In this document: piece by piece, positions 1-64,000 of the stretch
How the letters are laid out: every line of letters begins with the position of its first letter
Position numbering within the stretch: the stretch's first letter is position 1
Assembly: GCA_963776385.1 (NCBI GenBank)
Contig: CAVZME010000011.1
Span: 465,195-529,194 of the forward strand
Length of the DNA: 64,000 nucleotides
Direction of reading: 5' to 3'
Origin: an uncultured Chloroflexia bacterium
GTDB lineage: Bacteria; Chloroflexota; Limnocylindria; Limnocylindrales; CSP1-4
Position numbers and translations under genes: made by a program
The notes under the pieces: generated by a model
Told to the model about the DNA's origin: nothing
The model's database searches: none
Seen by the model: the letters and a program-made list of their open reading frames with translations, nothing else

Positions 1-1
1 C

Positions 2-3000
2 ACCGAACCGTCCGATCCGGACGGCAAGGGCGGTGGCTCGGGTTCGCTCGTGGACGACGGCGTCCGGTACTGGCACGCCTTCGACCTCGATCGCTCGCTC
101 TACCGAACGAACGACACCGTCAACGCCTGGGGGGTCGTCCGTGATCGGAAGAGCGGCACGGTCCCCGATCCGGTCACGGTCCGCCTCGTGACGGTCGACG
201 AGTCGACAGGCGGTGCCGGCCCGCTTCTGGTCACGAAGACGATCCACCCGAACAAGATCGGTGCGTTCGCGACCTCGATCGCATTGGTCGGGCTGCCCGA
301 AGGGTCCTACCAGCTCGAACTTCGTACCGCCGATCGACTCATCGCCACCAGCGGCTTCCAGGTCGGACGCATCCTGAAACCCGCCTACCGGCTCAACGTC
401 GTCACCGGCCGCCGCGTGTATGTGGAGGGCGACCAGATCCGCGTCACCGCCAGCGCCACCTTCTACGAGGGATCACCGGTCCCGGGCATCAAACTCCGGA
501 CGGACGGTTTCGTCGGGGCATCGTTCACGACCGATCGATCCGGGACCGCGACCCGGAAGGTGACCGCGCACGTCAGCGCCGACGGTGGCGAGGAGACCAC
601 GGGTCCCCAGGTCCAGTCCTTGACCGTGACGCCGGCCACCGCCGAGGAGGGCGAGATCAGCTCGTCGAGCCGCGAGATCATCGTCTTCCCGAGTCACTGG
701 ACGGTCGCGCAAGCTGCCACGCTCAGCGGCGGCCGGGTGCGGGCGACGGGCACCCTCAGCGTGATGGCGCGCGACCGACTCGAACGCGAACTCAGTGGCG
801 GGGCTAGCGCGGATTCGCTCGATCCTGCCGGGAAGGTCCTGGCCGACCGCGCAGTCACGCTGACGTTCCTCGAAACCATCACCCACAAGGTCAAGTCAGG
901 GACGCATTACGACTTCGTCGAGAAGAAGGTCATCCCCACCTACGACTACTCGACGACGGAGCGCGTCGCGGACACCATCCGTGTCCGGACCGACGCGAAA
1001 GGCCGCTTCTCCGCCTCGATCAAGGCCGTCGAGGGGCGCAGCTACCGCGTCAAGGCGACCGCCCGGGACACCGACGGACACATCGCGCGCTCCATCGATT
1101 GGGCCAGTGATCCCTCGCTCGTCGCCCAGGAGGACAGCTCGCCGAGACTCAGTCTGACGACGGATGCCAACGTCAGCGACGGCGAATTCGGCGTCGGCGA
1201 TCGGATCGACCTGCGGATGACCGACCCGGCCGCCGTTGGCGAGGGCGCCGTCGATCGATATCTCTTCTACACGGCGCAGCTCGGCCTGCGCGATGTCGTC
1301 GTCCAGGATTCCGGCCGCTTCCGGACGACGTTCGGTCGCTCTGCGGTGCCCGACCTGCAGATCGGTGCGGTCCGGTTCGACGGATCCCATTACTCGGAAA
1401 CGACGGCCTTCGAGGCACGGTTCCGAGCGACGGACCGCAGGCTCACGGTCAGGCTCACAGCGGATGCGGCTCGATATGCGCCGGGCGCCGATGTCCGCAT
1501 CCGCGTCGCCACCCGCGACAAGAGCGGCGACCCGGTCCCGGCGACCGTCATCCTGCGTGCCGTGGACGAGAAGCTGTTCACGCTCGGAGGCGCGGCTGCG
1601 GCCGATCCACTCGCTGAGATCTACACCAACGTGCCGTCCGGGATCAGGGTGACGTATCGCTCACACCGCCTGCCCCGCCCGAACACGGAAGACGGCGGTG
1701 GCGACACGACCGGCGGCGGTCGCGACGACTTCCGCGACTCGCTCCTGTTCAAGACCGTCGACACGGGGGCCGACGGCCGGGCGACAGTGACCATGCATCT
1801 GTCCGACGACCTTACCTCGTGGCACGTCGGCGCATCGGCGATCGGGGCCGGGCTTTCGGCTGGAGAAGGCTCGATCCTGATCCCGGTCGGCCTGCCCTTC
1901 TTCGCCGAGGCCACCATCGCGCCCGAGTACCTCGTCTCGGATCGTCCGGAGATCGGACTCCGAGCCTTCGGGACCGCATTGAAGACGACATCGAAGGTGA
2001 CCTTCGCGGTCGATTCGAGCGACCTCGGCCTGCACGTCCACGGCCTCCGTGCCGGCGCCTTCGAGACCGTCAAGGTCGCGCTGCCACGGCTGACGCTAGG
2101 GCGCCATCAAGTCACGATCACGGCCCGGACCGGCAGCGGCTCCAAGGCTCGCGAAGACCGTCTGACGCGGACGTTCACGGTCATCGCGTCCCGTCTCGAA
2201 CGGACCCGGACCGCCTACAAGGAGATCGGCGGCATCAGCCATCTCGAAGGCGGCGCCGGCCTGACGGAGATCACCGTTGCTGATGCAGGCGTCGGCCGGT
2301 ACGCCCCGCTCCTGTTCGACCTGTCCGACCCCGGATCCGGGCGGCTCGAACGCGTCCTGGCCGGCGCCGTCGCGAGCGCACTCGCTGGATCGCGCTTCGC
2401 GGCGAAGGACGCAGTGGATGGTTCGTCGTTCGATCGCACGACGTACCTGGCCCCCGACGGCGGACTGTCGGTGGTGCCGTACGGCAGCAGCGATCTCGGC
2501 GCCTCCGTCCTCGCTGCCCTCGTTGCACCGGACCGGCTGGACAAGGCCCAGCTCAGCGCCTACCTGGCGAAGATCGCGGGTGACGAGTCGGAGACACGCG
2601 AGCGGCGCAACGACGCCCTCGCCGGCCTGGCTGGTCTCGGGTCGGCGGTCCTCCCGCGGATCCGTGCCGCCGTCGCGGAGCCGGATCTGACCATCCGTGA
2701 ACGGATCATCCTGGCGATCGGCGCCGCAACCCTCGGTGACGCCCGGATCGCCCACGAAACGGCCGGATCGCTCGTGGACGCGTACGGCGAGGCCGTCGGC
2801 GACCAGGCGCGGATCCGGGTCGGCGCCGACGCGGCGGACACGACCGAAGCGACGGCCTGGATGGCGATCCTCGCTGCCGCCAACGACGATCCGCTGGCGC
2901 CGAGGTTCTGGAGCTATGTCGAAGCGAACCCGGATGCTGACGCGACCTACGCGCTCCACGCCGTCGGCTTCGTGACGCGGATGCTCGACCACGCCGCGCC

Positions 3001-3598
3001 CACGCCCGCCAGCTTCGCCTACACGAGCGGCGGGACGCGGACCGTGGTCACGCTCGGCGCGGGCGAGGCCTTCCACCTGACCATCGTCGGCAGCCAGCTC
3101 GCGGACTTCACCGTCGAGCCCGTCACGGGCTCCGTGGCCGTGACCACGAGCTGGCGAGAACCGGTGGACCCCGCGTCGTTCGAGCCTGATCCCGACGTCC
3201 AGGTCTCCCGGACGATCGCGCCAGCAGGCGTCGTGGGCGCGAGCGATCTCGTCTCCGTCGACCTCGTCGTCGAATTCGGCCCTCTCTCGAGCGACGGCTG
3301 CCACACCGTGACCGACCTCGTGCCGTCAGGCCTCGTCCCGGTCGGGAAGCTGCGCGGCTGGGTCGACCCCGAAGACACCGAGGCCACGGCCGCCAATGCC
3401 ACCGAGCCGTATGCCATGAGTGGTCAGCGTGTGGACTTCTGCGCGGAGCCCCGGGCCGAGGGCGGCACGGCCAAGCTGCACTATGTGGCGCGCGTGGTCT
3501 CCACCGGCACTTACACCTGGGAGACGGCCGTCGCGCAGTCGCCACTCGCACCGGAGCGGGCCGCCCTCACGGGCGCCACGAAGATCGCGATCCACTGA
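2..3598 (+). CDS. alpha-2-macroglobulin family (MG-domain) protein, 5' end outside window
   Basis: ORF is open to the window start (no stop upstream of GTG at 50). Repeated beta-sandwich MG-like segments (VTVRLVTVDESTGG...SYQLELR). A2M_N_2-like motif LSDDLTSWHVGASAIG. No CxEQ thioester motif seen. Confidence 0.55.
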   Translation, partial: TEPSDPDGKGGGSGSLVDDGVRYWHAFDLDRSLYRTNDTVNAWGVVRDRKSGTVPDPVTVRLVTVDESTGGAGPLLVTKTIHPNKIGAFATSIALVGLPEGSYQLELRTADRLIATSGFQVGRILKPAYRLNVVTGRRVYVEGDQIRVTASATFYEGSPVPGIKLRTDGFVGASFTTDRSGTATRKVTAHVSADGGEETTGPQVQSLTVTPATAEEGEISSSSREIIVFPSHWTVAQAATLSGGRVRATGTLSVMARDRLERELSGGASADSLDPAGKVLADRAVTLTFLETITHKVKSGTHYDFVEKKVIPTYDYSTTERVADTIRVRTDAKGRFSASIKAVEGRSYRVKATARDTDGHIARSIDWASDPSLVAQEDSSPRLSLTTDANVSDGEFGVGDRIDLRMTDPAAVGEGAVDRYLFYTAQLGLRDVVVQDSGRFRTTFGRSAVPDLQIGAVRFDGSHYSETTAFEARFRATDRRLTVRLTADAARYAPGADVRIRVATRDKSGDPVPATVILRAVDEKLFTLGGAAAADPLAEIYTNVPSGIRVTYRSHRLPRPNTEDGGGDTTGGGRDDFRDSLLFKTVDTGADGRATVTMHLSDDLTSWHVGASAIGAGLSAGEGSILIPVGLPFFAEATIAPEYLVSDRPEIGLRAFGTALKTTSKVTFAVDSSDLGLHVHGLRAGAFETVKVALPRLTLGRHQVTITARTGSGSKAREDRLTRTFTVIASRLERTRTAYKEIGGISHLEGGAGLTEITVADAGVGRYAPLLFDLSDPGSGRLERVLAGAVASALAGSRFAAKDAVDGSSFDRTTYLAPDGGLSVVPYGSSDLGASVLAALVAPDRLDKAQLSAYLAKIAGDESETRERRNDALAGLAGLGSAVLPRIRAAVAEPDLTIRERIILAIGAATLGDARIAHETAGSLVDAYGEAVGDQARIRVGADAADTTEATAWMAILAAANDDPLAPRFWSYVEANPDADATYALHAVGFVTRMLDHAAPTPASFAYTSGGTRTVVTLGAGEAFHLTIVGSQLADFTVEPVTGSVAVTTSWREPVDPASFEPDPDVQVSRTIAPAGVVGASDLVSVDLVVEFGPLSSDGCHTVTDLVPSGLVPVGKLRGWVDPEDTEATAANATEPYAMSGQRVDFCAEPRAEGGTAKLHYVARVVSTGTYTWETAVAQSPLAPERAALTGATKIAIH

Positions 3599-3613
3599 CC
3601 CCGGCCTGGTCCG

Positions 3614-4543
3614 TCAGGCTCCCGGGCTCGCCTCGGCTGGTGCGCCATCGACGGGAGAGCTCTCGACCGGGGCGCTGTCGACCGGGGCGCTCGCTGCGGG
3701 CGCGCTCTCTGCAGGCGCGCTCTCTGCAGGCGCGCTTGCGGCGGGCGCGCTCGGCGTGACGGGTGTCGGTTCTGCGCTCGGATCGCCGGGCGTGGCGACC
3801 GGCGTCGCGACTGGGGTCGGTGTCGGCGCCGGAGCCGTCTGCTGACGCCACAGGTACTCGCGGAGGGTCAGGCCGCTCGCCCGGACCTTGGCAGCCACGG
3901 CCCGTCCGAGATACCGGTAGTGCCATGGCTCGTACGCGTAGCAGGTGAGGGTCGACTTGCCCTTGGGATAGGACATGATGAAGCCGTATTTCCAGGCGTT
4001 GGCCTTGAGCCACGCCCCGGCCTTCGTCTTGCCCCAGTCCGCGTAGTACCACGGCGCCGAGCCACCATAGCTCCGGAAGTCGATGGTGGTCCCCAGCTGG
4101 TGCTCGCTGTGCCCCGCCCTGGCGCTCGATTTCAGCGCGGTGGCGTAGCCCGAGACGCGCGCCCAGTAGGCGAAGGTCGATCTCTGGGTGGCGTAGCTTC
4201 GGTAGGCCGACTGGACGGCGAGCCGAGCGCCTGCCCGTCGGGCGGCCGATGCCATCGCCCGCAGGTCCGAGATGACGAGGGCGCGCACGCGGTGACTGCC
4301 GTTGAGCCCGGCGTTGGACGTCGACCGAAGGTCCCCGGGCGCATAGCCGGTCGTGAGCCGATAGCGCGTGTCGAGCACGGTCCTGTTCCAGTCGGTGTAT
4401 CTGCGCTGGGCCGTCGTGACGTCGGCGATCTTGCACGACGGGAGCGACGAGGCGGTCACGACGGTCGCGGCGAGCCCCGTGGCGAGCGCGCACGTCAGCA
4501 ACAGGGCGACAAGGCGGAACCGCTGAGCAGACATCCCGGTCAT
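3614..4543 (-). CDS. D-alanyl-D-alanine carboxypeptidase, peptidase M15B (VanY-like), with Ala/Pro/Ser-rich C-terminal repeat tail
   Basis: Signal peptide. M15 motifs SEHQLGTTIDF and EPWHYRY. C-terminal APAESAPAESAPAASAPVDSAPVES repeats. Confidence 0.8.
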   Translation of the reverse strand: MTGMSAQRFRLVALLLTCALATGLAATVVTASSLPSCKIADVTTAQRRYTDWNRTVLDTRYRLTTGYAPGDLRSTSNAGLNGSHRVRALVISDLRAMASAARRAGARLAVQSAYRSYATQRSTFAYWARVSGYATALKSSARAGHSEHQLGTTIDFRSYGGSAPWYYADWGKTKAGAWLKANAWKYGFIMSYPKGKSTLTCYAYEPWHYRYLGRAVAAKVRASGLTLREYLWRQQTAPAPTPTPVATPVATPGDPSAEPTPVTPSAPAASAPAESAPAESAPAASAPVDSAPVESSPVDGAPAEASPGA

Positions 4544-4587
4544 CTTTGCACCGGTTCCGGTCGCTGCAACCCCACCCGAACGTACCG

Positions 4588-6012
4588 TCAGGGAGGGGCC
4601 GGTGTGGTCTCCGGTGTCACGAGTGGGGTGATGGCGGGCGTGGGCTTCGCGGTCGGCTTGGGTGTCGGTTTCGGGGTCGGCTTGGGTGTGGGCTTCGGGG
4701 TCGCGGCTGGGCGACAGCTGCTGACGCCGCTGCCCGAGACCGCGCCGCTCGAGGGCGGAGCCAGGTACTTGGCGGGCGGCAGCGTCCCGGTCGGCGGGAA
4801 GATCGCCGCGGCGAGCTTGCGGATGTCGGCGACCTTCGGGACCTGGATCGAACCGCGGCTGTCGAAGTCACCCCGCACGAGCGGATGGGTGATCACCGCG
4901 CGATACGTGTTCTTTCGCGTGATATGGCTGGCGGCGTCGGCGAGGTCGGGCAGCAGCTTGCGCGGGACATTCGTCTCGACCGTCTTGCCGACAGCCTTGA
5001 TGAGCCCGATCGGATCGTTGATGAAGCCGCCACGGACGATCGCGTCGCGGATGCCCTGGACCACCTCTTGCTGTCGGGCGGCTCGGGTGAAGTCGCTCTC
5101 GCCGGCCGGTTTGCGGACGCGAGCGTAGGCGAGGGCCTGGTTGCCGTTGAGGTGGTGTCGCCCCTTGGTGATCGAGAACCCGTTCTCGTAGCCGTACTCG
5201 CTGTAGTGCGAGTCGCAGAAGCTTCGCACCACGTTGACGTTGACCCCGCCGAGCGTGTCGACGACGCGGACGAACCCGCCGAGGTTGACCGTGGCGTAGT
5301 ACTGGATCGGTTGCCTGAGGAGTGTGCCGAGCGCATCCATGAGGACGTCGAAGCCCGTCCCGTCCGAGCCCGGGAACTGCTTCGGGTGATGCCGCGCATA
5401 CGACACGAGCGAGTTGATCTTGCCGCGGAACTTGCGCCCGTCGGACAACGGGACATCGACCATGTCGCGCGGGATCGACACCAGCGAGACGGACTGTCCG
5501 ACCGGGTCGAGCGACACGACGATCATCGTGTCGGTGAGGTACGTGTTTCGGCCGATGCCCGCATCGACACCGACGATCAGGCCGTTGATGCGGGGGACGG
5601 CCGGCGTCGGCGAGGGCAGCACCGAGGCCGACGGCTCGGCGGACGGACTCTCGTCGGGTGCCTCGAGGTTGCTCGGGTCGGGCTCGGGAGCCTGCGAGGG
5701 TCCGACGGCAACCGGCGGCGGCTCGACGAAGACCTCATCGATCGACTCGCGGGCGATCTCGGTCGCGTAGCCGCCGTAGACCTGCGGCACGATGACCAGG
5801 AGCATCACCAGTGTGACGGGGATGACGTCCCGTCGACCGGGCCGTGGCAGCGTCGGGTTCCAGATGCTCGAACCGACGGCGACGAGCCGCCACACGAGGA
5901 ACAGGACCTGGATCGCGATCAGGCCCCAGATGACCTCGGAGGCGAGCAGCTCTGCGACGAGACGGGGCGCCGATGTGGTCAGGAGGATCCACACGCCCGA
6001 CGACGAGGGCAA
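4588..6012 (-). CDS. LytR-CpsA-Psr (LCP) family cell-envelope glycopolymer transferase
   Basis: N-terminal TM. LCP core GVDAGIGRNTYLTDTMIVVSLDP...SIPRD...LNGNQALAYARVR. C-terminal TPKPTPKPTPKP repeat tail. Confidence 0.8.
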   Translation of the reverse strand: MPSSSGVWILLTTSAPRLVAELLASEVIWGLIAIQVLFLVWRLVAVGSSIWNPTLPRPGRRDVIPVTLVMLLVIVPQVYGGYATEIARESIDEVFVEPPPVAVGPSQAPEPDPSNLEAPDESPSAEPSASVLPSPTPAVPRINGLIVGVDAGIGRNTYLTDTMIVVSLDPVGQSVSLVSIPRDMVDVPLSDGRKFRGKINSLVSYARHHPKQFPGSDGTGFDVLMDALGTLLRQPIQYYATVNLGGFVRVVDTLGGVNVNVVRSFCDSHYSEYGYENGFSITKGRHHLNGNQALAYARVRKPAGESDFTRAARQQEVVQGIRDAIVRGGFINDPIGLIKAVGKTVETNVPRKLLPDLADAASHITRKNTYRAVITHPLVRGDFDSRGSIQVPKVADIRKLAAAIFPPTGTLPPAKYLAPPSSGAVSGSGVSSCRPAATPKPTPKPTPKPTPKPTAKPTPAITPLVTPETTPAPP

Positions 6013-6269
6013 GGACGACCGGAGTCAGGAAGATGATCGCGCGTCGCGGCGGCGACCGGCGGCCAGGTGGCCGAGACCCGGGATGAGCGCGTCGAGGACC
6101 GCCGGGACGTAGCGCGAGACCCACGTCGAACCGACGGCGGGGTCGGTGGGCTGGGCGGCTGAGGGTCGACTGGCTCGGACGTGACGGCGTCCGAACCGGG
6201 CTCCTGCTGGTCCACGGGCGGCAGGTTAACAGGTCAGGCGGCACCTCCGGTACAATCCCGCGGCTCCAC

Positions 6270-6341
6270 TGGCGAGTGGCCAAGCGGTAAGGCGCCTGAC
6301 TCTGGATCAGGAGATCGAAGGTTCGAATCCTTCCTCGCCAG
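6270..6341 (+). tRNA. tRNA-Gln (anticodon CTG)
   Basis: Cloverleaf: acceptor TGGCGAG/CTCGCCA, D-arm GCC-AAGCGGTAA-GGC, anticodon arm CCTGA-CTCTGGA-TCAGG, T-arm GAAGG-TTCGAAT-CCTTC. Discriminator G and encoded CCA. U1:A72 as in bacterial tRNA-Gln. Confidence 0.85.
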
Positions 6342-6924
6342 CCAAACCACAACAGGTGGCGGCCCGGTGGATTTCCGACGCCACATATGGTGGATTCGTG
6401 ACCGGGACGAGCCGGCGTGCGGCTCCAAGAAGGAGGCCACCGCTGCCAGCGAGTTCAGCTGAATGTTCGACTTCTGGACGTTCACCTATCGCCGGGTCGC
6501 CATGTTCGCGTGACTCCGCCTGCTGGCAGCCGTCACCAGCGCTCGAACTGGCGGACCCGCCCCGTTGATCAGGAGGCGGAGCTGCGCGCGCACAGGGCCC
6601 GGCAGTAACACTCACGGCGCGCGGACTACTAGCCCGGCAGCTCGGCCAAATGCGGCCATGAACCGTCGTAGCCCGACGGGCTACGCCCCGAACCCTGACC
6701 TCTTAGTCGGCTGGCCCTTCTCATGGTTCCCTCATATTCAGCCTGCACGCTCGGCGGGCGTCCCGTGGTCGACCCTGGCCCGTGAGGTGAGGATACCGCG
6801 CCATGACCGACTCCGAGATCGGCGCGAAGCTCGATGCGCGATGGCTCCGAACGTCCGCGTGACGGCGGGGCCGGTCGCGGAGAATGGGCGAGTCGAGGCC
6901 AAGGATCCCGCGTCGCAGCTCGAG

Positions 6925-7800
6925 CGGTGACGCTGGCGCGCCTGACCAGCGCGCATCCTCGGTGTGACGTTCGTCTAAACCGGTATCGACAAGCTCACGG
7001 ATCCGAACTTCCGCCAGGCGACGGGCCCGGGCTCGTACGGGTCCCGGCTCGACGGCTTCATCAAGGTCTCGCCGACCGCGACCCTCATCCAGACCCTCGG
7101 CCAGCAGTACCCGGTGGCGGCGGGGCTGCTCATCGCGGTCACCGAGATCGCGATCGGCCTCGGGCGTTGAGTGGCCTGCTCTTCCGGCTGTCCGCCGCCG
7201 GCGGCCTCGCTTTGTCAGTCTTGTTCTGGCTGACGGCATCGTGGGCGACCAAGCCCTACTACTACGGGCCGGACCTGCCCTACGCCCTCGGCTGGTTGAC
7301 CCTCGCCCTCGCCGGAACCGGCGGCCGGTTCACCATCGAAGCATGGCTCGACCGTGAATTCGACGGCGGGTTGGCCGATGAGCCCGTATCGCCCGAGCGA
7401 CGGCTCGTGCTCAAGACGGGATTCCTGGGAGTTGTTGCGCTGGTGGTCGCGGGTCTGGCCGGCACGGTCGGGGCGTCCGCGCTCGGAAGACAGCGGATCG
7501 GCGTCAAGGGCACGAACGGATCGGTCGACACCGGCGATGCCACGGATGGTGCGGTGCCATCGGGGGCTACGCCGTCGTTCGCAGCCGACGCAAGCGCCGC
7601 CCCGACCAGCCCGGGAGCGAGCATCGCGCCCGGATCGACGCCGACGCCGGTCAGCGGCCCGTTGGTCGCCAAGGTCAGCCAGCTGGCATCGGGTCGCCCC
7701 GTCACGTTCAACGACCCGATCACCGGCGACCCGGGCGTGATCATCAAGCTGCGCGACGCAGGTGCGTGGCCGACCCGGGGTGCATGCCACCAGCCTGCGT
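6925..7800 (+). pseudogene. DoxX family membrane protein, disrupted, followed by a Tat-signal-bearing domain of unclear identity
   Basis: DoxX-like segments LGVTFV*TGIDKLTDPNF...GFIKVSPTATLIQTL and LFRLSAAGGLALSVLFWLTASWATKPYYYG lie in three different frames, with an in-frame TAA near 6979. Downstream RRLVLKTGFLGVVALVVAGLAG looks like a twin-arginine signal. Confidence 0.4.
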
Positions 7801-8091
7801 CTGCCCAGTCTTGGTCGATTTCGAACCTCGGGGTGGTTCGGGGTGCGAGCTGGCAGAAAGACACCCGTATCCATCCCCACCAAGCCTCGCACGGCATCCC
7901 TCCGCCACAGATCCGGTCCCGGACTCCCGATCCGAGGCTAAGTGGCCAGCTACTCCGTGCACTCCGCAATCGCTCCCTGCATCCGCGGGCGAATGTCGCT
8001 GGCCCGTCCTCGGTCGCGCGATCGAGGGACGGAGGAGGTGACGTTCCCCGGTTCCGGCCACACGAAGAGCATCGGGCATCATGAGCGATAC

Positions 8092-8947
8092 ATGAACCGC
8101 AACACCCGTCCTGATCCGCGCGTCGTGCTCGCTGACCTGGCCTTCCCCGAGTCGCCCCGCTGGCATGACGGCCGGCTGTGGGTCTCGGACTGGGGGGCGA
8201 ACGAGGTCATCGCCGTCGATCCGGGGGGTCAGAGCCGAGGTCATCGCCCGGGTCGAGTCTTTTCCGATGTGCATCGACCATCTGCCCGATGGGAGGCTGC
8301 TGATCGTCTCGTCGGCGGGTCATCGTCTTCTGCGCCAGGAGTCCGACGGGTCGCTGGTGACCCATGGCGACCTGTCCACCGAAGACGACCACCCCTGGAA
8401 CGACATCGTCGTTGACGGTCGGGGCAACGCCTACGTCAACAACATCGGGTTCGATTTTCCGGGTGGTGAGTTCGCGCCGGGCATCGTCGCGGTCGTGACG
8501 CCCGATGGCATCGTGCGCCGGGTGGCCGACGGCCTGGCGTTCCCCAACGGGATGGCAGTCCAGCCCGACAACGCGACGCTCATCGTCGGGGAGTCCTACG
8601 GCCAGAAGCTGACGGCCTTCGACATCGCCTCCGACGGCAGCTTGTCCGGCCGAAGAACGTGGGCCGAGGTCGACGACCACCCCGACGGTCTCTGCCTCGA
8701 CGCCGAAGGTGCCGTCTGGTACGCGGACGTCGGCAACAAGCGCTGCGTGCGCGTGCGCGAGGGTGGTGAGGTGCTGGACGTGATCGATGTCGACCGCGGC
8801 TGCTTCGCCTGTGTGCTCGGCGGTCCGGATCGCCGAACGCTGTTCGTGGCCGTCAACGAGTGGGCCGGGGCCGAGAGGATGGCCGGGACCCGGAATGGCC
8901 AGGTGCTCGCCGTCGAGGTCCAGGTGCCGGGGATCGGCTGGCCGTAG
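8092..8947 (+). CDS. SMP-30/gluconolactonase/LRE (SGL) family protein, apparent frameshift in a G6 run near 8223-8228
   Basis: N-term MNRNTRPDPRVVLADLAFPESPRWHDGRLWVSDW continues in another frame as ...MCIDHLPDGRLLIVS...GNAYVNN...PNGMAV...CLDAEGAVWYADVGN. The break coincides with ccgggggg. Confidence 0.7.
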
Positions 8948-8986
8948 CCCCGATCGCGCCTGGGTGTCCCGCGCCCCGCCGTTCGC

Positions 8987-9997
8987 TCAGACCTGCGCCG
9001 CGACGACGATGAATCGAACGACCACGCCGCTCGTGACGCCGGCCACGACGAACCCGATCATCGCGATGAGCCACTCGTCCACGGGCCAGACCTGGATGTG
9101 TTCGGCCCTTTCCTCGAGAGCCCGTGCCGCATCGAGCACCTGGGCCTGCGCGCGCAGGACGGGAACGCTTGGATGACTGCGCAGTGGTTCATACGCGGCG
9201 GCATAGAGGGTCCGCGCCTCATCGACGTAGTGCGCCTTGGCTCCGCTCATCTGGCGGTGGAGGCGCCACATCGAGGCGAAGAGGATCGGGATGTTCACGC
9301 CAAGGATGGCAAGGGTGATGGCGAAGGTCGTCGGATTGCGCGTCGTCGCGACCAGGGTCGGCACCGCCGCCGCGACCAGCAAGGCGAATCCGCTGAAGCC
9401 GAGCGAGCCGACCACCCCGAGACCGAGGCTTCGATCCTGCGGAAATGGTTCCAGCGCGAGACGGGCACGCCCCAATTGATCCAGCCCGATCAGGAGTCGG
9501 ACGTATGTCCACACGAAGGTCATCACGGGCAGGACCGCGAGGGCCAGGAAAGGAAGCACGACGATCGTTGCCAGGACGCCGTTCTGACTCCACGAACCCC
9601 AGCTCGTCACCAGGATGACGATCGCTGAAAGGGCCACTGGACCGGCGACGTTCCACGGCGGCGCCTCGCCGCTGAGCTGAGTCCTGTCGTTCGTCAGTCG
9701 CTCGACGACCGGGCGAAGAGCCGTGGCGTGATCGACGAGGCGAGCGACCCCGACGAGGAGGAGGGCCACGACATAGGCGAGGACGCTCTGTGGCGCCAAC
9801 TCCGCGACACCGTCGAGATCGGTGGCGGCTCCCGACACCAAACGTGCTCCCGCCAGGACGATCGGCGTCATCAGGACAGCCAGGGCCCAGATGGTGATGA
9901 GGGCCCAACGCGGGCCGGGAATGCGCCGCAGCAGGCGTTCCGTGATCGGGATGCCGAGCTCCAGGGTCCCTGCGAAGACGCTGGCACCGGCGGTCAT
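8987..9997 (-). CDS. polytopic integral membrane protein, function unknown
   Basis: 8-9 predicted hydrophobic helices. Start ATG overlaps the stop of the upstream small ORF (ATGA). Confidence 0.45.
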   Translation of the reverse strand: MTAGASVFAGTLELGIPITERLLRRIPGPRWALITIWALAVLMTPIVLAGARLVSGAATDLDGVAELAPQSVLAYVVALLLVGVARLVDHATALRPVVERLTNDRTQLSGEAPPWNVAGPVALSAIVILVTSWGSWSQNGVLATIVVLPFLALAVLPVMTFVWTYVRLLIGLDQLGRARLALEPFPQDRSLGLGVVGSLGFSGFALLVAAAVPTLVATTRNPTTFAITLAILGVNIPILFASMWRLHRQMSGAKAHYVDEARTLYAAAYEPLRSHPSVPVLRAQAQVLDAARALEERAEHIQVWPVDEWLIAMIGFVVAGVTSGVVVRFIVVAAQV

Positions 9998-10190
9998 GTC
10001 CACCGCTGCCCGACACGGCTTGCGAGGGCAGAAGGGATCCGCCATCCAGGTTCCGCTGCGACGAACCGATCAGCGGTCTGGCCGGACCGCCGGGCCACGG
10101 CAGCGAAGAACGCGGCGCGTCGAAACGACACGAACCGGGCGTCCTTGCAGGTGCACCCGTCGACGAGGCACGCGCGCCGAGCGGCGGTGA
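9994..10190 (-). CDS. small Cys-containing protein (65 aa), unknown
   Basis: MDARETFEIVEANVTAARRACLVDGCTCKDARFVSFRR. Translationally coupled (ATGA) to the downstream membrane protein. Lies between the membrane protein and the LuxR-STAND regulator. Confidence 0.3.
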
Positions 10191-10415
10191 CGTTCGCCTC
10201 GACGATCTCGAAGGTCTCCCGAGCGTCCATCGTGGCCCTCCTTTCGGCCGATCGGCTGCCGGAGGTCCGGCCCATCGGTGAGGGCCACATTCGCTCGAGC
10301 TGTTCGGACCGCCATCCGGGGCAGTACGGAAAGAACGCGGATGCGCTCGCGGATCCCTGGCGTCAGGCTTGGCGCTGCGAGGGGTGCGGCGACTCTGTCA
10401 GCCGCGGCCCATCCG

Positions 10416-12731
10416 TCAGGTTTCTGCTCCCTCGACCGACGTGACCCAGCGGACGACCTGGACGCGCGAATCGACACCGAGCTTGTTGAAGATGTTCGTC
10501 ACGTGGCTCTCGACGGTTCGCTCCGAGATGAAGAGCTGCGCGGCCGTATCGGCGTTCGTCGCCCCATCGGCCATGAGTCGCGCCACCTCGAGCTCGCGTC
10601 GCGAAAGGCCACCTGGCGCCTTCGCTGCAGTAGCGGGCGCTCGCTTGGGGCGGGCGTCGGACCCCAATGCGTACACGATGACCTCCTCGCGGCTCATCCG
10701 TTGCCCGTCGTCGAACGCCTCGTCATATCTCGCAGCGCCAAGGGCAGCCTTGGCGGACGCCTTCGCGCCCTCCTGGTCGGAGAGCAGAGGCTCGTACTCC
10801 TTGCCGGATGCTGCCCGCCAGATCGCATCGGCTCCACCGAGCAGCGTCGTCGCACGGACGTGATCTCGCCCGGCTCCTGCGGCAAAGGCGAGAACCTCGG
10901 CCATGTGCGCGATCCCGGGCAGGTCACCCAGGTCTCGCCGGATCTCGAGCCCGGAGCGCGCGAGCCGGACCGACTCGTCGAGGTGACCCCCGCGCAGCGC
11001 AGCGATCGACAGGAAGTGCAGCGCATAGGCGCGTACGGCCTTCTCGCCGAGTCGCTCGCTGAGGGCGATCGTCTCCGATCCGGTCGCGATCCCGCCCTCG
11101 AGATCGCCTCCGAAGACTTGCGCGATCCCCTTGACGTCCATCGCCGCCAGCACGACGAAGTCGAGGCCCATCGTCCTGCCGAGCGCCATCGCCTCCTCGG
11201 CCCGAAGGATCGCCTCGTCCTGGCGGCCGCCGACCCAGTTCGCCGCGGCGAGTGCGGTCAGGCCATACGCGACGGGGACGACGTCACCGACGAGCCGGCC
11301 GAGCCTGATGGCTTCGGTCGCTTCTGCGAGCGCACGATCGCCGTCACTCAACGATGACCTGATGATCGACGAGACCCATAGCGCGTCGGCCCGTGGCCGC
11401 GTCTCGCCCGGGATCGCGTCGATGAACGAGCCAAGCGCGCCGAGGAGCCGTGAGAAGTCGCCCTCGGTCAACCAGAACTCGAACAGGTCGCGACAGATCG
11501 CGACCCCGGTCGCAGCCGCGTCCACGTCTTCCAGACAGAGTTCGAGTGCCGCCCACAGGTTGGCCCGCTCGGACCGGAGTCGCGTGAATGCCTCGACTTC
11601 GCGGTGGTCGTGGGCGCCCGCGATCGCGGCGAGGTCCGCGATCCACGCCAGGTGGCGGTGACGAAGGACAGTTTCGGGATCGCCGGTGGCCAGCCGCTCG
11701 CGGCCGAACTGGCGCAGGATCTCGAGGACGCGGAACCTCTCGCGCCCGGATCGCTGCACGCGCTCGACGAGGGATTTCTCGACAAGCGCGCCGACGACGT
11801 CGGGGATCGACGAGGCGGGCAGCTGCGCGTCGGCGCAGACCTCCTGGGCGGCGTCGATCTCGAAACCGCCCGCAAAGACGGACAGGCGCGCGAAGAGCAG
11901 CTGCTCCTCGGGTCCGAGGAGCTGGTAGCTCCAGTCGATCGTCGCTTGCATCGTTCGCTGATGCGGGAAATGGCTCCGGTCCCCGGTGCCCAGGACCTGC
12001 ATCTTCGAGCGCAACCCGTCGCTCAGGGCATCGAGGCCGAGTGAGTCGAGCCGCACTGCGGCGAGCTCGAGCGCCAGCGGCAGACCGTCGAGCTGGCGGC
12101 ACAGCCCGAGGACTGACGGAGCGCTGTTCGCATCGATCGTGAAGCCTCGCCCACGGGCCGCCGCCCGCTCCACGAACAGCGTCACGGCGTCCGACTGCCA
12201 GGCCATCGATGTCGACCGATCGTCAGGTTCGGGCATGGCCAGCGGTCGGACGAGCTCGACGATCTCGCCCGCGATACCGAGGGCCTGGCGACTCGTCGCG
12301 AGGATCTTGAGGTCAGGGCACCGTCGCAACAGCGTCCCGGCGAGCACTGCGACCTCATCGAGGACGTGCTCGCAGTTGTCGAGCACGAGCAGGACACGCT
12401 TGTCGGCCAGGTGATCACCGAGCAAGGTCAGCGTCCATGGCGTGGCGCGGTCCTGAAGCCCGAGCGTCGTTGCGACCGCAGAGGTGACTTCCGCACGGAC
12501 GGCGACCTCGGCCAGCGCGACGAACGATGCGCCGTCTGGGAAATGACCGGAGAGATCCCGCGCGGTCCGCAGCGCCAGGCGCGTCTTGCCGACACCACCT
12601 GGCCCGGTCAGGGTCAGGAGTCGCGCCGTGCCGAGACGTCGCCTGATCGCCCCCAACTCGTCGCGTCGCCCCACGAGGCTCGTGAGCTCCGCGGGCAGGT
12701 CCGAGGCGCGGCGAGAGTCCGGTGACGGCAC
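10416..12731 (-). CDS. LuxR-family transcriptional regulator with N-terminal STAND (NB-ARC/AAA) ATPase and TPR-like region
   Basis: Walker A GPGGVGKTRLAL. LLVLDNCEH. C-terminal LuxR HTH LSRRELEVARLMADGATNADTAAQLFISERTVESHVTNIFNKLGV. Confidence 0.85.
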   Translation of the reverse strand: MPSPDSRRASDLPAELTSLVGRRDELGAIRRRLGTARLLTLTGPGGVGKTRLALRTARDLSGHFPDGASFVALAEVAVRAEVTSAVATTLGLQDRATPWTLTLLGDHLADKRVLLVLDNCEHVLDEVAVLAGTLLRRCPDLKILATSRQALGIAGEIVELVRPLAMPEPDDRSTSMAWQSDAVTLFVERAAARGRGFTIDANSAPSVLGLCRQLDGLPLALELAAVRLDSLGLDALSDGLRSKMQVLGTGDRSHFPHQRTMQATIDWSYQLLGPEEQLLFARLSVFAGGFEIDAAQEVCADAQLPASSIPDVVGALVEKSLVERVQRSGRERFRVLEILRQFGRERLATGDPETVLRHRHLAWIADLAAIAGAHDHREVEAFTRLRSERANLWAALELCLEDVDAAATGVAICRDLFEFWLTEGDFSRLLGALGSFIDAIPGETRPRADALWVSSIIRSSLSDGDRALAEATEAIRLGRLVGDVVPVAYGLTALAAANWVGGRQDEAILRAEEAMALGRTMGLDFVVLAAMDVKGIAQVFGGDLEGGIATGSETIALSERLGEKAVRAYALHFLSIAALRGGHLDESVRLARSGLEIRRDLGDLPGIAHMAEVLAFAAGAGRDHVRATTLLGGADAIWRAASGKEYEPLLSDQEGAKASAKAALGAARYDEAFDDGQRMSREEVIVYALGSDARPKRAPATAAKAPGGLSRRELEVARLMADGATNADTAAQLFISERTVESHVTNIFNKLGVDSRVQVVRWVTSVEGAET

Positions 12732-12943
12732 GGCCGGCCGAGCCTAGTCGCCACCACCCGCGAGCGTCAATGGAGTCTGACGACGGACGTCCATTGGAAC
12801 GATCTGCGGGAGGACCGAGCGTGTTTTTCCGTGCTGCCTCGGATAGCACGGGTGGCGCGCTGTCTCACGGTTCGTGACATCGGCGCCACAGCGACTGACC
12901 GCGATGCAGTCGACGGCGATAGGACGAAAGGGGCGAGGAACGC

Positions 12944-14104
12944 ATGACACTCCTGAGGAACCTCGGCCGGAGAAGGCTCCGGACGACGCTGACGATCACG
13001 GGCATCACGATCGGCATCTGGGCACTGGTCGTGTTCGGGTCATTGGCCACCAAGATCGATGACCTCGTTGCCGGTGCCCATGCCTATTTCGGGGAACGGG
13101 TCATCGTCAGCAGCGCAGCTGGAGGCGGAGGGATGTTCCCGCTGCCGATCTCACTCGTCGAGCGGGCCGCGGCGGCGGATGGGGTCGACGTGGCCTACGG
13201 GCAGATCGAGACGATGATCGATCACCTCGGCCACCAGATCGGCCTCGCCGACGAGATGATCGGGTACGTCCCGGGGTCGGACCGCGGGCGTGATCAATTC
13301 CCGTACAAGTACGCGTCGGGGCGTGCCCTGACCGCAGCCGACGAGGGCCAGAACGTGGTCGTCCTCGGCGCCGATCTCGCGCGCAAGAACGCGGTCAAGG
13401 TCGGCGGCACGATCCGGATCCGCGAAGCCGACTTCACGGTCGTCGGCATCCTCGAGCCGACCCTGACCCTGCCCGACAGTCAGGCCTTCATGCCGTTGGC
13501 CATCGCCCAGGTCCTGTATCTGAAGGATCTGCCCTCGGACGTCTCCGACAAGCTCGTCGCGGCACAGACGATCACCCACATCGTCGTCTACCCGAGGCCG
13601 GGGGCGGACGTCCCGAAGCTCGCGGCAGCACTGGAGGCCACGCTGCCGAACGTCACGACGGTGACCGCCAGCGAGTTCGATCAGTCCATCGGCTCGATGG
13701 CCAACCTCCTTGGCGGGATCATCGTGGGCGTCGGCCTGATCAGCCTGGTCGTCGGCGGCTTGTCCGTCGTCAACACCATGGCCATGTCGGTCAACGAGCG
13801 AACGCGGGAGATCGGCATCAAGCGGGCGATCGGCGGTTCACGCCGGCGGATCGTCGGCGAGCTGGTCGCCGAAGCCGGTCTGATCGGCTTCATCGGTGGC
13901 CTGATCGGCATCGGGCTCGGAGCCGTGGCTGTCTACCTCGGGAACAGCGCCGGCGAGGACTCCGGGACGGCTCTGTTCACCCTCACCGCCGGCACGGTCC
14001 TGGCCTCACTCGTCTTCGCGACCCTCCTCGGGATGGTCGCCGGGACGGTCCCCGCCGTGCACGCGGCGCGGCTCGATCCCGTCCAGGCCCTTCGGTACGA
14101 ATAG
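12944..14104 (+). CDS. ABC transporter permease, FtsX/MacB-like
   Basis: N-terminal TM, large extracytoplasmic domain, then C-terminal 3-TM FtsX domain (MAMSVNERTREIGIKRAIGGSRRRIV). Confidence 0.85.
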   Translation: MTLLRNLGRRRLRTTLTITGITIGIWALVVFGSLATKIDDLVAGAHAYFGERVIVSSAAGGGGMFPLPISLVERAAAADGVDVAYGQIETMIDHLGHQIGLADEMIGYVPGSDRGRDQFPYKYASGRALTAADEGQNVVVLGADLARKNAVKVGGTIRIREADFTVVGILEPTLTLPDSQAFMPLAIAQVLYLKDLPSDVSDKLVAAQTITHIVVYPRPGADVPKLAAALEATLPNVTTVTASEFDQSIGSMANLLGGIIVGVGLISLVVGGLSVVNTMAMSVNERTREIGIKRAIGGSRRRIVGELVAEAGLIGFIGGLIGIGLGAVAVYLGNSAGEDSGTALFTLTAGTVLASLVFATLLGMVAGTVPAVHAARLDPVQALRYE

Positions 14105-14115
14105 GAGCATCTGAC

Positions 14116-14826
14116 ATGGCACTGCTCGAAGCCCGCAACCTGCGGAAGACCTATCGGCTCGGCAAGGCCGCGGGGGTCCCGGCCCTGCGCGGGGTCGACA
14201 TCACGATCGAGGCCGGCGAGATGGTCGCGATCATGGGCCCATCGGGATCCGGCAAGACGACCCTCATGCACATCCTCGGCCTGCTCCACCAGCCCGACCT
14301 CGACACCGCTCCCGAGCCCAGCCTCGTGATCGGCGGTCGTGAGATGACGAAGCTCTCGGAAGGCGCACGGACGCGAACCCGCGCACACCAGCTGGGGTTC
14401 GTCTTCCAGTCCTATAACCTCGTCCCGACGCTCAGTGCCGCGGAGAACGTCGCTCTCGCCGCGGACTACGCCGGCCATGGTGGTGCCAAGGGACGCACCG
14501 AGGCGCTCGCGGCACTGGATCTCGTCGACCTGGCCGATCGTGCGCACCACAGGCCCGGCGAGCTCTCCGGCGGAGAGCAGCAGCGCGTCGCGATCGCGCG
14601 AGCGCTCGTCAATCGGCCGGCGCTGGTGCTGGGTGACGAGCCGACCGGGAACCTCGACTCCGCGCGCGCCGCGGATGTGCTCGCTCTGTTGCGCCGTTTC
14701 AACCGCGAGCGCGGACAGACATTCCTCATCGTGACCCACGACCCGGAGGTCGGCGCTGCGGCCGACCGGATCATCCGGATGCGCGATGGCCTCGTCGTCG
14801 ACGACCAGCTCGCGCTGGCTGCGTGA
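14116..14826 (+). CDS. ABC transporter ATP-binding protein (MacB/LolD-like)
   Basis: Walker A GPSGSGKTT, signature LSGGEQQRVAIARAL, Walker B LVLGDEPTGNLD. Confidence 0.9.
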   Translation: MALLEARNLRKTYRLGKAAGVPALRGVDITIEAGEMVAIMGPSGSGKTTLMHILGLLHQPDLDTAPEPSLVIGGREMTKLSEGARTRTRAHQLGFVFQSYNLVPTLSAAENVALAADYAGHGGAKGRTEALAALDLVDLADRAHHRPGELSGGEQQRVAIARALVNRPALVLGDEPTGNLDSARAADVLALLRRFNRERGQTFLIVTHDPEVGAAADRIIRMRDGLVVDDQLALAA

Positions 14827-14863
14827 CTCTCGGAATCCGACGACCGTACGAAGGGACACGACC

Positions 14864-16558
14864 ATGACCGCGAACGACCTGTTTCCCCGCGACACGATGG
14901 GACTCCCGTCTGCCGAGCGGCCCACGCTGCATCGGCTCCGTGACGGCGATCGACTTGCGCTCGAGATCTCGCCGGTCATCAAGGACATCGGCGGATCGAC
15001 GGTACGGATGATCGCGTACAACGGCTCCATCCCCGGTCCGACCCTCCATGTCGACCAGGGGTCGGAGATCATCGTCGATGTCTTGAACAACGGCGACGTC
15101 GAGACGACCGTCCATTGGCATGGCCTTCGGCTCGACAATCGATTCGATGGCGTTCCCGTCGACACCCAGGCGCCGATCAAGGTTGGCGGCCTCTTCTCGT
15201 ACCGGATCACGTTCCCGGATCCCGGCTTCTACTGGTATCACCCCCATCTCCGCGAGGACTACGGCCAGGAGATGGGCATGTACGGGACGATCATCGTCGA
15301 GCCCGCGGACACGAGCTACTGGCCGCGCGTCGATCGGCAGCTGTCGATCACGCTCGATGACCTCCTGATCGAGGACGGCATGATCGCGCCGTTCAGCCGT
15401 TCCGGTCCGACATTCACGGCCATGGGCCGCTTCGGGAATGTATTCCTCGTGAACGGCGAGGAACACCTCGAGGCAAAGGTCGCGCTGGGCGAGGTCGTCC
15501 GGCTCCACCTTGTCAACACGGCCAATACCCGGATCTTCAACATCGCGATCCCTGACGCCCGGATGAAGCTGGTCGGCGGCGACAGCGGTCGCTACCAACG
15601 CGAGACGTTCGTCGAGGAGGTCATGCTCGCTCCCTCGGAGCGAGCGATCGTGGACGTCCAGTTCGACCGAGCCGGCGTCGCCAGGCTCGAGCACCGAACT
15701 CCCGACCACGTCTACGACCTCGGCGCCATCAGCGTGGTGTCCGCCAACCGAGCCTTCGCTGCTCTCCGAACGGACGCGGACCTTACGACGATCGCCGCCG
15801 ATCTCGACGCAGACCGGGACCGGGCGCCGGACAAGACCCTGGCGTTCCGCTCGACGATGCCGCTCCTGTACGGCGCCGACGCCGTCCGCGCATCCACCTT
15901 CTCTTGTCCGATGCATCCCGAGATCACGTCGTCGGAGCCGTCGCGCTGCCCCAAATGCGGGATGAAGCTGGCCGCGGTCGTGACGGCTGTCGTGGCGGGC
16001 TACGCCTGCCCGATGCATCCCGAGGTCACCGGCAACAGTCCGACCGAGTGTCCGAAATGCGGGATGTGGCTGGAGCCGATCAGCGGTCCGCCTAGTGCCG
16101 CGCCCAGCCACCACGCCGGCCAGGATCATCTCGAGGGCGATGGCCTCGAGTGGGAGGACCTGATGCCGGAGATCAACCGGCAGACGGACCCGTCGAACAT
16201 GAGCTGGTGCATCACCGACCTCGAGAGCGGCGCCGAAAACCATCACATCTCCTGGACCTTCACGGTGGGCGACCGGATCAAGATCCGTCTCGTCAACGAG
16301 CTCGGGTCAGACCACCCGATGCATCACCCGTTCCACATCCACGGGGCCGGACGATTCCTCATCCTCGCCCGGGACGGCGAGGCGGACGACAACCTCGTCT
16401 GGAAGGACACCGTCCTCGTCCCAGCCGGACAGACCGTCGACATCCTGCTCGATGTGACCAACCCGGGTCGCTGGATGGCCCATTGCCACATCGCCGAGCA
16501 CATCGAGAGCGGGATGATGTTCAGCTTCGATGTCATGCCTGCGGCGATCGTCGACTGA
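14864..16558 (+). CDS. multicopper oxidase with two internal CPMHPE...CPKCGM heavy-metal-binding modules
   Basis: Cu-oxidase motifs HWHGL, HPMHHPFHIHG, MAHCHIAEHIESGMM. Two tandem modules CPMHPEITSSEPSRCPKCGM and CPMHPEVTGNSPTECPKCGM. RBS AAGGGA upstream of ATG 14864. Confidence 0.85.
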   Translation: MTANDLFPRDTMGLPSAERPTLHRLRDGDRLALEISPVIKDIGGSTVRMIAYNGSIPGPTLHVDQGSEIIVDVLNNGDVETTVHWHGLRLDNRFDGVPVDTQAPIKVGGLFSYRITFPDPGFYWYHPHLREDYGQEMGMYGTIIVEPADTSYWPRVDRQLSITLDDLLIEDGMIAPFSRSGPTFTAMGRFGNVFLVNGEEHLEAKVALGEVVRLHLVNTANTRIFNIAIPDARMKLVGGDSGRYQRETFVEEVMLAPSERAIVDVQFDRAGVARLEHRTPDHVYDLGAISVVSANRAFAALRTDADLTTIAADLDADRDRAPDKTLAFRSTMPLLYGADAVRASTFSCPMHPEITSSEPSRCPKCGMKLAAVVTAVVAGYACPMHPEVTGNSPTECPKCGMWLEPISGPPSAAPSHHAGQDHLEGDGLEWEDLMPEINRQTDPSNMSWCITDLESGAENHHISWTFTVGDRIKIRLVNELGSDHPMHHPFHIHGAGRFLILARDGEADDNLVWKDTVLVPAGQTVDILLDVTNPGRWMAHCHIAEHIESGMMFSFDVMPAAIVD

Positions 16559-16643
16559 TCCACCTTCCGAGATGGCCCGAGCCCCACAGGCTCGATCCAC
16601 CCGAACCAACAGAGCCGGCGGCGGCTCAGAAAGGGAACCAGAC

Positions 16644-17120
16644 ATGGCCAGCACACTCCACACGGCGGCAGAAGCGACCATCGATGCCCCGGCTTCAGCG
16701 GTCCTCGCGGTCCTCCGCGACTTCGACGGACGACATCGCGAGATCCTGCCGACGGCCTTCTCGAACCTCGTCATCGAGGCTGGCGGTATCGGAGCCGGCA
16801 CCGTCATGAGCTTCGATCTCACGCTCGGCGGCCGGACGCAGCGGGCGACGTCGCGCGTCGAAGAGCCCAGCGAAGGCGTGATCGAGGAACACATCGTCGG
16901 CCGCGACATGGTCACCACGTTCACCGTCCGACCGGACGGCGACCGCGCACTCACTCGGATCGAGACGCAGTGGCAACCCGCTAGTGGGTTCGCTGGCCTT
17001 CTCGAACGACTCGCTGCGCCGCGGATGCTTCGTCGGATCTACCGGGACGAGCTTGCCCGCCTCGATCGGGTCGCCGCCTCGGTCGACCCAGTCTCGGCCC
17101 AAGAGACGATCGCGCCATGA
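16644..17120 (+). CDS. SRPBCC (Bet v1-like/polyketide cyclase-dehydrase) family protein
   Basis: About 158 aa with ATIDAPASAVLAVLRDFDGRHREILP pattern. RBS GAAAGGGAA. Confidence 0.65.
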   Translation: MASTLHTAAEATIDAPASAVLAVLRDFDGRHREILPTAFSNLVIEAGGIGAGTVMSFDLTLGGRTQRATSRVEEPSEGVIEEHIVGRDMVTTFTVRPDGDRALTRIETQWQPASGFAGLLERLAAPRMLRRIYRDELARLDRVAASVDPVSAQETIAP

Positions 17121-17187
17121 CCGACATCGATTCCCGCGACTTCAGCGTCAATGCCATGTTCGATCGACGTGTCGTCGATCAGTCGGT

Positions 17188-18813
17188 TCAGGCCAGAACC
17201 ATTCCTTCGATGCCTGAGGAGACGGGATCGGGCTGGCGCATCATCCGGAACGAGTTCACGAACCCGATCAGGCTGGCGATGATCGGGATGAGCAGCGCCA
17301 CCTGCAGGGCGAACGCTCGGGCTTCGGTGTTGATGCGGATGATCTCGGCCTGCACATCAGGTGGTTGATCGACCAGCAGCAACGCCAGGTCTGTGTTCGT
17401 CATGACCTCGGCGTCGTGCTCGAGCGTCTCGGACACGATCTGCTGCTGCTCCGGGGTCAGGACTGCGCTCTGCTCGGCCAGATTGGTGAAGCTGAAGGCC
17501 AGCGTCGCGAGCATGATCGCGCCCGCGAACGCCAGGCCGAAGGACAGCCCGAATGAACCGCTGGCCGAGTTCACGCCTGCTGCTTCGCTGACGCGCTCTT
17601 CCTCGATCGGTGCGAGCGTGTAGTTGTTGAGCTGGGAGACGAGCAGGCCGAGGCCGATGCCGGCGATCACCAACGGGGGCGCCATGTACCAGCCCGCATC
17701 GGCACGCGGGATGATCGGGATCAGCAGGAGCATCCCGATCAGGAGCAAGCCGAAGCCCGCCCGGATGATGCTGCTCGGCCGCCGTGCTCCTGACCGCTTG
17801 CCGGCGAGGATCGCCGTCCCGAACATGCTCAGCGAGAGCGGAGCCATGGAGAGGCCCGCCTGCAGGGCGTTGTATTCAAGGACCATCTGGAGATAGATCG
17901 GGATGGTGATCATCGCGCCACCCAGCGCGATGTTCTGGAGCATCTGCCCGGAGATCCCCAAGCGGAAGAGCTTGGAGATGAACAGGTCTGGATCGATCAG
18001 TGTCGGCTTGCCTTCACGCTTCCGACGGACAAGCCAATAGGCGAGCGCCGCAAGCGAGATCGCACCGATCGCGATGAGCAGGCCGACGGCCTCGCCCCCC
18101 TCCTGCCAGGCGAGGATTCCCAGCACCAGCCCGCCCATGCCGAAGACCGAAAGGACGGAACCGACAAGGTCGATATGGCGGGGGCCGGTGTATGGCACGT
18201 CGCGAACGAGCCGGCTGCCGATGAGGACGACCACGATGACGACGACCTCGAGCGCGAACGCGACGCGATAGGACAAGAAGGTCGTGATGAAACCACCGAT
18301 CAGCGGTCCGACGGCTGCCGCGATCGCCGCCGCCGCGCCGACCAGGGCGTATGTCGCCTTCTGCGCCTTGCCTTCGAAGTTGCCGTGGATGAGTGACTGC
18401 ATCGCCGGCAGCAGGAGGGATGCCCCGAGCCCACCGATGATGGCCCAGAAGATGATGATCGCGGTGACGCTCTGGGCCACGGCCATCGCCGAGGCCCCGA
18501 TCGCATAGGCGAGCAGGCCGAGCACGTAGGCTCGCTTGCGCCCGTACAGGTCGCCGATCTTGCTTCCGATCAGGATGAACGCGGCCGACACCAGCGCCTC
18601 GATCGCGATCGCGGATTGAACGGCGCTCACGGTGGTGCCAAGGTCGGCGACGACCGCCGAGATCGACACGTTCATGATCGACGTGTCGACGACGAGAACG
18701 AACATCGCCATCGCGAGCAGGATGGGAAGCCGGCGATCGGCTGCTCCGTGCTCGGCTGGGGCCGAGACCGCTGCTTCGCTCACGATGGGTTCGTCATCTG
18801 CACGGCTCCTCAT
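17188..18813 (-). CDS. MFS transporter, DHA2 (14-TMS drug:H+ antiporter) family
   Basis: 14 hydrophobic segments. GSKIGDLYGRKR motif. The first 290 aa of the listed ORF are R-rich GC artefact, so the start was set at MRSRADDE. Confidence 0.8.
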   Translation of the reverse strand: MRSRADDEPIVSEAAVSAPAEHGAADRRLPILLAMAMFVLVVDTSIMNVSISAVVADLGTTVSAVQSAIAIEALVSAAFILIGSKIGDLYGRKRAYVLGLLAYAIGASAMAVAQSVTAIIIFWAIIGGLGASLLLPAMQSLIHGNFEGKAQKATYALVGAAAAIAAAVGPLIGGFITTFLSYRVAFALEVVVIVVVLIGSRLVRDVPYTGPRHIDLVGSVLSVFGMGGLVLGILAWQEGGEAVGLLIAIGAISLAALAYWLVRRKREGKPTLIDPDLFISKLFRLGISGQMLQNIALGGAMITIPIYLQMVLEYNALQAGLSMAPLSLSMFGTAILAGKRSGARRPSSIIRAGFGLLLIGMLLLIPIIPRADAGWYMAPPLVIAGIGLGLLVSQLNNYTLAPIEEERVSEAAGVNSASGSFGLSFGLAFAGAIMLATLAFSFTNLAEQSAVLTPEQQQIVSETLEHDAEVMTNTDLALLLVDQPPDVQAEIIRINTEARAFALQVALLIPIIASLIGFVNSFRMMRQPDPVSSGIEGMVLA

Positions 18814-19004
18814 CGAACGCTTGTCGCGCAAGAGTAGGTCGGCGTGTCGTCGCCCGTACGGCGCCGTTGCGTCGCGCCCATCCCTCGATGTCGCGTTCGC
18901 CAGGGATGGGCGATCCGCCGTCGCAAACGTACCCGGCGCACGGTCCGGGTCCGACGACGACCGAAACCGTCGGCAGAGGGCGTCGGCCCGCCGGGATCTC
19001 CAGT

Positions 19005-20093
19005 TCAGCCGAAGGTGAAGCAGTACGCCTCGGCCCCTGCGTCGAGGAACTCGATCGCGAAGAGACGCTCCCGCACCTGGCCCGGCTCGCGGATCAGCTG
19101 GTAGAGACGCTGCTCTGCCAGCGTGCCGTTGCCTTCCTCGTCGACATCGAACCCGTGGGCGCTGCCGGGCGCGGCCCCGTCGATGGTCACGCGGAACGGC
19201 GCGGGCTTCCCTCGCAACGACGGCCCCATCACCAGATTGACGTCGCGTGCCTGGTACCTGAATGCGATGCGTCCGCCAGGCTCGTCCAGGACCGCCGCGT
19301 GCGACGCAAGCGTCCATGTGCCGGACGGCGCCCATTGGTTGAGGCCGAGTCGCGGCGACTCCGGATAGTGGTGGGGTTCGTCGAACCGCGCCTGCTCGAA
19401 CGATGCGAAGCCGGCACTCCGGCCGTAGGCGAGATACGTCTCGGGTGTTCGCAGGGTCTGCCAATCGGCGGCAACCTCGAAGCCGTGCGGGTCGACTGAC
19501 ACGAGTTCGGGATCGACCCCGTCCGCCCCCGCCTCGAGCAGCAGCTGCTGGACGACCATCTCGGTCATCGCGTACTCGCCCTCGCCGAAGTGGTGGTATC
19601 GGATCCGGCCTTCGGCATCGGCGATGTAGACCGCCGGCCAGAAGTGGTTCGCGAAGGCCTGCCACACGCCGTACTCACTGTCTACCGCGACCGGATACTC
19701 GACGCCGAACTGTCGCGATCGCGTGATGACGTTGTCGAGGTCGTGTTCGAAGCCGAATTCGGGAGTATGAACGCCGATCACCGTCAGCCCGAGGTCGCGG
19801 TACTTGGCATCCCAGGCGCGAACGTACGGCAGGGTCCGCAGCCAGTTGATGCAGGTGTAGGTCCAGAAATCGACGAGAACGACGCGTCCGCGCAGTCCCT
19901 CGGGCGTCAGCGGCTCCGTGTCGAGCCATCCGGTTGCGCCGTCGAACGACGGCAGGTGGCCCTCGATCGGCAGCTCGGCCGGGTCACCGGCCAGGCGGTG
20001 TGCGATCGAGCGGACCAGCGTCTGGCGTGGGGACGCAGTGGGCATGGTCGCGGTGGCGCCGGGGCGATCGGCGGTCATCCGGTCGTCGGACAT
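19005..20093 (-). CDS. thioredoxin-fold redoxin family protein with C-terminal extension
   Basis: VVLVDFWTYTCINWLRTLPYV (thioredoxin-like CxxC-variant active-site region). GVHTPEFGFE. Confidence 0.55.
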   Translation of the reverse strand: MSDDRMTADRPGATATMPTASPRQTLVRSIAHRLAGDPAELPIEGHLPSFDGATGWLDTEPLTPEGLRGRVVLVDFWTYTCINWLRTLPYVRAWDAKYRDLGLTVIGVHTPEFGFEHDLDNVITRSRQFGVEYPVAVDSEYGVWQAFANHFWPAVYIADAEGRIRYHHFGEGEYAMTEMVVQQLLLEAGADGVDPELVSVDPHGFEVAADWQTLRTPETYLAYGRSAGFASFEQARFDEPHHYPESPRLGLNQWAPSGTWTLASHAAVLDEPGGRIAFRYQARDVNLVMGPSLRGKPAPFRVTIDGAAPGSAHGFDVDEEGNGTLAEQRLYQLIREPGQVRERLFAIEFLDAGAEAYCFTFG

Positions 20094-20120
20094 CTCAAAA
20101 AGCCCTCCGAGAGTTCGCGA

Positions 20121-21371
20121 TCAGTGACCGTCCCGGAGTGATCGGAACGCGGCACGGAGTTCCGCGGTGAAGATGTCGGGCTCCTGCCATGCGGCGAAAT
20201 GGTTGCCCCGACCGACTTCATTGAAGTAGATGAGGTTTGGGTACGCCTTCTCGCTCCAGCTCCGTGGGGCCTGGTACAGCTCGCGGGGGAAGACACTCAC
20301 CGCCGCAGGGACCGAGGCACCCTTGACGTCGAAGAAGCCGAGCGTGTTCTCCCAGTAGAGCCGACCTGAGGACACGCCGGTGTTGGTCAGCCAGGTCATT
20401 GTGATGTTGTCGAGGACCTCGTCCCGCGTGAGATCGTCAACGGGGTCACCGGCGAACGCCCGTGCGATGTCCTCGAGGCTGTACGCGTCGTGATCGAGCA
20501 TCCAGGCGGCAAGGGCGACCGGTGAGTCGGCGAGCCCGTACAACGTCTGCGGGCGATTCCCCATCTCGAGCGCGTACCCGACGCCCTTCGTGAAGAGGAA
20601 GCTCAATCGGTCGTAGGCGCGTTGTTCGTCGGCCGACAGACCGGACGGCGCGGGGTCGCCGGTCCCGAATACATTCGAGGTGAGCGCCTTCGAGACATCG
20701 GGTGGAACGGTTCCCGGCATGTTCGAGTGGATGCCGAGCAACTCCGGCGGTGCCTTCGTGCCGATGACATCCGTGATCTGAGCACCCCAGTCGCCACCCT
20801 GCGCGACGAAGCGTCGATATCCGAGGCGCCGCATGAGCACGATCCAGGCATCCGCGATGTGGACGGGGTCCCATCCGGTCGCCGTCGGCTTTCCCGAGTA
20901 CCCGTAGCCGGGCATGGACGGGACGACCACGTCGAATGCGTCGGCGGCGTCGCCACCGTGTGCCGTCGGGTCGCTGAGCGGCCCGACCACGTTCAGCATC
21001 TCGATGATCGAACCGGGCCAGCCATGGGTGATGATCAGTGGCAGCGCATTCTCATGCGGCGACCTGACGTGGATGAAGTGGATGTCCAGGCCATCGATCT
21101 CGGTCAGGAACTGCGGGAGCGCGTTCAGCCTGGTCTCGAGCCTTCGGAAGTCATAGTCGTCGGCCCAATAGCGGACGAGTTCCCGCATCGTCGCCAACGG
21201 CACGCCCTGCGACAGATCGGCGACGGTCTCCTTCTCGGGGAAGCGCGTCGCGTGGAGCCGCCGGCGGAGTTCATCGATCTCCGCCTGGGCGACGTCGACC
21301 CGGAATGGCCGGATGTCGGCTCCCTGCATGGATCGCTCGGCGGTCGCCTGATCCGGAGCGTTGGTCGCCAT
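20121..21371 (-). CDS. epoxide hydrolase (microsomal EH-like, alpha/beta hydrolase)
   Basis: EH N-terminal domain ([20 protein letters not shown]), HGWPGS oxyanion motif, GGDWGA nucleophile elbow. Confidence 0.85.
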
Positions 21372-21738
21372 CGCGCACCTCCCGATCGCAGGGAGCGCCC
21401 GCCGGGCCGGTCCCGGGTGCCCTCACCTGCCGCTGCTCGCGCCTCGGTCGATCCGTCGGTGGTCGGGGGGCCAGCACGACGGTCGGGGACGCCGATATCG
21501 CCTTCGGCGCGGCCATCCAGTCTACCCCCCCGTCGCGGCCGGCGGTCGTCTCAGGGCTCGACCGCAACCGTCGCGAGCCAGATCTAAGCGAGCCATGGTC
21601 GGTGAGCGATTCGACGAGAACGTCCCGCATCGCTCGTGGCCCACGTCGCCAAAGCGAGGGGGGCGAGGCGAAACGTGCCCAGGCCGCCACGATGACCGAC
21701 CGACCCACGGACCTGTGCGGCGCTAGACTCACCGCCAC

Positions 21739-23439
21739 GTGAGCACCGAGACGACCACGACCCAGGAGCGGACTGACTTCATCCGCGACATCGTCGCCAC
21801 GGACATGCGGTCCGGCCGGTACGACTCGGTGGTCACGCGCTTCCCGCCCGAGCCGAACGGCTATCTGCACATCGGCCACGCGAAGTCGATCTGCCTCAAC
21901 TTCGGGATCGCCGGCGAGTTCGGCGGCCGCTGCAACCTCCGATTCGACGACACGAACCCGATCAAGGAAGAGCAGGAGTACATCGACGGCATCGAGGCCG
22001 ACGTGCGCTGGCTCGGCTTCGACTGGGGCGCGGACCTGCACTTCGCGTCGGATTACTTCGAGCAGCTATACGACTGGGCGAACCACTTGATCCGGGACCG
22101 CCACGCCTACGTTGACGACCTCTCCGTCGACGAGATCCGCGAGCACCGCGGCACTCTTACGGAACCCGGGCGGGACAGCCCGTGGCGTGACCGGCCGGCC
22201 GAGGAGAGCCTCGGCCTGTTCGAGCGCATGCGCCACGGCGAGTTCCCCGACGGCACCCGTGTCCTGCGTGCCCGGATCGACATGTCATCCCCGAACATCA
22301 ACCTGCGCGACCCCGTCCTCTACCGGATCGTCCATGCCGAGCACCCACGGACCGGCGATGCCTGGTGCATCTATCCGACCTACGACTTCGCGCACGGCCA
22401 GTCCGATGCGATCGAAGGCGTCACCCACTCGATCTGCACGCTCGAGTTCGAGGCTCACCGGCCGCTCTACGACTGGCTCCTCGAGAACCTGCCGGTCCCA
22501 TCCCGTCCGCGACAGTACGAATTCGCCCGGCTCAACCTGACCCACACGGTGCTGCACAAGCGCGTCCTGCGACGTCTCGTCGACGAGGGCCACGTGCGGG
22601 GCTGGGACGACCCGCGGATGCCGACGATCGCCGGCCTGCGCCGGCGCGGCTTTCCGGCCGAGGGCATCCGGGACTTTGCCGCGAACATCGGCGTGTCCAA
22701 GGCTGACAGCGTCGTCGAGATCGGCCAGCTCGAGCACGCGGTCAGGAATGTCCTCAATCGGACGGCTCCCCGCCGCTTCGCGGTCCTCGACCCGCTCAAG
22801 GTCGTGATCGAGAACTACCCCGACGGCCAGGTCGAAGAGATGGAGGCCGTCAACAACCCGGAGGACCCCTCGGCCGGCACGCGGACGGTAGCTTTCAGCC
22901 GAGAGCTGTGGATCGAGCGCGACGACTTCATGGAGGAACCGCCACCCAAGTTCTTCCGGCTCGCCCCGGGCAGGGAGGTCAGGTTGCGGTCGGCGTACTT
23001 CATCACCTGCCAGGAGGTCGTGAAGGACGCGTCGGGCGTCGTCGTCGAGCTCCGCTGCGCCTATGACCCTGCGACACGCGGTGGCGACGCGCCAGATGGT
23101 CGCCGACCCAAGGCGACCCTGCATTGGGTCAGCGCGACGACCGCGGTCCCGGCCGAGGTCCGCCTGTACGACCACCTCTTCTCGGACCCGTACCCCGGTG
23201 CGGACGGCCGGGACCTCTTCGCGGACCTCAACATGGCGTCGGAGACCGTCCTGTCGGGGTGCGCCGTCGAGCCGTCGCTCCATGAGGCGCGCGTCGGCGA
23301 GACCGTCCAGTTCGAGCGGCTGGGCTATTTCAGCCTCGACATCGACTCGACCCCGGAGCACCTCGTCTTCAATCGGGCTGTGACGCTCAAGGACACCTGG
23401 GCCAAGGTCCAGGCGCAGGCCAGGCCAGGTCCGAGGTAG
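21739..23439 (+). CDS. glnS: glutamine--tRNA ligase
   Basis: Class I HIGH motif ([17 protein letters not shown]) and the GlnRS-typical anticodon-binding C-terminus. The tRNA-Gln gene lies 27 bp downstream. Confidence 0.9.
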
Positions 23440-23465
23440 ACTCTCGGTGCCTGCACGGGCATCGC

Positions 23466-23537
23466 TGGCGCGTGGCCTAACGGTATGGCACCTGACTCTG
23501 GATCAGGGGGTTCCAGGTTCGAATCCTGGCGCGCCAG
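23466..23537 (+). tRNA. tRNA-Gln (anticodon CTG), second copy with distinct sequence
   Basis: Acceptor TGGCGCG/CGCGCCA, anticodon arm CCTGA-CTCTGGA-TCAGG, T-arm CCAGG-TTCGAAT-CCTGG, encoded CCA. Confidence 0.85.
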
Positions 23538-23555
23538 CCAACATTTCACGCACGA

Positions 23556-23590
23556 AACAGGCCCTCCGGGCTAGGAGGAGGGCCTGTTGA
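23556..23590 (+). terminator. GC-rich hairpin downstream of tRNA-Gln (AACAGGCCCTCC-gggctag-GGAGGGCCTGTT)
   Basis: Perfect 12-bp stem with a 7-nt loop. No U-tract, as is common in high-GC actinobacteria. Confidence 0.45.
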
Positions 23591-23721
23591 CTCGGGTCTG
23601 TACCCCCGCTCGTAACCCGTCCCCGGGGCGCGGGTCGGCACCATCGCGCCGGGCAATCGACGCATCTACAATCGGGACGTCCAATCCTGTCGGCTGACCC
23701 GACGATGCCACCAGCCAGGGG

Positions 23722-24687
23722 ATGTCCCGGATGCGACTTGCCGCACCGTTCAGCATCGCGCTCGTGCTTGCCGCGTCGCTCGTCGCTGCCTGCAGCGCGG
23801 GATCGTCCGGACCGACGCTGACCGGCGCGGGATCGTCCGGACCGACGCTGACCGGCGCGGGATCGTCCGGACCGACGCTGACTGGCAAGACGTGGGCACT
23901 GACCGCGGTCACCAGCAAGACCCCAGCGTTCCAGGGCGTGGTCCCTGACTACCAGCAGTCGGACTACACGATCACGTTCAACACGGACGGCACGTACTCG
24001 GGCACCGCCGCCTGCAACCAGATCGCCGGGACGTACACGACGAGCGGGAGCACATTGACGATCACTGCCGGCGCATCGACGCTGGCGTTCTGTCCCGGCA
24101 TGGACTTCGACACCGACTTCGGAGTGATCTTCGCCCACTCGCTGACGAACGCGTCGACCTACGCGGTGACGAGCGACACGCTGACGATCACGCTCAGCGA
24201 CGGGGGGACGATGACGTTCGGCCCGCCGCCGGTCGTCCCGTCGAGCGTCCCGTCGAGCGCCCAGTCGAGCTCCGTCGCGTCGGCCGTGCCTGGCGCCAGC
24301 CCGCCCGCCGACCTCGTCGGCAAGGTCTGGAAGCTGACGGCCATGACGTTGCTCACCCCGGCCTTCCAGGGCGTCGTGCCGGCCGCCGAGCAGGCGAACT
24401 ACACGATCGAGTTCCAGGCGGACGGAACGTTCGCCGCGAAGGCCGACTGCAACCAGATCGCCGGCACCTACGAGGTACACCGCGGCGGTGGCGAGCCGGG
24501 TCCACTTGAAGCGGGCGGCGGGGGGATCTCGATCCGGCCCGGACCGTCGACGCTGGCCGCCTGCCCGCCGGGCTCGCTGGGCGATCTCTACGTCGTCGGG
24601 CTCGGCGACCTGTCGAGCGTCGGGTTCGAGGGCGGTCAGCTCACTCTGGGGCTCTTGGACGGCGGGAAGCTCGTCTTCGGCTCGTAG
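23722..24687 (+). CDS. lipoprotein with two tandem META (HslJ-like) domains
   Basis: Signal peptide plus lipobox LVAAC. Triple AGSSGPTLTG repeat. Two repeats of the W.LTA...TPAFQGVVP...YTI.F..DGT..G...CNQIAGTY pattern. Confidence 0.7.
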   Translation: MSRMRLAAPFSIALVLAASLVAACSAGSSGPTLTGAGSSGPTLTGAGSSGPTLTGKTWALTAVTSKTPAFQGVVPDYQQSDYTITFNTDGTYSGTAACNQIAGTYTTSGSTLTITAGASTLAFCPGMDFDTDFGVIFAHSLTNASTYAVTSDTLTITLSDGGTMTFGPPPVVPSSVPSSAQSSSVASAVPGASPPADLVGKVWKLTAMTLLTPAFQGVVPAAEQANYTIEFQADGTFAAKADCNQIAGTYEVHRGGGEPGPLEAGGGGISIRPGPSTLAACPPGSLGDLYVVGLGDLSSVGFEGGQLTLGLLDGGKLVFGS

Positions 24688-25327
24688 ACACCGCCGGCTA
24701 AGGGAGGCGACCCCGTCGCCTTCGCCGCGCGCAGACGCGAGCCCCGATTCGCTAGTCTCGACCGCGGTTCGTGACTCCGAAGGAGGGCTCGGATTTCCAT
24801 GACCGCGCAGCAGCCCGTCCTCAGGGAGCACGGCAATGCCTGCGACATCTTCATCCTCGTTCCGACGGTGTTCTCGCGCGCGAGGGCGAGCTGGAGGGCG
24901 TCGTCCGGCGGTTCCGTTAGTCGCGGACATGGAACGGCCCCCGTCGCCGTCGGCAAGCGGGGGCCGATCGTGGTCGGACGTCAGCCGGGTCTGGGGTTGC
25001 TGTCCACCACGCCGGTGAATGGATTGTTGTGAGGGTCGAATGTGCTTCGTTCACCGGGGTGCTCGGGGCGCTCGGAGACCTCGCATCCGCCTCGATCGCG
25101 TCGTTTTGAAGACCGGAGACGACGTCGCCGATCCCCACCTGCGCCACAGCACTCGCGCGAGTTGCCGGCCCTCATCGGGCGCCGGTCCGCATGCGCCATT
25201 CCGCCTCCGCGCCGGGCGATCAACTCGGCGCGGAGGCGACGGTCGGTGAACGTGTCGTGGTGAGCCGGCGCCCGAGCGAGAGTCAGCCTCGCCCTAGGTC
25301 ACCGGTTTCGCCCCCTGACGGAGCCTC

Positions 25328-25450
25328 CTAGTAGCCCGACGTGCCGCCCTTGCCACACGCCGCGAGGATGACCGGCAGGGCGACCATCAGGAGCCATCCG
25401 ACGCGACGAAGCGAGGATCGGCAGCTCTCAGCCATCGCACGGGCAGTCAT
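25328..25450 (-). CDS. short lipoprotein-signal ORF (40 aa; predicted mature part C-GKGGTSGY), possible remnant
   Basis: MTARAMAESCRSSLRRVGWLLMVALPVILAAC lipobox. Start overlaps the stop of the upstream lipoprotein (ATGA). Confidence 0.25.
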   Translation of the reverse strand: MTARAMAESCRSSLRRVGWLLMVALPVILAACGKGGTSGY

Positions 25451-26004
25451 GGCTTGACCGCCAGCCAGTCGGTGTAGACGCCGTTCGAATCGCCGATCGC
25501 GTGATCGCCAGAGAAGAAGTAGAGCGGCAGTCCGTTGTACGTCACCTGGAGCGAACCGTCGTCCGGCCGGGTGATCGTCCCGATCTTGCCGCTGGCCCCG
25601 CTGCCGGCCGAAGGCGTAGCGCCGGCCGGCACGGTCAACGCGGGCCACGTCGTCAGGCACGACCCCGTGCACGCGCTCTTGCCGCTGTCTGCGGTGTCTT
25701 TCGCGAACGTGTAGACGGTCATCCCGTTCGCACCCGCCACGATGAGCGTGCCCCGGGCGCCGACCTGCGCGGTCGAAACGGTCGGACCTCCGGCGACCGG
25801 TCCGCTCGGAGCTTCGGACGGGGCACTCGCCGAGGGAGCTGGGTGGGTGGCGGCCGGCGCGGATGCGGCGGTCGTCGTCGGCGCCGGGCTCGGGACGGTT
25901 GCGGCGGGGCTCGCAGTGAGCGAGGCCGTCGCAGTGCTGCTGCACGCGGCCGCGAGACCGGCAACGATGACGATGGCAACCGCCATCAGGTTCTTGGAAT
26001 GCAT
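25447..26004 (-). CDS. secreted lipoprotein with Yx(FWY)xxD motif (COG4315-like)
   Basis: Lipobox LAAAC, Ala/Pro/Thr-rich linker, GTLIVAGANGMTVYTFAKDTADSGKSACTGSCLTTWP and LPLYFFSGD motifs. Confidence 0.65.
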   Translation of the reverse strand: MHSKNLMAVAIVIVAGLAAACSSTATASLTASPAATVPSPAPTTTAASAPAATHPAPSASAPSEAPSGPVAGGPTVSTAQVGARGTLIVAGANGMTVYTFAKDTADSGKSACTGSCLTTWPALTVPAGATPSAGSGASGKIGTITRPDDGSLQVTYNGLPLYFFSGDHAIGDSNGVYTDWLAVKP

Positions 26005-26175
26005 TGAGTGACCTCGTTCGGAGCCGTCGCACCGATCGGGGGCAGGCGGTCTGAAAGCTCCTACGCTTACACGGGCTGTTCCGGTTTCCTCGCGGCCGCC
26101 CGAAAGAGCGCAAACGCTGAGCGCAACACCATGAACCCATGGTGCCGCGATGCGGAGCTCCCGTGAGGCGATCGC

Positions 26176-26379
26176 CTAGAGGTCGCCCGGATAGTGGCTC
26201 ACGACCCGCTCGAGCTCGTCGGCCGTCATCGGCCGCCCCGTCCGCCGACGATGCTCCTCTTCGGCTCCTGCGAGCCATTCGATGCGGAGACGAATCCGGA
26301 GGTGCTCACGACGCAACCGCGTCGCTTCGAGGCCCAAGCGCTCCGAATGCGGACGGTGGGTCGCGTCGTCCGTGGCCAT
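26176..26379 (-). CDS. small protein A (67 aa), paralog of the divergent neighbour
   Basis: Shares RLR.E.[LM]AGA[DE]EE.R.RTGRP...DE[LV]ER....YPGD[LV] with ORF 26513..26749 at about 60-65% nucleotide identity. Confidence 0.45.
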   Translation of the reverse strand: MATDDATHRPHSERLGLEATRLRREHLRIRLRIEWLAGAEEEHRRRTGRPMTADELERVVSHYPGDL

Positions 26380-26425
26380 GCCTGCCTCCGCTGCCGCCCC
26401 TGGCGGCTAGGGTTGGAACTGCTCG

Positions 26426-26480
26426 CGAAGCCTCGCCGCCTGTCACCGATCCGAGGGATCAGATCCCGGCGAGGCTTCGG
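26426..26480. promoter_or_regulatory. nested palindrome between the divergent paralogs (candidate operator)
   Basis: Perfect 13-bp inverted repeat CGAAGCCTCGCCG...CGGCGAGGCTTCG with a 29-nt spacer containing a second palindrome GGGATCaGATCCC. Confidence 0.4.
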
Positions 26481-26512
26481 ACTGAAGATGACGTCGGGGG
26501 CTTGCAGTCGCA

Positions 26513-26749
26513 ATGGCCGGCGACGACTTCTGGACGCGCGGGCGCACCACATCAACGCAGAGCGCCCGAATGAAGGTGAAGCGCCCGGAACGCCCCATCG
26601 ATCCGCCGGAGTGGCCGCGGCGGCCGAACGTTCGCCTCCGCGCCGAGCTCATGGCGGGTGCCGACGAGGAGTCGCGCACGCGGACCGGACGACCGATAGC
26701 GCGGGACGAAGTCGAACGGGCGCAGCTGCGCTATCCGGGGGACGTATAG
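26513..26749 (+). CDS. small protein B (59-78 aa), paralog of small protein A
   Basis: Conserved C-terminal block RLRAELMAGADEESRTRTGRPIARDEVERAQLRYPGDV. Alternative start ATG 26569 (MKVKRPE). Confidence 0.45.
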   Translation: MAGDDFWTRGRTTSTQSARMKVKRPERPIDPPEWPRRPNVRLRAELMAGADEESRTRTGRPIARDEVERAQLRYPGDV

Positions 26750-26788
26750 TCCGGTCGCAGACGTTCGACTCAACCCGCAGATCGTCGC

Positions 26789-27744
26789 ATGTGGAGGGAT
26801 CCTATGAAGAACCCGCCGATCCTCATCGCGGTCCTCGGCTTTTTCGCGGCGCTCGCGGGGTTCGGTTTCTTGTTCGTTGGCCTGCGTATCGTCGGCTTCG
26901 ACTGGTTCGGGGTGCTCGGTGACCTCCCGGCCTTCGATCACGTCGGGCTGTGGGGCTGGCTCGCGATCGCCACTGGCATCATCTGGCTGCTCGCCGCTGT
27001 TGGCCTCTGGGCGCTCCAGCCGTGGGCCCGCTGGTTTGTGATGTTCCTGGCGGGCATTGCGTTGTTCGAGGCTACCCTGGCCTTCTTCCGGTTCCCGGGG
27101 ACGGGCGTCGCCTTCTCGATGGCGATCATGCCGGCGCTGATCCTCTGGTACCTGCGGACGAGTGAGGTAAAGACAGCGTTCGGTGAAGGCGAGCAGCCCG
27201 AGCCTGCGGCCACGGCTGCGCCTGTGGCGTTCGCGGCGCCCATCGAACCCGCGACGCCTGCGCCGGTCGCCGCGCCGGTCGTGGTCGCAGCGACGGCCGT
27301 GCCGGAGCCGGTCGAGGTCGCCAGTCGCGGCCCATCAGACCAGGATCGTGGACGTCGAGGGGATCGGCCCTGCGTACGCCGAGAAGCTCGCCGCGGCCGG
27401 CATCGCGACGACCGATGAGCTGCTCGCGGCGGGTGCGAAGCCCTACGACCGTGAGAGGATCGCGGAGGCCACCGGGATCAGCAGCAAGCTGGTCCTCGAG
27501 TGGGTCGACAAGGTCGATCTCATGCGTGTCCCGGGTGTCGGCCCGCAGTACAGCGACTTGCTCGAGGCCGCCGGCGTGGGCTCACCCGCCGAGCTCGCGC
27601 AGCGGAACCCCGCCCACCTCGCGGTCACGCTCCAGGAGGTCGTCGCCGCACGGCCGGGTATCGTCCGCCGGGTTCCGAGCGAGGCCGAGATCGCGGCCTG
27701 GATCGAGCAGGCGGCGCAAGCTCGACATGGTGGTCGAACACTGA
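26789..27744 (+). CDS. membrane protein (4 TM plus Ala/Pro linker) with C-terminal DUF4332 (helix-hairpin-helix) domain, apparent frameshift near 27330
   Basis: TM-rich N-term and A/P linker in one frame. DUF4332-like IVDVEGIGPAYAEKLAAAGIATTDELL...LMRVPGVGPQYSDLLEAAGV in another frame with no plausible separate start. Confidence 0.5.
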
Positions 27745-27853
27745 GCCCTGTCTCGCTGTGTACGAGGCTGTCCTCGGGCGCGGCGAGGATCCTCGCGGGG
27801 TCCGCCCGCCTAAGCCGATACGGCCGCGTTGGGTCGGCATCGCCTCCGTCCCT

Positions 27854-27899
27854 ACTCTGGATCAGGGGGTTCCAGGTTCGAATCCTGGCGCGCCAGCCA
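27854..27899 (+). repeat. direct repeat of the 3' half of tRNA-Gln(23466) (att-like)
   Basis: ACTCTGGATCAGGGGGTTCCAGGTTCGAATCCTGGCGCGCCAGCCA is identical to the 3' 45 nt (plus CCA) of the tRNA 4.3 kb upstream. The tRNA 5' half is absent. Confidence 0.8.
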
Positions 27900-28125
27900 A
27901 TCCCTTCTCTGTCGTGGTTTCGAGCTCGGCGGCCAATTCGGTCTCCGCCGCGGCCTTGACCTGCATGCGGTCGACCACGTTCTCCACCTGGCGCGACAGG
28001 CGTTCGAGCTGGGGGTCGCCCGGCTCGAGTGAGGCCTTCTCTCGTTCGAGGTCGTCGACCCTGGCGGCGTCCTCGCGGATGGAATCACCCGTCGCGCGCA
28101 GATCCTGCGTCGGATCGCTCATCGA
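27862..28125 (-). CDS. small coiled-coil protein (87 aa), C-terminus encoded by the att-like repeat
   Basis: MSDPTQDLRATGDSIREDAARVDDLEREKASLEPGDPQLERLSRQVENVVDRMQVKAAAETE. The last 13 codons run through the tRNA-derived repeat. Confidence 0.35.
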   Translation of the reverse strand, partial: SMSDPTQDLRATGDSIREDAARVDDLEREKASLEPGDPQLERLSRQVENVVDRMQVKAAAETELAAELETTTEKGLAGAPGFEPGTP

Positions 28126-28348
28126 AGGACCCTCCTCGTACGTCGATCCACCGACCCTCTCGGTAGACATACCAGATGAGACGCGGCTCCCCCGACAGCA
28201 GCCGTGCGTGGACTGCGGCCTTCGGGTAGACCGACCGGAGGCGGCGCTCGAGCTCGGTGACCTCATCCACGCCGTCATCGACGAAGCTCGCGGCCAGCGC
28301 CGCGAAGTCCTCGTCGTCGGCAGGGTTGGTGACCAGTGTCGGTCGCAT
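28085..28348 (-). CDS. hypothetical protein (87 aa)
   Basis: ORF only. Acidic N-terminus. Overlaps the downstream small ORF by about 40 nt. Confidence 0.25.
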   Translation of the reverse strand: MRPTLVTNPADDEDFAALAASFVDDGVDEVTELERRLRSVYPKAAVHARLLSGEPRLIWYVYREGRWIDVRGGSFDERSDAGSARDG

Positions 28349-28441
28349 CGGTCCTCCGGCCCGAGTATGCCCGCCCTCCGGACGACGGGAACCTCACCGT
28401 GAGCTGCGGCCATGTCACATCGGTCTTGCAGGTCGTAGGTC

Positions 28442-29067
28442 TCAGGCCGGCCAGTCGATGCACGTCAACCGCCCATCCGGCCGTGATACCGCGACGACGA
28501 AACGCGTGTGACCGAGATAGCGGCGGCGAGCGTCCACGGGTTCGATCCCGTCGAGGATCTCCGGGAGCACGCAGCGATAGAGCGAACCATGCCCGACAAG
28601 CAGCGCCGCCGTTCCCCTCTCGCCATCGGTCGCGACGAGATGAGAAACGAACGGGATGAACCGCTCACGCAGGTCCACGAGGCTCTCTCCCCCGTCGAGA
28701 CGCGCGTCGACCCTACCCTCCTCGAGCCACCGATGTTCGATCGCGTCGTGCGCTCGCCAGGCCTCTTCATCCGAGCGGCCCTCGTAGATCCCACAATCGG
28801 CTTCCCGCAGTGCGTCCGCGACCTCGGGACGGACACCGAGCGCGGTGCCCACGATCGCTGCGGTCTCGACGGCACGCCGGATCGGGCTCGAGATGATCCG
28901 CGCGACGCCCTCAGCCCGGACTGCGTCGGCGAGGATCCCGCCTGCTGTCGTCCGGTCGCCGTCAGCGGATGCGCCGAGTCTCGATTGGCGATGACGTGAT
29001 GAACGTTCGCTTCGCTCTCACCGTGGCGTGCGAACAGCAGCTTCATGGGCGACGATGGTATCGACAT
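28442..29067 (-). CDS. histidine phosphatase (phosphoglycerate mutase) family protein, apparent frameshift near 28950
   Basis: RHGESEAN catalytic motif at the N-term. The remainder (SPIRRAVETAAIVGTALG...LLVGHGSLYRCVL) is in a second frame. Confidence 0.65.
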
Positions 29068-29479
29068 GGCCTACGTGAAGGATCCCCGCGTCGACGCGTA
29101 TATCGCCGAGCTGCCCGACTGGCAGCGAGAGATCTGCGACCACGTCCGCGACCTCGTCCATGCGGCCGATCCCGCCGTCGAGGAGACGATCAAGCGGACC
29201 GTCCAGCCCTATTTCGTGCTCGACGGCAATATCTGCGCACTTCTGGCTGCGAAGGATCACGTCAACGTGTTCCTGTACGACGGCGCGATCGTGCCCGATC
29301 CTGAGGGGATCATCACGGCCGGGCACGACAACGCGACAGCCCGGACCGTCTCCTTCCGACGCGGTGAGCCGATCAACGAGCAGGCACTCCTGGCGATGTT
29401 CCGACAGATCATCGCCAACAATCGAGCGGGCGGTTGGCGCAAGCTCAAGCGCCAGGGAGAGCCGCCATCGGTCACCTAG
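29045..29479 (+). CDS. DUF1801 domain protein
   Basis: LPDWQREICDHVRDLVHAADPAVEETIKRTVQPYFVLDGNICALLAAKDHVNVFLYDGAIVPDP pattern. Confidence 0.6.
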   Translation: MGDDGIDMAYVKDPRVDAYIAELPDWQREICDHVRDLVHAADPAVEETIKRTVQPYFVLDGNICALLAAKDHVNVFLYDGAIVPDPEGIITAGHDNATARTVSFRRGEPINEQALLAMFRQIIANNRAGGWRKLKRQGEPPSVT

Positions 29480-29897
29480 ACCCCTCGATGAGGGCGTCGG
29501 TCGCAGCGTCCGGGACGCCGCCGTAGTACCGATCGAGGACCTCCGCGAAGACCGGGTCGTCGGGTGCCGCGCGATGGAAGAGCGTCATCGACGAGCCGAC
29601 CTTCAGCGCGTCGAGCGAGCCGAAGATGGCTGTCGCGGTCGGGCCGTTCGAGGCAAGGACGAGACCGGCGCACTCACGCAGGCGCGGGCCGAGGACGGGG
29701 TGCGCGAGATACGCTCGCGCCTCGTCCAGTGACTGGATCGCGTAGTACCGGGACGTCTCGCTCCGGCCGAGTCCCGCCACCTGCGGGAAGATGAACCAGA
29801 TCCAGTGGCCGGTCTTGCGGCCGACCCTGAGTTCTGCCCGGACGTCGTCGTAGACGACCCGCTGAGCCGCGACGAAGCGTTCGAGATCGAAGGCCAT
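29472..29897 (-). CDS. DUF1810 family protein
   Basis: MAFDLERFVAAQRVVYDDV...GRKTGHWIWFIFPQ signature. Confidence 0.6.
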   Translation of the reverse strand: MAFDLERFVAAQRVVYDDVRAELRVGRKTGHWIWFIFPQVAGLGRSETSRYYAIQSLDEARAYLAHPVLGPRLRECAGLVLASNGPTATAIFGSLDALKVGSSMTLFHRAAPDDPVFAEVLDRYYGGVPDAATDALIEGSR

Positions 29898-29928
29898 CGG
29901 GCCATCGTACGCGCGGCAGAATACGGCC

Positions 29929-31139
29929 ATGGCGTCGCACATCTCGGCCGATGAACTCGCCCTTCGGCTCGGCCTCGGGCGGGACCGTGTCGAGCGGCTG
30001 GCGAACGCGGGCGCGATCGAACCCGATGATTCGGGCTGGTTCGACCCTGGCGACGTCCACCGTGTCCGCCTCCTCCTCGCCTTCGAGGATGCCGGAGTCC
30101 CGCTCGATGCATTGCTCGGGGCGAGCCGGGCGGGAGCGATCAGCCTGCGCTACTACGACGAGCTGCACGCGCCGCCGGGCGCGCTGTCGGATCGCTCCTA
30201 CGCGGACTTCGGTGCGTCGCTCGGTCCCGGCCGGCCATACCTTGCCCAGCTCTTCGCGGCGTTCGGACTGGCTGAACCCGAACCCGCGTCACGCCTGACG
30301 ACGGCCGATGAGGCTCTCATCGCCGACATGCTCACCACGGTCGTCGAGACCGGCCAGCCGGATCTCGCCCTCCGGGCGATCCGGATGTTCGGCGAGGGCG
30401 CGCGGCGTGCGGCCGACGGCGCGCTGGGTATCTATGGCGAAGCTGCCGCGCGGATGGGCGACGACCTCCAGGGGCTTCCGACGGACGACCTGTTCGATCG
30501 CCTCCTGCGGCCGTGGGCCCGCTTCGCGCGTCGGTCGGCGGCACTCGCCGCATGGCTGGCAGATCGTCACCTGAGCCGAGCCATCGACGAGTACAGCGTG
30601 ACCGAGACGGAGCGGATCCTCGAGGGCGCGGGATTCGTCGCGCCACGCCTCGATGTGCCGCCGGCGATCGCGTTCGTCGACCTGACCGGCTTCACCCGGA
30701 TGACCGAGGAACGCGGCGACGAGGTCGCGGCGGCCACCGCGATGCGGCTCGGCGACGTGACGATCGACGCGATCCGGGCGCATGGCGGCCGGGTCGTGAA
30801 GCTCCTCGGCGACGGGGTCCTGGTCCGCTTCGACGATGCCGCCACGGCTGCCGCCGGCACGCTCGACCTCTTGTCTGCCCTGCCCCTCGGCCGGTCTCCC
30901 GACCGCCCATGCAGGACTGGCCGCCGGGTCCGCTCATCGTCAGGGACGGCGACGTGTTCGGTCGGACGGTGAACCTCGCCGCGCGGGTCGCGGATGCGGC
31001 TCCGGACGGACGCCTCTACGTGCCGGCGTCGGTCGCCACGAGACTGGACGGCGACGTCTTCCTGGTCGCGTCGGTGGGCGACGCAACACTGCCGGGCATC
31101 GGACCCGTGGCGCTCGTCGATGTCGCGCGGGCATCGTGA
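29929..31139 (+). CDS. MerR-like HTH fused to class III adenylate/guanylate cyclase, two frameshifts near 30880-30930
   Basis: N-term ELALRLGLGRDRVERLANAGAIEPDDSGWFDPGDVHRVRLLLAFEDAGVPLDAL. Cyclase core VAFVDLTGFTRMTEERGD...KLLGDGVLVRF continues after the frame switches as PLIVRDGDVFGRTVNLAARVAD. Confidence 0.65.
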
Positions 31140-31152
31140 CCCGACTGGCCGA

Positions 31153-32245
31153 TCAGGGCTCGGTGACGGTCACCAGGATGCGCTGCGGCGCGGGGTTCGC
31201 ATAGCCACCGAGGTTCCATGCGGGCCTGTCCCCGGGAGCCACGGCTGCTCGCGCCCGGCACGACAGGGTGTGGTCGCCCGTCCGTGACGGCGTCCAGTCA
31301 TACGTCCAGGATCGCCACGCCCACGGCCCGAGATCGGCCGGCCCGAGCGCCGCATCGGCCCACGTCGCCTCGCCATCGACCGACACCTCGACACCATCGA
31401 TCGGCGTGCCCCCGGACCAGACGCGCCCGGTCAGCCGGCACGGACCACCCGGCAGCACCCGGTCACGGGTGAAGAAGTCGGGGATGCCCGGCGGGAGCAT
31501 CAGGGCATGCGGCGCGATCCGCGTAGAGCGGCACGCCCGCCTCCGACGGATCCTGCCGCAGCCGGTACGACCAACTCTGCTGGTAGCCGGTGAACGGCTC
31601 GCGGACGGCCGTCATCGCCGACAGCCACTTCACATTGGTCATCCCGTACCAGCCCGGCACGACCAGGCGCGCCGGCGCGCCATGCTGCGGCAGGAGCGGC
31701 TGTCCGTTCATCTCGAGGGCCACGAGGATCTCCGGTCGCCGTGCCTCGTCCATGGCCAGCGACCGCTCGTAGGTCTGCGCGACCCCGTTCTCGACACCGC
31801 GATCGAGCGCGCTGAAGACGATCTCCACGGCGTCGGCCTCCACGCCTGCTTCGTCGAGCAGCGCGGTCAGCGGGACGCCGGACCATTCGGCGGTGCCGAC
31901 GGCCTCGTGGAGCCACGGCTGGCTGAGCGGGCGCGGCTCGAGCAGCGCCCGGCCGTTCCCGGCACATTCCATCGTGACGGTGACGTGCTCCTGGTCCCGA
32001 GCCCGGAGGTCGGCGAGGGTGAGTCGGAGCGGACGATCGACCGCCCCGCCGAGCTCGAGCGTCCAGGCCGCCGGGTCCACCGCGGGCACGTCGTAGTGCG
32101 TCAGCAGGTAGTGGAGGCCGGTCGGCGTCACCGGATACGCGAGCGCCTCGAGTGGCATGCCGTGGTTGCGGGCCGCCAGGCGGAGTTCCTCGTAGGTCAG
32201 GCGACCCGGCTCTCCGAAGACGGGCGCTGTCGGTCGATCCGTCAT
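31153..32245 (-). CDS. sulfite oxidase-family molybdopterin oxidoreductase (Mo-binding plus dimerisation domains), frameshift near 31480
   Basis: HGMPLEALAYPVTPTGLHYLLTHYDVP...VTMECAGNGR...LVVPGWYGMTNVKWL. C-terminal Ig-like domain in a second frame. Confidence 0.7.
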
Positions 32246-33135
32246 GTCGCGGCCTCGATCGGGACCGCCGTGCCGGACACGCGGACGCCTGCCTCACCCG
32301 GTTCGATCGACACGGTGAGCAGGCTCGGACGTCCCATCTCGACGCCCTGGACGATCTGGAACGTGGCCGGCGCGACGATCTCGCCGCGGTCCCGCAGGTA
32401 GCCGCCGAAGGCCGCGGCGGCGGCCCCCGTCGCGGGGTCCTCGACCACTCCACCGACCGGGAACGGATCCCGGGCACGGAACCTGTCGGCCGCCTCACGC
32501 CAGACGAGCTGGATGGTCGTCAGGTCGTGCGCGAGCATCAGGGACTTGAGGGCCTCGAACGGATACGTCGAGCGTCTCGAGGCGCGACCGCTCATTCGCC
32601 GCAAGGATGAGGTGCTTCGCCCCGGCGAAACCGATCGCCGGCGGCAACCGCGGGTCGAGGTCGCCGGCTTCCCAGCCGAGCAGGTCGAGGGCTGACGCGA
32701 GGAGGCCTGGGTCAGCCTCGCGGACCCATGTCGCGACCGAGGTGAGTGTCGCCCGGGTCGCGCCATCAGGGTCGGTCCCGACCGTGATCGTCACGGGCCC
32801 GCCGTTCGTCTCCAGCACCAGGGTGCCGGAGCCGCCGTCTGCCTGCGACGACATGGATCCGCGGTCCGCCAGCGCGACGCCGCTCGCGATCGTGGCGTGG
32901 CCACAGAACGGGACCTCGGCCAGCGGACTGAAATAGCGGACGCGGAAGGATCCCGGTGCCGAGTCGCCGTGCGGGACCAGGAACGCGGTCTCCGAGTAGC
33001 CGACGTCGGCGGCGATCCGCTGCATCTCCTTGTCGGGTGGGAACGCCGGCCCGATCCAGACGCCGGCCGGGTTGCCGCCGCTCGGGTCGGTCGTGAACGC
33101 CGCGAGGCGAAGGAGGGTCGGCGACGCGTCGAGCA
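32242..33135 (-). CDS. PhzF family phenazine-biosynthesis-like isomerase, frameshift near 32780
   Basis: FTTDPSGGNPAGVW, DVGYSETAFL, FRVRYFSPLAEVPFCGHATI. C-terminal part (LTTIQLVW...EDPATGAAAAAFGGYL) in a second frame. Confidence 0.7.
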
Positions 33136-33311
33136 TGGCTTGCCGGGATACGTCGCCGGGGTCGGTCAGGTGGTCGGCTGCTTCGGCTTCTTGGGCTTCG
33201 GGGGACGCTTGGGGGTCTTGTCGCCCATGACTCAGCTCCTCGTGTCGACCTGGGGTGGTCTGGCAGACGCCGACCCAAACGATAGCGGACCCAGCCGCCC
33301 GGGACCACCTC

Positions 33312-34184
33312 TCAGACGAGCGGCGCGACCTCTCCATGGAACCGTTCGACGCGCGCCACGATCTCGTCGGGGTCCGTCGTGCCGAAGTAGAGCGCGAGAT
33401 GGGTGACGCCGATCGCCGCCCAGGCCCGGATCTCGCCGGCGATCGCGTCGGGGTCGCCGCGCATCGCGTAGCCCTCTCCCGTCCCGGCATCGAATTCCAC
33501 CCGGACACGCGCAGACAGTGAGGGTGTCGGACGCCCGGCAGCCGCGGCGGCGGCGGCGATCGTCGGGATCCTCGCCGCGTACTTGTCCGGCGCCGTGGCG
33601 CTCGAGTGGTAGCCGTCGGCAAGCGTTCCCGCCCGACGCAGCGCGGGCTCCGCTCGACCGCCGATGACGATCGGGAGCGGATCCTGGACGGGCAGCGGGG
33701 CGAATGCGAAGTCCTCGAGTGGATGGAAGCGGCCCCGGAACGGTTCGGTGGAGCCCGACCAGAGGTGACGCCACAGCCGGATCGTCTCGTCGAGGTACGC
33801 CCCCCGCACATGGAAACGGTCGGCCACCGCGAGGTTCGCGAACTCGCCCTCATGCCAGCCGATCCCCACGCCGGCCGTCACCCGGCCCCCGCTCAGCGAG
33901 TCGAGCGTCGCGAGTTCCTTGGCCAGGAGGATCGCGCTGCGTTGCGGGACGACGATCACGCTCGTGGCGAGCCGGACCGATGGGTGGCGCGCGCCGACCC
34001 AGGCGAGCGTCAGGATGGCCTCGTAGATGCGGCCGTAATCGTTGGCCGCATCGTGCGGGACGAGGACGTGGTCCGTCGTCCAGACCGTGGACATGCCAAT
34101 CCTCTCGGCGACCTCGGCGGCTGCGAGGATGCCCTCGGGGGAGGCGCCCGCCGGGAAGTTCGGAAGGCACAGGCCGTAGTCCAT
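33312..34184 (-). CDS. LLM class F420-dependent oxidoreductase
   Basis: Luciferase-like TIM barrel signature (VWTTDHV...). Intact frame. Confidence 0.8.
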   Translation of the reverse strand: MDYGLCLPNFPAGASPEGILAAAEVAERIGMSTVWTTDHVLVPHDAANDYGRIYEAILTLAWVGARHPSVRLATSVIVVPQRSAILLAKELATLDSLSGGRVTAGVGIGWHEGEFANLAVADRFHVRGAYLDETIRLWRHLWSGSTEPFRGRFHPLEDFAFAPLPVQDPLPIVIGGRAEPALRRAGTLADGYHSSATAPDKYAARIPTIAAAAAAAGRPTPSLSARVRVEFDAGTGEGYAMRGDPDAIAGEIRAWAAIGVTHLALYFGTTDPDEIVARVERFHGEVAPLV

Positions 34185-34202
34185 ACCGCGATGGTAGCGG
34201 CG

Positions 34203-35027
34203 CTACCCGGCCGTCGCCGCCAGGACGCGGCCGCTGAATCCCGGCCACGCCTCGAGGGCCCACGGCCCGTACTCGCGGTCGGTCAGCACGACGAGCGCGA
34301 TGTCCGCGACCGGATCGACCCAGATGAACGTCCCTGAGCCGCCGAAGTGGCCGAAGGCCGTCGGGCTGTTGCCCTCGGCCATCCAGTGGGGCGACTTGCC
34401 ATCGTGCAATTCGAAGCCGAGTCCCCAGTCGAGCGGATCGAACCGCCCGACCCCGGGCAGCAACCCGACGAGCCCCGGGAAGGCGACCGACGTGGCAAGG
34501 GTGAACGTGTCCGGCCGGAGCAGGGTCGGTCGCAGCAGCTCCCCGGCCAGCGCGGCGGCGTCGGTGACCGGACCGTAGAGGCCTTGCGACGGCCGCTCAC
34601 GGAGCGACGTGCCTGCCATCCCGAGGGGCTCGAGGATGAACTCGAGCATCAGCTTCTCGAACGGCTGGCCCGCCCGCGCCGCGACATGGGCGGCCACGGC
34701 GTCAAAGCCCGTATTCGAGTAGATCCGGCGCGTTCCTGGCGCCGCGAGGATCATCGATCCCTCGAATCCGAGGCCTGAAGCGTGCGCGAGGAGGTGTCGC
34801 ACGGTCGCACCGGGCGGACCTGCCTCGTCGTCGAGGGTGACCAGGTCGCGTTCCGCGGCGATCAGCACGGTCAGGGCCGTGGCGAGCTTGGTGATCGACG
34901 CCCACCGGAAGACGTGTGCCTCGTCGCCGCGCGACGCGATGACGCCAGCCGGCCCGACCACTGCCGCGGCCGCAGTGTCGGCGCCCCATGTGTCGATCTC
35001 CGCGAGGACGTCGTCGAGGTCGGTCAT
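34203..35027 (-). CDS. beta-lactamase-related serine hydrolase
   Basis: SITK (SxxK) active-site motif in FRWASITKLATALTV. YSNTGF motif. Confidence 0.75.
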   Translation of the reverse strand: MTDLDDVLAEIDTWGADTAAAAVVGPAGVIASRGDEAHVFRWASITKLATALTVLIAAERDLVTLDDEAGPPGATVRHLLAHASGLGFEGSMILAAPGTRRIYSNTGFDAVAAHVAARAGQPFEKLMLEFILEPLGMAGTSLRERPSQGLYGPVTDAAALAGELLRPTLLRPDTFTLATSVAFPGLVGLLPGVGRFDPLDWGLGFELHDGKSPHWMAEGNSPTAFGHFGGSGTFIWVDPVADIALVVLTDREYGPWALEAWPGFSGRVLAATAG

Positions 35028-35127
35028 CGCCGAAGCGTATCGGCCCGACGCCGACCGGGACGTCTGCCTCATGCGGCTGGCCCCTCCGATGGATGTCACG
35101 CTCCAAATCGAAGGCCATGCTGGGCAG

Positions 35128-36727
35128 ATGCCACGACGTCGCCAACGGTGGGCACGAGCCACCGTCCTCGCCACGCTCTTCGCCCTCGTAACGACGGCGG
35201 CCGCGACCGCGACGGAGTTCCCCGCCGGCAAGGAGGGCTACCACAGCTACACCGAGGTGACCGCGGAGGTCGCCGCGGTCGCCGCTGCACACCCCTCGAT
35301 CGTGTCGCGCTTCTCGATCGGCAAGAGCTACAAGGGCCGCGACATCTGGGCGGTCAAGGTCTCGGACAACGTCACCATCGACGAGAACGAGCCCGAGGTG
35401 ATGTTCGACGGCACCCATCACGCCGACGAGCACATGGCCACCGAGATGACGCTGCACATCCTCCACTGGCTCGTCGACGGTTACGGCGTCGATCCGCGGA
35501 TCACGTCGATCGTGAACTCGCGCGAGATCTGGATCGTGTTCGTGGTCAACCCGGACGGCGCCGAATACGACATCTCCGGCGGTCACTTCCATCAATGGCG
35601 CAAGAACCGACAGCCGACGCCGGGCACGTCGTTCATCGGCACTGACCTCAACCGCAACTACGGCTACCACTGGGGCGGTGGCGGACGGACCAGCACGAAC
35701 CCGCCAGGCCATCACCTACCGCGGGACGTCCGCCTTCTCCACGCCGGAGGACCGCGCGATGCGCGACTTCATGGCCAGCCGCGTCGTCGACGGCCGTCAG
35801 CAGATCAGGACGGCCATCACGTTCCACGAATACGGCCGGCTGGTCATGTGGCCGTACGGCTACACCATGACCGACGTCCCCTGGGACATGACGACGCAAG
35901 ACCATGCCGCGCTTGCCAGGATCGGCCGGCACATGGCCGCGACCAATGGCTACCGGCCTGAGCAGGCCAGCGATCTCTATATCAGCTCCGGGACGTCACG
36001 CGACTACCAGTACGGCAAGTACCGGATCTTCTCGTACACCTTCGAGCTGTCGGCGAAGGACTACCCGGACGACTCACTCATCGCGTCGGAGACCGGCCGG
36101 AACAAGGAAGCGGTCCTCTACCTGATGGAGCGAGCATGGTGCCCGTTGGCTGTCCTCGGCGCCACGATCCGGACAGCCCGATGCGGCGCTTTCGATGACG
36201 ACCTCGAGGTCTACCGTGGCTGGACAGTGAACCCGGACGGCACGGATACGGCGCCCGCCGGGGCGCGCTTCGCGCGGGCCAACCCAGCGTCGACCTCGAG
36301 TCACGGGCCGAAGCAGCTGGGCACGACGCGCTCGGGCACGAAGGCGTTCGTGACAGGGGCCCGGGCCGGCGCCACCGCGAATGCCAACGATCTGGACGGG
36401 CGGACGACGATCCGGTCGCCCCGCATCGTCCTGCCCGCGACGCTCGGACAGCGGCTGACATTCGGCTACGTCTTCGCCCACAGCGCGGCCTCGCGATCGT
36501 CCGACACGCTTCGCGCGATCGTCGAGCAGGCGGACGGGACGCAGGTCGAGGTGTTCCGGGTCGTCGGGCGGGCCGCCGACGTCGATGGCGTCTGGCGGAC
36601 GGCCTCGATCGGTCTCGATGCCTTCGCCGGCCAGACCATCCGGCTGCGTTTCGAGGCGAATGATGGCGGCGCGAACAACCTCCTCGAAGTCGAGGTCGAC
36701 GACGTCCGGGTGACCCGCGCCGACTGA
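35128..36727 (+). CDS. M14 zinc carboxypeptidase with C-terminal beta-sandwich domain, frameshift near 35690
   Basis: Signal peptide. HADEH zinc site (FDGTHHADEHMATEM). NPDGAEY, TDLNRNYGYHWGGGG. C-terminal half in a second frame. Confidence 0.75.
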
Positions 36728-36762
36728 TTCGGTCGCCCTCGACGAGGCGTAGGCTTCGGCCG

Positions 36763-38042
36763 ATGGAGGGCGACCCGGACACGAGGCGTGATGCGCTGAC
36801 CCTGCGCTTCCTCGACCCGCGCCTCGAGCGGGACTTCCAGGCCGAGATGGCGCGCACGAACGGTCCACAGGCGCGGGTCGGGGCCGCCGTCGCGATCGGC
36901 CTGTGGCTCGCCGCGGCGCTCATCATCCCGGCAGTCGTCGACGTCGATCGCGCCGTCGTCACGGTCATCTGCGTCGGGATGGCGATCGCCAACCTGGTGG
37001 GCGTCGTCGGGTCGCGCTGGGCGACCACGCTCGATCGCCAGCAGTCCATCGGGTTCGCCCTGAACGGCCTCGCGGGCCTGGCGGTGCTCGCGCTCATCGC
37101 GGTCTCGGGAACGACCGACCGCTATGCCGCGCCGGCTCTCCTCCTGATCGCCATCTTCGCCTTCGTCGTGATCCGTCTGCGGTTCGTCTTCGCGCTGGTG
37201 GCAGCGGGCACGTACCTCGTCGGTTATGTCGTCGTCCTCGTGGCCGGACCGACACGCGGCACCGCACTCGATATCTTCCTGGTCGCCGCGGCCATCCTGG
37301 CCGGCCTCGCGGCGACCTACCTGCTCGAGCGTGGAGCGCGCGACGTCTTCGCGCAGCGGCGGGTCATCGAGCGACAGGCCGCCGAGCTGGCGGAGGCCCA
37401 TGCCACGTCCGAGCGTCTGCTCCTCAACGTCCTTCCGGGATCGGTCGCGGAGCGTCTCAAAGGTGGCGAGACGACGATCGCCGATGCCTACGACGACGCG
37501 ACGGTCCTGTTCGCCGATCTCGTCGGATTCACGCCTCTTGCCTCGAGCCTGAGCCCGGCCGAGACGGTCCAGCTGCTCGACCGGCTGTTCTCGGCCTTCG
37601 ACCAACTGGCAGCCCGCCACGGCCTCGAGAAGATCAAGACGATCGGCGATGCGTACATGGCGGTCGGCGGCGTCCCCGAGGTCTGCGCCGATCACCCGGA
37701 CGCGTCGTGGCGATGGGGCTGGAGATGCTGGACGCGGTCGCCGGTCTCGCGCGGGAGGTCGACCGTCCCCTGGATCTGCGCATCGGTATCCACACGGGGC
37801 CGCTCGTGGCCGGGGTCATCGGCGAGACGAAGTTCATCTACGACCTGTGGGGCGATACGGTCAACGTGGCGAGCAGGCTGGAATCCCAGGGCCTCCCGGG
37901 CGCCGTGCAGATGAGCGAGACGACCTGGCTTCGGTCCGGCCCGGTCACAGCCGAGCGACGTGGACCGATCGACCTGAAAGGTCGCGGGACCGTGGTCGCA
38001 TACGTGGCTCGACGAGTCGGGCAGGTCACCGGTCCGGACTGA
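36763..38042 (+). CDS. membrane-anchored class III adenylate/guanylate cyclase (6 TM), frameshift near 37690
   Basis: Six TM helices then VLFADLVGFTPLAS...KIKTIGDAYMAVGG. C-terminal LRIGIHTGPLVAGVIGETKFIYDLWGDTVNVASRLES in a second frame. Confidence 0.8.
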
Positions 38043-38118
38043 GTCGCTGCACAAGAACCGAAATCCGCGATCCGGACGCCATACCCTATCGAGCACGACC
38101 ACCGTGGCGTGCCGAAGT

Positions 38119-38689
38119 CGAGGCGACCGTGGACCAGCGAGGACTCGTCGAGCGAGCGCGGGGAGGCGATCATGACGCCTTCGCCGAACTCGCCCGTGGA
38201 GCCGTCACGCGGCTGGACCGGGCGGCCCGCCTCATCCTCCGCGATCCGGAACTGGCCCGCGACGCGGTCCAGGAGGCGCTCATCCGAGCCTGGCGCGACC
38301 TCCGGGGTTTGCGTGACCCCGATCGGTTCGACGCCTGGCTCCATCGCCTCACCGTCAACGCCTGTCTCGACATCGCCCGCCGCCGGCGCCGGCGCGTCAT
38401 CGAGGTCGAGCTCGACCCGATCGACATGCCCGACGTCGTCGACATGGCGGGCGCGCTCGCCGACCGCGAGATCGTCGATGCCGCCATGCGCCGGCTCGAC
38501 GAGAGCGGACGGGCGATCGTCGTCCTGCACTACTTCCTCGGGATGCCGCTGACCGACGTCGCGTCGACGCTCGGCATCCCGATCGGCACGGTCAAGTCGC
38601 GCCTCCATCGCGCCCTGGGCGAGATGCGAGTCGCGGTCGGGACCGAGCCCCCGACGCCGTCGCCGGTCCCGGGAGGGCAGGTCGCATGA
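38119..38689 (+). CDS. ECF-type RNA polymerase sigma-70 factor
   Basis: Region 2 (LARDAVQEALIRAWRDLRGL...FDAWLHRLTVNACLD) and region 4 (MPLTDVASTLGIPIGTVKSRLHRAL). Confidence 0.8.
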
Positions 38690-39957
38690 CCACCCCGACG
38701 CGCCTCGAGCGCACCCTGCCCGACGATCCTCGGCGACCTGGCGGCGGGACCCACCCCCGAATACCTCGATGACGTCTTCGCGCGGACCGCGCCGGATGCG
38801 GCAGCGGCCCGGCTGGACGTTCCCCGAAAGGTGGCTCCCGATGGCTGACATCACGCGCTCGCGGGCGTTCGTGCCCGCGCCTCCGTGGCGGCTGATCGCG
38901 ATGGCGCTGGTCGTCATCGCCGTGGTCGCCGTCGCGCTCTTCGCCTACGCCGGCGCCCAGCGGCACGTGCCGGCTCCGTTCGGCCCGGCCCGGAACGGCC
39001 TGATCCCATACGACAAGGACGGCGACATCTACGTCGGCGACCCAGTGACGGGGCAGACGAAGCTTGTCATCGGCGGTCTCGAAGAGGATACCGATGCGGG
39101 CTACTCGCCTGACGGCCTGCAGCTCGGCATGGCTGCGGCACGTTGCTGGTGGTGGCATCGACATCATCGTCTCGCGCGAGGACGGCGGTGGCGTGCGCCG
39201 CCTCAACGCCGCACCGCTCACAGACCTGACCGACGCGTACTACACCCCGGACAGTCGATACATCCTCGTGCGGCATCCGTTCGCCGGGTTTCAGCGGGTC
39301 GAATTGCTCGATGTCACGGGCACGGAGGCGCCACGGGAGCTCGCGGCAGGCTACAACCCGGACAACGTTTCCTTCCGTCCGCCTGATTCCGGCGAGATCC
39401 TGTTCCGCGGGCTCGTCGAGGGTCACTACGCGCATCTTCGTCATGAACGCGGATGGGTCGAACATCCGGCCGATCACTGCGATCGGTGAGACCGAGGACC
39501 TCGGAATGGATCTCAGCGACGTCGTGTACACCGCCGATGGCCAGCACATCCTGTACACCCGCTGGTTCCCCGACTCGATCCAGCTCTGGGAGATGGACGC
39601 CGACGGGAGCAACCAGCATCGCTTCGATTCGCAGGTGGAAGCCGCATGGAGCGGGCAAACGAGGATTTCGCCCGACGGCAGATGGATCGCCTACTGGCAC
39701 GTCTTCAACGACCGGCCCACGCAGCGAATCTCGGTCGATGCGGGCTGACGGCACGGGGCCGATCATCCAGACGGGACCGGAGCTCACGGGCGGGGCCGAA
39801 TGGATCTGGTCACCGGATTCCATCGAAGATCCTGATGATGCCTAGCGAGGACGCGGACCATCGGCAGCACTACCTTCTCGATCCGGCCGGCGGTGCCTGG
39901 ACGACAGTCGCGTGGCAGGGGACGGGCACGCCCGAGTGGCAGCGGCTCGCGCCCTGA
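38686..39957 (+). CDS. putative anti-sigma factor: cytoplasmic N-term, single TM, extracytoplasmic PD40/TolB-like beta-propeller, with at least 4 apparent frameshifts
   Basis: Start overlaps the sigma-factor stop (ATGA). [25 protein letters not shown]. Repeats [29 protein letters not shown] are spread over four frames. Confidence 0.45.
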
Positions 39958-40041
39958 CGCCGGTTTGCCGGGACTCCGGATGAGCATCGTCTCGGGGTCC
40001 CGGCGTCACCGAGTCGTCACGGACCAGGCCTATAGTTTCGC

Positions 40042-40715
40042 CATGAGATTCTTCACGTCCAAGCCCGATACCCTTCCCTCCCCCGCTGAAGCCCTTCCCG
40101 GCCGCTCCGAGCCGATCATGCAGCCGGGCATCCACCGGGTCCTCGGCACACCGCTTGCCGGGCCGTGGCCCGACGGGACGAAGACCGCGATCTTCGGTCT
40201 CGGCTGTTTCTGGGGCGCCGAAAAGGACTTCTGGCAGCTCCCCGGGGTTGTCACGACGGCCGTTGGCTACGCCGGCGGCTCCACGCCGAATCCCACCTAC
40301 GAGGAGGCCTGCTCGGGCAGGACCGGCCACGCCGAGGTCGTCCTCGTGGCCTTCGATCCGTCGAAGATCACCTACGAGCAACTGCTCAAGACCTTCTGGG
40401 AGAACCATGACCCGACCCAGGGCATGCGCCAGGGCAACGACATGGGCACCTCGTACCGGTCGATCATCCTGACCGCGAACGACGAGCAGCAGAGGCTTGC
40501 GGAGGCGAGCCGTGACGCCTACCAGGTCGAGCTGTCAGCCAAGGGCTACAAGACGATCACGACCGAGATCGTCGCCCGCCGGCCCGTTCTACTACGCCGA
40601 GGACTACCACCAGCAGTACCTCGACAAGAACCCCCGCGGCTATTGCCCGAACCACGCGACCGGCGTGAAGCTGCCGGAGGACTTCGTCGTGACGCCGCTG
40701 CAGTACGTGGACTGA
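40042..40715 (+). CDS. msrA: peptide-methionine (S)-S-oxide reductase MsrA, +1 frameshift in a C-run near 40577
   Basis: GLGCFWGAE active site, [48 protein letters not shown] tail. Frame breaks at gcccgccggccc. Confidence 0.85.
40628..40715 (+). repeat. msrA 3'-end repeat, copy 1 (native gene end)
   Basis: AACCCCCGCGGCTATTGCCCGAACCACGCGACCGGCGTGAAGCTGCCGGAGGACTTCGTCGTGACGCCGCTGCAGTACGTGGACTGA. Confidence 0.9.
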
Positions 40716-40773
40716 GGCCGCAGCGCGACGTGCCAACGAACTGGATACGACTCGATGGGTGAAGGGAGCCGCC

Positions 40774-41049
40774 ATGTACGCAGTCGTGGTTCGAGAGACC
40801 GGACAACGTGAGGCGATCGAGGGCAGCGAGGACCTTCTCAAGACGAACCTGCTGCCCCGTGTGCGTGAGGCGCCAGGGGTGGTGTCGGCCTCCTTCATGT
40901 CGGACGGGGACGGCGCGACCCTGAACGTACTCGTCTTCGAAACTGAGGAAGCAGCGCGAGCCGCTCTCCAGATCACCCGCAATGCCCCACGTCCAGGTTT
41001 CCTCGAGCTGGAGAGCGCCGACCTCTACCGGGTGCTCGCGCACTTCTGA
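40774..41049 (+). CDS. small ferredoxin-like (Dabb/ABM-type) protein, 91 aa
   Basis: MYAVVVRETGQREAIEGSE...GATLNVLVFETEEAARAALQ beta-alpha-beta pattern. RBS GAAGGGA. Confidence 0.45.
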   Translation: MYAVVVRETGQREAIEGSEDLLKTNLLPRVREAPGVVSASFMSDGDGATLNVLVFETEEAARAALQITRNAPRPGFLELESADLYRVLAHF

Positions 41050-41085
41050 TGACTCGACCTCGCGACATCGGCGAACGCTGCCGCC

Positions 41086-41202
41086 ATGCCTCGACAGTAC
41101 ACCGACCCCTCCGAGAACCCGCGCGGAAACTGCCCGAACCACGCCACCGGCGTGAAGCTGCCGGACGACTTCGTCGTGACGCCGCTGCAGTACGTCGATT
41201 GA
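41086..41202 (+). CDS. 38-aa peptide homologous to the MsrA C-terminal tail ([38 protein letters not shown])
   Basis: Own ATG. About 85% nucleotide identity to the msrA 3' end over 86 bp. Repeat copy 2 spans 41113..41202. Confidence 0.45.
   Translation: MPRQYTDPSENPRGNCPNHATGVKLPDDFVVTPLQYVD
41113..41202 (+). repeat. msrA 3'-end repeat, copy 2
   Basis: GAGAACCCGCGCGGAAACTGCCCGAACCACGCCACCGGCGTGAAGCTGCCGGACGACTTCGTCGTGACGCCGCTGCAGTACGTCGATTGA. Confidence 0.85.
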
Positions 41203-41300
41203 CGGCCGAATTGCGAGAACGACGGTCCGATCCTCTGCTGGCCTCCGCAATTGGTGACTTCGACGCCGGCGCCCGCTAGGCTTATGTCGGAGGTGCCCCG

Positions 41301-41549
41301 ATGACTGTCCAGGCGGCCTTGGAAGAGGCAATGCACCACGAGACTGCAGCCGGCGTGATGAACTCACTCATCCAACAGGGCGTATGGATCGCCGACGAAG
41401 ACACGATGACGGCGGCGATCCACAACGTGTATTGCGGCATCATGGCCGACCACGAGCATCCGAACGAGAAGGATCGTGACCAGGCTCGACAGATGATCGC
41501 CGCCATCGGTCAGTCCATCGAGGCCGGAACCGCGTCTGCAAAGGACTGA
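41301..41549 (+). CDS. hypothetical protein, 82 aa
   Basis: ORF with plausible start. No recognisable motif. Confidence 0.35.
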   Translation: MTVQAALEEAMHHETAAGVMNSLIQQGVWIADEDTMTAAIHNVYCGIMADHEHPNEKDRDQARQMIAAIGQSIEAGTASAKD

Positions 41550-41662
41550 TGGCGCTCGCCTGCCCCGGAACTCTCGCGCACTCCGAGCGGCCGTCGTTTG
41601 GTGACCTGTCCGATGATCCCGACAGTCGGTTCCAGGTGATGACCTGACCGGCTCGGGGTCCC

Positions 41663-41742
41663 GAGACTACTGCCCCGACCACTCGACCGGCGTGAAGCTG
41701 CGGGCCTACGTCGTGGTCACGCCGTTGCAGGACATGGACTGA
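41663..41742 (+). repeat. msrA 3'-end repeat, copy 3 (diverged, 3-codon deletion, no start codon)
   Basis: GAGACTACTGCCCCGACCACTCGACCGGCGTGAAGCTGCGGGCCTACGTCGTGGTCACGCCGTTGCAGGACATGGACTGA. Would encode DYCPDHSTGVKLRAYVVVTPLQDMD. Confidence 0.75.
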
Positions 41743-41848
41743 CCGGCGGTACACGCACCTGCCCTTGGACTAACCTGATGCGGCCGACCTGGAGACGGAT
41801 CAGTTTGGAGCCGGTCGACGACCCAAGCGTTGCGGAGGACCGACCCGG

Positions 41849-42274
41849 GTGATCGGAATCGATCGTTTCGTCGATGACTATCGGTCGGCGCTGGACGCGT
41901 TCTTCAGGGGAGACCCGGAGCCCGCCAAGCGGTTGTACTCCCATTCCGATGACGTGTGCCTGAACAACCCGTTCGGGCCTCCGGCGCACGGTTGGAGCCA
42001 GGTTGCTGAGGCCATGGAGCAGGCCGCTGCCAATTATCGGGACGGCCGAGGGCTCGGCTTCGATCGCGTTGCTGAGTATCTGACCGACGAACTGGCTTGC
42101 ATCGTCGAGGTGGAGCACTACGAGGCCAAGGTAGGCGGGAGCAGCGTCACTTCGACGATCGACTTGCGCGTTACCACGGTCCTTCGGCCGGAGGACGACT
42201 CATGGAAGATCGTTCACCGCCACGCGGATCCGATCACGTCGGCTCGATCGGCCAGCTCAGTCATCGAGCAGTAG
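41849..42274 (+). CDS. NTF2-like (SnoaL/ketosteroid-isomerase-like) protein
   Basis: About 140 aa with an alpha+beta cone-like hydrophobic pattern. SDDVCLNNPFGP. Tentative. Confidence 0.45.
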   Translation: MIGIDRFVDDYRSALDAFFRGDPEPAKRLYSHSDDVCLNNPFGPPAHGWSQVAEAMEQAAANYRDGRGLGFDRVAEYLTDELACIVEVEHYEAKVGGSSVTSTIDLRVTTVLRPEDDSWKIVHRHADPITSARSASSVIEQ

Positions 42275-42511
42275 CCTCACAGCCACGCGATAGCTCTTCC
42301 GCATCGGCGGTGCCACCGGAGGGAGGATCGATGAGGCAGGGGAACCCCGACGTCGCGATCGTCGTACTCGGCCAACGGGACGATGCGGCGCCTAGGCGAT
42401 ACGGGTCGACCGTTGGCCGAAAACGGCACGAAGACGACTGAGCATCCGGCCTCCATTCGCGACGGGCACCGGCTTGCCGACGATCCCCACCCGACGATCT
42501 TCGGCCTGAAC

Positions 42512-43537
42512 TCACGGCACGAGCACGGCTCGCCCGCGCACTGTCCGTGCGTGGAGCCTTTCGTACGCCCTCGAACCGTCTTCGAGGCTGAATTGCTCCG
42601 TCTCGACCGTGATCGCGCCGGACCGCGCGAGGTCGAGCAGCTCGTACAGCTCCGAGCGGGTCCCCCAGACGGGGCGGCGGACGTTGATCCCACTCGGGAG
42701 CGTGCCTGCGCCGACCGGGATCGCGCCTGGGCCGAGGCCGACCATGGCGATGTCGGACCATCGGCCGACCAGATTCGCTGCCAGGTCGGCGGCCTCCTGC
42801 AGTCCGACGAAGTTGAAGACCGCTTCCACGCCTCGGCCACCGGTAAGGTCGCGCACGGCCTGGATCGACGAAGGGTCGGATAGGAATGCGGCGTGAGCGC
42901 CGACATCACGAGCGAAGCCGAGCTTGTCCTCGCTGATGTCGAGCGCGACGACGAGGGCGGGCGAGAGAGCGCGCAGCAGCTGGATGGCAAGATGGCCGAG
43001 ACCGCCCACACCGATCACAACCGCCGTCGAGCCCGGGACAAGCTTGGGTAGCGACGGCTTGATCGCGTGGTAGGGCGTGAGTCCGGCGTCGGTGAGCGGG
43101 ACGGACCGGACCGGGTCGAGGTCTCCGAGCGGAACGAGGTGCCGCGCGCTTGGCACGAGCAGGTAGTCGGCCATGAACCCGGGAGCATCGATGCCGGGCC
43201 ACGGGACGCCTTCGCCGATGCAGTAGTTTTCGGCGCCTGCGGCGCATGCCCTGCAGGATCCACAGCCCCAGGCGCCGTAGACCGCGACCGGGTCGCCTTC
43301 CCTGATGCCGGTGACCTCGCTGCCGAGTCGCGCCACGATGCCAGCGCCCTCGTGCCCCAGCGTCAACGGCAACGGGGTCGTGAACTCCTCGGGCGCGAGG
43401 CTCATGAAGTACGCGTCCGAGTGGCAGACCCCTGCTGCGGTCGTCTTGATCAGGACTTCGCCCGGTCCCGGCTGCGGGATCGGCACCTCGCGGATCTCCG
43501 GAGGCCGCCCGAACGCCGTGTACTGCAGCGCCCGCAT
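42512..43537 (-). CDS. zinc-dependent alcohol dehydrogenase (MDR family)
   Basis: GVCHSD catalytic zinc motif, GHEGAG, Rossmann GVGGLGHLAIQ. Confidence 0.9.
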   Translation of the reverse strand: MRALQYTAFGRPPEIREVPIPQPGPGEVLIKTTAAGVCHSDAYFMSLAPEEFTTPLPLTLGHEGAGIVARLGSEVTGIREGDPVAVYGAWGCGSCRACAAGAENYCIGEGVPWPGIDAPGFMADYLLVPSARHLVPLGDLDPVRSVPLTDAGLTPYHAIKPSLPKLVPGSTAVVIGVGGLGHLAIQLLRALSPALVVALDISEDKLGFARDVGAHAAFLSDPSSIQAVRDLTGGRGVEAVFNFVGLQEAADLAANLVGRWSDIAMVGLGPGAIPVGAGTLPSGINVRRPVWGTRSELYELLDLARSGAITVETEQFSLEDGSRAYERLHARTVRGRAVLVP

Positions 43538-43780
43538 TCGCCTTCTCCTCTCTACCGACCGATCGGAGCGTACACGCCTCGATCGATCAATACTCGCCAC
43601 CCATCACGCATAAGTCCCTTCGAATGGGGACGACGACGAAGACCCTTGAACTGCCTTCGGACGCCCTTGCTTGGCTCCGACAGCCGGAAGCGACGAAGCC
43701 GTGAACGACAGCGATACGGCAGTCCGCTGACCTGTCTCAGAACCCCGCGGCTCCGGCCCGAACCCCGCCACCGGCTCAAG

Positions 43781-43930
43781 ATGCCGGACTTCTTCGTCGT
43801 CTTTCCAGTGGTCGTCCGTCGACTGGCCATAACCCGCATAGAGAACCCGCGCGGCTACTGCCTGAACCACGCGACCGGCGTGAAGCTGCCGGACGACTTC
43901 GTGGTCACGCCGATGCAGTACGTGGACTGA
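43781..43930 (+). CDS. 49-aa peptide with MsrA-tail homology ([49 protein letters not shown])
   Basis: Own ATG. The N-terminal part looks like a partial internal duplication of the same repeat (PDFFVV vs PDDFVV). The C-terminal 29 aa match the MsrA tail. Confidence 0.4.
   Translation: MPDFFVVFPVVVRRLAITRIENPRGYCLNHATGVKLPDDFVVTPMQYVD
43841..43930 (+). repeat. msrA 3'-end repeat, copy 4
   Basis: GAGAACCCGCGCGGCTACTGCCTGAACCACGCGACCGGCGTGAAGCTGCCGGACGACTTCGTGGTCACGCCGATGCAGTACGTGGACTGA. Confidence 0.85.
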
Positions 43931-43951
43931 CCGGTGACGCCATCACAGCAG

Positions 43952-43987
43952 AAGAGCCGGTCCGGCAGTATCCGGCCCGGCTCTTCA
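43952..43987. terminator. hairpin between convergent genes (GAAGAGCCGG-16 nt-CCGGCTCTTC)
   Basis: 10-bp perfect stem just after repeat copy 4 and before the minus-strand 53-aa gene. The loop itself contains a CCGG..CCGG sub-hairpin. Confidence 0.4.
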
Positions 43988-44042
43988 TATCCGTCCTCGG
44001 CCTGAGGCTTAGGTCGAGCGCACCAAGTACCTCAGATCGGGA

Positions 44043-44203
44043 CCGTGACCACGGCCGACGCGATCGTGGTCGCAACAGCTGCGGCGAGGATCTTCTTTCG
44101 CTTGTCCTCGTCTTTCACCCATTCGACGACGACTTCGGCTGCCGCCTTCGCCTGTTCCTCCGACAGTCCCGCCCGATCAACCAATTCCTTGATGAGGTCG
44201 TCC
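44043..44203 (-). CDS. small protein (53 aa) with strong RBS
   Basis: MDDLIKELVDRAGLSEEQAKAAAEVVVEWVKDEDKRKKILAAAVATTIASAVVTVPI. GAGAGGAAAGG lies 6 nt upstream of the ATG. Not in the ORF track (below 60 aa). Confidence 0.45.
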
Positions 44204-44388
44204 ATCTCACGCCTTTCCTCTCATCGACGTCGCCGAAAACCGATGCGGCCTTGTTCTACCGCTCCTGACCTGGCTTCGCCAGAGTCGATCGGCCTTGATT
44301 CCCAGGGACTCAGAACGACGTCGGACTGACGCCGCTGGAGTAGGTCGGGCGCGATCCCGCCCGTTACGATGACGCCGGAGGTGACCCG

Positions 44389-44976
44389 ATGACCGACCCG
44401 ATCGCCGACATCATCGGCGACTACCGCGCGTTCACGGCGCTGCAGCGCGACCGCCTCGCCGCACGCGGCATCGACATCGCGCCGTACGAGCTGAGCCACC
44501 TGGCGTTCCGCGTCCCCGAGTGGGACCAGTACGTCCACCTCCGGACGATCCTCGAGCGGCACGCAGCCGCCAACCGCGAGAACGTCTGGAACGGACGGCC
44601 GATCTCCCTGATCATCCTCGCCGAGCCGCTCCGCGTCCTCGACGGCCAGGTCATCCCGATCATCGAGCTCATCCCGCCCGTCCACCAGCGGGTCTACAAG
44701 ATGGGGATGGAGCATTTCGGCGTGGTCGTCGGTGAGGAGGTCGACGCCTTCTCCCGCCGGCACCGGGCAGCCCTGACCGGCCAGCAGTTCCAGAGCGCGG
44801 CGAACGAGCCGTATTACGTCCTGTTCGAGGACTTCACCCACGTGAAGTTCCACCGCCGCTCGCTGCGCGCGGCGGTCGAGATGGAGGGCCGGACGTTCGA
44901 CGGCATCCACCACGTCGACGACTGGGTCCCGCAGCGGCTGGTCACCGCGACCGGCCCGAACCCCCTGCCCCGGTGA
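44389..44976 (+). CDS. YecM-like/VOC-fold protein (tentative)
   Basis: 195 aa. YELSHLAFRVPEWDQYVHLRTILERH and FEDFTHVKFH resemble glyoxalase-fold metal-binding sites. Confidence 0.4.
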   Translation: MTDPIADIIGDYRAFTALQRDRLAARGIDIAPYELSHLAFRVPEWDQYVHLRTILERHAAANRENVWNGRPISLIILAEPLRVLDGQVIPIIELIPPVHQRVYKMGMEHFGVVVGEEVDAFSRRHRAALTGQQFQSAANEPYYVLFEDFTHVKFHRRSLRAAVEMEGRTFDGIHHVDDWVPQRLVTATGPNPLPR

Positions 44977-45163
44977 ACCCGCCAGTGACGTCGCCGGGTA
45001 CCTCGACCTGGCCGGGCGCGTCGTCGTCGGTGGCGGCCGCGATGACCTAGCCCGCTGTACGTTGCCCCGCGGCGCATGCTTGAGCGAGGATGTGCCAAGC
45101 GTCCCAGGGTGCGAGAGGATGACCGTCGCCGTCCTTCGCGCCGATGACCGCCCGGAGGGCCGA

Positions 45164-45634
45164 TGGCTGCATCACTGCTCGTTCGTCCCGACGCGGACGA
45201 GACCGGCTTCGCGAACAATGCTGGAGTCCGCATCGCGTGGCGCTGTTACGGGAACGGTCCCGAGACCATCCTCTTCATCCCGACATGGAACTTCGTTGAC
45301 TAACGCGTCCTGCGTCATCAGGTGGATGGGCTTCGGGACGGAGCCGAAACCTCCGGCCTCCGCCGGGCTGGCATCCGAATGGCCGAACCCTGAGGACATC
45401 TCGCAAGACGACCTCGAACGGATGTGGGCCGAGATCGCGACCGAGTTCGGGGACGACGCGGTGCGGACGCTGAACACTACGGTCAGTGGGCCTCTGCCGG
45501 CCGAGGTCATCGAGGCGTTGCGGGCATCCAGCACACCCGGCGCAGCGAGCGCCAATGACTTCGTCGCGTCCCACGAGTACCTGCGCAGGCTCGTTGGGGA
45601 TCGGCGACCGCGCCGTCGGACCGCGGAGCGCTGA
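45164..45634 (+). pseudogene. alpha/beta-hydrolase remnant (N-terminal 45 aa, in-frame TAA, then an out-of-frame C-terminal segment)
   Basis: MAASLLVRPDADETGFANNAGVRIAWRCYGNGPETILFIPTWNFVD* resembles the start of an alpha/beta hydrolase. The locus is too short (about 470 bp) for a full enzyme. Confidence 0.35.
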
Positions 45635-45666
45635 TCCGTCAGGGGGTCCGTGAGGGCTGAGCGGGC

Positions 45667-47325
45667 TCAGGACGGGGTCGACGCCGCCCGGCGCTGGCTG
45701 CGGTCCTCGTGGACCTGGCGGATGGCGGTCGACCCGTCGCCGACGGCCGCTGCCACACGCTTCACGGGGTTGCTGCGGACGTCACCTGCCGCAAAGACAC
45801 CCGGCATGGTCGTGGCGAGCCCGAGTCCGTCGCTGGGGTCTGGCCGTTGTTCACCCGTGAGGATGTACCCGCGATCGTCGCAGGCGACCTCCGGCGGGAG
45901 CCACGAGGTCCGAGGGGCCGCCCCGATGAGGATGAACACCGCGGCCGCTGCAACCTCCTCTGTCGCGTCCGTTGCCCGATCGCGCAGGCTGAGGCCCGCC
46001 AGCCGATGGTCACCGCGGACATCGACGATCTCCGTGTTCAACCGGACATCGATGTTCTCCGCGTTGGCGATCTCGCGGACCAAGTAGTCCGACATGGTCT
46101 CCTCGATCGATCCACCGCGGACGAGCAAGGTGACCTGTGCCGCGTACCGGGCAAGGTGCATCGCGGCGGATCCGGCCGAATTCGCGCCTCCGACGACGTA
46201 GACGCGCTCTCCCTGGATCGCGCGCGCCTCACTCGTCCCCGAGCCGTAGAAGACGCCCCGACCGACGAGGGCCTCCAGGCGGTCGATGCCCATCCGCCGA
46301 TACGAGACCCCTGTTGCGACGACGACGGCCCCCGTCCTGAGCTCGGACGCATCGTCGAGCGTCACGACGAGGTCGTCGGCGTCGCGCCGCAGGGCGATCG
46401 CGGAGCGGCCGAACACGAACTTCGCGCCGAACGTGAGGGCCTGCTGGAGTGCCCGGGCAGTCAGCTCGGCACCGGTGACCCCGGCCGGGAAGCCGAGGTA
46501 GTTCCGGAGCATCGGGCTCGAGCTCGCCTGGCCGCCGATACTGGTCGATTCGATGACCGTCACCGTCAGGCCTTCGGATGCGCCGTAGACCGCTGCCGCG
46601 AGTCCGGCCGGACCGCCGCCGATGACGGCGACGTCGACTCGGCCCTCGCCCACCGATGCCTGGACGCCCAGGGCGGCCGCGATCTCGGATTGGCCGGGTC
46701 GCGCCAGGGCTCGACCATCGCGCAGGATGACGACCGGCAGGGGGCCGTCGATCCCTGCCTCCTCCAGCAGGGCCCGGCCTTCGGGAGACTGGGCGTCGCG
46801 GAAGGCGAACGGCAGGAGCAGCCGCGCGAAAACGTCCCGAAGTTCGCCGGCCGCCGAATCCCAGGGATCGCCCACGATCGTGAGGGCGACCCCGGCTCGA
46901 TCCGTCTCGTGCGTCCATCGCGCGAGCGACGCGGTCAACACGGTGTGGAACTCCTCGTCGGCGCGCCCGAACGGATGGGCCAGCCACGTGTCGATCTCGC
47001 CGACGGTCATCGCCTGGACGGTGGCATCGACCGCGGTGAAATCGGCCCAGTCGGTGAGCAGGACCCGTTGGGAGGTGGGGAACAACGGCCGAGACCGGGC
47101 AAGCAGCGAGGCACCCGTCTCCTCCGCCATCCAGTGGTCGGCGAGGATCAGTGCGACCGGCCGCCCGGCCCGGTGCAGATCCTCCAGTCGTCGCATCGCG
47201 TCGGCAGCGGACGACTCGGCGGTGACGTCATAGTCGTGACCGTACCGACGGTCGACCGTCTCGAGGAGGAGCGAACGCGACGTGTCGTCGTCGTCCACGA
47301 GGAGGATGACGGGAAGCTCTGACAT
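45667..47325 (-). CDS. receiver (REC)-like domain fused to a thioredoxin-reductase-like FAD/NAD(P) oxidoreductase
   Basis: N-term VILLVDDDDTSRSLL...ALILADHWM (receiver-like acidic pocket). C-term VAVIGGGPAGLAAAVY, GGANSAGSAAMHL (two Rossmann GxGxxG/A motifs), GVFAAGDV. Confidence 0.75.
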   Translation of the reverse strand: MSELPVILLVDDDDTSRSLLLETVDRRYGHDYDVTAESSAADAMRRLEDLHRAGRPVALILADHWMAEETGASLLARSRPLFPTSQRVLLTDWADFTAVDATVQAMTVGEIDTWLAHPFGRADEEFHTVLTASLARWTHETDRAGVALTIVGDPWDSAAGELRDVFARLLLPFAFRDAQSPEGRALLEEAGIDGPLPVVILRDGRALARPGQSEIAAALGVQASVGEGRVDVAVIGGGPAGLAAAVYGASEGLTVTVIESTSIGGQASSSPMLRNYLGFPAGVTGAELTARALQQALTFGAKFVFGRSAIALRRDADDLVVTLDDASELRTGAVVVATGVSYRRMGIDRLEALVGRGVFYGSGTSEARAIQGERVYVVGGANSAGSAAMHLARYAAQVTLLVRGGSIEETMSDYLVREIANAENIDVRLNTEIVDVRGDHRLAGLSLRDRATDATEEVAAAAVFILIGAAPRTSWLPPEVACDDRGYILTGEQRPDPSDGLGLATTMPGVFAAGDVRSNPVKRVAAAVGDGSTAIRQVHEDRSQRRAASTPS

Positions 47326-47453
47326 GGCCCGTATCGTATCCAACCAGAGCGACGTTTCCGTGGACCTCCGCACGCTTGTGCCGAGGCGATACGCTGGTCG
47401 ACTGGCAGCGCCACGGGCCTCCCGCCGTGGGCGCCGAAAGGAGGAACACCACG

Positions 47454-47849
47454 ATGGCCGAGCACCCGAACGTAGCCTTCGTCCGCCGCGCGATGCAGGC
47501 GATGAACGAGATGGACATGTCGAAGGCCGAGGAGGAGATGGCGGTCGTCGATGCCTTCATGGCCGACGACATCGTCTGGCACGAGATCGGCCGCGCCGAG
47601 CCGCGCCGCGGCAAGGACGAGCTGCGCGCGTCGATGTCCGAGTTCAGCGACACGACGATCAAGTACGACCTTCACGACGTCGTCGCGAACGACGACCACG
47701 CGATCGCCCTCGGCACGGCGACTGCCACGCGGAACGGCAAGACGCTCGAATACCGGACCGCCGAGATCTTCCACATCCGCGATGGCCGGGCGACCGAGCG
47801 CTGGGCCTTCTCGGACGACACGGCAGCGATCATCGCCTTCTTCTCCTAG
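47454..47849 (+). CDS. SnoaL-like (NTF2 superfamily) protein
   Basis: RBS AAGGAGG. 131 aa with FVRRAMQAMNEMD...DDIVWHEIG...ERWAFSDD pattern. Confidence 0.7.
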   Translation: MAEHPNVAFVRRAMQAMNEMDMSKAEEEMAVVDAFMADDIVWHEIGRAEPRRGKDELRASMSEFSDTTIKYDLHDVVANDDHAIALGTATATRNGKTLEYRTAEIFHIRDGRATERWAFSDDTAAIIAFFS

Positions 47850-47875
47850 ACCCGGGCGTGCTTCGGAGGCAGACG

Positions 47876-48259
47876 ATGCTGAGTGACCATCTGGTGTTCC
47901 CGATCCTTCTCTCGACCGACCTCGATGCCAGTCGGAGCTTCTATCACGACGTCCTCGGGCTGGAGATCCTGCGCGAGGACGAAGGCGATCGGATCGTCTT
48001 CCGATGCGGTGGAGGGACCCAGCTGGTCGTGACGAGCAGCACGATCGGCACGTCGGATAGCCAGACGCAGATGGCCTGGCGGGTGCCGGACATCCGCGCC
48101 GCCATCGACGACCTCCGGGCGCGCGGCGTCCAGATCGAGGAGTACGAGGCGCCCGACCCGGTGACGACCGACGGCGTCGCCGACATGGGCCACTCCTGGG
48201 CCGCCTGGTTCGTGGATCCGAGCCGAAACGTCCTGTCGGTGGTCCAGCCGAAGGGTTGA
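47876..48259 (+). CDS. VOC (glyoxalase/bleomycin-resistance) family protein
   Basis: HLVFPILLSTDLDASRSFYHDVLGLEI...WFVDPSRNVLSVVQ. Confidence 0.75.
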   Translation: MLSDHLVFPILLSTDLDASRSFYHDVLGLEILREDEGDRIVFRCGGGTQLVVTSSTIGTSDSQTQMAWRVPDIRAAIDDLRARGVQIEEYEAPDPVTTDGVADMGHSWAAWFVDPSRNVLSVVQPKG

Positions 48260-48262
48260 GCC

Positions 48263-49021
48263 CTAGACCATGCCGCGAGCGGCCCAGGCGAGAGCGGTGA
48301 CGATGAACGGCCCCTCGCCGAGCCTGGCCAGGCACAGCTCCCGGAGATCTGCCTGACGCTCCGGGTCAAGGCCTGCAACGAACGATCCAGCGGGGCCGAC
48401 CCCACCGGTGAACGGCTCCCACCACGCATCGAACGTCGGGTGCTCGAGGCTCACAGATAGGGTCGCATCCTGGATCTCGCGGAGGCCGGCGAGCGTGAAC
48501 AACTCGACCAGGTGGCCCTCGCGGACGCCCGGGAGGCGTGATTCGTCGTCGACGTCGGGAACCAGCTGACGTGCCGCCGCCCAGAAGACCGCAAGAGGGC
48601 CATGCAGACCGCCGTGATCCCAGACGCATGCCGCGACGACCCCGCTGCTGCGGGTCACGCGGGCCATCTCGGTCAAGCCGGCGACGGGGTCCGGCATGAA
48701 GTGGACGACGAGCTGGGCGAGGGTCGCGTCGAAGGCTCCGTCGGCGAACGGCAGACTGTCCGCGAACGCCAGATGTGCCTCCAGCCCGGGGTTCCGCGCC
48801 TGAACGGCCGCGACGAACGATGCAGATGGATCGACGGCCGCCACGTTCGCGACCCCGACTCGACCGATCACCTCGGCCGTGAGGGCGCCCGGACCGGAGC
48901 CGACATCGAGGACGCGCTGGCCTGCCCGCACTCCGGCGAGATCCGCGAGTTGACCCGAAAGCAGCACCGAGTACCGACCCATGAAGTCGTCGTACGCCTC
49001 GGCCGCGACATCGAAGCCCAT
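48263..49021 (-). CDS. class I SAM-dependent methyltransferase
   Basis: Motif I VLDVGSGPGALT. Acidic loop AAVDPS. Post-I FDATLAQLVVHFM. Confidence 0.8.
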   Translation of the reverse strand: MGFDVAAEAYDDFMGRYSVLLSGQLADLAGVRAGQRVLDVGSGPGALTAEVIGRVGVANVAAVDPSASFVAAVQARNPGLEAHLAFADSLPFADGAFDATLAQLVVHFMPDPVAGLTEMARVTRSSGVVAACVWDHGGLHGPLAVFWAAARQLVPDVDDESRLPGVREGHLVELFTLAGLREIQDATLSVSLEHPTFDAWWEPFTGGVGPAGSFVAGLDPERQADLRELCLARLGEGPFIVTALAWAARGMV

Positions 49022-49099
49022 GCGGCCGAATCTACGCCGGTCGCTGCCGCCGGTGGGCGATGTGCCGTCGCCCTCGCGGTCGCCCACGCCACCAAGCGC

Positions 49100-52000
49100 C
49101 TAGGCTGAGACCGGCGGGACCTCGGCGCGCGGGTTCGAGTCGGATCTGGCGCCCGTCGCGCGACCGGCATCGGCCGGTTTCGCGGCCTTCTCCCGGTAGC
49201 GACTCACCAGACCGACGGCGCCGCGCTCCTCGAAGAACGTCTCTGCTTCGCGCAGGCCCGCCGCCGCCTCCGGGAAGTGATCACCGGCCAGGTGTCCGAC
49301 CGCGATCTGGAAGAGCGCGCGTACCCGAAGGCGCAGAGAGTCGTTCAGGGTCCGCAATGCCGTGACATATGCCTGACGGCTATCGTCCCAGCGGCCCTCC
49401 AGGAGCGCCTTTGCGGTCGCGCCGACCTGCCGCAACGCCATGTCGGCCGGCCGCTCGGTCGTCGCGATCGTCGAGATCGCCTCGACGATCGCGTTCGCCC
49501 GGCCCGAATCAGCCGCCGCCATCGCGGCAAGGAGAGACAGGTGGAGGGCTGCTTCGAAGATCTCCTTGTTCTCCCAGCCCGCTCGACCGATCTCGTAGGC
49601 GTCAGCCCAGCGACCCTCGAGGAACCGGATCTCGCCGACGAATTGCCGAACGCCGGCCGTGCCCTGAGCGCTGACCTGGACGACGTCGGTGGCAAGCAGC
49701 TCACCCAGGAGCCGCTCGGCCTCCTCGAGCTGGCCCGCGTATGCCATCCGGAGTCCCAATTCAGATCGGAACCAAGCTCGATAGAAATCCGATGCCGATG
49801 GCTCCTCATCGCGCATCTCGGCGAGCCATTCATCCCAGCGACCGACATCGAAGGCGTTCCCGAGGCCCATGCCGACGGCCTGCTGGATCCACGTCCGTTG
49901 GCCGTAGCGCATCGCGATCTCGTAGATCTCCCGAGAGAGGGCGAGGGTATCGCCGAGGCTCACAGGCGCGATGAGTCCCAGCAGGTTGTTGCGAGCCCGC
50001 AGCGACGTCATTGGATCGCCCAGGCGGTCCGCGACGACGATCGCCCCACGAAGGCCCACCTCCGCTTCGGTGAGCAGTCCAGCGTTCATCTGCGCCGTCG
50101 CCTTCGTGATGATCACCTCGATGATGACGATCGGACTCACCAGGGTCCAACTCTGCAAGACCTTGTCCGCCCAGACGATCGCCTCGGGCGAGCCGCCGAT
50201 CATCAGTGCCCGCGCAAGCTCGCTCTGGGCGAGTGCGATCTCGGTCGCAGGTGGCAGGTCGGCGACCTCGGCGAGCCCGGCGCGAAGGATCTCGATCGCG
50301 GCCTTGTCGCCATGCTCGGCCAGATGCGTGCGCGCCTCGAGCGCGCGTGTCCGAAGCACCCCGAGCCGATCGCCCAGTGACGTGAAGATCTGCTCCGCTT
50401 CATGGACATGTGCGAGGCCCTGCGAGACCAGGGCCGACAGTGTCGCGACGTCCGCAGCGCGCTCATGAAGGATCGCCCGCTCCCTCGCGTCGGGGGTCAC
50501 GGTGATCGCCAGATCCAGGTAACCCAGCGCTCCGATCAGTGAGTGCAGCGCCGTCGCGCGATCGGCGGCAGCTCGAAGCGCGACCCGGGCCTGAGCGGCG
50601 AGTGCATCGGCTTCCGGGCCGGCTGGCGTCGCATGGAACGCGGCGAGGTAGTGGTTGGCGAGGACGCCGGCCAGCTCGTCGTCGCCAAGCAATTCGAGAT
50701 AGCGCGCTGTCGCGATGTGCTTCGTGCGGCGCTCGCGCTTGGCGAGCGAGGCATAGGCCACCTCCCGGACGACGCCCTGGACGAAGCGGAACTGGCCCCG
50801 TTCCGGCGAGCGCGGGTCGGCATCGAGGACGATCAGCTGGTGGCGCACGAGCCGATCGAGCGCGGCCGTCACGGCCGTCGCGTCCACGTCGGTCAGGGCG
50901 AGCAGCGAGGGGACGGTGAAGCTCAGACCCAGGACGGCAGCATCCGTCAGCAGCGCCCGGTCCTCTGGCGTGAGCGTATCCAGGCGTGCCGCGATAAGCG
51001 CCTGGAGCGTCGCCGGCACGGTCAGGTCGGGCAGGTCCACCGCCAGCGTGTACCGATCGCCCTCGGCGGACGGCAGAAGGACGCCACGGTCGATCAGCAT
51101 CCGAAGTGTCTCGACAGCGTAGAGCGGGATGCCTTCCGCCCGTTCGACGATCGCGCGCATGGCGTGCTCCGGGAGGCCAGTGACGAGGCCACCCAGGAGG
51201 GTTCGCATGTCCTCGGGCGACAACGGCTCCAGGTGGATGGTGGTCGAACTGCGGACCGTCGCGCCCCACCCGGGACGGCGTTCGAGCAGGTCGGGTCGCG
51301 CTTCCGCGAGAACGAAGATGGGCGAAGCCCGAGCCCAGGTCAGAAGGTGCTCGATGAAGTCGAGCAGGCCCTGGTCGGCCCATTGCAGGTCCCAGAAGAC
51401 CAGGATCGTCGTCGCTTGATCCGCGAGTCGCTCGAAGAAGGTCCGCCACGCCGCGAACAGTTCCTCGCGTGTCTCCGCTGGCAGGTCATCGAGCCCCAGC
51501 AGGCCGGTCAGTCGCGGCTCGATCCAGCGGCGTTCGACCGGGTCCGGGACCATCTCGTCGAGCATCGTCCCGAGTCGCTGTCGCGCCGTGGCCGTATCGT
51601 CCAATTCGGCGATGCCGGCTCGGCCGCGGACGATCTCGGCGAGTGCCCAGTAGCTGATCCCGTCGCCGTACGACGGCGAGCGACCCTCATGCCAGAGGAT
51701 CGTCTCGACCACGCCGTCGAGGTACTTCTCCAGCTCCCAGCCGAGACGGCTCTTGCCGATGCCTGCCTGCCCGACGATCGTCACGAGCCGCGGCTTGCCC
51801 TCGCGTTGCGTGGCATGGAACTGGTCCGTGAGCGCCCGGAGCTCCTCATCGCGACCGACGAACGGTGGCTCGAGGGCGGCGCTCCGCCCTGACCCGCCGA
51901 GGCGCGCGACGACAGCGAGGGCTTGCCAGCTCGGCACCGGCGCGGTCTTGCCCTTCAGCGCCTGCTCACCCACCGGTTCGAAGGCGATGGCACCGGATGC

Positions 52001-52675
52001 CGATCGGTACGTCGCCTCGCCGACCAGGACGGTGCCGGGCGCCGCGACCGACTGCAGCCGGGCGGCGGTATTGACGAGGTCGCCGGCGACCATCCATTGA
52101 CCGTCGACGCCAGTCGTCACGACGGCCTCGCCGGTCAGGACGCCGGCTCGGCCCTCGAGGAACGTGCCCCCGACCTCGATGCGTCCGACGGCGCCGACGA
52201 GCTGGAGGGCGGTCCGGACCGCTCGCTCCGCGTCGTCCTCGTGCGCGATGGGCGTGCCCCAAACGGCCATCACCGCGTCCCCGATGAACTTCTCGATCAC
52301 GCCGCCGTGGCGGTCGACGATCTGGCGCGCGGTCTGGAAGTAGCCGTCGAGCAGCTCGCGGACCTCCTCCGCGTCGAGACGCTCGGACAACGGCGTGAAG
52401 CCGACGAGGTCGACGAACATGACCGAGATGACGCGGACCTCGTTGACGGCCGCATCCGGGGACGGGCGTCGGTCCTGTGCCTCGGTGGTGTCGCGGCCGG
52501 AGACCACGGCAGGCTGAACGCCCCCGAGGCTGGTCCCGCATTCCCCACAGAACTTCGCGCCCGGTTGATTGGCGGCGCCGCACGCCGGGCACTCGGAGGC
52601 CAGCTTCTGCCCGCACTCGAGGCAGAACTTTCGGTTCGGTTCGTTCTGGGTTCCGCAGTTGCTGCAGGTGAGCAC
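49100..52675 (-). CDS. double zinc-ribbon + class III nucleotide cyclase + STAND AAA ATPase + TPR giant regulator
   Basis: CSNCGTQNEPNRKFCLECG...CPACGAANQPGAKFCGECG. VMFVDLVGFTPLSERL...KFIGDAVMAVWG. Walker A GQAGIGKSRLGWEL. Long alpha-solenoid C-terminus. Confidence 0.8.
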   Translation of the reverse strand: MLTCSNCGTQNEPNRKFCLECGQKLASECPACGAANQPGAKFCGECGTSLGGVQPAVVSGRDTTEAQDRRPSPDAAVNEVRVISVMFVDLVGFTPLSERLDAEEVRELLDGYFQTARQIVDRHGGVIEKFIGDAVMAVWGTPIAHEDDAERAVRTALQLVGAVGRIEVGGTFLEGRAGVLTGEAVVTTGVDGQWMVAGDLVNTAARLQSVAAPGTVLVGEATYRSASGAIAFEPVGEQALKGKTAPVPSWQALAVVARLGGSGRSAALEPPFVGRDEELRALTDQFHATQREGKPRLVTIVGQAGIGKSRLGWELEKYLDGVVETILWHEGRSPSYGDGISYWALAEIVRGRAGIAELDDTATARQRLGTMLDEMVPDPVERRWIEPRLTGLLGLDDLPAETREELFAAWRTFFERLADQATTILVFWDLQWADQGLLDFIEHLLTWARASPIFVLAEARPDLLERRPGWGATVRSSTTIHLEPLSPEDMRTLLGGLVTGLPEHAMRAIVERAEGIPLYAVETLRMLIDRGVLLPSAEGDRYTLAVDLPDLTVPATLQALIAARLDTLTPEDRALLTDAAVLGLSFTVPSLLALTDVDATAVTAALDRLVRHQLIVLDADPRSPERGQFRFVQGVVREVAYASLAKRERRTKHIATARYLELLGDDELAGVLANHYLAAFHATPAGPEADALAAQARVALRAAADRATALHSLIGALGYLDLAITVTPDARERAILHERAADVATLSALVSQGLAHVHEAEQIFTSLGDRLGVLRTRALEARTHLAEHGDKAAIEILRAGLAEVADLPPATEIALAQSELARALMIGGSPEAIVWADKVLQSWTLVSPIVIIEVIITKATAQMNAGLLTEAEVGLRGAIVVADRLGDPMTSLRARNNLLGLIAPVSLGDTLALSREIYEIAMRYGQRTWIQQAVGMGLGNAFDVGRWDEWLAEMRDEEPSASDFYRAWFRSELGLRMAYAGQLEEAERLLGELLATDVVQVSAQGTAGVRQFVGEIRFLEGRWADAYEIGRAGWENKEIFEAALHLSLLAAMAAADSGRANAIVEAISTIATTERPADMALRQVGATAKALLEGRWDDSRQAYVTALRTLNDSLRLRVRALFQIAVGHLAGDHFPEAAAGLREAETFFEERGAVGLVSRYREKAAKPADAGRATGARSDSNPRAEVPPVSA

Positions 52676-52718
52676 GGATTCAGGATAGCCGAGCGGATGA
52701 GCCGGGCGATCCGCAGGG

Positions 52719-53690
52719 TCACACCGGCACGAACACCTCGGCCCAGTCATCGCGGACGCTGACGACGGTCCAGCCGTCACGGGCGGCCTGCTCCAGGGCT
52801 GCCTCGGACCCGTTCGTGTAGGCGAACTCGCGCTCGGCATCGTCATGGAGGATGAGAAGCCGAAGGAACGGTTTGTCGGCATGCTGGGCGTATTCGAGCA
52901 TCTGGATGTCGCCGTTCGAATTGCCGCCGGCCAGCAGGGGCCGGCGGCCGACCCGGCTCCAGATCCGTATCGGCTTCTGGGGGCCGTCGTCGAGGTACTC
53001 GGGAGCCGTACTGTGCGAGATCGTCCCACCACGCCCGTCCGAGGTGTAGGTCAGCTCGACCGTGCTGCCGATGACATGCTCGCGCGGGATCCCGTAGATC
53101 TCGGCGGTGACGGGACGCATGAAATCACGCCCCCCGCCGGAGGCGATGTAATTCGTGAAACCGTTCGCTTCGAGATAGCGCAACAGCTCGACCATCGGCA
53201 GGTACGCCGTCTGGAGATAACCGCGGCCAAGCGTCGGATGTCGCGCCGTGCGCAGGAACCCGTCTGACCTCGCCTCGAAGTCGTCGACGCTGACGCCGGC
53301 GAACGCTCCGATGACGCCGCCCGCGAGTGCCGGCAGGTCGCTGTCGTCGCCCGCGTAGTGCTTGTCCATGGCCTGCGCGAGCCACCCGTACTCGCGCGTC
53401 CAGGCGGCCTTCCACGGCTGGCGTTCGCGCAGGCTCTCGTCGGCCTCGGCCATCTCGTAGAGCCGGCGCAGGATGAAGTCGAGCTGGATCGGCATCGGTT
53501 TCTCGGTCCACAGCGTCCCGTCGTTGTCGAAGACGGCGACCCGATCCTCGACCGGGACGGGCGGCGAACCGTCGGCGCCCGTCACCCGCTCGACGAATTC
53601 CACGATCGACTTCTTTGCGGCCGCATCGCGCCAGCTCGGGAGGTCGTCCATCTCGAATGCATACCCCCTATCGGTCTCGGTGATGAGCAT
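52719..53690 (-). CDS. HAD-superfamily hydrolase
   Basis: Motif I VAVFDNDGTLW. Alpha/beta core with cap. Start set at MLITETDRGY. Confidence 0.7.
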   Translation of the reverse strand: MLITETDRGYAFEMDDLPSWRDAAAKKSIVEFVERVTGADGSPPVPVEDRVAVFDNDGTLWTEKPMPIQLDFILRRLYEMAEADESLRERQPWKAAWTREYGWLAQAMDKHYAGDDSDLPALAGGVIGAFAGVSVDDFEARSDGFLRTARHPTLGRGYLQTAYLPMVELLRYLEANGFTNYIASGGGRDFMRPVTAEIYGIPREHVIGSTVELTYTSDGRGGTISHSTAPEYLDDGPQKPIRIWSRVGRRPLLAGGNSNGDIQMLEYAQHADKPFLRLLILHDDAEREFAYTNGSEAALEQAARDGWTVVSVRDDWAEVFVPV

Positions 53691-53981
53691 CCCAAGCGTA
53701 GACTCCTTGACGGTGGTGGACGGATGGCGACGCACGATCGAACGACCTCTCGGAAGGGCGACGACACGGCGGCCGGGACGGGCGGCTTCATCGGTCAGGT
53801 CGGCTTGTTCGAGACGGCCAACGGTCTGCCTCACGGACCGATGGCCGTTGGTGTTCGCCATCACGCTGGCTATGGTCGTCATCCCACTGACCCGGCTCGC
53901 GCGCATGATCACCCGCCGCTGACCGGACGCGCGCTACGCTGTCCGCCGTCAGGGTCAGGACGACGCGAGGAGACGCAGACG

Positions 53982-54644
53982 GTGGACGTCGCCACGACAC
54001 GACCGGCGATCCCGTCCGGGCTGCTCGCCGCCGGGGTGGTGGCGATCGGGCGGCATATCGCTGTCGATGTCGCCGCTGACGTCGCTCGAGCCCTGTCCGA
54101 GGGTGGTGTGCGGGCGGTCGAGCTGACCCTCAACGCCCCAGAAGACGAGGCGATCCGCTCGATCGAGGCTGTCGCCGCAGTGGCGTCCCGTCTCGGCCTC
54201 GATCTGGGCGCGGGGACGATCCTGTCCATCGACGCGGCCCAGCGTGCCGTCGATGCCGGTGCCACCTTCCTCGTCAGTCCCCACCTGGACGTCGCGCTCG
54301 TCGCATGGGCTGCTGCCCGCGGCATCCCGGCCTTCCCCGGCTGTGCCACACCGACGGAGGCCCTGGCCGCCTGGCGGGCCGGCGCGGCGGCGATCAAGGT
54401 CTTCCCGGCGTCGGTGGTGGGTCCGGCCTTCGTGCGCGAGCTGCGTGGCCCCTTTCCGGACATCCCGGTCGTCCCGACCGGCGGTGTCACGATCGAGTCC
54501 GCACCTTCGTTCGTCGCAGCCGGTGCCGTCGCGGTCGGCATGGGTGGCTGGCTCCTGGGCGACGGCGACACGAGCGGTATCCGCGAGCGGGCCCGCCGCA
54601 TCGTCGCGGTGATCGCCGACGCCCGCGCCGAGATGGCCGGATGA
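53982..54644 (+). CDS. eda: 2-dehydro-3-deoxyphosphogluconate (KDPG)/4-hydroxy-2-oxoglutarate aldolase
   Basis: GVRAVELTLN, GATFLVSPH, GCATPTEALAAWRAGAAAIKVFPA. GTG start with AGGAGA RBS. Confidence 0.8.
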   Translation: MDVATTRPAIPSGLLAAGVVAIGRHIAVDVAADVARALSEGGVRAVELTLNAPEDEAIRSIEAVAAVASRLGLDLGAGTILSIDAAQRAVDAGATFLVSPHLDVALVAWAAARGIPAFPGCATPTEALAAWRAGAAAIKVFPASVVGPAFVRELRGPFPDIPVVPTGGVTIESAPSFVAAGAVAVGMGGWLLGDGDTSGIRERARRIVAVIADARAEMAG

Positions 54645-55638
54645 CCGAGGTCGTCACGCTCGGCGAGTGCCTCGTCTCGTTCGTGGCGACGACGCCCGGT
54701 CCGCTCTCCGAGGCGACGACATTCGAGCGGCTCGTGGCCGGCGTCCGAGGCGAACGTCGCGGTCGGCCTGGCCCGGCTGGGCCACCCGGTGACGTTCATC
54801 GGCCGGGTCGGGGCTGATGGGTTCGGCGATGCCATCCGGCGCCGGCTGCTGGGCGAGGGCGTGCGAGCGGTCGACCTCGTGACAGACCGTGACGCGACGA
54901 CCGGCGTGATGTTCCGCGAGCGGCGAGTCCTGGGTCCGGCACAAGTCGTCTACGCGCGAAGCGGTTCTGCCGGGTCGCGGCTCTCGGCCGCCGACGTCGA
55001 CCGAGCGGCGGCCGGCGGCGCGTTCGAGGGGGCGCGGTGGCTGCATCTCACGGGGATCACCCCGGCACTGTCCGACGATGCTCGGGCCGCCGCAGGCCGC
55101 GCGATCGACCACGGCCGCGTTGCCGGCTGCACGATCAGCCTCGACCTCAACCTCCGTCGCCGGATGTGGTCGGACGAAGCGGCGGCTCCGGTCCTGCGAG
55201 CGCTCGGCGCGGAGGGTCGATGTCCTCCTCGGCAGCCCGGACGAACTCGCCGTCGTCACCGGGCTGCCGCCTGACGAGGACCCCGCGACGCTCGCTCGAG
55301 CCGCCCTCGAGATCGGACCCGCGACGGTCGTGGTCAAGCTCGGCGCCGACGGGGCGCTCGCTATCGATCGTGATGGGGAGGACCTGCCGGTCGCCCGGTC
55401 AGGGATCCCGCTGCCGGTCGTGATCGATCCGGTCGGGGCCGGTGACGCGTTCTGTGCCGGATTCATCGCCGCCCGGCTCGATGGCACCGACCTTGCCGAG
55501 GTGCTCGAGATCGCGAACGCCTGTGGAGCAGCTGCAGCATCCGCGCTGGGTGACCAGACCGGCCTTCCGGATCGAGCGTCGTTGGCGGCGATCCTCCTGG
55601 CCGTGAGCGAAACCGGCGGCCCGGACACCATTCGATGA
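54641..55638 (+). CDS. kdgK: 2-dehydro-3-deoxygluconokinase (PfkB family sugar kinase), two apparent frameshifts
   Basis: Start overlaps the eda stop (ATGA). N-term, GSEANVAVGLARLGHPVTFIGRVGADGFG, and C-terminal GAGDAF motif lie in three frames. Confidence 0.7.
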
Positions 55639-56813
55639 CAGGGTCGTTCGCGCCCGCCGAGCTGGTGGAGGAGCTGATCCGCATCGAGCCAGGCGCCGCC
55701 GACCGTCGCGACGACATCGTCGTCGTGCGCGCACCCGGACGGGTCAACCTCATCGGCGAGCACACGGACTACAACGAGGGCTTCGTCCTGCCCGCCGCGA
55801 TCGACCTCGAGCTCCGCATCGCCTACCTGCCGACGGACGACGGACGCGTGGAACTCGTCCGCCTTGACACCGGCGAGCGGGATGGATTCGAGCTGGGCCG
55901 GCCGCGCTCGAAGTCCGGTGGCTGGATCGATTACGTGGCCGGCACCGCCTGGGCGCTCGACGAAGCGGGCCTGCCCTTGACCGGCTTGCGTGGCGTCATC
56001 GCGTCCACGCTCCCGCCCAATGCCGGACTGTCGTCGTCTGCCGCCATCGAGCTCGCGTCAGCCTGGGCGATGCTCCACGACTCCGCAGCGGGCGTCGAGC
56101 CGTTCACCCTGGCCCGCATCTGCCAGCGCGCCGAGAACGGATATGTCGGCGTCCAGAGCGGGCTCATGGACCAGTTCGCCGAGGCATGTGGTGTCGCCGG
56201 CTCAGCCGTCCTCCTCGACTGCCGGTCGCTCGACTGGCGGCCCATCCCGCTGCCGGATGAGGTGACGCTCGTCGTCCTGCATACAGGGTCGCCGCGTCAC
56301 CTCGACGGTTCTGCCTACAACGAGCGACGACGCCAGTGCGAGATGGCCGTGGCCGAGCTGGCCCGCGACACGCCCGAGATCAGGAGCCTCCGCGACGTGA
56401 CGCCTGACGTGCTCGAAGCAGCCCGGGACAGGCTGGATCCCATCCCGTTCGACCGCGCCAGGCACATCGTCACCGAGAACGCCCGGGTGCTGGCGACGAT
56501 CGACGCACTCTCGGTCAACGACCTGGCCGCGGTCGGGCGCCTGTTCGCGCAGAGCCACGCATCGCTCCGGGACCTCTTCGAGGTCAGCTCGCCCGAACTC
56601 GATGCGATGGTCGAGATCGCGACGTCGGTCGACGGGGTCGTCGCGGCCCGGATGACCGGGGCCGGCTTCGGTGGCTGCACGGTCAACCTCGTGCGCCCGG
56701 CGGCCGTCGAAGCGCTGCGCGAAGCCGTCCTTGACCGCTATCCGGCCGCCACCGGCCTGACTCCGCTGATCCTGCCCGTCGACGCGACGGACGGTGCAGG
56801 GCGGATGACCTGA
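55635..56813 (+). CDS. galK: galactokinase
   Basis: PGRVNLIGEHTDYNEG signature. PPNAGLSSSAAIE ATP-binding (GHMP). GAGFGGC. Confidence 0.88.
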   Translation: MTGSFAPAELVEELIRIEPGAADRRDDIVVVRAPGRVNLIGEHTDYNEGFVLPAAIDLELRIAYLPTDDGRVELVRLDTGERDGFELGRPRSKSGGWIDYVAGTAWALDEAGLPLTGLRGVIASTLPPNAGLSSSAAIELASAWAMLHDSAAGVEPFTLARICQRAENGYVGVQSGLMDQFAEACGVAGSAVLLDCRSLDWRPIPLPDEVTLVVLHTGSPRHLDGSAYNERRRQCEMAVAELARDTPEIRSLRDVTPDVLEAARDRLDPIPFDRARHIVTENARVLATIDALSVNDLAAVGRLFAQSHASLRDLFEVSSPELDAMVEIATSVDGVVAARMTGAGFGGCTVNLVRPAAVEALREAVLDRYPAATGLTPLILPVDATDGAGRMT

Positions 56814-56981
56814 TCGCGCGACACATCGACCGATCCTCGGTCGTCTCCACCCTGGCTGCAACGCGCGTGTCGCGTGACGCCCGCCGCCGTTTCGTCGCGT
56901 TTCGCGTTCGTACGGCATCCTTAGGGCGAACCGACCGACCCGATCGCGCCTTCATCCGCTCCCTGGAGTCCTTCCCCGTCC

Positions 56982-59786
56982 ATGTCCGCCGCTCGAACCG
57001 CCGCCCGCCCCAGACCACGACGACGCGCCCGACCGACGACCATCGGCTACATCGCGATCATCGCCTTCCTGTTCCTCGCCGGAGTCGGCGCGATCCTCGC
57101 GTTCGCGTCCGTCACCGCGTTCGTGGCCCTGACCAACGGGCTGGATGACCCCGCCACGCTGACCGACTACCCGCTGCCGGAAGAGACGATCATCTACGAC
57201 CGGACCGGCAAGGTCGAGCTCGCGCGGTTCGGTGACGCCAAGCGCGAAGTGGTCACCTTCGACCAGATCCCGAAGGTGCTGCTCGACGCCACGACGGCTG
57301 TCGAGGACAAGACCTTCTGGGACAACGCCGGGTTCGACCCGGTCGCGATCGTGTCGGCGGCTCTCGGCTCGCTGCGCGGCGACGCCCGCGGCGCATCGAC
57401 CATCACCCAGCAGCTGGTCCGGGCGCGCCTCCTCGACCCGGCTCTCGTCCAGGACCCGCATCGGACGGCCGAGCGCAAGCTCAAGGAGATCATCCAGTCG
57501 ATCCGGGTGACCCAGCACTTCGGCGGAGAGACGGGCAAGGAACAGATCATCACGGCCTATCTCAACCAGAACTACTACGGCAATCAGAGCTATGGCGTCA
57601 AGGCCGCGGTCAAGAGCTATTTCGGCATCGATCTCGCCGACATCGATCCGGCCCAGGCCGCGATCATCGCCGGGTTGCCGAAGTCACCATCGAACTACGA
57701 CCTCGTGCGCAACGCCATCGAGCGCTGCACGACCGTTGTCGAGGAAGGCGCCGACTGCCCGAAGTCGCAACTCGTCGTGCCCTCGACTGCGCCGGTCGTC
57801 CAGCGTCGCGACCAGATCCTCGACCTTCTCGCGTCCGGTCGGACCCCGATGTCCCAGGACCAGTACAGCGCGTCCGAGTTCACGGTCGCCAAGGGCGAGG
57901 ACGTCGTCCTGGCCGGCCAGTCGTCGGCCCGCTGGGTGGCCCCGCACTTCGTGTGGGCGGTCCGCGACGAGCTCGCCGACAAATTGTGCGGCGTCGATGT
58001 GCCATCGTGCGACGAGCTCGACCTGGGCGGCCTGCGGGTGACGACGACCCTCGATGTGAACCTCCAGAAGGTCGCCGAGAAATGGGTCCGTGGAGCGGCC
58101 GTCGTGCCCAACAAGAAAGCGAAGGACATGGCCGCGGCCGCCAAGGCGCTCGGGTTCAAGAAGCTCGAACCGTGGATGTCCAACCTCAAGAACAAGGACC
58201 TCCACAACAGCGCGCTCGTCGCGGTCGACTACGAGACCGGCGAACTGGTCGCCTACGTCGGCAGCGCGGACTACTACGCGACCTCGACCAAGCCCGCCTT
58301 CCAGCCGCAGTACGACGTCGTCGGCAAGGGCTATCGCCAGCCCGGTTCGGCGTTCAAGCCGTTCAACTACGCGGTCGGCATCGACGACCGGAAGATCACC
58401 GCAGGCACGATGCTGATGGACGTGGCCACGGATTTCGGCGGCGGCTACACGCCCAACGACGCCGACCGCCTCGAACGCGGCCCCGTCCGCGTTCGCAACG
58501 CGCTCCAGTTCTCGCTCAACATCCCGTCGGTCAAGACGATGGCCATCAACAAGCCCGACCGTGTCTTCGCCAAGGCCCAGGAATTCGGGATGAAGTTCCA
58601 GGGCGACCGCACCGCCGAACTGGCCCTCGCCCTCGGCGTCCAGGAGGTCCGTCCGGTCGATCTCGTGTCCGCTTATGGCACGCTCGCCAACGGCGGGCGC
58701 GAAGTCCCGCACACGACGATCCTGGCCATCAAGGACTCGAACGGGAAGGACGTCCAGCCGCCGTACGTGCCGCCTGCCGGCAAGCAGGTCATCAGCCCGC
58801 AGGCCGCCTACATCGTCACCGACATCCTGGCCGGCAACACCAACAAGAACGTCAACCCGTTCTGGGGCAAGTTCGCGATCACGGGTCCCGACGGACGACG
58901 CCCGGCGACCCTCAAGACGGGCACGAACAACGACGCCAAGGACCTCAACGCCTACGGCTATATCGCCCCGCCGACCGATGCCGGGCGCAAGACCGGGGCG
59001 TATGCCCTCGCGGTCGGCGTCTGGAACGGCAACTCGGACAACAGTCTCGTCTCGACCGCGCGGTCCCCGCTGTTCTCGATCGACGTCTCGACCTACGTCT
59101 GGCAGGGCTTCCTGAACGAGGCGACCGCGAAGTGGCCGGAGACCAACTTCAAGCGTCCCGCCGATGGCCTCGTCCGGGTCAAGATCGACCCGTTCACCGG
59201 CTACATGGCGTCATCTGACAAGAATGCCGTCGACGAATGGTTCATCGCCGGCACGGAGCCCAAGGCCAAGATCGGATCCGACACCTGCGGCATCGACGTC
59301 GTCTTCGGTGTCAAAGTCGAGTCCGGGTTCGACAGCTGGGTCAAGGCCGACCGCGACTGGCTCCGCCGTGCCGAGCGTGGACCTGGCGTCGCGGGCGGCC
59401 CGGGTCGGACGCGGACCGCCTACTTCTACAACGCCGCATACCATCCCTACGGGTCGTCGTGGGGCCTTCTTGTCGGCGGCAAATGCGGGCCGGCACCATC
59501 GCCATCGTGCTTCGTGACACCGACTCCCGACCCGAGTGGCATCGTGCCGTCGTTCGCGATCCCGACGCCGGAAGGATCGTCGGCGGCGGCCCTCCCCTGC
59601 CCACCGACGACCCCGACCGCGAGCCCGAGCGTGGCCCCGTCGGTGGAGCCGTCGGCGCCGCCGACCGAGGCGCCGCCACCGACCGAGGCGCCGCCACCGC
59701 CGACCCCGACCCCGGCTCCGCCTGAGCCCACCCCCACGCCGGTTCCACCCGAGCCCACGCCCACCCCGGTGCCGCCCGCGCCGTGA
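56982..59786 (+). CDS. class A penicillin-binding protein (PBP1A: glycosyltransferase + transpeptidase) with Pro/Thr/Glu-rich C-terminal repeat tail
   Basis: N-terminal TM. GT51 motifs (EDKTFWDNAGFD, RGASTITQQLV). TP motifs SAFKP, SLN, KTGT. Tail TEAPPPTEAPPPPTPTPAPPEPTPTPVPPEPTPTPVPPAP. Confidence 0.9.
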   Translation: MSAARTAARPRPRRRARPTTIGYIAIIAFLFLAGVGAILAFASVTAFVALTNGLDDPATLTDYPLPEETIIYDRTGKVELARFGDAKREVVTFDQIPKVLLDATTAVEDKTFWDNAGFDPVAIVSAALGSLRGDARGASTITQQLVRARLLDPALVQDPHRTAERKLKEIIQSIRVTQHFGGETGKEQIITAYLNQNYYGNQSYGVKAAVKSYFGIDLADIDPAQAAIIAGLPKSPSNYDLVRNAIERCTTVVEEGADCPKSQLVVPSTAPVVQRRDQILDLLASGRTPMSQDQYSASEFTVAKGEDVVLAGQSSARWVAPHFVWAVRDELADKLCGVDVPSCDELDLGGLRVTTTLDVNLQKVAEKWVRGAAVVPNKKAKDMAAAAKALGFKKLEPWMSNLKNKDLHNSALVAVDYETGELVAYVGSADYYATSTKPAFQPQYDVVGKGYRQPGSAFKPFNYAVGIDDRKITAGTMLMDVATDFGGGYTPNDADRLERGPVRVRNALQFSLNIPSVKTMAINKPDRVFAKAQEFGMKFQGDRTAELALALGVQEVRPVDLVSAYGTLANGGREVPHTTILAIKDSNGKDVQPPYVPPAGKQVISPQAAYIVTDILAGNTNKNVNPFWGKFAITGPDGRRPATLKTGTNNDAKDLNAYGYIAPPTDAGRKTGAYALAVGVWNGNSDNSLVSTARSPLFSIDVSTYVWQGFLNEATAKWPETNFKRPADGLVRVKIDPFTGYMASSDKNAVDEWFIAGTEPKAKIGSDTCGIDVVFGVKVESGFDSWVKADRDWLRRAERGPGVAGGPGRTRTAYFYNAAYHPYGSSWGLLVGGKCGPAPSPSCFVTPTPDPSGIVPSFAIPTPEGSSAAALPCPPTTPTASPSVAPSVEPSAPPTEAPPPTEAPPPPTPTPAPPEPTPTPVPPEPTPTPVPPAP

Positions 59787-60595
59787 CCGACGTCGTCATC
59801 GACGTCCGCGGTCTGGTGGTCCGCCGCTCGGGGCGGACGATCCTCGGCCCTCTCGACTGGACCGTGCGCGACGGCGAGCGGTGGGTCGTCATCGGCCCGA
59901 ACGGGTCGGGCAAGACGACCCTCCTGTCCACGATCGGCCTCGAGCTCTGGCCGACAGCCGGCACGGTCGACGTCCTGGGCGCCCGCTACGGGCGCATCGA
60001 CTCGCGGGAGCATCGCCGTCGGATCGGTTCGGCCGGGAGCGCCATCGAGGCGACGCTCCGAACCGACCTCAGCCCGGTGACGATCGTGATGACGGCTCGC
60101 CATGCCGCGACCGAGCCGTGGTGGCACGTGTACGGCGACGACGATCGCCGACGCGCGCGCGAGCTCCTCGCCGGACTCGGACTCGAGCGCGTCGCCGATC
60201 ACGACTACGCCACGTTGTCCGCCGGCGAGCGGCGACGGGTCTCGATCGCCCGCGCATTGATGCCCGACCCCGATCTGCTGCTCCTCGACGAGCCCGCGGC
60301 GAGCCTCGACCTGGGTGCACGCGAGACGCTCATCGAGGATCTCGCGGCACTCGCCGCCCGACCCCGGCCCGCTGCGATCGTCCTCGTCTCGCATCACGTC
60401 GAGGAGATACCGCCCGGCTTCTCACACGCGCTCGTGATGTCCGACGGGTCTTCCGTGGCCGCCGGCCCGATCGAGGACGTCGTCGGCGGCGACATCTTGA
60501 GCCGGGCCTTCGGACTGCCGATCGTGGTCGAGCGGCGCGACGGCCGAGCCTGGGCCAGGATGACGACACGCGAACGTCACACCAAACCACGATGA
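59783..60595 (+). CDS. ABC transporter ATP-binding protein (stand-alone ATPase, ModF/YlmA-like)
   Basis: GPNGSGKTTLL, LSAGERRRVSIARAL, LLLLDEPAASLD. GTG start overlaps the PBP stop. Confidence 0.8.
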   Translation: MTDVVIDVRGLVVRRSGRTILGPLDWTVRDGERWVVIGPNGSGKTTLLSTIGLELWPTAGTVDVLGARYGRIDSREHRRRIGSAGSAIEATLRTDLSPVTIVMTARHAATEPWWHVYGDDDRRRARELLAGLGLERVADHDYATLSAGERRRVSIARALMPDPDLLLLDEPAASLDLGARETLIEDLAALAARPRPAAIVLVSHHVEEIPPGFSHALVMSDGSSVAAGPIEDVVGGDILSRAFGLPIVVERRDGRAWARMTTRERHTKPR

Positions 60596-60602
60596 TGGCG
60601 CG

Positions 60603-62201
60603 GTGAGCACCACCACCAGCGCGTCGAGCGCCCCGACCCGTCCCGCGACGACGCGCGCCGAACGCGACTGGGCGGCGCCCGTCTCCGGCATCGTGGCCAC
60701 AGCTGTGGCGCTGGGCGTTTCGGAACTCCTGGCCGGGCTCCTGCCGGGCGCGACCTCGCTTGTCGCCGCTGTCGGTCAGGTCGTCATCGACCGCCAGCCG
60801 GCCGGCGCAAAGGACATCGTCGTGGCGTGGTTCGGCACGAACGACAAACTCGCCCTCGAACTCTTCATCGTCCTCGTCGCGCTGCTCGTCGGCTGTGTGC
60901 TCGGGATCGTCGCGCGGCGGCACTACGGGCTCGCGGCCGGCGCGTTCATCGCCTTCGGTGTCGTCGGGTTTCTCGCAGCGCTCGGCGACCCCCTGGCCGA
61001 CCCGGCGGTCGCCGCGGCGGCGACGGGCATCTCGATCGGATCGGGACTGTGGGTCCTCGGTTGGTTGCTGGACCGGTCACGGCCAGCCGCAGCAGCCACG
61101 TCGAGCGGGGATGGACCGCCCGCCGAGATGCCGGACTGGTCGCGTCGGTCCTTCATGATCCAGGCGGGTGCGGTCGGCGTCGGTGCCGTCGCGCTCGGCG
61201 TCGTCGGGCGCACATTGCTCGAGCGCCAGCGGGCCGCCCCGGTCGGCAGCGGCCCGGCCGTCCCGCCTGCGTCGGTGACCGTGCCGGGTTTCGGTCCGGA
61301 CGCGGACCTTTCGCCTGCCGTCGCCGGGTTGACTCCGATCATCATGCCCAACGACCGCTTCTACCGGATCGACACCTCGCTGCTGACGCCGAGCGTGGAC
61401 ACGGCGACCTGGACGTTACGCATCCACGGTCTCGTCGACCGTGAGACGACGCTGACCTGGGAGCAACTCATCGCACTCCCCGTCTTCGAGCAGTACGTGA
61501 CCATCGCCTGTGTCAGCAACGAGGTCGGCGGCAGGCTCGTCGGCAACGCCAAGTGGACCGGTGTCCGCCTGCGGGACGTCCTCGAGATCGCCGGAGTCCA
61601 GCCATCGGCGACCCAGCTGGTCGGACGATCCGTCGACGGCTGGACGGCCGGGATGCCGACCGCATGGGTCATGGATCCGGCGCGCGAGCCGATGATCGCG
61701 CTCAAGATGAATGACGAGCCGCTGCCGCCGATCCACGGCTATCCGGCGCGCCTGATCGTGCCGGGACTGTACGGCTATGTGTCCGCGACGAAGTGGCTCA
61801 AGGAATTGGAACTGACGACGCTCGAGGGGTTCGACGGCTACTGGGTGCCGCTCGGCTGGGCCAAGGAGGCTCCGATCCTCACGCAGTCCCGGATCGACAC
61901 GCCGCGCGGCGGGGTCAAGGCCGGACAGGTCGCCATCGCCGGCGTGGCATGGGCACCCGATCGTGGGATCTCCCGCGTCGAGGTCGCCGTCGACGGTGTC
62001 TGGCGCGACGCCCGACTGTCCACGCCGCTCGCCGATTCGACCTGGGTCCAGTGGGTCACCGACTGGGCGGCGACGCCCGGCCAGCACCTCGTCGCGGTCC
62101 GGGCGACCGATGGGACAGGTGTCGTCCAGACCGAGCTCCAGTCGCCACCGGCCCCGGACGGCGCCCGCGGCTATCACACGATCAGTGTCGAGGTCTCCTG
62201 A
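60603..62201 (+). CDS. membrane-anchored sulfite-oxidase-family molybdopterin oxidoreductase
   Basis: 4-5 N-terminal TM helices. Mo-domain YVTIACVSNEVGGRLVGNAKWTGVRLRDVL...PARLIVPGLYGYVSATKWL. C-terminal Ig-like dimerisation domain. Confidence 0.8.
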   Translation: MSTTTSASSAPTRPATTRAERDWAAPVSGIVATAVALGVSELLAGLLPGATSLVAAVGQVVIDRQPAGAKDIVVAWFGTNDKLALELFIVLVALLVGCVLGIVARRHYGLAAGAFIAFGVVGFLAALGDPLADPAVAAAATGISIGSGLWVLGWLLDRSRPAAAATSSGDGPPAEMPDWSRRSFMIQAGAVGVGAVALGVVGRTLLERQRAAPVGSGPAVPPASVTVPGFGPDADLSPAVAGLTPIIMPNDRFYRIDTSLLTPSVDTATWTLRIHGLVDRETTLTWEQLIALPVFEQYVTIACVSNEVGGRLVGNAKWTGVRLRDVLEIAGVQPSATQLVGRSVDGWTAGMPTAWVMDPAREPMIALKMNDEPLPPIHGYPARLIVPGLYGYVSATKWLKELELTTLEGFDGYWVPLGWAKEAPILTQSRIDTPRGGVKAGQVAIAGVAWAPDRGISRVEVAVDGVWRDARLSTPLADSTWVQWVTDWAATPGQHLVAVRATDGTGVVQTELQSPPAPDGARGYHTISVEVS

Positions 62202-62227
62202 TCCGCGTTTCGGTATAGAGTCCCGGC

Positions 62228-62788
62228 ATGGCTCGACGTCGCTATCTTTTCGATCCCCCTGAGCGCTTCGTGGCCGGCACCGTCGGCCGTCCGGGTGACC
62301 GGACGTTCTTCCTGCAGGCCCGTGACGGGTCGCGCGTCGTCAGCGTCGTCCTCGAGAAGGTCCAGGTCGCGGTGCTCGCGGACCGGCTCGGCGACCTGCT
62401 GGCCGAACTCGAACGACGCGGTGTCGAGGCCGCCGCGGAGGACGCGCCGCTCGTCGATGACGTCGCACCGCTCGACGAGCCGATCAACGAGGCGTTCCGG
62501 GCCGGTTCGCTGACCCTCGGCTGGGACGTCGACGACGAGCTGGTGCTCGTCGAGGCACGTGCCCAGTCCGAGGATGGCGAGGCGATCGATCCAGACGAGG
62601 ACGACGACGAGGACGAGGACGGCCCCGACCTGCTGCGTGTCCGGATCAGCGCGGAGGCGGCCCGCTCGTTCGTGGCACGCGCGGCGCGGATCGTCGCGTC
62701 CGGCCGGCCGCCGTGTCCACTGTGCGGCGCGCCATTGGACCCGCAGGGCCACATCTGCCCGCGGCGGAACGGCCACTACGTCAACTAG
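62228..62788 (+). CDS. DUF3090 family protein (actinobacterial, Cys-rich C-terminal CPLCG...GHICPRRNGH)
   Basis: LFDPPERFVAGTVGRPGDRTFFLQARDG N-terminus, acidic linker, C-terminal zinc-ribbon-like motif. Confidence 0.75.
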   Translation: MARRRYLFDPPERFVAGTVGRPGDRTFFLQARDGSRVVSVVLEKVQVAVLADRLGDLLAELERRGVEAAAEDAPLVDDVAPLDEPINEAFRAGSLTLGWDVDDELVLVEARAQSEDGEAIDPDEDDDEDEDGPDLLRVRISAEAARSFVARAARIVASGRPPCPLCGAPLDPQGHICPRRNGHYVN

Positions 62789-62800
62789 GGTGACCGTGCG

Positions 62801-63535
62801 GTGATCGATCGGCGGTCGACCCTCGAGGTCCTGCGCGAGGGCGATCTCGAGATCGTCGGACGGATCGTGGAATCGTCGAACAACGCGATGCTCGTCACGA
62901 TCACGCGCGTCTGTGCGGACCCGGAGCCACCCATGGTCGTGGATGCGATCTACAAGCCGACGCTCGGAGAACGACCGCTCGACGATTTCCCGGACGGGAC
63001 CCTGGCCCGGCGCGAGGTCGCCGCCTGGCACGTGTCCGAGGCATCCGGCTGGGGCGTCGTCCCGCCGACGATCCTCCGCGACGGACCGTTCGGCGAGGGG
63101 ATGGTCCAGGCGTTCGTCGAGGCGGATCCCGCAGTGGATGTGGTGGCCATGGTCGTCGAGGATGACCCGCGTCTGCGCCGGATGGCGGTGCTCGATGCGG
63201 TCATGAACAACACCGACCGAAAGGGCGGGCACATCCTGCCGGTCGATGGCGGGCGGCACATCTACGGCGTCGACCATGGGGTGACGTTCTCGCCGGTCCC
63301 GAAACTGCGGACCGTGTTGTGGGCGTGGCGCGGGATGCCACTGTCGCCCGAGGAGATCGACGGGATCGAGCGGATCCGCGAAGCGCTCGCCGGGGATCTG
63401 GCAGAGACGCTCGCGGGACTGCTGTCGCGGCTCGAGGTCCGCGCCACGGTCCGGCGAACCGAGGCGCTGTTGACCGCTGGTCGGTTCCCCTATCCGTCGC
63501 CGGACTGGCCTGCGATCCCCTGGCCGCCATTCTGA
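62801..63535 (+). CDS. SCO1664-family (PI3/4-kinase-like fold) protein, conserved partner of DUF3090
   Basis: LVTITRV...VDAIYKP...NNTDRKGGHIL...VDHGVTF pattern. Confidence 0.7.
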   Translation: MIDRRSTLEVLREGDLEIVGRIVESSNNAMLVTITRVCADPEPPMVVDAIYKPTLGERPLDDFPDGTLARREVAAWHVSEASGWGVVPPTILRDGPFGEGMVQAFVEADPAVDVVAMVVEDDPRLRRMAVLDAVMNNTDRKGGHILPVDGGRHIYGVDHGVTFSPVPKLRTVLWAWRGMPLSPEEIDGIERIREALAGDLAETLAGLLSRLEVRATVRRTEALLTAGRFPYPSPDWPAIPWPPF

Positions 63536-63793
63536 TCCGGGCCCGGACACGGCGCCGAAACGGCCGCCCTTCTCCGAAACGGCCGCCCTTCTTCTGATGC
63601 CAATCGGGGGCATCAAACATAGGACGCGAGTGCGCGCCCAGCGCGTCCAGGGCGTCCAGCGCGTCTAAGGCGTCCAGCGCCGGGCCTGATGCTCTCGACA
63701 GGCATATCGGGAACGGGCGCCACGAATCGCGCGAGCTCGAGCATCGAACGCCACGGCTGACCGCGTGGCGCACGATACGCAGCGGAGGTGGCG

Positions 63794-64000
63794 ATGCGGC
63801 GCTGGAACGGCTGGGGCGATGAGTCGATCGAGACGACACTCCCGCCGCGTGCCCGCGAGCTGCTCGAGTCTCTGATCGGCATCGGGACGCCACCGCGCGA
63901 CGCGACCCTCGACGAGGTCGCCGCGACCGTCCCGCCGTCACGACTCACCACCGTGGCTGGATTCGACATCGACCCTCGGACACGGATCCGGCACGCCCGC
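63794..64000 (+). CDS. FAD-linked oxidase (AgpS/GlcD-like), N-terminal fragment, 3' end outside window
   Basis: MRRWNGWGDESIETTLPP N-terminus typical of actinobacterial FAD-binding oxidases. RBS GGAGGTG. Confidence 0.55.
   Translation, partial: MRRWNGWGDESIETTLPPRARELLESLIGIGTPPRDATLDEVAATVPPSRLTTVAGFDIDPRTRIRHAR

Follow-up and report, generated by a model that had tools for sequence, protein, structure and literature searches.

The locus and its direct repeat

The window, that is, the whole 64-kb stretch of DNA analysed here, carries an intact tRNA-Gln(CTG) gene 27 nt after the stop codon of glnS, followed by about 4.3 kb of mainly lipoprotein, small-protein and membrane-protein genes and then by a second copy of the 3' part of the tRNA (Table 1). 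The glnS-tRNA-Gln adjacency is kept in relatives, and all 75 nt of the tRNA are identical in about 35 metagenome contigs.

Table 1. Features of the tRNA-Gln islet and its right flank (window positions).
Feature	Position	Strand	Evidence or remark
tRNA-Gln(CTG), intact	23466-23540	+	ARAGORN; Rfam tRNA 66 bits; probable regenerated integration target
attL core, left repeat copy (anticodon stem/loop to CCA, +1 nt)	23495-23541	+	Position fits the anticodon-centred attP class (PMC4383910)
Putative element-derived trailer (P' arm)	23541-23619	.	Motif CACGCACGAAAC, then GC-rich hairpin at ~23553-23588
Lipoprotein with two META domains	23722-24687	+	Pfam META E = 6.6e-30, two stretches
Third small-paralog copy, degenerate	25144-25245	-	blastn to the L205 small gene, 76.6% over 107 nt
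Predicted 40-aa lipobox ORF	25328-25450	-	ORF only; overlaps the Lipoprotein_15 gene
Lipoprotein_15 (SCO0930-like) lipoprotein	25447-26004	-	Pfam PF03640 E = 2.2e-24
Small paralogs, divergent pair	26176-26379; 26513-26749	-; +	59% identity over 39 aa
Membrane-linker-DUF4332 gene	26804-27744	+	Pfam DUF4332 E = 1.6e-34; two +1 insertions
Spacer, P-arm side of right repeat	27745-27853	.	No GAGCACG-type motif
attR core, displaced 3' tRNA-Gln fragment, right repeat copy	27854-27900	+	Empty-site contig alignment begins exactly here
R1	27862-28125	-	Native right flank
R2	28085-28348	-	Native right flank

An earlier sequence-only reading of this locus had described an exact 45-nt repeat lacking the 5' half of the tRNA; the repeat is real, but it is 1-2 nt longer, with 47 of 47 nt identical on the same strand, beginning with the final nucleotide on the 5' side of the anticodon stem and ending 1 nt past the CCA. 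The expected number of such matches is 0.00 even when 3 mismatches are allowed (dinucleotide-preserving shuffles), no third copy was found within the window, and the second tRNA-Gln(CTG), at 6270, differs from the repeat at 8 of 47 positions. Neither ARAGORN nor Rfam called a tRNA near 27854, showing that the right copy is not a tRNA and disposing of the concern, raised with that reading, that it might belong to a second full tRNA gene. Two features by which Islander recognises tDNA islands are thus present, namely an intact tRNA with a same-orientation cognate fragment on one replicon and an att identity block in one of the known sublocations (anticodon loop; T-loop/junction) (PMC4383910), here extending from the anticodon stem as far as the 3' end. 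Fifteen other half-sites start within a few nt of the same tRNA position.

The left copy is followed by a trailer whose hairpin bears T-rich tails on both strands and folds at -27.2 kcal/mol (z = -2.7), with a terminator-like call on the minus strand at 23579-23562; judged from its sequence, it looks like a bidirectional terminator. At the other end, the stop codon and last ~12 codons of R1 lie inside the right repeat, and selection on R1, whose C-terminus it encodes, could have kept this copy exact. Considered on its own, the 47/47 identity of the right repeat could also mean a recent insertion or a retained function.

Cargo genes and the missing integrase

The cargo list of the sequence-only reading was largely confirmed (META lipoprotein, Lipoprotein_15 protein, paralogs and palindrome), although the DUF4332 gene was recovered only after two frameshift corrections and the 40-aa lipopeptide is an ORF only. 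The META gene, which includes a 30-nt sequence repeated three times in tandem at 23795-23886, belongs to a block of homology (23631-24760) that is 89-90% identical at the nucleotide level to stand-alone copies in two contigs (L206 and L207) with unrelated contexts, compared to 75% for another gene that these sequences have in common. The Lipoprotein_15 protein matched NCBIfam NF040526 below the family cutoff. The small paralogs, which had no match in Pfam, PHROG or NCBIfam, diverge from a perfect 13-nt inverted repeat (26426-26438/26467-26479). Their degenerate third copy sits in an ORF-poor stretch (24761-25327), where 25182-25239 also pairs as an inverted repeat with 26632-26688. In L205, a homologue of the small paralogs lies directly upstream of the DUF4332 gene.

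The two insertions in the DUF4332 gene (a T at 27318 and one base at 27716/27717) are both visible in DNA alignments with L203 and L204, in which homology stops at the 27744 stop codon, and the repaired 310-aa protein shows 84-86% identity over 100% coverage to 310-aa homologues. Unless these insertions are sequencing errors, the gene would be a pseudogene. Since a host gene in the flank, encoding a His-phosphatase (28442-29067), is likewise split over two frames, such frameshifts also occur outside the islet and might have arisen in assembly.

Altogether, the cargo is pieced together from genes typical of the lineage, each of which stands alone or is chromosomal in relatives. The composition check proposed with the sequence-only reading did not set the islet apart, as its GC content and GC3 show no difference from those of the flanks. 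Considering this host-like composition and the chromosomal copies in relatives, the cargo may not have come with the integrating element.

That the islet holds no integrase or phage gene, as had been noticed from the sequence alone, was confirmed by tblastn, Pfam and PHROG. Searches with four integrases from related sites, which covered only the 64 kb of the genome in the window, gave nothing (tblastn, best E = 0.46), no Pfam integrase was found among the islet ORFs, including the PF00589 tyrosine integrase that Islander expects inside the interval, and a six-frame reading of 24688-25330 revealed no integrase remnant. The cargo contains no phage-specific PHROG family, the DUF4332 domain giving only generic helix-hairpin-helix matches (phrog_1268, E 6e-06; phrog_27403, E 0.0044), nor were the structural, replication or lysis genes of a prophage found, or remnants of them.

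Empty, phage and occupied sites in the lineage

Five metagenome contigs (L173, L143, L176, L130 and L138) carry glnS, an identical tRNA-Gln and then directly homologues of R1 and R2 (51-58% and 65-74% amino acid identity, respectively), and thus provide the empty site for which a search had been suggested. They come from relatives at ~82% GlnRS identity rather than from the same species. L173 aligns to window positions 23428-23543 and then, from the first base of the repeat, to 27854-28357, so that the interval is absent with breakpoints exactly at the repeat, as Islander also requires; the right-flank DNA is 70.7% identical to that of the empty-site relative over 536 nt. A junction-specific scan gave 0 matches to a same-species site, empty or occupied, and the comparison therefore rests on these ~82% relatives. 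The same islet was not found elsewhere in the contigs compared, nor was any relative with the same gene content lacking the repeat, which would have spoken against integration. The sequence downstream of tRNA-Gln differs in almost every contig.

The incoming partner of such an integration is illustrated by the 39.8-kb contig of a Limnocylindria-type temperate phage (IMGVR_UViG_3300032954_000044, L081/L082, which is also Ga0335083_10001011, L097) that carries an identical 46-nt core, with ~51 nt of tRNA identity in all, but without a tRNA. A PF00589 tyrosine integrase lies ~400 bp from this core on the P-arm side, with RecT-like and HNH-like ORFs, while HTH, terminase-like and portal-like ORFs lie on the other side (ORFs assigned by eye from translations). 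The exact core without a tRNA, the nearby integrase and the phage genes on both sides together indicate that this site is a true attP. Integrase-bearing occupants were found as well: in L121, glnS and the tRNA are followed by the same trailer and then by an integrase C-terminus, and in L106 a half-site is followed by the same trailer and then an integrase. Together with the phage attP, these show that integrases do target this half of tRNA-Gln within the lineage. In several further half-sites, the 2.5-5 kb examined on one side held no integrase.

The trailer of the islet (ACGAA motif and GC hairpin) is homologous to the core-adjacent arm of the phage attP (L097/L081) and to sequences in L089 (87% over 139 nt), L117, L186, L179, L121 and L106. 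This homology extends ~78 nt beyond the tRNA, and the trailer is missing at empty sites. The hairpin structure is conserved with differing stem sequences in 17 of 22 loci, and in L121 and L106 the integrase gene converges on it. Searched by tblastx and tblastn against the phage, the islet matched in core and trailer only. The spacer next to the right repeat gave no blastn match beyond the core and is unlike every P arm recovered: in L097, L099, L106 and L179 a GAGCACG-like motif is found 12-25 nt away from the core, and most half-sites have (C)TG where the window has CCCT before ACTCTGG.

Integration into a tRNA 3' end, with attL and attR, had been proposed from the sequence alone and is supported by these empty sites, the phage attP and the integrase-bearing occupants.

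Origin of the islet and its meaning

We propose that the islet is probably a decayed, CIME-like integrative islet in tRNA-Gln(CTG) that lost its integrase and is probably fixed and immobile. Site-specific recombination of the tyrosine-integrase type would have put 4.3 kb (23541-27853) into the glnS-linked tRNA, using an attP with its own version of the 3' portion of the tRNA, starting at the anticodon stem. The exchange would have rebuilt the tRNA from this version, bringing in the trailer/terminator of the element, and would have shifted the tRNA's original 3' portion to its present place beside the native R1. The integrase, later lost, probably lay on the minus strand, converging on the kept hairpin as in L121 and L106, and what remains would be a patchwork of lineage-typical accessory cassettes, possibly all brought by one element, one of them a double-frameshift pseudogene. 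The two +1 frameshifts, the degenerate paralog copy and the missing P-arm motif by the right repeat are signs of decay.

The other option left by the sequence-only reading, a non-autonomous element mobilised in trans, is less likely than decay, and on balance we regard it as unlikely. Such a functional, satellite-like islet, mobilisable in cis or in trans, would keep usable attL and attR sites and would be excised and integrated by the integrase that a co-resident phage or island of the same core specificity supplies. Both cores are exact, the P' trailer module is intact and common to integrase-bearing elements and the phage attP, phages and islands of the same specificity occur in the lineage, several other half-sites show no integrase in the 2.5-5 kb examined on one side, and CIMEs are documented, with candidates in Dehalococcoides (PMC5704250, PMC3146451). 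However, the spacer resembles no recovered P arm and has no GAGCACG-like motif, the bases 5' of the right core are CCCT instead of the (C)TG of nearly all half-sites, the islet turned up nowhere else in the contigs compared, one cargo gene is a pseudogene, and the exactness of attR is accounted for by its coding overlap with R1.

We consider a composite history rather improbable, in which repeat and trailer are the scar of a nearly wholly deleted element and the cassettes came later and separately, by accretion, illegitimate recombination or homologous exchange at a hypervariable tDNA hotspot. It would fit the sharp homology edges (trailer to ~23619, META block, paralog plus DUF4332 at ~26553-27745), the occurrence of each block alone in different contexts in relatives, the contrast between META and the other common gene in identity to L206/L207, and the variability downstream of tRNA-Gln. 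Yet insertions between the cores after integration require extra, unobserved events, the islet contains no transposase, IS end or extra core copy, and integrative elements often carry such mosaics themselves.

Finally, it is very improbable that no integration took place and that the right copy is a second tRNA-Gln remnant, a local duplication or an assembly mis-join: tRNA-Gln(CTG) does come in two types in the lineage, with tRNA-Gln genes sometimes in tandem, and the source is probably a metagenome-assembled genome, but the fragment starts at the anticodon stem like 15 independent half-sites, the alignment to empty sites, where R1-R2 lie directly behind an intact tRNA, largely refutes this reading, an element-type trailer, missing at empty sites, comes after the left copy, and a simple mis-join cannot give a half-site preceded by non-tRNA sequence.

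Precedents exist for tRNA-site islands, CIMEs and islands without an integration module (PMC4383910, PMC5704250, PMC3146451). Like tDNA islands and prophages with an anticodon-centred attP (Islander; Williams 2002 classes; PMC4383910), the islet has a regenerated tRNA, a displaced 3' fragment in direct orientation and an identity block starting from the anticodon stem-loop, the element supplying the tRNA 3' half and trailer; it differs in being only 4.3 kb long, without phage or transfer genes and without an integrase, so that the Islander integrase filter would reject it. With the CIMEs related to ICESt1 of Streptococcus thermophilus (PMC5704250), most simply viewed as autonomous elements minus a deleted part, it shares attL and attR flanks from site-specific integration and the lack of integration, excision and transfer genes of its own (Pfam, PHROG, NCBIfam and integrase tblastn), whereas it is phage- or island-related rather than demonstrably ICE-derived, has no tandem partner and looks degenerate on the P-arm side. 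The Dehalococcoides ssrA islands without an integration module (PMC3146451), also from Chloroflexota, are likewise bounded by a small-RNA gene and a direct repeat of it, with hypervariable sequence downstream of their target, but they use a tmRNA target, a 20-bp repeat and the serine recombinase DsiB and form tandem arrays, in contrast to a single islet with tRNA-Gln, a 47-bp repeat and a tyrosine-integrase-type attP. The phage shares with it the core, a similar ACGAA motif and a hairpin-like P'-side trailer; however, it is 39.8 kb long, with an integrase on the P-arm side, terminase and portal, and none of its genes has a homologue in the islet.

The islet reveals no new mechanism; it is a genuine genomic fossil, but of an ordinary sort. 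More speculatively, and doubtfully, the core, ACGAA motif and hairpin (~80 nt) might form a portable att/terminator module common to Limnocylindria phages, integrase-bearing islands and many integrase-less tRNA-Gln islets, the latter being hitchhikers moved in trans; if so, phage integrases would shuffle lipoprotein and membrane-protein cassettes between lineages via such islets. For annotation, the half-tRNA in the right repeat should be labelled neither a tRNA nor a pseudogene of obscure origin. The preceding 4.3 kb represents accessory DNA that this lineage of uncultured soil Chloroflexota gained by lateral transfer, in a type of islet that integrase-based island finders would miss. Sequence comparison identifies the tRNA-Gln(CTG) downstream of glnS as an integration hotspot in Limnocylindria, and the exact attP/attB match connects this host group with a particular IMG/VR phage.

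Repeat and empty sites at the tRNA-Gln gene

The tRNA-Gln gene following glnS, called by ARAGORN, was borne out by Rfam, to which the interval 23300-28500 gave no further RNA family match. A repeat finder and a direct search both returned an exact 47-nt direct repeat (23495-23541 and 27854-27900) that runs from the last base of the anticodon-stem 5' strand to one base beyond CCA, and the tRNA 5' half is absent ahead of 27854. An exact downstream repetition of the tRNA 3' half lacking the 5' half had been proposed by the sequence-only reading, and ARAGORN and the repeat search agree with it; its location in the 3' half stood, and its length had to be corrected from 45 to 47 nt. Matches to this repeat expected in shuffled sequence amounted to 0.00 with three mismatches tolerated, no third copy was found within the window, and the other tRNA-Gln(CTG) gene, at 6270, differs from the repeat at 8 of 47 positions. 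Since the order glnS then tRNA-Gln is kept in many relatives labelled Limnocylindrales or Chloroflexia, the gene at 23466 occupies the ancestral position.

This lineage carries two types of tRNA-Gln(CTG). A chimeric gene, joining a type-1 5' half to a type-2 3' half brought by the element, was excluded, since the exact 75-nt sequence occurs in about 35 metagenome contigs, empty sites among them, showing that the window tRNA is a normal gene. Elsewhere, a type-1 gene lies about 40-70 nt after a type-2 gene (L088, L154, L163 and L185), and in other genomes the two types exchange places relative to glnS.

No species representative labelled Limnocylindrales or Chloroflexia exceeds 84% identity in GlnRS, so that the genome belongs to an uncultured Limnocylindria-type Chloroflexota without close relatives. 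In the 10 kb downstream of glnS of 27 GTDB relatives, no empty site was found and there was nearly zero synteny with cargo or flank. A junction-specific metagenome scan gave 0 matches, and exact-protein look-ups with five window proteins gave none. Scanning metagenome contigs for the 46-nt core, the tRNA 3' sequence common to attP and attB, recovered at least 120 loci: 97 intact tRNAs, 15 half-sites lacking the tRNA 5' half and 8 truncated ones. Among these contigs, comparison with related genomes did reveal the empty site, in five cases. L173 and L143 carry glnS (82% identical in amino acids), an intact tRNA-Gln identical to that of the window and then R1, the first native gene right of the islet, L173 also having the second, R2; in L176, L130 and L138, R1 and R2 directly follow the same tRNA, with at most the 3' end of glnS at the contig edge. 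Identity to the window genes is 51-58% for R1 and 65-74% for R2. In L173, positions 1201-1316 match window 23428-23543 at 90.5% DNA identity and positions 1268-1801 match window 27854-28357 at 70.7% over 536 nt, and the right-flank alignment begins with the repeat's first base. In view of this empty-site configuration, the flank right of 27900 is native and the 4.3 kb between the repeats were inserted, or may equally be seen as a segment that excises precisely.

In empty sites the tRNA contains the final ~12 codons and the stop of R1, and in the window the right repeat contains them; these C-terminal codons, LAGAPGFEPGTP plus stop, are antisense to the tRNA-Gln 3' part or to the right repeat, respectively. 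This overlap of a protein gene with a tRNA is a conserved arrangement, and the continued exactness of the right repeat may partly reflect selection on R1.

Coordinates of the tRNA genes, islet blocks, R1 and the related phage attachment site
Feature	Position	Strand	Remarks
tRNA-Gln(CTG)	23466-23540		ARAGORN; 27 nt past glnS stop
Second tRNA-Gln(CTG)	6270-6344		ARAGORN
Trailer block	to ~23619		
META cassette	23631-24760		
ORF-poor degenerate stretch			between META cassette and lipoprotein pair
Lipoprotein pair	25328-26004		
Divergent small paralogs			13-nt palindrome in between
Small-paralog and DUF4332 cassette	~26553-27745		
R1, overlapping tRNA or right repeat	27862-28125	minus	L173 1279-1566; also L143, L176, L130, L138
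Empty-site junction form (predicted)			intact tRNA-Gln, then ATCCCTTCTCTG...
Phage integrase	9650-10918		L082 (IMGVR_UViG_3300032954_000044; 1-20915)
Phage attP core	11317-11362		L082
Phage terminase-like ORF	17295-18620		L082
Phage portal-like ORF	18617-20608		L082

A phage attachment site and the trailer at the left end of the islet

The core has a single occurrence in IMG/VR, in contig L081/L082 (39.8 kb; L097 is this same contig), where no tRNA surrounds it. The end of a PF00589 tyrosine integrase gene lies about 400 bp away. On that side we also read RecT-like and HNH-like genes from ORF translations; the other side holds an HTH protein, confirmed by Pfam, and terminase-like and portal-like ORFs, again read from translations. 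With no tRNA, a nearby integrase and phage genes on either side, this core is a true attP.

In the window, the tRNA is followed by ~80 nt (23541-23619) made up of CACGCACGAAAC and a GC-rich hairpin. This trailer is 88.6% identical over 79 nt to the sequence adjoining the phage attP core and 87% identical over 139 nt to L089, and homologous sequence was found in L117, L186, L179, L121 and L106; it is absent from the empty sites. If the ACGAA motif and hairpin were the native tRNA trailer, the "native" flank would fall on the wrong side, a possibility that was excluded since empty sites lack them, whereas they adjoin integrases and the phage attP, which has phage genes to its left and right. L121 has the order glnS, tRNA-Gln, trailer and an integrase C-terminus on the opposite strand, and L106, a half-site, shares this trailer and has an integrase with 40% identity to the phage enzyme. 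A cognate-type integration system for this tRNA-Gln core therefore exists.

Stems proved misaligned when RNAalifold was applied to a MAFFT alignment, and trailers were then folded one by one: 17 of 22 loci have a GC stem of 9-13 bp in a matching position, its sequence differing between them. In a terminator scan, the window hairpin scored as a terminator-like structure of the minus strand, the ACGAA motif being the complement of the T-tract, and the L121 and L106 integrases converge on this terminator. Judging from these similarities, the left end of the islet comes from an element: the window has kept what resembles an integrative element's trailer/terminator, but not its integrase.

The trailer cttacaccctgatcaaggga... 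follows intact tRNAs in L093, L120, L084 and L100 and half-sites in L111, L145, L184, L195 and L202, the five half-sites having different downstream genes. Because the same trailer stands at intact tRNAs and half-sites, the duplicated block of these elements is longer than the tRNA part, which suggests that they may form tandem arrays. A second trailer family, found after intact tRNAs in L189, L190, L169, L127 and L017b and at half-sites in L126 and L175, resembles ccacaacaggtgg...ccacatatggtgg after the second tRNA-Gln of the window (6270-6420). That gene may be another tDNA that is scarred or occupied; it has no repeat within the window, and the 1.8 kb downstream (6345-8100) showed no integrase.

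Cargo of the islet and signs of decay

The META lipoprotein, the lipoprotein pair and the divergent small paralogs around a palindrome, all previously read from the sequence, were located in the islet, which is a patchwork of sharply bounded blocks. In GC and GC3 the cargo resembles the host, so that the comparison with the flanks gave no contrast. In relatives, the META and DUF4332 cassettes (87-90% nucleotide identity) stand alone in contexts unrelated to this one, where neither a tRNA nor the core is near; distant META and Lipoprotein_15 homologues adjoin tRNA-Gln in L127 and L128. It is possible that the cargo came separately from the att scar, giving a composite history. DNA 3' of tRNA-Gln differs in almost every contig, often without an integrase nearby, and the region is a hypervariable hotspot.

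Among the cassettes themselves, the META gene has a near-perfect threefold 30-nt tandem repeat (23795-23886) encoding GSSGPTLTGA three times right after the lipobox. The META cassette is 89-90% identical in nucleotides to L206/L207, versus only 75% to L206 for another shared gene (47874-48254), and cargo cassettes may, as this hints, be exchanged among lineages. L205 holds two inverted small-paralog and DUF4332 modules (3668-4882 and 7175-8291) with sulfate-transporter and PPK2 fragments mirrored on their flanks; the duplication may be genuine, or the assembly may have folded back on itself. In L207 (8926-17487), a UvrD_C fragment and, on the same strand, the N-terminal part of a UvrD helicase enclose the META cassette together with a guanylate-cyclase gene and a 241-aa ORF, as would be expected of a helicase gene split by an insertion.

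That the islet has no integrase or phage gene held throughout: Pfam, PHROGs and NCBIfam found no recombinase or phage-specific family among its ORFs, and tblastn with four integrases recovered from the tRNA-Gln site found none in the 64 kb (best E = 0.46). Besides the tRNA, Rfam had no match inside it. The last cargo gene, encoding a membrane-linker-DUF4332 protein, is present as announced, but not as an intact protein. Aligned with two intact genes, its DNA has two +1 insertions, a T at 27318 and one base at 27716/27717, both outside homopolymers; conceptually repaired, its 310-aa product is 84-86% identical over the full length to 310-aa homologues, and homology stops at the corrected stop (27744). 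The small-paralog gene has a third copy at 25144-25245, which is degenerate. The 109 nt from the DUF4332 stop to the right core match none of the P arms recovered, and they have no GAGCACG-like motif, which in L097, L099, L106 and L179 stands at a distance of 12-25 nt from the core; the bases directly ahead of the right core read CCCT versus (C)TG in nearly all half-sites.

As a caveat to these signs of decay, the islet is not alone in having a frameshift: in the native flank, a His-phosphatase gene (28442-29067, minus strand) is also split across two frames, one ORF having the N-terminal RHGES motif and the other matching positions 65-183 of Pfam His_Phos_1. A GC3 frame-walk for the window-wide frameshift frequency was too noisy to calibrate a rate; several very long ORFs are intact elsewhere in the window, which argues against a uniformly error-prone assembly.

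Origin and fate of the islet

Altogether, the empty site, the phage attP and the trailer homology bear out the earlier proposal of an element integrated into a tRNA 3' end, and this origin is well supported. Of the two fates that had been left side by side, a decayed island and a non-autonomous element mobilised in trans, our data favour a decayed, fixed remnant, because of the pseudogene within the cargo, the degenerate P-arm side and the failure of metagenome scans to find a second copy; an islet still moved in trans is possible, although these same three observations speak against it.

The islet fits known frameworks throughout: the Islander principle and the anticodon-centred attP class (PMC4383910), as well as that of CIMEs, elements that keep attL and attR and have lost integration and transfer genes (PMC5704250). 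It is also like the ssrA islands of Dehalococcoides, in the same phylum Chloroflexota, which lack an integration module (PMC3146451). The exact attP/attB match ties a 39.8-kb temperate phage to Limnocylindria hosts with this tRNA-Gln.

Follow-up and report, generated by a model that had tools for sequence, protein, structure and literature searches.

The question raised by this locus is why the 3' end of one protein-coding gene, msrA, recurs several times downstream of that gene, interspersed with small and unrelated genes, and by what process such an array could have been assembled. The window, by which is meant the whole 64-kb stretch of DNA that was analysed, comes from an uncultured soil bacterium of the class Limnocylindria (phylum Chloroflexota). 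Its msrA gene (peptide methionine sulfoxide reductase) occupies 40043-40715 on the plus strand (Pfam PMSR, E 2.7e-50); it is split over two frames in the ORF list and reads continuously only after correction of a 1-nt frameshift near 40570-40590. A repeat search delimited a 98-nt family with four copies, at 40618-40715, 41105-41202, 41645-41742 and 43833-43930, the last three being 88%, 72% and 87% identical to the msrA tail and all four ending at the TGA. This confirms the repetition of the msrA end noticed in the initial annotation and supports its description of the region as an array of genes alternating with repeats. An HMM built from the four copies recovered them with E values of 1.7e-29 to 1.7e-25 in a scan of the window. 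It also picked up a fifth copy (43739-43807, E 1e-7) and gave a weak match at 44312-44346, with an E value of 0.097 over the whole window and of 0.0018 when 1.3 kb alone was searched; no further matches were found in the 64 kb beyond the copies in the array. The window therefore contains four to six units.

Unit 1 is the resident tail itself, the final ~36 codons of msrA (40607-40715, plus strand), used as the reference copy of the repeat family (nhmmer E 9e-34, 113-nt model); its tail type is that of all 94 resident genes. Module 1 (40716-41092, plus) has a single ORF of 91 aa (40774-41049) that had been called Dabb-like; Pfam assigns it to no family, and its only match is a weak one to the ABM/ActVA-Orf6 fold (E 0.25). 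Unit 2 (41093-41202, plus; nhmmer E 6e-28) consists of a 26-nt box, GACAGTACACCGACCCCTCCGAGAAC (41093-41118), of the same class as the boxes of many other arrays, and a tail copy that runs to the TGA. The one ORF of module 2 (41203-41644, plus), 82 aa long (41301-41549), has its own -10-like and Shine-Dalgarno-like sequence and is without a Pfam match; homologues are present in other msrA islands (L021 at 14046-14345, L141, L198). Unit 3 (41645-41742, plus; nhmmer E 7e-21), with a degenerate 5' box, is the most diverged copy. It was previously thought to have lost three codons, but its conserved part aligns with unit 1 without gaps and the divergence is confined to the 5' end. Module 3 (41743-43717) has genes on both strands, for which Pfam upholds the original assignments: a SnoaL-like (NTF2-like) ORF at 41849-42274 on the plus strand (SnoaL_3/DUF4440) and a Zn-dependent alcohol dehydrogenase at 42512-43540 on the minus strand (ADH_N/ADH_zinc_N).

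The next stretch had been read as a partial internal duplication within the fourth copy. It is instead a separate unit, 4a (43718-43826, plus; nhmmer E 1e-7 and direct sequence reading), decayed and full-length, with a canonical box, GGCAGTCCGCTGACCTGTCTCAGAAC, and the ending GTCGACTGG. It abuts unit 4 (43827-43930, plus; nhmmer E 3e-29), a tail copy that again ends at the TGA, so that the module between the two is absent; direct adjacency of this kind also occurs in L136, L098, L193 and protein P0001. Module 5 (43931-44296, minus) has one 57-aa ORF (44032-44205, minus), and its homologue lies behind msrA in L199 and L131 (83% over 344 nt). Unit 5 (44297-44351, plus), the source of the weak HMM match, is from its sequence probably a unit remnant with an internal deletion, in which GACTCAGAAC is joined to GACGTCGGACTGACGCCGCTGGAGTAGGTCG, and its position is the exact start of the YecM module in other loci. 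The YecM-family module itself (44352-44990, plus; ORF 44389-44976, Pfam YecM) is found again in over 12 further msrA islands, with blocks of 74-93% nucleotide identity in L092, L094, L124, L126, L129, L130, L150, L165, L196, L204, L207 and L209 and a reversed orientation in L095. The repeat array makes up the first 3.6 kb of a hypervariable island 3' of msrA (40716-56981), defined by synteny with the loci of the nearest msrA relatives, two Limnocylindria MAGs with 82% (L001) and 80% (L002) MsrA identity. Synteny with L001 returns only at 47864-48253 and then from 55634, and that with L002 at about 57042.

Comparison with relatives shows that such arrays recur and that their content varies, as had been suggested. 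Each of the two nearest relatives has one tail and other downstream genes; L005 has two units, L021 four, and L209 ten within 8.7 kb, successive units being separated by a single small gene or a pair of genes. At least two units were present in 29 of 117 Limnocylindria-type loci, a sample made up mostly of metagenomic contigs of 1-3 kb, and among the 33 related msrA loci for which 2 kb or more is available downstream, 11 had displaced units. L005, L014, L016 and L021 have extra units; outside the Limnocylindria there were no extra units among 79 msrA loci except in L046. In all arrays the extra units are co-oriented and lie 3' of a single intact msrA, with a median spacing of 562 nt that usually accommodates one small gene. 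Cassette genes occur on both strands with their own promoter-like and Shine-Dalgarno-like sequences, a flanking unit is missing from some modules, and homologous genes are found in both orientations. The presence of different genes at the same msrA site in relatives marks it as a gene-swapping site. Moreover, the cassettes of L115 and L156 are 98.7% identical over 1007 nt where the msrA bodies are 70% identical, and those of L100 and L166 are 97% identical over 1402 nt where msrA is 74% identical; cassettes that are this similar behind such dissimilar genes have been transferred horizontally. Longer displaced msrA fragments (L005, L132, L162, L142), together with an in-frame scar within the msrA of L005 (PFYYAED-14 aa-FYFAEDYHQQ), indicate elements that would have brought a spare gene end with them.

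The structure of the units bears on how they were formed. A unit is ~108 bp long and is composed of a 26-nt box followed by a ~82-nt copy of the final 27 msrA codons and stop. The box, with the consensus (G)GCARTAS-GCTGAC-NNN-TCT-GAGAAY, stands at the start of many displaced units (canonical in 18 of 46, degenerate in further ones) and is absent from all 94 resident genes in which it was looked for; it is a diverged form of the msrA codons QYLDKN into which 6 nt have been inserted. The 5' extension GAGAACCCGCGCGG, once said to be missing from msrA, belongs to this conserved box and is homologous to resident AAGAACCCCCGCGG; the related claim, that the copies were not derived from the present msrA sequence, is supported. 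Homology to msrA begins abruptly at GGCAGTAC, behind unrelated module DNA. In box-bearing displaced units the box is followed by a tail of the host's type, and this, with the absence of the box from resident genes, fits an attR junction. In L014, for example, the same box precedes a very different tail that is of that host's own type, and in two pairs of loci (L100/L166 and L095/L173) the shared cassette stops exactly at the boundary of box and tail. The box is recognisable across hosts whose msrA genes differ by 30%, the adjacent intergenic DNA being unalignable, and a second box type, TGCGAGGACTACCACCAGCAGGAC, is common to L005 and L162.

With moderate confidence, we favour the explanation that integrase-less cassettes were serially integrated at the msrA 3' end and then reshuffled by homologous recombination. 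Serial integration at a gene 3' end, already proposed in the initial annotation, remains the best-fitting origin, supported by the attR-like box that adjoins the repeats and, in Herbidospora (L046), by the presence of a serine-integrase element at msrA. Small gene modules, each with a box and tail unit and without an integrase, would enter, possibly as circular intermediates, by recombination of their own unit with the resident msrA tail. The predicted product is msrA with an intact tail, followed by the module, the box with the older tail, and the older array; the tail being left intact, msrA stays functional, and each newcomer would displace the earlier units downstream. We infer that the founding and integrating steps were site-specific and catalysed in trans by a putative recombinase from a rare master element or a gene elsewhere in the genome, which would resemble the situation of CIMEs, ccr-less SCC elements and those ssrA islands of Dehalococcoides that lack an integrase. 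Later exchange by general homologous recombination, among the repeats of ~85-108 nt or between the msrA tails of different strains, may have excised, swapped or deleted cassettes and homogenised the tail part with the host's own tail. Evidence for this later stage comes from the scatter of breakpoints within the repeats, from unit 2 of L166, which is a mosaic with the resident tail of L145, and from L151 and L197, between which a module was replaced through a crossover in the tail.

Several observations count against serial site-specific integration. There is no recombinase near the Limnocylindria arrays: none was detected by Pfam among about 45 window ORFs, in agreement with the first reading of the array, nor was any tyrosine or serine recombinase or transposase found in the precomputed Pfam data of seven long Limnocylindria contexts. 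Pfam likewise gave no recombinase, transposase or fragment of one near any Limnocylindria array in the relatives' loci, motif scans over 692 kb gave none near these arrays, and roughly 70 inter-unit modules were without a recombinase; tblastn over 2.04 Mb with the L046 integrase and RepSA returned self hits only. If master elements at msrA were as frequent as in Dehalococcoides or Prochlorococcus, some should be expected among about 22 long-flank loci. The repeat breakpoints are also not uniform but scattered (model positions 13, 25, 50, 58, 83 and 98-110). The block shared by L100 and L166 has host-specific tail sequence on both sides, so that a single fixed crossover needs secondary events. 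Synonymous sites in resident tails show no extra conservation (pi3 0.39 versus 0.42 in the gene body, p 0.22), and the modules without units and the genes in both orientations weigh on the same side.

The chief rival reading is that homologous recombination acted alone, with no dedicated recombinase and the msrA tail as the conserved anchor of a flexible genomic island, a possibility that we hold to be real but the less probable one. A single ancestral duplication of part of the msrA 3' end, from CAGTAC onward, would have made a portable homology of ~108 nt; RecA-type exchange between units would loop out circles of module plus unit, and these circles, or linear DNA of relatives, would re-enter by single or double crossovers anywhere within the ~75-85 nt that they share. 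No locus examined encodes a recombinase in cis, breakpoints are spread across the tail, and the resident tail is under no special nucleotide constraint, all of which is in its favour. So is the match of displaced tails to the host tail type (L005, L014, L016, L100), which repeated exchange with the resident predicts, and so is the comparison of L151 with L197, where a module was cleanly replaced through a crossover within the tail, without gain of a unit; the apparently sharp limits at model positions ~25 and ~100 fall where the similarity of box-bearing units to resident tails runs out. However, a homology of 75-108 nt at 72-90% identity is a poor RecA substrate, and recombination by itself leaves unexplained why msrA alone seeds arrays, why the box persists across hosts with a 30% difference in msrA, and why L005 and L162 have the second box type in common. 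The genuine integrase-borne element at the same msrA region in L046 also speaks against it, and no hotspot driven purely by recombination is known to us that has arrays of anchor-gene fragments.

A very improbable origin is an integron-like system, in which the units would be attC-type sites that fold single-stranded and are used by an integron-type integrase with an attI-like site at the msrA end. Single-gene cassettes each with a repeat of about 100 bp, as many as nine in an array, and a content that varies between relatives recall such a system. It is largely refuted by the missing integrase, which adjoins the array at no locus, by the missing attC-like fold (RNAalifold 0.0 and -0.6 kcal/mol for the two strands of 46 units; z 0.35 and -0.78 against column shuffles), and by the units being direct copies of coding sequence; a further objection is that cassette genes lie on both strands and come with promoter-like and Shine-Dalgarno-like sequences of their own.

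We give equally little weight to the idea, also raised in the initial annotation, of a family of stand-alone 30-50-aa peptides with the MsrA C-terminal Cys motif. The conserved frame is open in nearly all displaced units, third codon positions are the most variable (0.18/0.18/0.28), gene callers predicted 56 such short ORFs in public data, and window units 2 and 4 have in-frame ATGs. Yet start codon positions are not conserved, and many units have an in-frame stop, a frameshift or no start codon: in several, a TAG interrupts the frame within the box just 5' of the conserved part and no start follows, and others are frameshifted or truncated (L209 units at 13174, 13716, 15170, 17260 and 18011; window units 3, 4a and 5). 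The ATG of the 49-aa ORF does exist, but it is a mutated Leu codon of the decayed neighbouring unit. Descent from functional msrA tails, and exchange with them, accounts for conservation that looks like that of a coding sequence. Finally, an assembly artefact of collapsed or chimeric copies of one msrA end, suggested by the frameshift in the window msrA and by others in related long-read MAG loci, can practically be dismissed, as the copies differ by 12-28% and have unique flanks, and the same architecture appears in dozens of independent short- and long-read assemblies from JGI, ENA and NCBI.

A precedent for the msrA 3' end as an integration target is found in the actinomycete Herbidospora cretacea (L046), whose msrA stop codon is separated from a displaced 3' piece of the gene by an 8.8-kb AICE of the pSAM2 type, which encodes RepSA and a large serine recombinase; the insertion of serine-recombinase AICEs in protein-coding genes has been described (PMC3218068). 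As in the Limnocylindria, the target is msrA at nearly the same place (the conserved DYHQQY codons), and the element brings a replacement gene end while the original end is moved to the far junction. It differs in being a single self-sufficient element, with its own integrase and RepSA and no array, in a host of another phylum; the core common to its two msrA copies is CACCAGCAGTAC, and in Limnocylindria units with a box the homology starts about 6 nt later, at CAGTAC.

The 3' ends of protein-coding genes are known as recurrent junctions, as in the SCC and composite islands at the staphylococcal orfX/rlmH 3' end, ICESt1/3 and CIMEs that accrete at the fda 3' end, and phage 21/e14 at icd. SCC and ICESt1/3/CIME elements resemble the msrA array in their recurrent attachment site, their direct-repeat bounds, the use of recombinases in trans by some members and an intact target gene. 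Their repeats, however, are near-identical and of 15-30 bp, those of msrA being long, diverged and coding-like; the elements range in size from several to tens of kb, and members with a recombinase, none of which was seen at Limnocylindria msrA arrays, are common at the site. Integron arrays are similar in their rows of single-gene cassettes, each with a ~100 bp repeat, and in a content that varies between relatives; the msrA array is set apart by repeats that copy the coding end of the neighbouring gene, by genes that lie on both strands and have expression signals of their own, and by having neither an adjacent integrase nor an attC-like fold. In the tRNA-proximal tycheposon islands of Prochlorococcus, newcomers push older elements inward and partial copies of the target gene are scattered (bioRxiv 10.1101/2020.12.28.424599), a displacement of older arrivals much like that proposed here, although tycheposons carry tyrosine recombinases whose fragments persist in the islands. 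The minimal mobile elements of Neisseria (PMC3787668) likewise use conserved flanking genes as recombination anchors, with turnover of content between strains, but lack repeated anchor fragments; compared with both systems, the msrA units are regular, numerous and without recombinase genes.

The claim that no arrangement of this kind had been described is not supported, gene 3' ends (protein-coding or RNA) being known as recurrent junctions, among them the tandem ssrA islands of Dehalococcoides (PMC3146451). These belong to the same phylum, Chloroflexota, and are arranged in tandem 3' of a single-copy gene that is essential, a direct repeat of its 3' end delimiting each island; immediately 5' of each repeat is a conserved, element-derived motif unlike the target gene (McMurdie et al. 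2011, PMC3146451), the same pattern as that of the box in the msrA units, and some islands have no integration genes and were proposed to be cis-mobilizable. Their target is a tmRNA, their repeat 20 bp and their length many kb, and 16 have a serine-recombinase integration module, whereas the msrA array has a coding tail as target, a diverged repeat of ~82 nt (108 nt with the box), and modules that are mostly single genes of 0.3-1 kb. On the best reading of these comparisons, the msrA array would be of the accretion type, of the sort known from SCC, CIME and ssrA-island accretion.

Downstream of msrA in the window (40043-40715, plus strand; Pfam PMSR, E 2.7e-50) the final ~98 nt of the gene recur three times, at 41105-41202, 41645-41742 and 43833-43930 (88%, 72% and 87% identical), all on the same strand and all ending in TGA, as the initial annotation had described, and to these copies must be added two units that it had not counted, one decayed and one that looks internally deleted. 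The decayed one, unit 4a, is by our reading of the sequence full-length (43718-43826; profile match 43739-43807, E 1e-7) and abuts copy 4 directly, and what had been taken for a partial internal duplication of copy 4 is this separate unit. The sixth unit (44297-44351) looks internally deleted and gives a weak profile match (44312-44346; local-search E 0.0018). With a profile made from the four tail copies themselves, these four score E 1.7e-29 to 1.7e-25 in the 64-kb window, and the search of the 64 kb returned no matches beyond the six copies. The window count is therefore one resident tail, the 3' end of msrA itself, and four or five displaced units. Between successive units lie, in order, a 91-aa ORF; an 82-aa ORF; a SnoaL-like ORF with a minus-strand Zn-ADH; nothing, where 4a and 4 abut; and a minus-strand 57-aa ORF, with a YecM gene after the last unit. 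No exact-protein record was found for the 82-aa ORF or the ADH. The window msrA carries a 1-nt frame change at 40570-40590 (after …TTEIV; GTCGCCC, as against GTGCCC in L209, a related locus), and as msrA is also frameshifted at L021 and L213, related loci from long-read MAGs, this is likely a sequencing or assembly error rather than a true pseudogene.

The repeated unit has two parts, a 26-nt box and an ~82-nt copy of the msrA gene end. In the units with the box, homology begins sharply at (G)GCAGTAC, with unrelated module DNA directly before it, and continues as GCTGAC-NNN-TCT-GAGAAY. The box is thereby a diverged form of the segment encoding QYLDKN, made longer by an insertion of 6 nt. By the strict pattern the box is present in 18 of 46 displaced units, with more recognizable by eye (units 2 and 4a of the window have it), and in none of the 94 resident genes, every one of which encodes …EDYHQQYL[D/A]… or a close variant. 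Since several box copies contain an in-frame TAG and others are frameshifted, the box is evidently not translated as such. Nearly all displaced units terminate at the stop codon, and the frame GYCPNH…QYVD is intact in most; variability at codon positions 1, 2 and 3 is 0.18, 0.18 and 0.28 in displaced units and 0.13, 0.14 and 0.24 in resident tails. The retained frames and the third-position bias indicate that displaced units descend from functional msrA tails, or still exchange sequence with them.

In three Limnocylindria-type loci (L014, L100 and L166) the box is followed by a tail of the host's own type. The resident tail of L014 is of a very different type (…GVACPLGLGVTATD*), and its displaced unit consists of the usual box joined to this same tail type. 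A box absent from the target gene, fused to a host-type copy of the gene end, has the organization of an attR-like junction, that is, a P arm plus host sequence. Longer displaced copies, reaching 5' to EDYHQQ or FYYAED, occur in L005, L132, L162 and L142, and a second box type, TGCGAGGACTACCACCAGCAGGAC, is common to L005 and L162. The L005 msrA (10001-10729) has an in-frame internal scar, PFYYAED-14 residues-FYFAEDYHQQ…, which looks like the mark of an insertion that supplied a longer spare gene end together with 42 additional nt that are now read as part of MsrA; the displaced copy of this locus (11682-11808) starts at EDYHQQ. Resident tails showed no excess of synonymous-site conservation (pi3 0.39 vs 0.42 in the gene body, p 0.22), and by inspection the unit is without an AT-rich palindrome of the dif pattern that marks Xer-dependent elements such as IMEX and pdif modules (28 bp, its 11-bp arms set apart by 6 bp).

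Across 79 msrA loci representing many phyla, each queried with its own final 150 nt, extra tail copies came up only in four Limnocylindria loci (L005, L014, L016 and L021) and one actinomycete locus (L046). A degenerate tail-pattern scan of metagenomes returned 120 contigs, mostly from soil, and a set of 117 oriented Limnocylindria-type loci was made up of metagenome contigs, the window and eight related genome loci, most of them contigs of 1-3 kb. Two or more units are present in 29 of these 117 loci, and displaced units in 11 of the 33 whose sequence continues for 2 kb or more past the resident tail. In all array loci every unit is on the msrA strand, downstream of one intact msrA, so that the units are co-oriented direct repeats; their spacing has a median of 562 nt (interquartile range 389-974, full range 11-3469, n=62). 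L209, whose MsrA is 85% identical to that of the window, packs ten units into 8.7 kb, neighbouring units being separated by a single small gene or gene pair. Comparison of relatives had been proposed in the initial annotation as a check for variable cassette content, and such variation was found, related msrA loci differing both in genes and in unit numbers. The sole unit seen away from msrA is in L216 (10123-10226), where it is followed by a DUF2652 gene, has no msrA within 10 kb upstream and has sarcosine-oxidase/MTTB-type genes as neighbours; the contig runs on for another 1.8 kb. No fewer than 56 predicted hypothetical proteins of 27-86 aa in public collections (P0001-P0056), as well as several truncated PMSR calls, are displaced msrA-tail units, two of them (P0001 and P0002) representing read-through of two abutting units (…QYVD-W-RQYTDMCEVPNGYC…). 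In public metagenomes the units thus account for dozens of annotations, spurious hypothetical proteins of 30-80 aa and truncated PMSR calls alike.

The closest MsrA proteins (82% and 80%) are from MAGs of Candidatus Limnocylindria, phylum Chloroflexota. In the closest relative, L001, synteny is intact upstream of msrA and lost exactly at the msrA stop, returning at window 47864-48253 and then from 55634 onward, and in L002 a conserved penicillin-binding-protein gene (window 56982) comes only 1.4 kb after msrA. The segment from 40716 to ~56980 is therefore a hypervariable island, of which the repeat array is the msrA-proximal part; as in recombination-driven flexible islands and hotspots, gene content varies between conserved flanks, mobility genes were not found and a crossover falls in conserved flanking DNA (the msrA tail, in L151 vs L197), and synteny is back after 3-16 kb. 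A 7.4-kb segment (48263-55634), missing in L001, encodes a methyltransferase, a 1310-aa STAND-like protein (zinc ribbon, adenylate/guanylate cyclase and AAA_16), a HAD hydrolase and a KDPG-aldolase-like ORF. Genes upstream of msrA also vary between loci. In the window an ECF sigma-70 and PD40/Tricorn-like pair directly precedes msrA (38109-39957), a place where L001 has no such pair, and a similar pair forms a unit-flanked cassette downstream of msrA in L209 (15411-17265), so the flexible gene pool also reaches the upstream side.

Elsewhere in the window, the 3' 47 nt of a tRNA-Gln(CTG) gene (23495-23541; gene 23466-23540) are repeated with 100% identity at 27854-27900, bracketing ~4.3 kb. The small genes of this segment code for a META-domain lipoprotein, a DUF4332/HHH protein and products without Pfam matches, and Pfam revealed no integrase among them. 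This arrangement reads as a classic att-type signature, and its presence in the same window as the msrA array suggests that integrase-less, att-flanked segments are a theme of this genome. A second tRNA-Gln(CTG), 81% identical, lies at 6270-6344. The META-domain gene (23722-24687) contains a 117-nt direct repeat (77% identical; 23920-24036 and 24355-24471), probably a domain duplicated within the gene, as Pfam shows two META stretches there.

Several cassette genes recur across islands in changed order, among them YecM, DinB-like and DUF2652 genes, glyoxalases, SRPBCC and SnoaL folds, the 82-aa and 57-aa ORFs of the window, and the ECF sigma and PD40 pair. Between L115 and L156 the msrA body is 70% identical and a cassette 98.7% over 1007 nt, and between L100 and L166 the figures are 74% and 97% over 1402 nt, which shows recent transfer between lineages whose msrA genes are ~30% divergent. 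In both pairs high identity begins at model position ~83-100, inside the last ~12-30 nt of msrA, and in L100/L166 and L095/L173 it stops exactly where box and tail of the next unit meet (position ~25). Other tail breakpoints fall at position 13 (L165 vs L115/L156), 50 (L168/L178) and 58 (unit 2 of L166 vs the resident tail of L145); secondary homologous recombination could have blurred an original fixed crossover site. L151 and L197, with msrA genes 99% identical, have exchanged the last 40 nt of the tail and differ in the 950-nt methyltransferase module right after the stop, without a new unit. This exchange and the scattered breakpoints make it certain that homologous recombination takes place in and around the tails.

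Some differences between loci proved to be of another kind. The 1.18-kb cassette difference between L184 and L195, whose arrays are otherwise 99.8-100% identical, is an IS481-like insertion sequence unrelated to the units and present in one of the two (L184 1730-2907; 1178 bp, with an rve-type transposase, terminal inverted repeats and the target duplication CCTAGAT), and a 66-nt difference just past the stop between L131 and L199 is a terminator hairpin indel. The sharp boundaries of modules such as that of the DinB-like gene were rejected as element ends, being conserved coding sequence beside unalignable intergenic DNA. A promoter/terminator consensus scan gave nothing above shuffled background.

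The statement in the initial annotation that no recombinase is present holds well beyond the window. Pfam searches found none in the ~45 ORFs of the window (the Phage_integrase family is absent) or in the large ORFs of L001, L003, L005 and L021, and precomputed Pfam none in seven long contexts (L209, L211-L216); scans of 692 kb for tyrosine-recombinase box I/II and serine-recombinase N-terminal motifs gave spurious matches only, and tblastn with the serine integrase and RepSA of L046 against 217 loci (2.04 Mb) gave self matches only. The window modules leave no room for integrase remnants. Two degenerate tail-pattern scans of IMG/VR produced no matches or only chance 20-mers, and no phage or provirus with an msrA tail. 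No cognate recombinase was thus found in any Limnocylindria locus (~22 with long flanks), and the only one is that of the actinomycete locus, L046 (Herbidospora cretacea, NZ_BBXG01000007.1). Here an AICE of the pSAM2 type fills the 8.8 kb that separate the msrA stop from a displaced msrA 3' fragment (2094-10944) and encodes RepSA (7253-8797), Imm21, DUF4365 and a large serine recombinase of 507 aa (9333-10856) whose start is ~20 nt from the displaced fragment (10873-10944); the core common to both msrA copies is CACCAGCAGTAC. The conserved DYHQQY-coding region of msrA thus does serve at least one integrase-borne element as an attachment site, and this element comes with a replacement gene end of its own. 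Serine-recombinase AICEs residing in protein-coding genes are already on record (PMC3218068), and no report of msrA as an attachment site or AICE target was found in the literature.

How, then, did the arrays arise? On balance, and with moderate confidence, we favour a site-specific origin followed by recombinational reshuffling. The attR-like structure of the units, together with the parallel offered by the ssrA islands of Dehalococcoides, leads us to interpret the array as integrase-less cassettes that accreted at the 3' end of msrA. On entry, the unit of a new cassette would recombine with the resident tail, so that msrA would remain intact and older units would be shifted downstream; homologous recombination between units would later reshuffle the array and homogenise the tails. 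The weak point of this reading is the enzyme, with none in cis at the ~22 long-flank loci, breakpoints that are not at one position and a tail without extra constraint at synonymous sites.

The main rival, which we hold to be possible if unlikely, is that homologous recombination alone has maintained and spread the cassettes after one founding duplication. It accounts both for the scattered breakpoints and for the missing integrase, but it fits less well with homology so short and diverged, with the restriction to msrA, with the fact that the box persists in hosts that have deeply diverged, with the second box type and with the precedent of L046. Recombination of the integron attC type is close to excluded: an intI next to the insertion site was not found among the ~45 window ORFs or in the seven annotated long contexts, and RNAalifold on 46 displaced units revealed neither attC-like imperfect palindromes nor any conserved secondary structure on either strand (top 0.0, bottom -0.6 kcal/mol; z 0.35 and -0.78 against column shuffles), while Rfam gave no match in 38000-48000 at E up to 1. 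Moreover, integron cassettes are mostly promoterless and co-oriented, whereas the start codons of the modules here are directly preceded by -10-like and SD-like sequences belonging to the module itself, and some genes are on the opposite strand (the window ADH, the 57-aa ORF and several in L209). The units are hardly stand-alone peptides either, an alternative that the initial annotation had raised for the MsrA-tail Cys ORFs: start codons are not conserved across units, stops interrupt the frame just before the conserved part, and some copies are frameshifted or truncated, so that this alternative too is close to excluded. An assembly artefact is close to excluded by the occurrence of the architecture in independent assemblies.

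A bolder and rather improbable reading is that Limnocylindria possess a hitherto undescribed gene-capture platform in which single-gene cassettes are moved within and between genomes through the ~108-bp msrA-tail docking unit, by a distant recombinase or by the general recombination machinery alone. If true, this platform would be a functional analogue of the integron without an adjacent integrase or a folded attC, with the 3' end of a housekeeping gene as its docking site. If cassettes move without a cis-encoded enzyme, the known routes to cassette arrays would be widened, and repeated coding 3' ends would become a simple searchable signature for similar platforms elsewhere. The Limnocylindria (formerly Ellin6529 / CSP1-4) are an uncultured, little-studied group that is abundant in soils, and we know of no report on how they exchange genes. 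The msrA arrays offer a defined site for the gain and loss of small stress- and metabolism-related genes, examples being SnoaL and SRPBCC folds, glyoxalases, ABM monooxygenases, dehydrogenases, YecM, DinB-like genes and toxin-antitoxin pairs.

The initial annotation knew of no described arrangement in which the 3' end of a protein-coding gene is the recurrent junction, but such use is already known: SCC is found at orfX/rlmH, ICESt1/3 and CIMEs at fda, and phage 21/e14 at icd, and the Dehalococcoides ssrA islands are a further precedent. What is unusual here is that the target is the coding tail of msrA; that the repeats are long (82-108 nt), diverged and coding-like; that the cassettes are very small, regular and mostly single genes, with at most nine per array; that recombinase genes are lacking at the arrays across many independent assemblies; and that arrays occur widely across an uncultured class abundant in soil. 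Also among the precedents for a gene end as recurrent junction are tycheposon islands, which have partial tRNAs scattered through them (bioRxiv 10.1101/2020.12.28.424599). In the tandem ssrA islands of Dehalococcoides, a conserved 15-bp motif that does not match ssrA adjoins each 20-bp direct repeat, and several of the islands are without integration genes and have been proposed to be cis-mobilizable (PMC3146451). These islands belong to the same phylum as the msrA arrays, and their non-target motif stands beside the repeat much as the box stands beside the msrA tail.
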